Source: Macrostomum lignano
Taxonomy: Eukaryota
Length of the DNA stretch: 42,792 nucleotides
Assembly (NCBI GenBank): GCA_002269645.1
Contig: NIVC01004539.1
Location: forward strand, 1-42,792
Reading direction: 5' to 3'
Shown: one piece after another, positions 1 through 42,792 of the stretch
How the letters are laid out: each line of letters starts with the position of its first letter
Position numbering within the stretch: position 1 is the stretch's first letter
Program-made: the position numbers and the translations under genes
The notes under the pieces: generated by a model
Databases searched by the model: none
The model's input: only the letters and a program-made list of their open reading frames with translations
What the model was told of the DNA's origin: nothing

Positions 1-51
1 TTTCCGATCGAATATTAAAGAAATAATTAGTATTTCACTTTGGTATTGCAG

Positions 52-3000
52 CTTCCTGCTCAGGAGGCACTGTCTACTCACCTAGCGGAACGATTTCATG
101 CCAGTCCAGCTCAAGCTACATGAGTGTGTCCTGGACTGTGCAATCAAGCGGAGTGAAGATGATCAAGTTCACCAAGCTCGATGTGAATAGTTGCTGTGAC
201 AGAGTTTCAATTTATGAAATACCAGCTCAGCCTTAGAGAGCACGGAGAGGTTCAGGCTAAGGTACTCTGACGTCATTGACTCCGAGTTATGGCTGACTGC
301 ACCGTTCGTTGTGAGGTTTCAGAGGACTGGTGGCTCTCGTACGGGAACTGGATTCGAGCTTAATTACCAGACTCGGAGTGAATCGATTCCGGGTAAGATA
401 CTAGCTGATTACAAATTTAACTACTCATTTGAAAAGACAAAATTTTGTATTTTAGCTTTTAACTGTTGAATCCACACTTTACCTTGCTGAACTTGCTGAG
501 CTGTAAATATTTGCTCTAAGAGACGAATAACGTATTGGTTTGCTTCCAAACGATTTGCAGCCGCCGCTGAGATCATCAGACAAAATATTGGCGTCAGAAA
601 GAGCCACCCTGGGATGAAGACTATGCCAATAACTACCGAAAATGCTGGAGCATATTCGTGCCTTCTAACTATGAAGTTTTGGTTCAATTTACTAAATTTA
701 TTACACAACAATGGAGTGACAAACTAAATACTTATCGTGGTCTGATACCGCATCAAAACCGTTATGCAATGCTGGAGTTATCCGGCAATCGAAGCCTCAG
801 CTTACCTTTCTATAAGTTTCAGCACAGTGTCACCTTCATTTTTTCGACTGATTCTGGAGTAGTCAGACCTGGATTTGAGTTTAAATTCAGTATAAGTAAG
901 TGAGCTGTGGTGTTTTAAAGGGAATGGCTACTGCTTGAGAAGGGTTGAGTGCTTGATCATTTTATTATTTTTAACAGCTGCAAAAGAGAGCCGTTCTATT
1001 CTGAGCTCAAAGTCTGGAGTCGTTTCCTATCTACCGGGCGGTTTGGACACGATTGGTAAAGTTTACGACAGCAACTTTGGAATCATGTGGACCATCGACT
1101 CGAATCTGTCTGTGATTATCAAATTCAGTCGACTGCAACTTCGACGCTGCTGCTGCCAGTGTTCGAATCTATGAGAGAATAACGACATATTTAAACAGTG
1201 ACGAAGAAAGTTTTAGGGTAAACAGCCCCGACTCGCTGCAATCAGAGTTCTGGCTCACCGGTCCCGTAGTTATTCGATTTGTCATTGACCGCTCCATCAC
1301 TGATCAGGGATTCCGGCTTACCTATGAGACAAGCAATCAAACAATACCAGGTAAGGGCACATTCAATGCTTTCCTATAGCATGCTCATCAATTTCGGTGG
1401 TAACAAACAAAGAATACTCGCTTGCATTTCTCAGGTGCTACGGAAGTCATCAGGCAGAAGAGCGGCAGTCGGACCACTCATCCACAGTTTCAGTCCGCGG
1501 TGTTTTTGCGTCGGTTACAGCGCCGCTACAGAACATATTATAGCCTTGTTGTTCCCCAGAACTTCTTGTTAAAAATCAGAATAACTCGTATTGATGAAAA
1601 TCGCAACAGTTACCGGTATGGCAGTGTCAGAATTTTTAACGGCACTGTTCCAAACAGCAGTTTTCCTGAATTATACCGGTACATCGTTCATGGCCAGAGT
1701 CCTAGCTATCAGCTTCAGTTCAACCACAGTGTCATCTTAGCTTTCGTAAATTCAGTCTACCGACTTGACTTTCGCTTAACTAAAAACCGTGAGTGCCAAC
1801 TGCTTTGTCTATATAACAATTTGTTTTAACTAATCAAGCACAAACTGTGACAAATTTTAATAATCATTCCTGTAAAGAGAACATATTGCCCTTATATTGA
1901 TGCCCTGGTTACTTTATCAATATATAGAAGCGGGTTGTAGCCTAGTGATTAGAGCGTCTGACTCGTGATTTGAAGGTCGGAGGTTCGACTCTCGACCCAA
2001 TCGGAACAATTTGTGTCCTTGAGCAAGACACTTAACTCTGCATTGCTTCAGTTCACTCAGCTGTAAAATGGGTGCCAGCATTAGCTGAGAAAATTGTGTG
2101 TGGCGACCCCCCCAGTCCTTGGACTGAACAGCCGTACGCAGCCTTCAGAAGCGCCGCGCAATAGCTGCGGCTGAGCTGTCGGTTGCCCATCTGGCCCGAT
2201 TGGGGCAGATATAATCAATTATTATTGTTATTATTATTATCAATGGTAAGAAAAGGAGGCGATAAGGCTTCAATATTTTCCCACTCAGACGCTCCGGATA
2301 TCCGGTGGGATCTCTCGAAATGGACGACTAGCAGTGCAGCTGGTCCTTCCTTCGCTGTGTCGGTAACTTCCGTCGACAATACTCCATCAGCAAATTGTCG
2401 ACTGCATCGCGACTGTGGAGGCGGGTCTGAGAAAATTCGCATGCAGTTGATAGGCAGCAGTCTCTCAAGATCTTCATCAACTACATACAAGTTTCTTGGA
2501 GCGATACCCCGAGCCCAAAGCTGCTACAGAACTATCACCTGTAAATTTGATGGATACGACATGGCTAATCTGGCTCAATCAGTCTCCGTTCCAAAAGGTA
2601 TAAATTTTACGTTCTGTTGTAATTGTAAATTGACTTGTCAAATTTAAACAAACTTTTGGCGACTATTTGAATTTAACAGCTGATCCAGAGCACATACTGA
2701 TTGACGTGATCCAAGCTGAGCTGTGGCACCTCACCGGAGTCATTCAGTTCCGTGCGGTGTCCGAGTCTGCCTGTCCCAGTGCGACACACAGGTGCGAGCT
2801 GAGGACGGCCAGCAATGACAGCTCGCTAGTCGTGACACTGATGAAGCGGGTTCGTGCTGATTAAATTCCATGTGGCTGTCCGTGTCTAGAAGTTAATACT
2901 ATAGACAACTTCAGATGATTTCAAAATTGTTTAGTTGCCTCATAGAATGCGTTGTTAAAATTGAAGATTTGATTGAGCAGGAAGTATGCGTCAATTGACT

Positions 3001-3781
3001 GCCGACCTACCCCTACAAAGCCAAGCTCCAACCCTAACTTGAACCCTAACCTAATACCTAGCCTAATACCTAGCCTAAATCCTAACCTAAACCCTAGCCA
3101 AAAGCCCAACCTAACCCTCGCCTAAACCCTACCCTAATACCTAGCCTAAATTCTAACCTAAACTCTGTGTTTATTGTTTTTTTGTTTGTTTATTGTTTGT
3201 TCAGCAGATTGTTTATGTAGTTTCTGATCGAAATATTCGAAACTTTATAGGAAGCATCGAGGCCTCGCGGTTCGCGCTGTCTCAGCTCAGTGACGTCACA
3301 GTTCGTGGCGGTGTTTCGACAGCCGTCTGCCATCGCAGGCTCGGTTATTAGGTGCCGTTTGTTCAACGGTACATTCGCACTGCTCCGGCTGCCCGAACCT
3401 GATACTGGTGAGTTCGGTGACAGCAATTTGATGCGCAAAGAACATCTGCTCAATTTCAATAAAATTTCCTAACCATCACCAGGCAGCAGGCTGGCAAGAG
3501 TCTGGGAGCGGCCTCTTCTATGTGCTGCATCTTCATTAGCCGCTGTCGCAAGCATTGCTTTGCTGGGCCTCGCCTGCAAGTTGTTCAACAGAACCTGCCG
3601 ACCGCAGCCTCCGAAGGCAGGCCAGGAGGTGTTGAAGATGCAGCGGATGGGAAATCAGTACACAGGGGATTCTGCAGAGCAGGTAACTTGCGCTACTGTA
3701 CAACATAAATCTTTATCGGCTGAGTTATAATTGTGCTCAAATTTTCAGGCTTTCGATGCGACTGGAGTTTACGTCACTTAG
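52..3781 (+). CDS. Multi-CUB type-I transmembrane protein (5' end outside window); three 1-bp frameshifts, so either sequencing error or pseudogene
   Basis: Hand-spliced GT-AG exons 52-392, 561-895, 978-1350, 1435-1788 (four phase-1 CUB-like exons, e.g. DEDYANNYRKCWSIFVPSNYEVLVQF...STDSGVVRPGFEFKF and SITDQGFRLTY), 2289-2597, 2680-2849 (weak GTTCGT donor), 3251-3407, 3483-3682 (TM helix LLCAASSLAAVASIALLGLACKLF), 3749-3781 (AFDATGVYVT*). Exons 1-3 each need a +/-1 correction. The junction of exons 6-7 is the least certain. Confidence 0.7.
1930..2240 (+). mobile_element. tRNA-derived CORE-type SINE (family A, copy 1) in CUB-gene intron 4
   Basis: A box tagcctagtgatt, B box ggttcgactc, MIR/CORE-like gtgtccttgagcaagacacttaac...cagctgtaaaatggg, (tta)n tail. 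Highly similar copy at 35244-35565. Confidence 0.85.
3009..3163. repeat. Degenerate 6/12-bp (cctaac/cctaatacctag) telomere-like array
   Basis: Visible periodic cctaa motifs, including a few CCCTAA units, inside the predicted intron 2850-3250. Confidence 0.75.
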
Positions 3782-4200
3782 TTGCAGCTTGGAGTGCTTT
3801 TAGTGCTTGCAACTGAATTCCAATTGAATTTCATTGAAGCACTAGGTTACTATTAGGAAATTCATTAAAATAATGAGCGATATTTTCAGCGTTTGACTGC
3901 TCTTCATTTATCTAATCTGGTGGAGTTTCATACCTAAATTCAGTCACTCAATGCTAAACGTCATGAATTCATCAAAACTAAACTGAATCATTTTAACAAA
4001 CTAACTTTTTCGGAATGTTTTACTGTTCTGTTCATGAAATTCCGACTCAAAAAACATATATTGACTAATTTTTAAAAAATATACAGTAAATCAAAGTATA
4101 CATACGCTTTATCCATTTAAGCTGAAATATATGGAAACTGAAATGCAGAAATAATTTAAAAGCAAGCACCCTTTTTTCGTGATGAATTAAAGACACGAAT

Positions 4201-4201
4201 T

Positions 4202-4234
<33 letters not shown>

Positions 4235-4379
4235 TGGGCAGACAGACAGACAGACAGACAGATGGACAGACAGACAGACAGACAGACAGATGGGCAGACA
4301 GACAGACAGACAGACAGACAGATGGGCAGACAGACAGACAGACAGACAGATGGACAGACAGACAGACAGACAGACACTA

Positions 4380-4442
<63 letters not shown>

Positions 4443-4499
4443 TGGGCAGACAGACAGACAGACAGACAGATGGACAGACAGACAGACAGACAGACACTA

Positions 4500-4580
<81 letters not shown>

Positions 4581-4595
4581 CACAGACAGACAGTA

Positions 4596-4668
<73 letters not shown>

Positions 4669-4677
4669 CACAGACAC

Positions 4678-4724
<47 letters not shown>

Positions 4725-4745
4725 CACAGACAGACACTGAGACAG

Positions 4746-4779
<34 letters not shown>

Positions 4780-4821
4780 ACACAGACAGACAGACACACA
4801 GACACACAGACAGACAGACAC

Positions 4822-4868
<47 letters not shown>

Positions 4869-4887
4869 CACAGACAGACAGACAGGC

Positions 4888-4928
<41 letters not shown>

Positions 4929-4987
4929 CACAGACACACAGACAGACAGACAGACAGACAGACAGGCAGACAGACAGACAGACAGGC

Positions 4988-5042
<55 letters not shown>

Positions 5043-5093
5043 AAGACAGACAGACAGACAGACAGACACACAGACAGACAGACACACAGACAC

Positions 5094-5142
<49 letters not shown>

Positions 5143-5207
5143 AAGACAGACAGACAGACAGACAGACACACAGACAGACAGACACACAGACACACAGACA
5201 GACAGAC
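4201..5207. repeat. ~1-kb (GACA)n microsatellite with variant units
   Basis: Directly visible. Variants gatgg, acactaa and ggca occur, and the block starting at 4321 is repeated at 4441 (120-bp period). Confidence 0.98.
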
Positions 5208-6604
5208 GGACACCTAGAATACGGTCCTAGGTAACTGGAGCCAGGATAAAAAAGCATAACAAACTTCACATTGCACTTCAAACCCAATGTTGACTGCCAA
5301 CTGCAGTTTTTTCAGAGCCAGTTTAATTAACCTTCGAAAGTTGCGTACTAGTGAATATCTGCCCGTCCCGTCTTAGTGACAAAAATAGTCTGTGACGGGT
5401 GCTACAGAGATGCGGTTTGAGGCTGGAGTCTAGAGCAGATGCAGAGACCCAGGCAATGAACTGACTGCAAATGACTGCACAATTTTTTCGCGATAAAAAG
5501 CCGTCTCTATGCAGAATTTTAAGTTATTTCTTCCTCTCTATAAAAGCTCGGATGCCCGAAAATAGAGTTAAATAATACGAGCCAGTATTTCTCATTGTTG
5601 TTTTTAGCCCTATTTCCACTTTCCATCATTGCTGAAGAGTTGAAGAGTTGCGGGCCTGACTCCGCCTGAGACTATAGAACTTGCAATATCGTACCTTGTT
5701 GTCAATTGTGGACCAATGAACAGTGTGGAGACTGGGGAGAGATGGAATTAGGTCTACTTCTTTAATAACTGTTTGCACCTATGCTTGGAGTCGAGCAGCC
5801 GCTGCAACTGAGCGCAAGTCGCACTGACGGAGCGAGTGATTATAAGTAGTGTAACAGTAACTGAGGGCTTCGGCGTTGAGGTGGCTATATTTGAGTGGAG
5901 TGAGGCTGCGGCTGGCATTGTTGCAGAAAGCAAAATTTGCAGAGTAAACAAGACGCTAAACCCTCACCTCTGCCCCTCCGTCTCTCTATCTGTCTTAAAA
6001 ATAAACTGAAACACGTACGGCAGGGATTGTTGCCTTCTGGCACACAGAGACCAGGGAAGGTTGGCGCAACAACGACGTGCGGTCAACGATGGTCATGATG
6101 CGCGATCGTGAGTCTCACAGCACGAAGTGGCATTCTACTACTCCCGCCCAGACTTGAGCGAAAGAAAGAGCTAGAAAGGACGATGAAGCGCATGGGGAGT
6201 CTGGGATGGAGTGTGGCACCAGAGCACGCACAAACTCTGCCAGTACTGCAACTGTGAGCAGGTTGGGTTCGACTGGGTGAGGAGAGAGAAAAATAAAGAG
6301 AAGAAAAAGAAAGAAAATAGCGAAGCAAAGATACAGAGTGGCAAATTCCAACATTCTGCTAGGAAAAAATCTCAATTTTTTTTAATCAAGACGGCTAACT
6401 GTGCCATTCCATCCAAAATAGGTAGGCTGAGAAGACAGTTTATCAGTAGCGCAGAAAAGGAAAAAGTGACAGCAGCTATACATAACCGAACAGAATTTCT
6501 CTGCACAGAACGAATTGTCATCGAATTACTGTAGGTCCCCTTCTGCGGCTTCCCCCGAGACCCTTAAGGCCCGGAAGTTTTACTGCCAGCAACTGGCCGT
6601 CACG

Positions 6605-8956
6605 ATGAGCTGCTTCCGGCCCAAAACCAAAGACGGCGATGGCGAGGTTGCCAACGGCAAGGTACCCGGCTCGGGAAAGATGGCAAAGTCGGCCGGCAAA
6701 GACAAGGCGAAGGAGCGAAAGGACGATATTGAGAAGAAGCTGAAGCAGGAGAAGAAGCAGCACGCCATGACGCATAAAATACCCGTGGTGGGCGCCGGAG
6801 AGTCCGGCAAGTCCACGCTGATCAAGCAAATGCAGATCCTCTATTTGACGGGCTACGATGACTCGGCTCGACGGGAGAAGGTGCCAGACATTCGGCGAAA
6901 CATTCGCGACGGTATGCTATCAATCACCGGTGCCATGCCCAACCTGAACCCGCCAGTGCAGCTGGAGCACCCCGAGTACCAGGAGTACGTTGACTACGTG
7001 CAAAACGAGTCTACGGCAAAGGACTTCGACTATCCGGACAAATTCTTTGAATACTGCTGCACATTGTGGAAGGACAAAGGCGTTCAAGAAGCATTTAGTC
7101 GATCCAACGAATACCAGCTGATCGACTCAGCAAAATGGTTTCTGGACAAGTGCGCAGAGGTGGCCAAGCCGGAGTACCTCCCGGACGAGCAGGACATCCT
7201 GCGCTGTCGAGTCCTCACGTCGGGCATCTTCGAGACCAAGTTCACAGTCGAAAAGGTGATGTTTCACATGTTTGACGTGGGTGGACAGAGAGAGGAGCGA
7301 CGCAAGTGGATTCAGGTGAGACAAATTGGGAGCCATAGAGTGAGTTCCGTATTAAGAGAGTGACAGAATTTTTTTGGCATTCGACTTGCAGGTGTTTCAC
7401 GACATCACCGCGGTAATTTTCGTCTGCGCTTGCTCTGGCTACGATTCGAGATTGCGCGAGGACCCGACTCAGAATCGGCTAAAAGAGTCAATTGAGCTCT
7501 TTCGTACTATTTGGAACAATCGTTATCTGAAGCAGAATTCGGTTATCCTGTTTCTAAATAAACAGGACACCTTCCAGGTAATTAATTACTGGTTACTAAA
7601 ACCTTTTTTACCTACTTTTTTGAACAAGCTTCATATTTATTCAAAGAAACGGAACATCCATTCAGACACTGATGCAGACGTAAGGATGTTGTTTAGGTTG
7701 ATTTTCTACTTGAAATTTACACCCCGTTGGAAACTGCTGGCTGATGAAAGTTAAAAATACCCCCCGTAGGATTAATTTGCTGCTGAGTCAGTCTGTCAGA
7801 TGCATCCCAGCCGCTAGTCATGCTTGCAAGTGCAAAAGCCAAATAATGCACCGAGCTGTCGCCTATGGACTTCTCACCAGCCCAAAATTATTATTAACTT
7901 TCATCAGGCAAATTGACCCTAGATTATATCAGATGAGCATTCCATGATATTCCTTTATCCATGAACATAACCTTTTTAATTCAGCCAGAGCAGAGTGTCT
8001 ATGGGCAAGTCTAAAGTCTATGATCTCTTAAGTATGCGCGTATTATCATAACTATCATTAACAAACAATAACTTTGTTATGTCTCTGTAAGTGTCGGTCG
8101 GTCATTAGGAACTTCGCCTGGGAGCACGGGGTGTCGGCATTTGGCTTGTAGTAAGCTACTAAATGTAGGTCACCTTGCTGGACGGTTGACACGAAAGGCA
8201 AGGGCAATGGATGAGTTCAGCAGGTGCTAGCTATTATATATTACTAAGTGGGACCATAGACAAACTGGTACGCTCGCAGTATCAGCTAACACAAGAAGAA
8301 CATATCAAATCAAACGGCAAACAATTGACTTATATTCCTCTGTCCAGTCTTTGCCTTCCTCATCAAGCAGTTCGTCTCGCACTTCTTCCTCTATATGTCT
8401 CCGCTCACGGACTCAGCCATCACGTTTGATTTGAAAACGATCTGTCTCTTTCGATTATCTTCCTTTTGCATAGGAGTTGATTTTCGAGTTAAACGCGTTC
8501 AGGAATTGAAAAGAACCTATGTACCAGTCTCTGAAATGATGTCCGCTTGTTTGAGTAAAAAAGGAGTTCGTTCAAAATAGGAGGTAATAGTGTAGTAAAG
8601 CACACCAGACGAGCACACATTTTGGCCAAAAAAGCTGTTTCCCTAATTTTTATTTTGGTTTTGCTTTGCAGGAAAAAATTCTTAAAGGAAAGACGAAACT
8701 GGAAGACTTCTTCGAAGAGTACAAAAACTACCCTCAGCCGGGGCCGGACTCAGAGAATCCCAAGGAGGAGCCGGAGCTGACCAGGGCCAAGAGCTTCGTG
8801 CGGGACAAGTTCCAGGCCATCGCCCAAGGCGACGGGCAGCGCAGATGCTATCCGCACTACACAACAGCCGTGGACACGGAGAACATTAGGCGAGTGTTCG
8901 CGGACTGTCAGACAATCTTGCGCAGAGTTTACATGGCGCAGCTCAATCTGCTGTGA
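6605..8956 (+). CDS. GNAS-like: Heterotrimeric G protein alpha subunit, G-alpha-s family, divergent (393 aa)
   Basis: Exons 6605-7315, 7392-7577, 8672-8956, both introns phase 0. G1 GAGESGKST, switch [16 protein letters not shown]3 DVGGQ, G4 NKQD, G5 [14 protein letters not shown]-alpha-s-type segment [18 protein letters not shown]-terminus MSCF keeps Cys3. Confidence 0.93.
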
Positions 8957-11077
8957 TATTTCTCATCTATGCTGTCGTTCGAATTGTATTCGCTTTGTTG
9001 TTTACTAATTGTTTCTGCATGCCCGCTACTAATTCTTCATATCGATATATTTAAAGCTACGGCTGAATCATTTAATAGGAACCTATTTTCATTTAGTTCT
9101 GTACGTATATATATATTTGCTTACTGTGATTACTATTACCTGTTCTGCACGTCTGTTACATTGTTAAGGAGTTGAGTGACAACAGATTTGAAGTATCAAA
9201 GTATCTTTACACTTGCAGGTGAGACTTATCAAAAGCTTCAATATGTGGAAGCTACCGACTGGGGGTTGCGCAACTAGTCTAAATGCACTATTTTCGCTAA
9301 ATTATCCGCTTATCCGCCCATGCCATTAGTTAAATCGCGATATTTGCAGGAGTTAAAATAGCGTAAGACCAACTTCAATTATAGTTTAGAAAACACATTA
9401 AGAAAAAAAAATTAAGAAAACTTTCACGTGTTAGCGAATGAAACGCCTCTGTAGGATAAAGCATGGTGTGGAAAGTGCAAGAGCGGATAATTATGTCTAC
9501 CGATTGTCTGTTATTAATCAGACATGATTGTAAAGGCCAAAGCAAGACCTTTAATTAACCGAAAAGCAACTAAGGCATGACATTCTAGTATACATATATC
9601 TACGTGTATATAACGTGTGTAGCTGTACTGTACCCCTACTACGTAACTTTTATTTCTCAGAAGCATTTCAGTCCCAAACTCCTTATAGCTACTTAGCTAC
9701 ACGACTTATCCCTTAATCATGATTAACTAGAACCCTTAATAAATCAAACGGTAATCCCGATTTGTGTTTTCTTTCCTTACAGTACCGAAAGTGGTTATTT
9801 TTCAGAGCCAAACCCTCCTGTAATACCCCGGCTTAACGACTAACACTGTGGTGAAACTCTTAAATAAAATATTCTTTATTTTTATGCTGTCAAACACTTT
9901 TGCTCAGGCAGTGTAAGTCATGACTTTTATCCATGTAAAAAAATAGGTTACTGTATAGAAACCTAAATGAGTATAGAATTGTTTCTATAAAGTCGCGTAC
10001 GTTAGCGAGACGTTTCAAGTCCAGATGTTTTATATACTACTCATATAGTATTATAAGTAGACAAGTCCAAAGATTACATGTAGTTGATACATTCATATCC
10101 AGTCATCGAATTCATAGGGACGCTAAAACTCGCTTTTCTTAGAAATGAGCTGGAGGCCGCGTCAGAAAACGCATATTTGTCTAATTGCTAGTGCATTAAG
10201 TAGTCTCTCGAGAACGAGCTCAAAGATGTTTTGCCATGGACAAATTCGGTCGGTATAAGCAGGACGCTTTAACGATATTTTCGCCACTCGTTCGCGACCT
10301 TCTCTAGGCGTCGCTCTCAAGAGATGCCTGCGTCTTCTATTATAGATGCCGACAAAGGGTATTCCGCTATTTCCAATTGTAAATACGAAATGAGACAGCG
10401 CCAGGAAGCTCTGCTAACGAGAATGGCAGTTAACAGCTCTTGTGGAATTCCGAACCAGCTGGGTGATTATCGAACTCATTCCAGGAATCAGAAACTCTGC
10501 GTTATTTTGTCTGATGCTGGCTATATTCTTCCCGTGAGCAGAGAAGGATTGAACGCAACTTCCTCAGTCGGTTCGTTCAGCCCCAGCAGTTTCGTTGCAG
10601 GACAGGAGGGTTGTTGTTGCATGCGGACCTCGTCCAACTCCTCGAGGATGAAGCGCGGGACTCAGAAACAGATCACCATGGTGAATTTTACGAGTACCTA
10701 CCCCGAGCTCAACTACCTTCTCTGAGCCCACACTAGAAGCTTGATGATCAGAAAACTACAGTACAAGTAGTGTCCACATCAGATTTAATTAAATTTGAGT
10801 TGCTTCTAACTTGGTAAGGTGATATCAAGGAATGTCATTGTTTTGCATAGTAAGCATAAGATAACAAAGGCATAACATTCAAGTACATTTTGTACAGTAT
10901 GCACATCTAGCTTTAATATCAGTCAAATGCTAAACCCAGCTTGACTCTACGGTCAACAGCACTCATTAAAAGTGATCATTACAATAATTTAGCTTAATGG
11001 AAAACTGAAGTAGGATGCTACTTAAAACTCGCTTTTATTAGAGATTAGCAGGAGGTCGGTTATGAAAGCGTCCCTGT

Positions 11078-11546
11078 TATTTCGTCATCTAGGGTGTCTG
11101 TATGTATGACCCCCCTCCCGGTTCTGGTCACTTCGTCATCTTAATCAACATACACTAACTGAAGGGAGTCATTTCGTCATCCACAAGCATGTCAATTTTA
11201 AGTGAATTAATGTGGATAATTTACGAGTATAAAGTATTTATTGTATGCAAATACGTGTTCTTAAAGTATTAATTGTTTGAATTTTTTATACTTAAGACTT
11301 TGTGCCCATCTCTATTGGCGATTACTCTCTCGAAGGGTCCAAATTTACGGTTTAGTTATATGTGCATTGTTACACACGAGTGTGTTGCAATGGATTGTCA
11401 TCCACCACTTAGCCGATTGAAATTGATAACAAAGTATTGATTAACCTAGGTTCCAGGTATTATTAAAATATTTGCTAACTTCATCTCATATCACTTTAGA
11501 ATGCTACTTAGCTCCTGGTCACTTCGTTATCCTATATGACGAAATA
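11078..11546. mobile_element. Putative MITE / inverted-repeat-bounded element
   Basis: tatttcgtcatctagg (11078) vs cctatatgacgaaata (11531-11546), a 15/16 inverted match, with internal ggtcacttcgt direct repeats. No TSD found. Confidence 0.45.
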
Positions 11547-12813
11547 GAATATAACAATTGACCAGCAACCAATTAATGCATATTTGTCGTATCGATCGTA
11601 TTTTAATATAAATCAAATTCTAACCGCTGTTCGCATTTGCATAAAAATACAACTTTAAAATTCAAATAAAAATCTTGTCTCCCCATTTTGTCTAACCCAA
11701 GGGGAAGTTACTCATACAGATTTAAGTAGCTAGAAACTCATCGATATATTAATCAATTTTATTTAGATTTTCAGGCAAAAAATGTCTGTTTGGTCTGCGA
11801 CTGCTCCGGCATTATGCAAAATTGAGATAAACCCCTGAGACTGGCTGATTCACTATACTTTGTTCCTAATATATGCTTAACTAAAGATGCGTATTATTTC
11901 AAATAACAAGCCCTTAAGAAACTTGTTTATGTTTTGACAATAAAATAAATAAAATATTGCGAGCAGGCAATTTAATTAGTAGCATTTATTAAAAAATTTA
12001 TTACGCAGGACAAAATATACTATTTTAGTTACCAGCTGTTTCCTACAAAATGCTGATTAAGACAGAAAAAACTTACAAAATATTGTAAATATATATCGGT
12101 ATTGGCTAAATCAACGAGTGTTAATTAAGACTTGTAGCTTTGAGCAATAAGTAGAAAAAATAAATCAGCACCAGTAAATTCAAGCTAATATCATTACTAA
12201 TTCACTGTTTATTACATTAGTAATAGCATATGAATTATGCAAATGTAATGAGGATGGTCATACATGTAAATAAAAAAGAAAATTGCATGTATTTTGCAAA
12301 CTAAATTGCCCCCCACCCCGATGAAAACGAGAAGGCCAAGAAGCAGCATAGAGTCGTTGCAGGTAACACAGGTAAACTAGGAAAGAAGTGACTCTAGACG
12401 ACTCTAAAACAATTTGAAACGTTTTACTGTCTCAATTGTCTGCGACTGAGACCGTACAGTCGGATCTGAGGCGTACCAGAGTCGCTGTAAAATCACTGAG
12501 TTGCGTCTTTATGAATTAAAATCGCACTTCGCATTTATATAACAACTTAATTTAGTTTACTTGAGTTAGTCGTTTGTGTCGTTAAAATGTCACAAAAGAT
12601 CGCTCTAGAGTCGCTAGAGACTTAAATATATTGTGTGCAATGACTCCTTAGCGATTCTGGTCAGGGCAACGTTCTCAACAGGTAGTAATTGATGGACAGG
12701 TTAGTTAGTCACACTAATAGCAAATAACTATACAAACATTTATGCACACATCAGAGCTAGAGCTGCAGTATATTGTAGGTCAGTTAAAATTTGCACCTTG
12801 AAAATACCGGCAA

Positions 12814-15238
12814 TCACTCTCCGTGACTCTCAGCAGTGCAGTCGGTCAGCAGAGCCTTGGACTCTTCATTCATCGTCCGATTGAAATCCTCGCGCAGGTA
12901 AGACTCCAGATGGCTGGGGTTCGTGTCTACAGATTTTGTAGCGTGCTGTTCAATCCACGGGTGGCACTGGATGTCCTGGAGGCTGATGCGGTCCTTGGAG
13001 CGCTTGCGCAGAATGCGGCTGATCAGGTCTCTGATGGCAACAGTTTTTTATGGGAATCAATATATAAAAGACATAGGGGGCGTAAATAATTGGAATTTTC
13101 TAATGTCGAAAGTGCAAGCTTGGGAGTTAATTCAGAGTTGAGATGAGAAGTGAGATTTGTGAGATGAGAGTGGGATCTATGTGATAGGAAGTGAGATTTA
13201 TGAGATGGTGGGTGAGATTTATGAAATGGGAAGTGAGAGATTTATGAGATAGGAAGTGAGATTTATGACGGGAAGTGAGATTTATGACGGGAAGTGAGAT
13301 TTATGACGGGAAGTGAGATTTATGAGGTGGTGGGTGAGATTTTGAGATGGGAAGTAAGATTTACGAGATGGGAATTGAGATTTATGAGATGGAAAGTAGG
13401 ATGTATCCAACTTTATCCACGCTTTAAACAATATTTATCCAACTAAACTAATTCATGAGATTAGAAGTGGGGTTTATGAGATGGGGAGTGGGATTTATGA
13501 GATGGGGAGTGGGATTTTTGAGATGGGGAGTGGGATTTATGAGATTGGGAGTGGCATTTGAGGCGGCAAGTGGGTTCATGAGATTTGACATTAGAAGAAT
13601 AATTATTAAAAAAAACCGGTAAGCAACAGAAAACGACAAAACTGTCCCCTCCTAACCGCCTCACCTGGCCAGAGGAGAGATGTGCTCGGGGAAGGTGAAG
13701 TCCACCATAGCGATTCGTTTTTGGGTCCCGTGCTCATCTTCGTCCTCGAACGGAGGCGAGCCGTGCAGCATCTCGTAGCAGAGGACGCCCATCGTCCAGA
13801 CGTCGACGCCTTCATCGTGGGTGACCCCTGTGACCATCTCTGGCGGCAGGTAGTCCAGGGTGCCGCACAGGGTTCGCCTCCGCTGCGATGGCGCGTGCAC
13901 CGACCAGCCGAAGTCGGCGAGCTTCAGCTCGTAATAGAATCCCAGCAGCAGGTTCTCCGGCTTGATGTCTGCGATGGGGCAGCGGGGGTTCGACTCTGTT
14001 CTAACTGCACTGGATTCTCACCCATGAGAATAGATCTGGCTACATGGGATTCTCACTCATGAGAATAGATCTGGCTACACGAGATTCTCACCCATGAGAA
14101 TAGATCTGGCTACACGAGATTCTCACACATGAGAATAGATTTGACTACATGAGATTCTCACCCATGAGAATAGATCTGGCTACACGAGATTCTCACCCAT
14201 GAGAATAGATCTGGCTACACGAGATTCTCACCCATGAGAATAGATCTGGCTACACGAGATTCTCACCCATGAGAATAGATCTGGCTACACGAGATTCTCA
14301 CCCATGAGAATAGATTTGACTACATGAGATTCTCACCCATGAGAATAGATCTGGCTACACGAGATTCTCACCCATGAGAATAGATCTGGCTACACGAGAT
14401 TCTCACCCATGAGAATAGATCTGGGTACACGAGATTCTCACCCATGAGAATAGATTTGACTACATGAGATTCTCACCCATGAGAATAGATCTGGCTACAC
14501 GAGATTCTCACCCATGAGAATAGATCTGGCTACATGGGATTCTCACCCATAATAATATATTTGGATACATGGGATTCTCACTCATGAGAATAGGTCTGGC
14601 TACATGGGATTCTCACCCTTGAGAATAGATCTGGCTACATGGGATTCTCACTCATGAGAATAGATTTGGCTACATGGGATTCTCACCCTTGAGAATAGAT
14701 CTGGCTACATGGGATTCTCACCCATGAGAAAAGATCTGGCTACATGAGATTCTCACTCACCCCTGTGAATGACCTGCTTGCTATGACAGAAGGCCAGGGC
14801 ATCAGCTAGCTGGTACATGTAGGTGGCGGACCTCCGCTCGCTGAAGCGGCCCATCCTGGTGAGCAGGGAGTACATCTGGCCTCGAAAGGCGTACTCAAGC
14901 ACCAAGTAGATGCGCTTCTGATCGTAAAACATTGTATAGAGCTGCAGAATATGCGGATGCCTCAGATGACTCATAATCTCAATCTCGCGATGAAGCTGGT
15001 GCTCCATCCGACCTTTGACCAGCTGACTTTTAAACAGAATCTTCAGAGCAACCAGGAAATCGTGCTTCTTCTCCTTGGCTAAATACACATTGCCGAACTT
15101 GCCCTTGCCGAGCGGGCAGCCGATGTCGAAGTCGGAGATTTTCGACATTCGAGTTTGGACGCCGGAGACTTGTGGCGACAGAGGCTGCTGATTGTTCAGC
15201 TGGTTCTCCACCGATGACAGCGCTGACGAAGACGACAT
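12814..15238 (-). CDS. AURKB: Aurora kinase, Aurora B-like (332 aa)
   Basis: Exons 15238-14761, 13968-13665, 13030-12814. [20 protein letters not shown]|[35 protein letters not shown]. Short N-terminus. LYTMFYD has Thr where Aurora A has a small residue (G198 in human). Confidence 0.93.
13137..13590. repeat. ~19-21-bp minisatellite (gtgagatttatgagatgggaa), two blocks, in Aurora intron 2
   Basis: Blocks at about 13137-13400 and 13453-13590, same orientation. Confidence 0.9.
14012..14756. repeat. 35-bp palindromic minisatellite (~21 units) filling Aurora intron 1
   Basis: Unit gagattctcacccatgagaatagatctggctacac, with internal inverted repeat attctca-ccca-tgagaat. It runs up to the splice donor at 14760. 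Confidence 0.97.
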
Positions 15239-15246
15239 TTCCAAAG

Positions 15247-15262
15247 TCTTGAAAGAAAAATT
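15247..15262 (-). promoter_or_regulatory. 3' splice acceptor 9 nt upstream of the Aurora ATG (5'-UTR intron or trans-splice site)
   Basis: Minus strand reads ...ttaatttttctttcaag|ACTTTGGAAATG. Confidence 0.55.
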
Positions 15263-15410
15263 AAAGAAGTGTTGCATCTTAACTGCAGAAAAACTGGGTC
15301 TTCAAGAACTGCCTATTTTCAGTAAAATTAGTCTGCAGTAGGAAAGGGGGAAGACAGATTGAAAACGGACCCCAAATATTTCGGTTAAGTTGCGCATTTG
15401 ATGAATAGTT

Positions 15411-16342
15411 GGGGAAGAGAAGAGGGCAAGAGAAGAGGGCAAGAGAAGAGGGCAAGAGAAGAGGGCAAGAGAAGAGGGGAAGAAAAGAGGGGAAGAGAAG
15501 AAAGAGGGGAAGAGAAGAGGGGAAGAGAAGAGGGCAAGAGAAGAGGGGAAGAGAAGAGGGCAAGAGAAGAGGGCAAGAGAAGAGGGCAAGAGAAGAGGGC
15601 AAGAGAAGAGGGGAAGAGAAGAGGGGAAGAAAAGAGGGGAAGAGAAGAAAGAGGGGAAGAGAAGAGGGGAAGAGAAGAGGGCAAGAGAAGAGGGGAAGAG
15701 AAGAGGGCAAGAGAAGAGGGCAAGAGAAGAGGGCAAGAGAAGAGGACAAGAGAAGAGGGGAAGAAAAGAGGGGAAGAAAAGAGGGGAAGAGAAGAAAGAG
15801 GGGAAGAGTAGAGGGGAAGAGAAGAGGGGAAGAGAAGAGGGCAAGAGAAGAGGGGAAGAAAAGAGGGGAAGAGAAGAAGGGAAGAAAAGAAAGAGGGGGA
15901 TAGAAGAGGGGAAGAGAAGAGGGGAAGAGAAGAAAGAGGGGGATAGAAGAGGGGAAGAGAAGAGGGGAAGAGAAGAAAGAGGGGGATAGAAGAGGGGAAG
16001 AGAAGAGGGGAAGAGAAGAAAGAGGGGGATAGAAGAGGGGAAGAGAAGAGGGGACGAAAAGAGGGGAAGAGAAGAAAGAGGGGAAGAGAAGAAAGGGGGG
16101 GATAGAAGAGGGGAAGAGAAGAGGGGACGAAAAGAGGGGAAGAGAAGAAAGAGGGGAAGAGAAGAAAGAGGGGGATAGAAGAGGGGAAGAGAAGAAAGAG
16201 GGGAAGAGAAGAAAGAGGGGGATAGAAGAGGGGAAGAGAAGAGGGGAAGAGAAGAGGGGAAGAGAAGAGGGCAAGAGAAGAGGGAAGAGAAGAGGGGAAG
16301 AGAAGAGGGGAAGAGAGGGGGAAGAGAAGAGTGGAAGAGAGG
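15411..16342. repeat. ~930-bp polypurine/polypyrimidine minisatellite (13-bp aagagaagaggg[c/g] base unit)
   Basis: Nearly pure A/G on the + strand. It generates the spurious SSLPLF/REEGKRRG ORFs. Confidence 0.97.
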
Positions 16343-16928
16343 TTAATTGGGAGACAGTGGTAAATAGCGAAACGGCAAAAACAGCCCAAGAAGCAGACAC
16401 TAATTGGCATCGGCCTCACAAATCTTTCCTGACAACTAAACGAAGCAAACCGATAGAAATGAAGACAACGCGGAATTGCAGTTTGCTTTTTAACTGAGCA
16501 GAAAAGCATGCAAAAATGAGTTCAACTTTATTATCAGTATTGGTAGAAATATATTACTCAAAATGATATACGTTTCTTATTGGCATACAGAACCATATAA
16601 AATAATTTGCGAAAAAAACAACCGCTCGTGCTTATGAAAATATTGTGAATTAGCTATCGGGTTAGACTACATACTACTAATTAGCTAAATTAAAAGTAGT
16701 AAGCTAAAGGTTAGATAATGCATAACATGCGATGCTTGTAGAAAAAATGAAATAGAAAAATTTGTTTTATGGAGAAAATAATAAATAATTGATTTCTATC
16801 ACCGATGCAGGGAAGCGAATGACAATGGTGTGATAAACATGGCATTATGATTGACCGGACAATTGTTCATAATTAATACACGAAATAATGGGAAGAACTA
16901 TTTTTGTTCATATTGGATATATCAAATT

Positions 16929-17743
16929 GGATTAGATTATTGGGAACAGGGGAGATTAGATTATTAGGAACAGGCGAGATTAGATTATTGGGAACAGGCG
17001 AGATTAGATTATTGGGAACAGGGCAGATTAGACACGGGAACAGGGGAGATTAGACACGGGAACAGGGGAGATTAGATACGGGAACAGGGGAGATTAGATA
17101 CGGGAACAGGGGAGATTAGATACGGGAACAGGGGATATTAGATACGGGAACAGGGGAGATTAGATACGGGAACAGGGGAGATTAGACACGGGAACAGGGG
17201 AGATTAGATACGGGAACAGGGGAGATTAGATACGGGAACAGGGGAGATTAGATACGGGAACAGGGGAGATTAGATACGGGAACAGGGGAGATTAGATACG
17301 GGAACAGGGGAGATTAGATACGGGAACAGGGGAGATTAGATACGGGAATAGAGGAGATTAGATACGGGAACAGGTGAGATTAGATACGGGAACAGGGGAG
17401 ATTAGATACGGGAACAGGGGATATTAGATACGGGAACAGGGGAGATTAGATACGGGAACAGGGGAGATTAGATACGGGAACAGGGGAGATTAGATACGGG
17501 AACAGGGGAGATTAGATACGGGAACAGGGGAGATTAGACACGGGAACAGTGGAGATTAGATACGGGAACAGGGGAGATTAGATACGGGAACAGGGGAGAT
17601 TAGATACGGGAACAGGGGAGATTAGATACGGGAACAGGGGAGATTAGACACGGGAACAGGGGAGATTAGATACGGGAACAGGGTGAGATTAGATACGGGA
17701 ACAGGGGATATTAGATACGGGAACAGGGGAGATTAGATACGGG
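16929..17743. repeat. 22-bp minisatellite (gggaacaggggagattagatac), array 1
   Basis: Period of 22 read directly (17101 to 17123). The left-hand units are diverged (attattggg). Confidence 0.97.
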
Positions 17744-18103
17744 TGTAGAAAAATAACTGAAGAAATAACACTGGCCAGTGAATACGTTGACAATAACAAC
17801 TTGAAAACCAACGTTAGGATGAAAAGGCTCCTCCAGCAGTATATTTATTTGCGTGGTTGAGAGAGGGGGGTAGAGAATAGATAAGAAGAAAATGGGTAAG
17901 AAGGGCGAGGGCTAAAATGCTCTAACGAGACCGAGGGGGGGGGGGCTGACTGAAAACTCACCGATCGATAATCGGAAAACAAGATAAGAATGTACAGTAC
18001 GTAGAGCGCGGTAGATAGAAGATGGACTAGGCACACAGGGAATGGAAGAAAATGAAAAGGGAGCAAGTGAATTCTATTAGCGCAAGCTGAAATTTCGCGA
18101 CAA

Positions 18104-18348
18104 CGGGAACAGGGGATATTAGATACGGGAACAGGGGAGATTAGATACGGGAACAGGGGAGATTAGATACGGGAACAGGGGAGATTAGATACGGGAACAG
18201 GGGAGATTAGATACGGGAACAGGGGAGATTAGATACGGGAACAGGGGAGATTAGATACGGGAACAGGGGAGATTAGATACGGGAACAGGGGAGATTAGAT
18301 ACGGGAACAGGGGAGATTAGATACGGAAACAGGGGTGATTAGATATGG
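18104..18348. repeat. 22-bp minisatellite, array 2 (same unit)
   Basis: Same unit and orientation as array 1, after a ~360-bp unique spacer. Confidence 0.95.
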
Positions 18349-18596
18349 AAAGTTTGGAATGGGAGAAAAGCTGATTTATATGAGGAAATGTTTTAACACT
18401 TACATTGATTAAGATTAAGCAACCCTGAATTCGACAGTCGAAGCAGTAGTATAGGCAGAAAACGATCGTATTGTAAAAAATGTAAACAAAGATTTCCTCA
18501 CACAAAAAACCGAAGCCAGTCAAAAAATTGAATTCAATCCATCAAACAACTTGACGATATTGAACCGCGCAGCAAAACTACGAGCTAGAAGCCAGC

Positions 18597-20990
18597 CTAC
18601 TCAAACTTGATGCCCTGAGCCAGCGGCAGGTCCTTGCCATAGTTGATAGTGCAGGTGCTCCGTCGCATGTACTGCTTCCACGCGTCGCTGCCAGACTCCC
18701 GGCCTCCGCCAGTGTGCTTCTCGCCGCCGAAAGCGCCGCCAATCTCGGCGCCAGACGTCGGTATGTTGACGTTGACGAGGCCGCAGTCGGAGCCGCGAGG
18801 CCCGATCCAGCGGAACAGGTTGCTGAGGTCCCGGGTGAATAAACTGGATGACAGGCCCTGCTTCACCTGAGGGAGTTTGGCGGCTGAGGCTGGAGATCTG
18901 CTACTGGTAATCTCACTCAACTAATCTCACTCAACCAATCTCACTCTCTACCAATCTCACTCTCTACCAATCTCACTCAACCAATCTCACTCTCTACCAA
19001 TCTCACTCAACCAATCTCACTCTCTACCAATCCCACTCTACCAGTCTCACTCAACTAGTCTCACTCAACCAATTTCACTCAACCAATCTCATTCTCTACC
19101 AATCTCACTCTCTACCAATCTCACTCAACCAATCTCACTCTACAAATCTCACTCAACCAATCTCACTCAACCAATCTCACTCAACCAATTTCACTCAACC
19201 AATCTCACTCAACCAATCTCATTTTCTACCAATCTCACTCAACCAATCTCACTCTACCAACCTCACTCAACCAATCTCATTCTCTACCAATCTCACTCTC
19301 TACCAATCTCACTCAACCAATCTCACTCTCTACCAATCTCACTCAACCAATCTCACTCTCTACCAATCTCACTCTCTACCAATCCAACTCTTTACCAATC
19401 TCACTCTACCAATCTCACACTCTACCAATCTCACTCAACCAATCTCACTCAACCAATCTCACTCAACCAATCTCACTCTCTACCAATCTCACTCAACCAA
19501 TCTCACTCAACCAATCTCACTCTCTACCAATCTCACTCAACCAATCTCACACTCTACCAATCTCACTCAACCAATCTCACTCTCTACCAATCTCACACTC
19601 TACCAATCTCACTCAACCAATCTCACACTCTACCAATCTCACTCAACCAATCTCACTCTCTACCAATCTCACTCAACCAATCTCACTCAACCAATCTCAT
19701 TCTCTACCAATCTCACTCTCTACCAATCTCACTCTCTACCAATCTCACTCAACCAATCTCACTCTCTACCAATCTCACTCTCTACCAATCCAACTCTTTA
19801 CCAATCTCACTCTACCAATCTCACACTCTACCAATCTCACTCTACCAATCTCACACTCTACCAATCTCACTCAACCAATCTCACTCAACCAATCTCACTC
19901 AACCAATCTCACTCTCTGCGGGGGCCCAGCGGTAGCGCAGCTGCTCTGGTGTGCCGCGACCCAGGCTCGATTCCAAGTGCAGCCACATTAATTTGGGGCT
20001 GGATTGGAATCTTGGCTTGGCTCGCTTGTGCAATTAACGGCCTTGAGAGCCAACCCCCCCAAGGCGCAGTGAAGTGTACATGCCTAACAATTGATAAAGT
20101 TAGGGCCGCTGTACATTCCTGTGTGAGTGTGTGCCTGCGTAACGTATCCGCGCGCTTGTATGCCTGCTCAGGGGAGTCGGCGGAATGGGCAGTAATGCCT
20201 CTCGCCGGTTGTGTGCCTATGACGCTTAAATTGCGCCAGGGTGCACACAACCCCCCTGCCTCTGCCTCTAATAAATCTCACTCTCTACCAATCTCACTCT
20301 CTACCAATCCAACTCTTTACCAATCTCACTCTACCAATCTCACTCTACCAATCTCACACTCTACCAATCTCACTCTACCAATCTCACACTCTACCAATCT
20401 CACTCTACCAATCTCACACTCTACTATAATCTCACTCTCTTCCAATCTCACTTTCTTTCAATCTCATTCTCTACCAATCTCATTCTCTACAATCTCATTC
20501 TCTTCCAATCTCACTCGACCAAATTAAACTTCCTGTTCTAATATTCTCACTTTCTAAGGTGCATTCACCTCACTGCATCCCAACTAATCTCTAACTATTT
20601 CCACTTGAGATTTGAGTCTATCAAATTCTACTAGTGTAATCAATAGTCCATAGTAAATAAGCGCAGATGGTAAACAAAAAATTTACCGAATTATTAATCC
20701 GAATAGCCTCGTCAAGCGAGTCGCACTTGAGCGCGTACACAATCGGAGCGAAAGTCTCCTCTTGCACCAGCGGCGAGTCCGGCTTCAGCCCGGTGATCAG
20801 GGTCGGCTCGACGAAGTAGCCGCCGCTGCTGGACAGGCGAGCGATTCGCTTGCCGCCGAACACGATCTGGCCGCCCTCCGCCTGGGCCCGGGCCACTGCC
20901 GACTCGTATCTGGTGTGCGGTGGTAGATATGGGCTGATGGACAGACTGACAGACAGACAGACAGACACTAAGACAGACAGACAGACACTA

Positions 20991-21023
<33 letters not shown>

Positions 21024-21026
21024 CTA

Positions 21027-21103
<77 letters not shown>

Positions 21104-21106
21104 CTA

Positions 21107-21154
<48 letters not shown>

Positions 21155-21155
21155 A

Positions 21156-21230
<75 letters not shown>

Positions 21231-24200
21231 CCCTGACAGACAGACAGACACAGACAGAACTCACTTTTCCACGGAGGCAGGCGAGTGTAGCGGGCCGTAC
21301 AGCACGCCCTGTTCAACAGGATCGCCAGCCTTGGCCATGAGCGACTCCAGCGCCTTGCCCAGCCGGGACACGACCTGATCGTGCACGGAGCTGTGCAGCA
21401 CCAGCCGCCTGGTTGAGGTGCAGCGCTGACCGGCGGTACCGGCGCAGGCGAAGACGGCTGACTGCACAACCATGTCCAGATCCGCATCGGCGTTCACCAG
21501 GATGGCATTGTTGCCGCCCAGCTCGAGCAGACTGCGGCCGAATCTGCCAGCCACAGTCACCGCAACCTGAGGGGCGCATTATTAGCAATCTGGCCATATT
21601 TAATGAGAAAAAATTGGCACAGCTGAACCAGTTTAGCTACAGTTTGGCACCCTTGACCTCCTCTGAAGTTTGGCACCCTTGACCTCCCCTTACGTTTGAC
21701 ACCGTTGACTCCCTCGAGTTTGGCATTTTTGACCCCCCCCCCTAAGTTTGGCACTCTTGACCTTCCGAGTTTGGCACCCTGACTCCCCCCTAGTTTGGCA
21801 CCCTTGACCTCCCCACCCAAATTTGGCACCCTTGACCTCCCCCCCCCCAGTTTGGCACCCTTAACCCCGCGCAGCCTGACCTCGCGCCCCACGGCGCAGC
21901 TGCCGGTGAAGGACACCAGTGGCAGTCGCTCGTCAGCCGCCATCGCGGCTCCAACGTCGGCCCCGGCGCAGATGGCCGACAGGACGCCGGGCGGGACGCC
22001 ATTCCGTTCGAACACTTCGGCTACAACTCTGGTGACAGCCAGGGTAGTCAGCGGCGTGCTGGGGGCGCCCTTCCACACTGTGCAATTGCCGCACACGGCT
22101 GACAGGCTGAAGTTCCAGCCAAACACGGCACAGGGAAAGTTGAAAGCGGTGATGACTCCGATGACGCCCAGTGGATTCCACACTTCCATTAGAGAGTGAT
22201 TGGGCCGCTCGGATGGTAGCACCTGGTAAAATTCAATGCATTTACTGTGCTCTTTTAGTGGGTAAAAGGCGGGAGTAAACTTGACTTTGGCACCGCCTCG
22301 TCATCTAATTAGTACACTGATTACTAGTCGTTAAAGGCGGGAGTAAATGCTTTAACGCCTCGTCACCTAATTAGTTCTGCACAAAAAACTCAAAATTTAA
22401 TCACAGCATACTACTGATAAATGATAAGAGTAGTTTGTTGCGTAAACTGTTTAGACTACCAACGAGTACTTTAATTCGTTTTCAGATGGCTTATCAACCT
22501 TCTTTCGGGCATGAAAACCCCAGGGCCTGCAGTGTACGCTCGGTATTTCAACCGCCCTGGACACAACCGCTCGAACTGTGGGGTAAGAGAAATTTTCTAC
22601 CGGAAAGAAAAGCGAGTTTCTTTCCAACGCTTGCTGCTATACACAAACTCGGGTAATAGACCACACCCACTGTACAGCAGTCTGCTTCTAAGATATTCAC
22701 CCATTTGACCCACACAGATTTGCTAGGTAACCACATTGAAAGGTTCTTTCACTTTGTGGTATGTTTTGAAATTCAACGAAACCAACGAAATGCAAGAACG
22801 ATGTGATGCATTAAAGTTTTAACTGATTCATATTACTCCTACTCTATCTGAGACATTACTGTAGAATAATATTTAATTACAGTTCCTATCTGATCATTCA
22901 TTTAGCACTCTACTGAACCCGAAACATCCCCAGGTGGTCAGTTGGTTTTTAGAACCCTGCCAGGTCCTCAGAATCCCACTAGGTCTTCAGGTCAGGACCC
23001 CACTAGGTCCTCAGGACCCCACTAGGTCCTCAGGTCAGGACCCCAATAGGTCCTCAGGTCAGGACCCCACTACGTCCTCAGGTCAGGACCCCAATAGGTC
23101 CTCAGGTAAGGACCCCACTACGTCCTCAGGTCAGGACCCCACTACGTCCTCAGGACAGGACCCCACTAGGTCCTCAGGTCAGGACTTCACTAGGTCCTCA
23201 GGTCAGGACCCCACTAGGTCCCCAGGACCCCACTACGTCCTCAGGTCAGGACCCCACTAGGTCCCCAGGACCCCACTACGTCCTCAGGTCAGGACCCCAC
23301 TAGGTCCCCAGGACCCCACTACGTCCTCAGGTCAGGACCCCACTAGGTCCCCAGGACCCCACTACGTCCTCAGGTCAGGACCCCAATAGGTCCTCAGGTA
23401 AGGACCCCACTACGTCCTCAGGTCAGGACCCCACTACGTCCTCAGGACAGGACCCCACTAGGTCCTCAGGTCAGGACTTCACTAGGTCCTCAGGTCAGGA
23501 CCCCAATAGGTCCTCAGGTCAGGACCCCAATAGGTTCCCAGGACCCCACTACGTCCTCAAGTCAGGACTTCACTAGGTCCTCAGGTCAGGACCCAAATAG
23601 GTTCTCAGGACCCCACTACGTCCTCAGGTCAGGACCCCACTACGTCCTCAGGTCAGGACTTCACTAGGTCCTCAGGTCAGGACCCCAATAGGTTCTCAGG
23701 ACCCCACTACGTCCTCAGGTCAGGACCCCACTACGTCCTCAGGTCAGGACTCCACTACGTCCTCAGGTCAGGACCCCACTACGTCCTCAGGTCAGGACTC
23801 CACTACGTCCTCAGGTCAGGACCCACTACGTCCTCCGGACAGGACCCTACTAGGTCCTCAGGACCCCACTAGGTCCTCAGATCCCCACTAGGTCCTCAAA
23901 ACGCCAACGCCAACAGGTCCTCAGAACCGCCAGGTCCTTCAGATGGTCCTCACCTGGCCGCTCAACGTCCTGGACAATCCAACACCGTAATCGCAAATGT
24001 CAACAACTTCCTGCACTTCGCCCACCCCTTCGGGCAGAATTTTTCCCATTTCAAGCGACACCAGCTTGCCAAGTAGTTGCAGATTTTTGCGCAGATTGTC
24101 GCCAATCTGGCGAACAATCTCTCCCCTAGCCGGTGGCGTGGTCTCCGCCCAGGCTGGCCAAGCGGCACGAGCCGCCTCAATCAGTTTGTTATAATCTTCC

Positions 24201-24710
24201 GGGGTGCCTTCAACTACTGAGGCAATTTTTCTACCATTAGCCGGACAGATGGAGTCAATCCGATTGCCGCTGCCGCTCCAGGCGCCGCCGCTGTACACTC
24301 CTTTGTTGACTTCCTGCGAATATGGAGTGCACAAGTTATTGTTTGCAGAGGGTTCTACACTTGCTGAGACCATTGTTAATGACTTTGCGTCACTAATTGC
24401 AACAATACTGAATTTCCAAATCATCAGGCATGTACACCCTCTGTGCCTTAAGGGTTGGTCCTCTAAGTTACCATAAAAACATAAATTTCAAGCTTAATAA
24501 TAACAACAATTCAGTACACAGTGTACTTAAATATTGATTACTAACCTCTAGTCCAAGATCTTTCAGCCAAGCATACTTAGGCTCATTAATTAGGTATCCA
24601 GGTGAGGAGGACATTGCCGCTCTGAGATTGTGCTGCACTTGCAGTAGCCTCGGTAGTTGATAAAGTCGGGCAACGTTGGTCAAAGAGAATCGTCCAATTG
24701 GCAATGGCAT
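18597..24710 (-). CDS. ALDH7A1: Alpha-aminoadipic semialdehyde dehydrogenase / antiquitin (553 aa from first ATG)
   Basis: Exons 24710-24546, 24313-23954, 22222-21881, 21566-21265, 20909-20687, 18866-18597. [26 protein letters not shown], catalytic Glu in LLELGGNN, catalytic Cys in GTAGQRCT, C-terminus [13 protein letters not shown]. Confidence 0.97.
18909..20520. repeat. 14/16-bp minisatellite (accaatctcactc[a/tct]) in ALDH7A1 intron 5
   Basis: Directly visible. It is interrupted by a SINE at 19918-20273. Confidence 0.97.
19918..20273 (+). mobile_element. tRNA-derived SINE (family B) inserted into the minisatellite
   Basis: Head gcgggggcccagcggtagcgcag (A-box-like), ggctcgattcc (B-box-like), unique body, ends in ctctaata. 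aatctcactctct is present on both sides. Confidence 0.7.
20937..21258. repeat. (GACA)n microsatellite filling ALDH7A1 intron 4
   Basis: Directly visible. It shares the acactaagacag variant with the 4.2-kb array. Confidence 0.97.
21642..21865. repeat. ~24-28-bp degenerate minisatellite (tttggcacccttgacctccc) in ALDH7A1 intron 3
   Basis: About eight visible units. Confidence 0.9.
22961..23900. repeat. 18/24-bp minisatellite (ccccactaggtcctcaggtcagga) in ALDH7A1 intron 2
   Basis: Directly visible. It is the source of the spurious SSGQDPT ORF. Confidence 0.96.
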
Positions 24711-25224
24711 AGAGTGAGCCGATTATCGATTTTATTGTCTAAACTTTGCTTGACACACGATAATTAATAGCTTTCAGTTCGGCCTTGAGAACTCTAGTTT
24801 GTTGGCATTAAATGGAAACATCACAACATGGTACAGTATATATGGATGGCTAGGCAAAGAGACCACAAGTCAAAACTAGCAAACACTACTAATATTTCAT
24901 TGCTGGTGTAAACTAGGAAGGTTGCAAGTAAGGAAGGAGAGTATAAATTGGAAGCAGTCACGAAATTTCAATTGCAACATTAGCAAACAATAATATGTAC
25001 CTAAATGCCTCTAAAATATATCTAAATTAACTTGTATAAGAGCCCAAAAATCTTCATCAAACATTTAGGTTTGGAAAAAAAAGACAAACAAAGAGTTATA
25101 GCAAAGTTATAGCAATATAAAATTATTTCATATAGTTTTTTCATTTGTAGCCTTGTCTTAGGCCTAGTTCTAGGTAGAAATTTAAATTTATTTTTAAAAA
25201 GAAAGGCTAGGCTTATCTATTAAT

Positions 25225-26207
25225 ACTTAAAAGCTTAACTAACTTAACAATATAATTGTTAAGAAAGTTTGATAGTCTATTTTGTCTAGGCCTTGTTATT
25301 ATTAAAATGTTTATGGTTATGTGCTACCCCCCTTATTTATACTAGCTATACAACTTTTGACAAAAATGTGACTTATATATAAAAGAAACCAAAGTAAAAA
25401 CTAATATAATTTTGGGTAAATGGCAGGAGTAATGACTTTATTAATGAAGCTAAATGCTTTATCATCTATGTAGTACTAGGTATATATATATATTTTTCCA
25501 GATAGGCATATAAGGCATTTTATAGATGCTAGTCACTTCAGTGACAAGACATTTTGGCAATAATTTTGTGACAAATAACATACATGCGCAACCTTGAGAA
25601 TTATTTGGCCATTTCTATTGGCAACATATACATGTAAGTTGCTATTGGCTAAGAGCAGTCACGTGACTACTCTTCTATCCAATAGTGACTTATATGTATG
25701 TTACCAATAGAAATTATTACTTAAAAGCTTAACTAACTTAACAATATAATTGTTAAGAAAGTTTGATAGTCTATTTTGTCTAGGCCTTGTTATTATTAAA
25801 ATGTTTATGGTTATGTGCTACCCCCTTATTTATACTAGCTATACAACTTTTGACAAAAATGTGACTTATATATAAAAGAAACCAAAGTAAAAACTAATAT
25901 AATTTTGGGTAAATGGCAGGAGTAATGACTTTATTAATGAAGCTAAATGCTTTATCATCTATGTAGTACTAGGTATATATATATATTTTTCCAGATAGGC
26001 ATATAAGGCATTTTATAGATGCTAGTCACTTCAGTGACAAGACATTTTGGCAATAATTTTGTGACAAATAACATACATGCGCAACCTTGAGAATTATTTG
26101 GCCATTTCTATTGGCAACATATACATGTAAGTTGCTATTGGCTAAGAGCAGTCACGTGACTACTCTTCTATCCAATAGTGACTTATATGTATGTTACCAA
26201 TAGAAAT
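25225..26207. repeat. Near-perfect ~493-bp tandem duplication upstream of ALDH7A1
   Basis: Unit 1 starts acttaaaagc at 25225 and unit 2 at 25719. The only difference I spotted is C6 vs C5 in gtgcta(c)n. Confidence 0.93.
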
Positions 26208-26211
26208 GGCC
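26100..26211. mobile_element. Palindromic MITE-like element centred on gtcacgtgac (truncated copy at 25607-25714)
   Basis: Arms ggccatttctattgg... / ...ccaatagaaatggcc. Weaker symmetry extends outward to caacct...aggttg. Confidence 0.7.
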
Positions 26212-27023
26212 AGGTAAATCCCTAGGTTGCATCCAAGAATAACAAATAAACATTTTGGCAATAGCAATTATCATATTTACTTGAATAACTGCATGTATAA
26301 ATACTATGTACAAATTTCCAATATACAAGTTGCTTAATTTTAGTGCTATGTAGCACTATTGCAAAATTAGTTATAGGCCTTATTCATATATAACCCAATT
26401 GCAATGCATCGGCATTTTGATAGATAGCATCTAGTGTGGATTAGCCTAGCACAGTGCAGCATGGCAAAGCAGCAGGAGGCCTAGCATAGTATAAGAAAAC
26501 AGCAAGAGACAAAAAAAGCTAAAAAGCAAAGTACTTCTCTCTATCTATCAACTACCATGCTACTGTGGTATAGTTAAGGTAGGCATCCGGCATATCTAAG
26601 TCATGCACTACAATAGGGATGTATAACATTTACTATGTCTAAGCATGTTTATAAATCTATGCTACATGTTTGCAAGATCTGAAATTGTATTCCAAAAAGG
26701 TGCTATATTGGCAACTAACAACCTAGAAAGTGGAAATTTAGCACAAAACCTAGGTCCTACACTATTAATAAGCAAATAAATAAGTTTAATTTGATAATGG
26801 GCATAGTTCTAGTTTACTTCATTATATTATTCTGCCTTTTGTTAAATTATTTCTTCTATCAATTTCAGGTTCAAGGTCAAGTCAAGTCCTAAACAGGATA
26901 ATAAACAAAGGCCCAGTACAGCATGGCGCCAAAGGGGTTATTATAGTACATGCCGCGCCAGATATACTTCTCGAGATGGGCCTTGAAAAGTGCGTTGCTC
27001 AAAGGGTTGTGGTAGGAGTACAG

Positions 27024-29690
27024 TAGAGCTGTCACGAGATCTTGAAGAGACAAGATTCGAGACAAGATCTCGACATTTTTTCTCGTCTCAAGAAATCTCG
27101 AATTTTGTCAAGAAATTCGAGACGAGATTCAAGAATTTTTCTGATACCTTTTTTCAAAAGCTTTTAAGTGATAAGATTGTTGTTGTTTGTTGTAACACGC
27201 TTGATAGGGCAATTTTCAAATGGTAAAATCTAGCCAATATCAAGCAATTATTTAACGAACATCGTTATATACAAGTTTGCATTGCATATGCATTCTTTTA
27301 GTTATCATTTCAGTTCTACAGCAAGGTATATCATAGCACACTTGAAGACAATCTACACAGGTCTTTTTTGACGAATTAGTAATAGACATAGTAGGGCCAA
27401 GGGCCTATATGTTACAAGCATAAATTCTTATGAATAAATAGCAAAGAATTTAAACTAGAATTAAGAAAGTATTCTGCAAAATCTAAAAAAATATATTTTA
27501 GAATTGTATCTTATCAAGACATTTAAGACAAGATAAGGCAAGATAAGAGCAAGACAAGATGCAATTCTGAAATATATTTTTTAGATTTACTTTGTCTTGT
27601 CTCGTCTCGAAATTCTTGACTTATAAGTAGGGACTCCAGTGAGGTTACCGTAAAGCAATAATTACACGAAAAATCGTAAAATAATGTTTTTTAAAAATGA
27701 AATTGCCATGCATAGAAAATGTTTATAGTAAAAACAAAATATACATGTTAAAGAAGAGTTTCTATTCTTTTTAATGAGATAAAGAAACAAAAAATATATA
27801 CATTGTATGCAGGGTAATGTCCCACTGAACTTCGTCTTTTTTTTAATACACTCGTTTTGTTGCCAAAAAAAGTGACTTTCGAAAGTTCGTTTTTTTGTTG
27901 GAAAGCAATTATTTTAACAAAATATAACTATTTATTGATACAAACAACTATATTTACAAACATTTTTTGACATTTTGAGAAGAAATTTTTTTTCTTTTTT
28001 CCCTATTTAGACAGTATAAAAAAATTAAAGTTGAATAAAAATCGTACCCGTATTTCCGAAGCTTAGTAAAACCCGAAAATGAATGCTACTCCGTAATATG
28101 ATTACATTAAAAAAAACCGCACATGTCTATCTACATCCGCCAAAAAGTTATTGAAGCCTGTTTTTTGCCTATCTCTTCAGTGTAAAATAGACAGATAAAA
28201 CAGAAAATTTAAATTTTTTTCTAGCAGTAATTTCCGAAGACTATTCTTCTACTGCATTTAATAGAGGAACTTATAGGAATTCTTCACAGCACTTTTATAT
28301 CTTTCCACATACATCCGCCGAGGAGCAGCAGCAATGTTTGCTTTTTAGTAGCGATACTACTTACATACTACTTATATAAAAAGTGGCTTATTATGGCTTT
28401 TCTTAACCAAAAAGAAGACGTTTTACCATTGCAAATTAGTTTTGAAGGCAAAATAATACAAATAAATGTAGGCTTTAGCTTATTGAGCTATAGCAATTGC
28501 AATCCCAATAAATGACCCCTTGAATGCATGTAACCTTGGTCTGCAATTCAAACTCCCATAAAAATAAACTGAATTTCATAAGAAATTGTGTTTATTCCAT
28601 TTGTAAGTTTAATAAGCAACTTCACAATATACAATTTTAAGTACAATATATTTTTAAATACTTCTTTACACTTGTTTACAGAAATGTTCATCGGTAACTT
28701 TATTCACAATATACAATTTTACAATAAGGATAGGCTCAATCAAAAAATATACAAGACAATAGTATCAACAATTATTTACCTATATGTTTTACAGTTAAAA
28801 AGCAAAGCAGACAATATACATTATGTGTGTAAAGACAATAAGCATTAAATATATGCTAACTTCAGTCTTCAGTTGCAGCTACTCAACAAGCAATAATATT
28901 GGAAAAAAAGAACAAGAGCTTTTAAATAAACCAAAGTACACAAAAAACATTTTCATATGTTTTTCATTAAAAAAACAAATCAAACTTTATATATATTCAT
29001 TATTCTAAAAAATATAATCATTCAAAGTTGAAAAATGTGCAATTTTAAGATATGCTATCAAGTTCCAGTAGCAAAAAAGTCACAAAATTGGTGAATTTTT
29101 TAACCTTTGACAATATATAGGAAAAAATGGTATAAAAATATATACTTTTATATGTTGTGGAGTAAACAAATAAAAAAGATTTCAGAAAAAGCAATTAACT
29201 TTTAAATAATAGTCATTTGAAATTTTAATTTTGCTCTATTTTTGATGTGCATTTTTCACTTTTTAAAAATTCAAATGCAAACCCCAAGAAAGATACATTA
29301 GAAAGAATAAAAACAATTTGTTAATCTTATGTAGAACTGCTTGCTCTTTAAAATGATACCAGACTCAATATTGTATGTTGAATAGCAAAAAAGATATGAC
29401 AACAAAAAGTGAAAAATTTTGTTTTCGTACATCTAATGGCAACAATCTATAATGTATTTTTCCTATCTAAAAAACGTAATTTTTTGGGCACAAAAAATGC
29501 TATAACTTTTTTATTACTCAACCAAATTTAATAAGTGAAGCCATTTTGTGATGCTGTTATTGTCCTCTATCAGATACATATCTGAAAATATATAAATTTT
29601 AAAGTTTCAAAATCTCACTGGAGTCCCTATTATAAGCCTTTTTCGTCTCAAATCTCGTCTCGAATAAAATCTCTAATTTTGACAGCTCTA
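27024..29690. mobile_element. Non-autonomous hAT DNA transposon (Buster-type nnnTAnnn TSD)
   Basis: 11-bp TIR tagagctgtca / tgacagctcta, perfect 8-bp TSD gagtacag (27016-27023 and 29691-29698), subterminal gagacgag/ctcgtctc repeats. Confidence 0.9.
27628..29629. mobile_element. Nested ~2.0-kb TIR element inside the hAT copy; superfamily unresolved
   Basis: 16-bp perfect TIR tagggactccagtgag / ctcactggagtcccta, ttataag on both flanks, AT-rich interior with no intact ORF. Confidence 0.85.
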
Positions 29691-32436
29691 GAGTACAGAT
29701 GCAAGAAAATACATGATGAAAAATTAATATAACAAAGTAAAGTAGAATTATGAAATAATATAACGAAGTAAACTAGAACTATGTCTGATAATGATTTATA
29801 CTTATTAAAATTTTACTTTAAATGCAAGACAAATCTATATGTTAACTTAGGTTAGCTAGCTATATACTTTATATAAAATTAAAAATAAATAAGAATATGA
29901 TATTATATCCTATTTACTTTAGGCCTACTATACTCTATAATATATGATATAATTAATATAATATTTAAATTGAAAGTTAAATAGGATGAAATTCAAGCCT
30001 AGGGCTAGGCCTATTGCATAGGCCTAATCTAAGGCTATGTCCAAGTTTAAAAAATTCAAGCAATTTAGCCAGTTAGGCCAACATTCTAAAAAATTAAATG
30101 CTTTCAATATGTAATAGGGGACCTACTGCATAGGCAATAATAAGAAAAATTATATGGAATATGCCTATGACCTATCATACCTATGTTGTACAATATCTAT
30201 AGACATAGTCTATATTATAAATTTATAGGCCATAGCCCCAGTTACTTATAGTATTATTAAATGACTAAACTTAAAGTACCCTATAGAGGTAGGGTTTATA
30301 CCTCTATAACCTTCGGAAGTCTTGACTCTTGAAAAGATCTATGCAAAACTGCCACCCTAATTCTCGCTTTATATGCTGTTAATGCTACATAGTCATCGGC
30401 CTACTATATACTATAGTAAAGATAAAGAATAAAGATTCAGCTCTACATTCTATTCTACAAACAGTCCGTTCTTAGAGTCAGACATTTATCTGTTTGTTTT
30501 TGTTTTTGCTTTTCGTAAGACCTCACAAACATGTCGAGGGTCCTTTCATTAAATGTCGAGTTCATGAACAGCTCGCTTGCAGCTGCGCTGTGCATTAGCC
30601 GGCGACATGCACGCCGCGGCGGGTCGTGCGTACGCTGTCATCATGCGTGCACGCCTCAACAATTTTTGTTGTTTAAAATGACGCCAAAACTGTGGCTGTT
30701 ATATTTTATCAATTTTGATTCCAGAATTTGAGAATTCCAGAAGCATTTTGATTTTTCGAAGCATAACTTTTTAGCTCATAATTTAGGGGCTTGACTATAC
30801 TTTTAATTTTAAGTATAAAATTTTAACTTTAGGCATTTCAGGTAAATTAAAACTTTCCTCGAAGGTAAAGCTGTGCATATAGAGCACATCGTTATTTACA
30901 CGGCTATTTTTCTTGCATTAATTCTGGTCGCTTCGTGAAAATTTTCTTTTATAATAAGCAGTTAAAATGTAACCTAACCTGTGTCTGGGTATAATAACGA
31001 TAGAAGATGTTAATATAGCTCAACTCAAATTAAAATTTTTGTTAGAGTGAAATATGTTATTTATTGTTACATTTATTCTCGTACATAATAATTTAATATA
31101 ACAGCTTAGCGGGAAATTGCTTACTGTGAACAATTTGGTACGTGAGAATACCAAGTCCTCTTAGACAGCATCATAAATCTGAAAAAAAATTAATAGCGGA
31201 TATAAACAATTATTTCACATGTGTACGAGCTACATGTTACTTTGTTTATTATTGTTTGCTACTATGTACTGTATTTCTAAACATTTTCCTAAACGAGTTG
31301 CGTATTGTTGGGTTCAAAATTAGCATTATTATTCAGATTTTGTTATTTGGAAGATTTGAGCCGCTAATAAAAATTTATTGCAAAAAATAAGCAATTAAAA
31401 AAGAGTTTAGTAAATTATAGTGGCGCGCACTGACGCACAGAAATACATGTATTAATTGAAAAGCTATAGTGACGCAACCCTAAGCAAATGGAATGCCAAT
31501 TGATATTTGATGTCGTCTAATTGTCTTTGTGGACAGAGGCTATTGTAGAATTAGTTGGGGACATGCCCTTGGCAACGATCCCAATGCAGGCAAACGTTCA
31601 ATGCAAAGAGCGGCAAAATTTGAGCTTCTGCGTCGTTCGTCAAGTTTGGTTGACGTCATGTTCTTTTCACTGACATGTAGTTTTTCAGAAGTTAAAATGG
31701 TGACGGTGTTTTGTGGGGGCGATTTGTTGGCCGGGGGTGGTCCTCTTTACGTGCACGCAATACTATATGCGATGCATCCGTATACACATGTAGCTATATG
31801 CATAGGCTAATATGGAAGCTCTTACATGGTACACGGAATGTATCAGGAGAAAAAGTCAAACCAAGCCCTGCAGTATCTCTAGAGACTGTCGATTGCTAGG
31901 GAAAGTGAGGGATCGGAGTGAGAACAATATTGCTCTCTAACACAACAGGAGCTAAGCTTCCACCTCGCAGAAAAACTGACAAAAAGCAGATAGAATAAAA
32001 CTTCTTAGTGTGGGATTTGACCCAGCGCAGTCAAGTATGCAATTTTACCGGCAGCGAAAAGAGGTGCTGCAGCGGCAGCAGCTAGGGGGGGGACTAGAAG
32101 AAGAAGCCGATTGTCAATGCAAGAATGTGCACACGAGCGTAGAGACATGCCTCTTTGACTTCCCAGCGACTTCTGCCCTAACCTCATGAATGCATTAGCA
32201 CTCGATTTTGAGACTATAGAAGTCCGGTATAGCATTTAAACTCAGTTACCTTGGTAACTAAACATGTTTACTCCGTAGCTACTGCGAGCTTGAGACATTG
32301 TGGGGTGGGTGAAGCGCACAATTGGCAACTTGAAATGGCTATAAAGTTGCTGCATCAGCGCGCTCCTCTGCACAGCTCCGTTAACTAAGACAGCTTTTAT
32401 CTGCAGCAATTGCTTTTTCAGCTGGAATTATAGTTA

Positions 32437-34979
32437 ATGTCTACAAGTATTCTCAGAATTGCCATTATATTGGCAGTTCTGGTTTCACTTACATCTCCAC
32501 TGACTTTTGTCTTCGACAAGAGGCCGGACCTGTGCTACAATGCTGCGACTGATGCGAGCGGTCAGCGCACAGTGCTCGGGGTCGCCGATGCTCGAGTGTG
32601 CGCTGTCGAATGCGCGAGCAACACGACCCTGTGCTCAGTCTATGAGTACTTGCATAGCAACCGGTCATGCATTCTCGGAGACAGCTGCAACCTGCTGCTT
32701 TACTGGCAGCTCAGCACCGGGCCGGTCTGCAACACGCAGGTGCTGCGAACCAGAGCAGATTGTGAGACTACTTCGATGAGACCTGCGGCTCCGACTACTA
32801 CGACTCCGATTACGACTTCGACTACGACCTCAACGACTGCAACACCGATGGTCGTCTTTAATGGTAGGCGGAATTTTTAATATTTTTATAATTAATGCTA
32901 TATAATAGGCGTTGAAAATCTTGGTATATCTTTTTCAAGCAATCGGCGTGTACAAAATTTATATGCACACAATTATTTACGCCACTACTTTTTCTCTCTT
33001 AGTGGAGTCAAAGCTGATAAAAGCATAAGTGAAACGAAGTATATCATTTATGCCTTACTGGCTGTACATGTATAATAATATTGTACATCATATCCTCTTC
33101 TACCTATGGAATAGTACGAGCGTATAGTCTCTCCCTAGAGGAATTTCATCTGTCGAAATGCCGACGCATGTATGAATCAGGGACCAGGGAGTTAAAGAAA
33201 GAACTGATCATGATGATGCAAATTTTTTTCAAATTCTACATTCGCATATTGGCCTAAGTGCAGTATTGACTACTGGCAGTTGGTCTTTGTCATTTTTCTC
33301 TCTTATTTGGGAGCTATTTCTTAAAGTAATATATAAGACTTGTTAATTATGTTTTTCTCTGTCACCTTTGCACTCTTTCTAGGAGACGATTCTTACATAT
33401 TTTTGCTAACATATGTATATAAGTTTCAAGTCCACACGTGCTTATTGATGGGTCATCATGAGTTGTATAGGATCGATCAGAGCCTGCATACCGGGTACAT
33501 GTTTATGAGTTTCTTAGACGCTTAAAAGCTTCAATAGATCTGTTTTGTACCACAGGAATTCTCTGGGATCAGCCCAAATCTTCCCATCTTCATATTCTGT
33601 ACCTTCCGCTTGATTATTTACCTTGAGTGCAAAATTTTACATTGTTTTCTGTTCATTTATTTGCTGAAACAGGATACTCCGGCAAGTTCAGAGACTTTGA
33701 TCGCATTGACACCCGGTGCAGCAACCCCTGAAACCTCGTTCTTTTCTCCTGGCTCCCCATCATTACTGCTCAAAAAAAGAAAAGTCATTGGTAATTTGTC
33801 AGCAGTAGCTGTCACCCTGTCTAGAAGCCTCGATATGACTGTGGAATCCAAGGTCACCTGCAGGTTGAGAATATGATTAGTTGCGCTTTGAGAAATTTGA
33901 GTGCTTCGACAGGTTCTGTGAGGAAACTTAGTGAGAAAACCAAACCATAAGGGCTGCAAATGACCAACAAGCGAAATCGATCTCTGTCACTCAAATCGAC
34001 AAGACATTGTCTTGTCAGTAATGAACAAGCAGCACATCCAGCAGCCATTCGCAGGCTAAATATACTTTTAATGCTCAGATTGTAAATACATTTTCCGCGA
34101 AGTGTTAGAGTACATTTAGCGACTTCTAGAATGTACACGTAATGGATTTCAATTGAGCGCTCATCCCTTATCAAACGCACTTCAGCGAGTGGCACAACTG
34201 GAAAGACGGGATCAGTGCAATCCTTCAAACCACCGGAAGTGAACACCTGCTACAAAATCGAAGCGTGGGGCGCCAACGGTGGCCAGTCAACAAAAGGTGC
34301 AACTGGAGGCAAAGGAGCTTACAAAATGGCCTATTTCAATCTGACCGAGACGCTCAAGATTGTCGTTGGAAAGTCTGGGACCAACTCAGGAAGTGATCAC
34401 AGCAATAACGGCGGCGGCGGCGGTGGAGGCGGAACCTTTGTCTATATAACCAGAAGCAGTAACTCGCATCAGCTGCTTATGGCTGCCGGAGGAGGCGGTG
34501 GAGGCGGTGATGGCTCCAGCTCGTACTCGGGAAAAGACGGCAGCGATGGCACTAGCAGCACTTGTTCCGGCTCGACTGTCGGACAGGGAGGTCCCAGCAA
34601 GGGCACTGACAGGTCTGGCGGCAGTGGAGCTGGCTGGGGCTCTGCTGGAGATTCCGGACCCACAGGCAACAATGGAGGCTATGGAGGACAGAGCGCCACC
34701 GGAAGCTGGACGGGAGGCGACGCAGACGGCAAAGGCGATGGTGGCTACGGCGGAGGCGGCGGAGGCGGCGGCACAGACGGTAGCGGCGGAGGCGCCGGCG
34801 GCGGAGGCGGCGGCTACTCCGGTGGTTGCGGCGGATCAGGCAGCAGCGGCGTTGGAGGAGGCGGAGGCGGCAGCTTCGTGGACGCATCGGGTAGGAACTC
34901 CGAGGGATCGAACGGGCACAACAGCGGTCCTCCTGGAAAGGTCGTCATTGCAGCCGTCGCTCGTGCCAACTGCAACTAA
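32437..34979 (+). CDS. Secreted protein: signal peptide + PAN/Apple-like domain + Thr-rich stalk + ALK/LTK-type glycine-rich domain (406 aa)
   Basis: Exons 32437-32863 and 34186-34979 join in phase 1 (VVFN|ASGTTGKTGSVQSF). PAN-like CAVECASNTTLCSVYEYLHSNRSCIL. GRD hallmarks YKIEAWGANGG, LKIVVG, GGGGGGTFV, LLMAAGGGGG, GGGGGSFV, NSGPPGKVVI. No TM segment. Confidence 0.85.
33100..34048 (-). pseudogene. Unidentified degenerate antisense coding remnant in the intron of the PAN-GRD gene
   Basis: Overlapping minus-strand frames give protein-like text across two apparent frameshifts and several stops: MAAGCAACSLL...SPYGLVFSLSFL / LQVTLDSTVISRLLDRV...VSELAG / FALKVNNQAEGTEYEDGKIWADPREFLWYK. No family recognised. 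Confidence 0.35.
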
Positions 34980-35243
34980 GAAGTTAAGGAGTTAAACGCT
35001 GGACATCAATGAATAAATTGCTCTAAGATAAGGAAGCATTGTGAAATCGAACAGCCAACTAAAACATCGAACCAAAATCCAATCAAAACCCATAGTTTTC
35101 GAGGGATATTGCATTGGAAGAATGTTAAATATCTCATTGTAGCACTAAATTGGCAGGCTCAAGGCCATTACTTGTAGTGTTTATCATTGGCTAAACACTT
35201 TTTGGCGCTGATTATCTCAGAAATGAGCTGGAGGTCGGTAACA

Positions 35244-35565
35244 GGGGGTTGTATAGCCTATTGTGGTCAGAGAGTCGGACTTGTGAATAAAAGGTAGGGG
35301 GTTCGATTCTCGATCCATTCGGGACAAATTGTGTCCTTGAGCAAGACACTTAACTCTGCATTGCTTCAGTTCCACCCAGCTGTAAAATGGGTGCCAGTAT
35401 TAGCTGGGGTAATTGAGGGTGTGTGTGGCGACCCCCCCCCCCCAGTCCTTGGACTGAACAGCCGTACGCAGCCTTCAGATGCGCCGCGCAATAGCTGCGG
35501 CTGAGCTGTCTCTCAGTTGCACATCTGACCATTAGGGCAGGTGTATTAAATAATTATTTTATTAC
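35244..35565 (+). mobile_element. tRNA-derived CORE-type SINE (family A, copy 2)
   Basis: Co-linear and highly similar to 1930-2240. Confidence 0.85.
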
Positions 35566-36899
35566 TTTAGAGAAAGCATAGCGCTCAAAAGGGCTTCACC
35601 GTAGACAAGCTGGGTCGAGATAATTAACTCTTCTTGAGAGGCACACCGGTTAGAGTACATGTACTAAAGTCACTTTGTGGCGGTACTAAAAATGTGCATT
35701 CCTTGTCGGCATTCAGCTCATTTCTAAGAAAATCGAGTGCATTCCTCTGCAGTTGTCCCTGGGGTAAATTTTACTTCTTTGTAGCACCCATTTTTTCTTG
35801 GATTTTTTTGGATTGAGTTCCGCATTCCATGATATACTTTTGCTTGTGGCTGTAGTTATATGGACCCATTCCTATTTTTTGACTCCACTTCATCAGAAAA
35901 TTCAATATCTTAAACCAGATAACCTTTCCGTTTGAAAAAATTACGTTCTTAACCTTTCTAAATGAAACTTTTATCTTTAAATATTTATGTACTCGATTAA
36001 CTGTCTGATATCAATTTCTAACTTTTAATTAACAAATTTACAAGGTAGCAGCTTAAGCGCACGTTTGCTGTTTTACATTACTGTACGGCCACTTTGAAAT
36101 TGTATAATTTTTTAAGTTAAGAAAAATGAAAGTTTCATCATCAAAATTTTCCAACTTCTTCGAAATTAAAATGTTCAAATATAACAGTTTTGCTATTTCG
36201 TTGTCTTTTCTTTTTAGTTGTTTTAGATTCTATAATAATAAAGCTTTTAAAATATTGTCATTTTCTTCACCTAATTGGAATTTTAAAATGACGGAACAAA
36301 CTAAACCAATACAAAGCACACTATAGCTACTATGCATAGTAGCAACACTAGGACACTGACTGAAGTGAAAACGAAACGAATTTTTTGTTAAGATTCGTGA
36401 AAGCCAAGAGTGTTGTATCTATTTAAGGAAAATAGGGATATACATGTATGGCTACTCAATCTTTTAGTAGTAAACTCGTTGGTACTGCTTGAAGAAGATT
36501 GGCTGAAAATATTGAAACTGACTTTCCTTATCAAATAGCTATTAAGAAATTGAAAGATTCCTTCATTTCCTTCATATTACTTCATACAAACCTTCCTCAG
36601 CATTGAAAAATCAATTGCCAAAACAGCCACGAAGCAGAGATTTTCCTGGTCACTGAATTGGTTTGCAGCGGACACGTGAGAGTCAACTGGGCCCCGTTCT
36701 TGAAAAAAACCGTTGGCTATATATGTACTGTATACGTGCAACGTAGCTACTTTACTTACAGTGCTTAAGCTGCTTTCCAGCCAGCCAAAAATCAAATATC
36801 ACATTCAAAACTTTTGTTCAAGGAAAAATCTGTACAGTATGAAGGAATTCTATTGAAATGTCCTGAAAATTTTAGATAGCGTCCTGTGTGAGCGTTGTA

Positions 36900-39800
36900 C
36901 GAGTGCGTGCCTGCGTACAGTATTGGCGCTTGATGTGCTCAGGATTACTGCCAAGATTGAGTTGGAGAGGCTTAACTACATCTGGCTGCACCGGAAGGAA
37001 CTTCTGTCAAAGTGCTTGCACGGATTGCGAGACACCCTCCACGAGAATGACGGAGACCCGAGCGAGATCGACCCGAGGGGGATCGACATCGGGAACCAGG
37101 TCATCCTGACGTCTAGCTAACGTCGGTGGCCCTCGGTACCGTCTAGAACGTCGGCAGGATGCCATGGCGTATGTGCACGCCTTCGGCCGCCCAGATCTGT
37201 TCCTGACAATGACGTGTAACCCGAAATGGCCTGAGATCCTTGCTGAGCTGCTGTATGGCCAAACTGCCGTGGATCGGCCGGCCGGGTATCACCGACTGGG
37301 TGTTCGAGCCAAAGAAGACCTTCCTCGACAGGCTGAAGATTCTGTTTGGCGACACGCTGGGTCGAGTCTGCGCTCTCGAGTGCCAGAAGCGAAGTAACTA
37401 CTATCATGCCATTATTGATTGCCTACTTTATTATGTACTAATAAAATGGTTAAAATGTTATTCATAGAGACAGAATCATTATATATGTATTTGCTGATCA
37501 TCTGGTTAGATCGAAACTTTCATTTTCCAATCCCACTCCAAGTAGGTCTTCCCCACGTGCACGCACTGCTTTGGTTGACTGTTAAGCTGAAGCCGGGTCA
37601 GTATGTCGCCATCATCAGTGCAGAACTCCCGGATCCCGTTGCCGACGCACAAGCTGGTCGGTGTTGTGAGCTGCGCCTCGCAATGCCCTTGCCCCGACCT
37701 CTGCGCTCTCCGCCCCTCCTCTCCCTGCCACTGGTTTTTTCTGGCTTGCCCCCTCCGTCTAAAGCTGCTATTCATTTTTTGTTCTCACTTTCATCAGCCC
37801 ACATTTTCATTGGCTGGCGTATTTTCATCTCTCTCTCTCGCGTGGGCTAGTCCAATCATGTGTCTCGCCGCGGAGGCACCTGATTGGCTAGCCTTCCCTC
37901 TCGCCCTTCAACTCTGTGAGTTTTGCCCCCACCCCCAGCCCTGCGTGGCTAAGCCCTCCCCAGTCCCCTGCTCAGTGCTCACCCAGTATTTATGTGCGCG
38001 CGCGGCCCTCGCCCGGCTCTCGCCCTCCCTGCTCTCTCTCTACAACTCTAGCTCTACACGTGTTTGAGTGAAAGTGAAGCTTGAAATTGAAATACAGTCA
38101 ACTGAGGCTGAGATATTAGAGGCCACGCCTGCATCAGCGCGACAAGTGACCCCGCCCGGTAAGACAGCGTTCGCTTTCGTTAATTTGTCCCGCCTTCATT
38201 ATTTACCTCTCTCGCCACCGTCTTCCTTCGGGTCTGCGAAGTGTCTGTACGCCTCCAGACCCGTGCTCACCTCTGCTGTTGCTGCTGAGTGGCTACCTGC
38301 TCACAGCCTCCTCATCTGCGTCTCCCTCTCTCCGTGGGGCTGGCCGAGTGTCTGTACGCTCCCAGCCTCTCCACCTCCACCTCGAAGTGTTCGTACGCCT
38401 CGGGGGTCGCCACTCTCTCGCCTATCCCACCTGGCAAGCTCTGGGCAGTCCAGTACCCGAACCCCTGATCAGCCCGTCTGCGGTCCGCACGGACGGAAGC
38501 AGAAAATACAACACATGGTCCCTGTGTAATGCAGCTGAATCCAGACGCGTCGTGCATGGAGAATGGCGCATGTAGCAAGCGCTATCCGAGAGAGTTCTAG
38601 GCAGTCACCATGATTCAAGAGGACGGCTACCCGCACTATCATCGCATATTAACTTAGATAAGCGGCTTCTCGGTGGCCAAGGTCGCAAAGCTGCGCGGCG
38701 GTCAGAAGGCAAACCGCGCTAGGTCGTGCTTACTGCCCTGTGCTGCTGCACGAGTTTAGGTCTCACCTGAACGTCTAGATCTGTGCGACAGTCAAGGCGT
38801 TAAACTACGTCGGTACCCTTATATTTAAGGGCAGCGATATTCCAAGTCCGGAAGGAGCTAGCTGCTGCTGCTGATGCGAAGGCCGACAGCCATGCTACTA
38901 CGGCTAGCGACGCGGCGGCTCTTCAGGAAAGTGGCGATCAGCAGCCCCATCAGTCAGCTCAGACCAAGGCGGCGCCAGCGAAGCGCAAGTCAGGCAGCAC
39001 CTTCTGGGCGGGTACTTTAGTCCCATGGAGGTGGTCAGCACCATCTTGGGCTTTTAAGTGCACATGAACAGTCGGTATCCGGCTGTCATCAGACTGGCCC
39101 TTCATCAGCCTGAAGGACGACCAGGATGCAGTTGCGCGAGACCTGCTGTACCAGGAGGTACCCCGGAACTTCACCTGAGACAACAGGGCGCACCAGTGGC
39201 ATCGCGCGAGGCACAGCCGAGAGACTGCCGATCAGCCAGCTGGCGTGCTGACGACTGGCAACAACGGCCGCGTCTACACAGTTAGCCCTCGGACGGGAGA
39301 CAGTTTCTGCCTGCGCCTGCTGCTGGTGAATGTTCGAGGCCCGACGTCATTCGAGGCGTTGCGCACCGTTGATGGCGTCCTGCTGCCGACCTTCAGAGGA
39401 CTGCTGCCGCCTGCCAGACTCGTGGACTGCTGGAAGACGACAGGCACCATGGTGACTTTGCCTGTGTGAAGCCACGGAGACGCGGTTGCCAGCGGCTCTG
39501 CGCCGCCTTTTCGCTGCCATTTTGTGTCGCCATGCAGGCGGCCCCAGCGACCCTGCAAAGCTGTGGCAGAAGTTCTCCGGCGAGTTGATCTGCTAGACTA
39601 AGGCTATAGCCCAGAGGCTGCCGAGTTGGAGGTTTAGCGAGAGCTGTAGACACTGCTGGACACCATGGGAGGAACTGAGCTGCTTGCCTACGGACTGCCT
39701 GAGCCACGTGTTGAGCCAGATCAGGTGAATTTCCTTTAACCCTTGTAGTAACTGAGACAGAGGCCGTGTTTGCGGTGTAGTCGAAACTCTTACACTCTCG

Positions 39801-40675
39801 CCGCGCTGGGCACACATCTATATATTTAGAGCTAGAATTGGGGTGGCGGCACCCACCCCGCTCTGCAGCCAATCAGACCGCCCGGGCGTACACTTTGGGC
39901 TAAGATACCGTGCGTACGCACACTACAACCTTATTTTAGAATTAACCAAGATCTATCGAAAAACTTGAGCTTGAACGCTGAATGTTGAATTTATTTTCAA
40001 GCCTCGTTTGAAACCAATTTAACCATCGTTTGAACCAACCAGATGTACGCGGAGCAAGATAAGACCGCTCAACAAGACCCTGGACGAAGCCAACGTCACC
40101 TGCTTGGCGCTGCTTCCCGGTGAGAGTCGGGTCTACCTGTCGGTCGACTCAATTTCCGCACGACGATGGGGCAGCGAGCAACTTCCCTACCGGAGCTGCT
40201 GAACCGGTTGGACTCCAACGGCCTGCCACATCACCGGTTAGAGCTGAAGGTCGGCATGCCGGTCATGATGACGAGGAATCTGGACCCTCCGCTGATGTGC
40301 CACGAGACCCGGCTGCTGCTTCGCGAACTGCGGGACAACGTACTGCTTTCGGAGGTCGCCACGGGCGTCAGCTACCACGGGCGGCAGGTTTTCATCCCGC
40401 GGATCCAACAGGAGTCGGGTCCAACCGAGCTGCCCTTCACCTTCCGCCGCCTGCAGTTCCCGATCCGATTGTGTTTCGCCATGACCATCCACCATAGCCA
40501 AGGCCAGACGCTGAGCACCTACGCCGTTGACCTGGCGATGGCCTGCTATCAACATGGCCAGGTCTGCGTGGCTCTGAGTCATGCGCAGATTGCAGAGGGC
40601 GTCAAGGTGCGAGCTTCGAGCGGCAGGACGCGCAACATCGTGCTGCGGCAGCTCATTGACAGGCTGACTAATTAA
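36900..40675 (+). pseudogene. Decayed Helitron Rep-PIF1 helicase, internally deleted, with intron/insertions
   Basis: KIELERLNYI, DAMAYVHAFGRPDLFLTMTCNPKWPEI (Rep motif 1), QKR|(G)LPHVHALLWL (HUH), HGPC..CSKRYPREF..EDGYPHY, RLLLVNVRGPTSFEALRTVDG, and PIF1 C-terminus GLPHHRLELKVG..RRLQFPIRLCFAMTIHHSQGQTL. Many stops and frameshifts. Walker A/B region not found. Confidence 0.92.
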
Positions 40676-41785
40676 CTGGTTGGAGGAATAACTTCTGCAA
40701 ATGATTCTAAGAAGTTCCTACAAGTCTTCAATAACTCCAGAGTTCTTGGTAACGAGGCAGGAGCTGTACTTTCTGATAGATAAAGTTTAGTCGGTCCCAT
40801 TTTTAAACACATAAAGCTCTTTGCAATTAAATATAACTGGCATTCTAAAGATTAGAACTTTTCTTCTAATGACCGATCATTAATTACTTATACCCGCTAA
40901 CTTTGTCAACTAGGTCAATTTTGATTTCAGGTTGTATATGGTTTTCCAAATTGCATTTTTTTGTTTGACAAACTTTTTTTCCGAAAATTGATGAAAGAGA
41001 AAAATTGCTAATTTAGATTGCCACAGATGGACTCTCAGTTTGAGCGAGCAAAATTTGCAAGTAGCAGGAATATGAAATTTTTACAGTGAGACTAAATCGC
41101 GCATTATGTGTGGGTAATGAATTATTTGTGCATTATTTGTCCCTTATTTGTCGATAATGTTCAGGTTGAGGGTGTGACGTATTAATGTGGCGGCCTCGAG
41201 AGAAATCGGCGAAGGCAAATGAATACGGCAGAGGCAATTTTGTAGCGGTAGCACTTGGCAGTAGCAATATCAGTTAATGTTAATGCGATCAATGGCCGCA
41301 GACTTGGTTTATTGTTTATTGTCAACAGAGACAGGTCAAAATACAAGTTGGATTCGTAACGATACACTGGCGGCTACACGACAATGAGTTAGATAGCTTA
41401 GGTAGTAGAAGTGGCGTGACTGAGAGTGGCAGAGGCGTGGCCTAGGGCCGTGGCGGAGTGAGGCAGGAAGAGAAGGCAAACAAACAAGAGGGCCGGGCGG
41501 CAGGGGTCTACAGGCGGGGACGCAAAGCCAGGCTCCAAGATAACCCCGAGCGCACGGCCAGACAGAACTGATAAGGAGCGGGCTGGGGGTGGGCGCGCGA
41601 GGAGAACTTAGTATAATTAATGCGCAGCTTTTCTATTGGCCGGCTGGGAAAAACAGAAAACAGAAATTATCGATCGCGCGCTGTACGCAGGCTTTACAAA
41701 TGCACGCAGCTGATTAAAATTCTTAGGGCACTACTTTAAGCAGACGTGAGAGAACGAAACTAATAATATTATAGATTGGTACCGT

Positions 41786-42214
41786 ATGTCAAAACGGCCC
41801 TTGGCGGGGCTACTTAAACTGACAACGTCACAGAGGGCATCGCTCGCTGAAGTCGTAGCACAGCAGCAGCAGCAGCTGGACGACTACAAGAAGCGACTGG
41901 CCGACATCAAGACGAGAGCACAAAAATAGGAATGCGACTGACAGGACGTCCTGGTGCAGGAGCAGGAGAAAATGTTGTTAATCAGTGTCGATACCGACTT
42001 GGAGCCACCTGCCAAACAACCTCGCAGCCAGAAGGAAGAAGAGATCGAAGAAAGAAGAAGCAGGCAAGGAGGAGGATCGTCACGAGTAGAATCTGGCTGT
42101 GGGATCGGAGGCCCAAAGAAGACTTTAAGACTCCAGTTTTGTGTCCCCAGTTGCTGCTTTTGCTCTGGTGAGATTTTATTCGACCGAGGCCTTGATCTTT
42201 GCTTTGTTCAATGA
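41786..42214 (+). pseudogene. Short charged/coiled-coil-like ORF broken by two in-frame stops
   Basis: MSKRPLAGLLK...QQQQQLDDYKKRLADIKTRAQK*ECD*QDVLVQEQEKMLL... stays in one frame, with TAG at 41927 and TGA at 41939. Confidence 0.4.
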
Positions 42215-42734
42215 CGCTGCGCTCTTTTTTGATCATTTCCGATGTCATTTTTATTGCAGTGTACACCATTGCTCTCTAATGCTTTTTTACTTCGATAGGT
42301 TGCTCTGCATTGTGCTCTGCATAAAAATTTAATTGCTAAATAGTAAGGTTTGATTTCTTAGCATTATTTCAGTTGCAGTTTCGGTGGCACAAATCGCAGC
42401 CATTGAAAGTCGATGGAAACTGAATTAAAGGGCAGGTGAACTGCCAAATTTTGGCTGTCGAAGCTGCTAAAGTAAAATCTTCGCCTGTATAATATTGAAT
42501 GAATTTAAGCCTAAAAATTCGCGCTTCCCATTAAGGATCAACTTTGCTTAATACTCATATTATTGAATATAAAATCAATCAGTACACTGAATTGACTGGC
42601 GAAGATACACCCCGGCGCTTAAGGATAGATGATGCCCCACCCCAAAAACGTTCTATGCTGCATTTCTCTGGCCGAGGCGTAGCATCAAACGTTTTGGTGG
42701 CAATTTAAAGCCTGCCCAGTCTACATGTACTCTC

Positions 42735-42792
42735 TGCGTACATTGTACCCCCTCTCTCCTCCGCGTACATTGTACCCTCTCTCCTCCGCGTA
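42735..42792. repeat. Start of a ~26-bp tandem repeat (gcgtacattgtaccc(c)ctctctcctcc) at the window edge
   Basis: Two full copies and a partial third are visible. Confidence 0.75.

What the first reader, a model, noticed from the sequence alone, without database searches (positions are those of the whole stretch)
24840..30480. Localised RIP-like hypermutation domain: CpG wiped out and CG->TA double hits inside transposons
Seen: by manual count there are only about 8 CpG in 24841-26940 (2.1 kb), about 4 in 28381-29640 and about 5 in 29701-30480, against about 17 in 480 bp of AT-rich sequence at 9181-9660. TpA-rich words such as taggccta and ctag are conspicuous. The spectrum can be read from internal repeats. 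The hAT subterminal motif appears as intact cgagacgagat (~27118), as gagacaagat (~27045) and as taagacaagataagg (~27524), i.e. CG->CA and CG->TA. The two arms of the MITE (26100-26211) differ at caac/taac, tg/ta, ttgc/tcac and gagca/gagta. Established: 5mC deamination gives CG->TG/CA, while CA->TA is the hallmark of fungal repeat-induced point mutation. Inference: a TE-targeted cytosine methylation/deamination process that also hits CpA operates locally in an otherwise CpG-rich animal genome.
Basis: partly seen in the sequence, partly recalled or inferred. Interest (0 to 1): 0.8.

Follow-up and report, generated by a model that had tools for sequence, protein, structure and literature searches.

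The report
Methylation-type CpG decay patch, flatworm
This stretch of the flatworm Macrostomum lignano genome is one of several AT-rich blocks where C-to-T changes have removed nearly all CpG sites. The pattern looks like ordinary decay of methylated cytosines, with a weaker effect at CpA, and not like fungal repeat-induced point mutation.

Summary
The window is contig NIVC01004539.1 of Macrostomum lignano.

**The deficit has two origins**
- **Segments A (24.8-26.9 kb) and C (29.7-30.5 kb)** are old sequence. The MITE in A has 2 CpG and 39% GC. A copy elsewhere has 10 CpG and 49% GC. Twenty of their 25 differences are C>T-type in the window copy.
- **Segment B (28.38-29.63 kb)** lies in a young nested transposon. 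A 98.7% identical copy elsewhere has the same CpG-poor 3' part, so B arrived CpG-poor.
- The young hAT keeps its CpGs.

**Evidence from other loci**
- Similar CpG-poor blocks make up about 7% of about 350 kb sampled.
- Between homeologs, 28% of CpG-bearing sites in these blocks differ by a transition, against 2-3% outside.
- CA/TG<>TA transitions are 2-3 times higher inside the blocks. Transversions are not raised.

**RIP is not supported**
- CpG, not CpA, is the main target.
- CpA+TpG is not depleted in A or B.
- A 493-bp tandem duplicate and five 7.7-kb Helitron copies (99.7-99.9% identical) are unmutated.

**Most likely cause:** sparse germline DNMT1/DNMT3 methylation followed by deamination. 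This is inferred; methylation was not measured.

The parts
24781..26926 (.). Segment A. Old AT-rich, CpG-poor block (7 CpG in 2.1 kb), directly upstream of the ALDH7A1-like gene.
   Evidence: CpG positions. rho CG 0.16, CA/TG 1.14, TA 1.12. TAGGCC and CTAG enrichment.
25219..26207 (.). Two tandem copies of a 493-bp unit inside A. They differ by one A/T substitution and one 1-bp indel.
26079..26233 (.). Palindromic MITE, full copy. A partial duplicate lies at 25586-25712. It is decayed relative to a second family copy at L014 12506-12676.
   Evidence: CpG 2 against 10, GC 39% against 49%. 20 C>T-type, 3 T>C and 2 transversion differences.
26779..26831 (.). Left arm of a 53-nt inverted repeat (81% complementary). 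Its partner is at 29754-29806. The pair brackets the hAT insertion site, linking A and C as one pre-insertion sequence.
   Evidence: (I1).
27016..27023 (.). Left 8-bp target-site duplication GAGTACAG of the hAT-like element. The right copy is at 29691-29698.
27024..29690 (.). hAT-like non-autonomous element with perfect 11-bp TIRs (TAGAGCTGTCA / TGACAGCTCTA). It carries degenerate subterminal (C/T)(G/A)AGAC(G/A)AGA repeats and is interrupted by the nested element. Its ends are CpG-normal.
27628..29629 (.). Nested 2,002-bp TIR element with 16-bp TIRs (TAGGGACTCCAGTGAG) and a 7-bp TSD TTATAAG at 27621-27627 and 29630-29636. A second copy, 98.7% identical, is at L009 6937-8942 with TSD ATATAGC. 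The homeolog L008 has the empty site.
28381..29629 (.). Segment B. CpG-poor 3' part of the nested element: 4 CpG, o/e 0.20. The L009 copy has 5 CpG here, o/e 0.25. The deficit was inherited with the element.
   Evidence: rho CA/TG 1.32, TA 0.78.
29699..30480 (.). Segment C. Continuation of the old block on the other side of the hAT. It shares A's TAGGCCTA-rich signature: CpG o/e 0.32, TA 1.31, CA/TG 0.76.
24552..24712 (-). First coding exon of the ALDH7A1-like gene (ATG at 24712). The gene is annotated as a 553-aa product starting at 18597. This marks the left, CpG-normal border of the domain.
   Evidence: Reading, ORF, annotation.
30500..30660 (.). CpG-dense 160 bp (about 20 CpG) that ends the domain on the right.

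Best explanation
The region is one patch of a recurrent class of AT-rich, non-genic blocks in the Macrostomum lignano genome where cytosines mutate to thymine much faster than elsewhere. The hierarchy is CpG far above CpA, and CpA above CpT and CpC.

**Proposed history**
1. Segments A and C are one old sequence that includes a MITE. It lost almost all CpGs in place and drifted towards TpG/CpA and then TpA.
2. A hAT-like element inserted into this block.
3. A 2-kb TIR element inserted into the hAT. Both are young, with perfect TSDs and TIRs, and they still carry CpGs.
4. The 3' 1.25 kb of the nested element (B) was already CpG-poor when it arrived. Its signature matches CpG-poor block DNA, so it may be a captured piece of such DNA.

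**What is shown and what is inferred**
- Shown: the in-place C>T decay of the MITE copy, the inherited deficit of B, and block-specific CpG hypermutability at two other loci.
- Inferred: the cause. The most likely one is sparse germline 5-methylcytosine laid down by DNMT1/DNMT3 on these blocks, with minor DNMT3-type CpA methylation, followed by deamination.
For: **Composition**
- Deficit confirmed and localised.
- In A, 43 CpG are missing against a surplus of 33 TpG+CpA. B shows the same direction.

**MITE copy in A against the copy at L014**
- 9 of 20 CpG cytosines, 7 of 26 CpA, 4 of 16 CpC and 0 of 15 CpT are T in the window copy. Only 3 of 79 T sites are C.
- Four-arm parsimony gives 8 C>T, 0 T>C and 1 transversion in the window arms, against 1, 2 and 1 in the L014 arms.
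- Both strands are hit equally (10:10) and there is no 5'-neighbour preference.

**Nested element**
- Both copies have a CpG-normal 5' part (18 and 20 CpG) and a CpG-poor 3' part (4 and 5 CpG).
- The clean CpG differences (28193, 28529) have TG/CA in the window copy.

**Other loci**
- CpG-poor blocks occur in L008, L009 and L013-L015. They make up about 7% of complex 800-bp windows in about 350 kb.
- Homeolog differences inside these blocks: CpG-bearing sites differ 10/22 against 14/342 outside, p=8e-8. Pooled, the figure is 28% against 3.0% (AT-rich normal DNA) and 1.7% (GC-rich normal DNA).
- Per kb, blocks against AT-rich and GC-rich normal DNA: YpA 20.3 against 9.2 and 6.5; YpT 9.3 against 6.4 and 7.1; transversions 6.6 against 7.8 and 4.5.
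- A 340-bp repeat has 1-2 CpG inside a block and 12 and 7 CpG in copies outside blocks.
- CpG is not hypermutable in normal DNA of this contig.

**Literature**
- M. lignano retains DNMT1 and DNMT3 and has low 5mC (PMC11292947, PMC9246332, PMC10658182, all citing Wasik 2015).
Against: - Methylation itself was not observed.
- No homeolog of the region itself could be fetched. The three homeologous contigs end before 24.2 kb. Ongoing hypermutability is therefore shown at other loci and only inferred here.
- Each of the two transposon families has only one external copy, so the ancestral states rest on one comparison plus arm parsimony.
- Segment C lacks the TpG/CpA surplus (o/e 0.76).
- The 340-bp repeat shows CpG loss but no non-CpG C>T asymmetry, so the CpA component is not seen everywhere.
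- The AT-richness of the blocks and the TAGGCCTA motif of A and C are not explained by CpG decay alone.
- An early survey found only DNMT2 in M. lignano (PMC3710501), which disagrees with the later reviews.
Confidence: 0.6

Rival explanations
1. RIP-like repeat-induced hypermutation. A process detects duplicated DNA and mutates C to T with a CpA preference, as in Neurospora.
For: - Segment C has TpA/ApT 1.21 and (CpA+TpG)/(ApC+GpT) 0.98.
- CA/TG<>TA mismatches make up 9 of 15 non-CpG transitions between internal repeat arms.
- CpA>TpA changes occur in the MITE copy.
Against: - CpG, not CpA, is the main target: 45% against 27% per site in the MITE, and 28% against 5% between homeologs.
- The second RIP index is 1.25 in A and 1.41 in B. 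CpG-normal controls reach values as low as C does: 0.88-0.89 at 9-10.5 kb.
- The 493-bp tandem duplicate inside the domain has no transitions.
- Five 7.7-kb Helitron copies at 99.7-99.9% identity have CpG o/e 0.96 and 2 C>T in total.
- The nested element copy in the domain carries fewer TpA alleles than its copy elsewhere, 1 against 3.
- The 9-of-15 count is not above the roughly 45% expected from composition.
Confidence: 0.04
2. Inherited composition only. All CpG-poor pieces, not just B, arrived with that composition as old or foreign transposon families. No local process acts here.
For: - B is CpG-poor in both copies.
- A and C share a private signature, the TAGGCC(TA) motif, that is rare elsewhere: 0-2 per 20 kb in most loci.
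- No other copies of A or C were found.
Against: - The MITE within A is CpG-rich in its other copy. Arm parsimony puts 8 C>T changes on the window arms.
- Blocks of the same type at other loci lose CpGs between homeologs at 10-20 times the background rate.
- The 340-bp repeat loses CpGs only in the copy inside a block.
Confidence: 0.12
3. A regional C>T bias that does not depend on methylation. Examples are more spontaneous or enzymatic deamination of unmethylated cytosine in late-replicating or easily melted AT-rich chromatin, or an AID/APOBEC-like deaminase.
For: - All C>T classes are somewhat raised in the blocks: YpT 1.45 times and YpC 1.3 times.
- The blocks are much more AT-rich than CpG loss alone can explain.
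- In the MITE, CpC is hit as often as CpA.
Against: - The 9- to 19-fold CpG specificity is the hallmark of 5mC, not of unmethylated cytosine.
- Transversions are not raised.
- There is no TC or CC 5'-context and no strand clustering, 10:10 and interspersed.
Confidence: 0.15

Closest known systems
Germline 5mC deamination leaving CpG-depleted, TpG/CpA-enriched DNA, with mosaic invertebrate methylomes (established knowledge: Bird 1980; Suzuki and Bird 2008)
   Same: - CpG deficit with a TpG/CpA surplus.
- CpG transition rate raised more than 10-fold only inside the depleted compartment.
- Sharp mosaic borders.
- The species keeps DNMT1 and DNMT3.
   Different: - In most invertebrates the methylated, CpG-poor compartment is the bodies of housekeeping genes.
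- Here the exons sampled have o/e 0.71-1.05. The depleted compartment is AT-rich intergenic and intronic DNA, about 7% of the sample.
- Methylation was not measured.
Repeat-induced point mutation (RIP) of Neurospora crassa and other fungi
   Same: - G:C to A:T transitions on both strands.
- Local AT enrichment.
- TpA gain in part of the region.
   Different: - The process is not triggered by duplication.
- CpG is preferred over CpA.
- CpA+TpG is not depleted in A or B.
- Long near-identical repeats are untouched.
Non-CpG (mainly CpA) methylation by DNMT3-type enzymes in animals (established knowledge: Ramsahoye 2000; Lister 2009)
   Same: The context hierarchy CpG far above CpA, and CpA above CpT and CpC, matches the ranking of C>T excess in the blocks between homeologs.
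   Different: - It is known mainly from vertebrate oocytes, embryonic stem cells and neurons. It is not known as a germline mutational footprint in a flatworm.
- The signal here is only 2-3 fold and is absent in one repeat family.
hAT superfamily non-autonomous elements and MITEs
   Same: - 8-bp TSD.
- Short TIR starting TAGAG.
- Subterminal short repeats.
- No transposase ORF.
   Different: - The nested element has a 7-bp TSD in both copies, so its superfamily is left open between hAT-like and P-like.
- No autonomous partner was seen.

Membership tests
RIP (repeat-induced point mutation) | Triggered by duplicated DNA of a few hundred bp or more; both copies mutated | tested here: not met
   The 493-bp tandem duplicate has 1 transversion and 1 indel. 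Five 7.7-kb Helitron copies are 99.7-99.9% identical with 2 C>T in total.
RIP (repeat-induced point mutation) | C>T with a CpA preference, ahead of CpG | tested here: not met
   Per-site hits in the MITE: CpG 9/20, CpA 7/26, CpC 4/16, CpT 0/15. Between homeologs: CpG 28% against CpA 5%.
RIP (repeat-induced point mutation) | RIP indices: TpA/ApT high and (CpA+TpG)/(ApC+GpT) below about 1.03 | tested here: not met
   A gives 1.15 and 1.25. B gives 0.91 and 1.41. C gives 1.21 and 0.98, but CpG-normal controls at 9-10.5 kb give 1.17-1.27 and 0.88-0.89.
RIP (repeat-induced point mutation) | RID/Dim-2 type machinery acting premeiotically | not testable with these tools
   No proteome search was left and there are no experimental data.
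Germline-methylated CpG-decay compartment | CpG deficit matched by a TpG/CpA surplus | tested here: met
   A: 43 CpG missing, 33 extra TpG+CpA. B: 16.5 missing, 38 extra. C is the exception, with 19 fewer than expected.
Germline-methylated CpG-decay compartment | CpG transitions strongly raised inside the compartment and not outside | tested here: met
   At other loci: 10/22 against 14/342, p=8e-8. Pooled: 28% against 1.7-3.0%. No excess in normal DNA of this contig. In the region itself the evidence is indirect, from the MITE and nested copies.
Germline-methylated CpG-decay compartment | DNMT1 and DNMT3 present in the species | not tested
   Taken from reviews citing Wasik 2015 (PMC11292947, PMC9246332). 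An earlier survey reported only DNMT2 (PMC3710501).
Germline-methylated CpG-decay compartment | 5mC actually present on the residual CpGs of the block | not testable with these tools
   No methylome data are available here.
hAT superfamily (outer element 27024-29690) | 8-bp TSD and short TIRs of the YAGNG type | tested here: met
   TSD GAGTACAG on both sides. TIRs TAGAGCTGTCA, 11/11 matching.
hAT superfamily (outer element 27024-29690) | hAT transposase, or demonstrable relation to an autonomous hAT | tested here: not met
   No ORF over 86 aa in the region. No other copy in about 350 kb. The element is therefore called hAT-like and non-autonomous.

The most novel reading that the evidence does not exclude
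Macrostomum lignano may have an unusual methylome for an invertebrate. In this reading, DNMT1/DNMT3 methylation is confined to a small set of AT-rich intergenic and intronic blocks, about 7% of complex sequence, and leaves gene bodies unmethylated. It would include enough germline CpA methylation to leave a mutational footprint, so that old blocks drift from CpG loss towards a RIP-like TpA-rich end state, as in segment C.
Probability: 0.3. Interest if true: 0.65.

Novelty: new member of a known kind. Interest (0 to 1): 0.45.

Why it matters
- These sequence footprints predict where the low-level 5mC of M. lignano sits: discrete AT-rich non-genic blocks rather than gene bodies. They also predict that it is mutagenic there.
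- That would make M. lignano a tractable, RNAi-amenable animal for studying repeat- or heterochromatin-directed methylation without gene-body methylation.
- The analysis also removes a claim of RIP in an animal, which would have been a much larger surprise.

Tried and rejected
**Searches that did not reach the target**
- **Homeolog of the region.** Contigs g1 (L001), g5 (L005) and g4 (L006/L007) all end before window 24.2 kb.
- **Protein searches.** Searches with the ALDH N-terminus and with a PAN + glycine-rich + Pif1 chimera returned no M. lignano neighbour gene near the region. The chimera was swamped by glycine-rich words.
- **Exact-ORF look-ups.** Three returned nothing.
- **Other copies.** No other copies of A, C or the hAT were found in the window or in about 350 kb of loci.

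**Explanations considered and rejected**
- **NUMT origin.** A has no T/G skew (A 35%, T 34%).
- **TAGGCCTA as a deaminated CGGCCG.** That change needs transversions. In the MITE, CGGCCG became TGGCCA instead.
- **APOBEC-like editing.** There is no 5' context preference and both strands are hit equally.
- **Microsatellite artefacts behind the CA<>TA excess.** The flanking contexts are complex sequence.
- **AT-richness alone.** AT-rich CpG-normal controls do not show the excess.
- **Non-coding RNA genes.** No Rfam or tRNA gene lies in 24.0-31.5 kb. The only hit is a sub-threshold hairpin match to the MITE palindrome.
Full report
**Source and context**

The window is the whole 42,792-bp contig NIVC01004539.1 of the Macrostomum lignano assembly GCA_002269645.1, in the same orientation. 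Annotated genes on it are a G(s)-alpha gene (6605-8956, +), a protein kinase (12814-15247, -) and a 553-aa aldehyde dehydrogenase starting at 18597 (-). I read the first coding exon of that dehydrogenase at 24552-24712. The finding therefore lies in the intergenic DNA directly upstream of that gene. A CpG-dense 160 bp at 30500-30660 closes it on the right.

**Observation check**

All four CpG counts reproduce exactly:

| Interval | CpG | o/e |
|---|---|---|
| 24841-26940 (A) | 8 | 0.16 |
| 28381-29640 (B) | 4 | 0.19 |
| 29701-30480 (C) | 5 | 0.32 |
| 9181-9660 (control) | 17 | 1.05 |

- Against the o/e of 0.95 measured in AT-rich control DNA of the window, Poisson P is 7e-13, 2.5e-5 and 3.5e-3.
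- Other non-tandem 1-kb windows have o/e of roughly 0.6-1.3, most of them 0.75-1.1. Sampled exons have 0.71-1.05.
- The deficit is patchy. 26927-28352 carries 35 CpGs at o/e about 1.

**Anatomy**

- **hAT-like element, 27024-29690.** Non-autonomous, with 11-bp perfect TIRs and the 8-bp TSD GAGTACAG.
- **Nested TIR element, 27628-29629.** 2,002 bp, with 16-bp perfect TIRs and the 7-bp TSD TTATAAG, inserted into the hAT.
- **Segments A and C.** The hAT interrupts an older sequence whose halves are A (24.8-26.9 kb) and C (29.7-30.5 kb).
  - They share a private signature: TAGGCC at 44 times expectation, CTAG at 3 times, low GA/TC and TpA o/e above 1.1.
  - A 53-nt inverted repeat brackets the insertion site.
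- **Inside A.** A palindromic MITE lies at 26079-26233. A 493-bp tandem duplication (25219-26207) has copies that differ by one transversion and one indel.
- **Segment B.** This is the 3' 1.25 kb of the nested element. Its signature differs from A and C: TpA 0.78, CA/TG 1.32, and no TAGGCC.

**Composition tests of RIP**

| Segment | TpA/ApT | (CpA+TpG)/(ApC+GpT) |
|---|---|---|
| A | 1.15 | 1.25 |
| B | 0.91 | 1.41 |
| C | 1.21 | 0.98 |

- The rest of the window gives about 1.2 for the second index.
- CpG-normal DNA at 9-10.5 kb gives 1.17-1.27 and 0.88-0.89.
- CpA+TpG is in surplus in A (33 extra against 43 missing CpG) and in B (38 extra). It is in deficit only in C.
- On composition, only C looks RIP-like, and no more so than unaffected DNA.

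**Copies elsewhere in the genome**

About 350 kb of M. lignano sequence was fetched around G-alpha paralogs and Helitron genes.

1. **Nested element.**
   - It has a 98.7% identical copy at L009 6937-8942, with its own 7-bp TSD. The homeolog L008 has the empty site.
   - Both copies have a CpG-normal 5' part (18 and 20 CpG, o/e 1.16 and 1.25) and a CpG-poor 3' part (4 and 5 CpG, o/e 0.20 and 0.25).
- B's deficit therefore came with the element.
   - Of four CA/TG<>TA differences, three have TpA in the L009 copy.
   - The clean CpG differences have TG/CA in the window copy.
2. **MITE.**
   - It has a copy at L014 12506-12676, at a site where L013 and L015 carry other, unalignable sequence.
   - That copy has 49% GC and 10 CpG. 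The window copy has 39% GC and 2 CpG.
   - Of 25 substitutions, 20 are C/G in L014 against T/A in the window. By context these are 9 of 20 CpG cytosines, 7 of 26 CpA, 4 of 16 CpC and 0 of 15 CpT. Three are the reverse and 2 are transversions.
   - Using the four arms as mutual outgroups, the window arms carry 8 C>T (3 CpG, 3 CpA, 2 CpC), 0 T>C and 1 transversion. The L014 arms carry 1, 2 and 1.
   - Hits are equal on both strands and show no 5'-neighbour preference.
   - Segment A has therefore undergone real C>T decay, including at non-CpG sites. This happened before the 493-bp duplication, whose copies share all these changes.

**A genome-wide compartment**

- CpG-poor (o/e 0.04-0.3), AT-rich, complex blocks of 2-6 kb also occur upstream of, and in introns of, two other G-alpha loci (L008/L009, L013-L015).
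- About 7% of complex 800-bp windows in the sample fall in this class. Their signature is CA/TG 1.04-1.27 and TpA 0.70-0.91.
- In L008 against L009, 10 of 22 CpG-bearing positions inside the blocks differ by a transition, against 14 of 342 outside (p=8e-8).

Pooled homeolog pairs, with neighbouring bases required to be identical:

| Class | CpG-poor blocks | AT-rich normal | GC-rich normal |
|---|---|---|---|
| CpG-bearing sites differing | 28% | 3.0% | 1.7% |
| YpA transitions per kb | 20.3 | 9.2 | 6.5 |
| YpT transitions per kb | 9.3 | 6.4 | 7.1 |
| YpC transitions per kb | 7.9 | 6.2 | 6.5 |
| Transversions per kb | 6.6 | 7.8 | 4.5 |

- The YpA excess is significant: p=4.7e-5 against normal DNA and p=0.010 against YpT within the blocks. 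It lies in complex sequence, not microsatellites.
- With L013 as outgroup, polarised C>T in a block is CpA 5/105, CpT 1/126, CpC 0/50 and CpG 1/4. In normal DNA, CpA is 1/702.
- A four-way homeolog alignment of the CpG-normal first 24 kb of this contig shows no CpG hypermutability.
- A 340-bp repeat has 1-2 CpG in its copy inside a block and 12 and 7 CpG in copies outside. It shows no non-CpG asymmetry.

**No repeat induction**

- Five Helitron copies share 7.7 kb at 99.7-99.9% identity, have CpG o/e 0.96 and carry 13 private substitutions, of which 2 are C>T.
- Together with the clean 493-bp duplicate, this rules out a RIP-type response to duplication over the lifetime of these repeats.

**Interpretation**

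- **Shown:**
  - the deficit is real;
  - A's MITE decayed by C>T in place;
  - B's deficit is inherited;
  - blocks of this type are 10- to 20-fold CpG-hypermutable and about 2- to 3-fold CpA-hypermutable, with no rise in transversions;
  - repeats as such are not targeted.
- **Inferred:** the cause is germline 5mC on these blocks, followed by deamination.
  - The hierarchy CpG far above CpA, then CpT and CpC, is that of animal DNMT3-type enzymes (established knowledge).
  - M. lignano is reported to keep DNMT1 and DNMT3 and to have low 5mC (PMC11292947, PMC9246332, PMC10658182). An earlier survey saw only DNMT2 (PMC3710501).
- **Speculative:** segment C's TpA-rich, CA/TG-poor state would be the late stage of the same process.
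- **Unexplained:** the TAGGCCTA motif and the strong AT-richness of the blocks.

**Comparison and verdict**

- The process works like classical methylation-driven CpG decay in a mosaic methylome, with a small non-CpG component. It fails every tested defining feature of RIP.
- The less usual aspect is the location of the compartment, which is non-genic AT-rich blocks rather than gene bodies. That pattern is not described for flatworms in the literature I could read.
- Limits: I could not measure methylation, obtain a homeolog of the region, or sample more than one extra copy of each transposon family.

Noticed in passing
window 24841-26940 and 29701-30480: The palindromic word TAGGCC(TA) occurs 14 times on both strands in 2.4 kb, 44 times expectation. 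AGGCCT occurs 7 times here against 2 in the other 37 kb, and the word is rare in other loci. It cannot derive from CGGCCG by deamination. Its origin is unexplained.
   Followed up: partly
window 26151-26160 (also 25658-25667; L014 copy): The centre of the MITE palindrome, TCACGTGA, keeps its CpG in both window copies and in the L014 copy, while 8 of the 10 family CpGs are lost in the window copy.
   Followed up: no
L009 6937-8942 against L008 about 8531-8537: The nested 2-kb TIR element is present in one homeolog and absent from the other, with a clean 7-bp TSD. The family was therefore active after the homeologs diverged.
   Followed up: partly
window 1-24150 against L001, L005, L006/L007: Four near-identical versions of this locus exist in the assembly (BOX15_Mlig030909 g1, g2, g4, g5), 0.4-1.7% diverged. 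This fits the polyploid or duplicated karyotype. The other three contigs all end inside or next to tandem repeats.
   Followed up: partly
window 37089-40671; L002-L004, L011, L012: A degenerate Helitron/Pif1 relic in the window is about 80% identical to a family with at least five 7.7-11.9 kb copies at 97.8-99.9% identity. That family looks recently or currently active.
   Followed up: partly
window 32437-32880 and 34215-34979 (+): An ORF with a signal peptide and PAN domain and an ORF with an ALK/LTK-type glycine-rich domain look like one secreted-protein gene. No matching M. lignano protein came back from the database search.
   Followed up: partly
window 18597-24712 (-): The contig has an annotated 553-aa aldehyde dehydrogenase. 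A search with its first two exons returned no M. lignano protein. Either the annotated N-terminus differs or the word index missed it.
   Followed up: no
whole window and all loci: Minisatellites are very abundant, for example ACAG(n) at 4202-5212, 22-mers at 16942-18345 and 24-mers at 22968-23880 inside the ALDH gene. About 30% of 800-bp windows in the 350-kb sample fail a simple complexity filter.
   Followed up: no
window 26087-26224: A sub-threshold Rfam match to the plant mir-399 hairpin on both strands (25 bits against a gathering score of 57). It only reflects the MITE palindrome.
   Followed up: yes
window 30500-30660: A 160-bp stretch with about 20 CpGs sits at the right edge of the CpG-poor domain. 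It could be a promoter or the end of another element.
   Followed up: no
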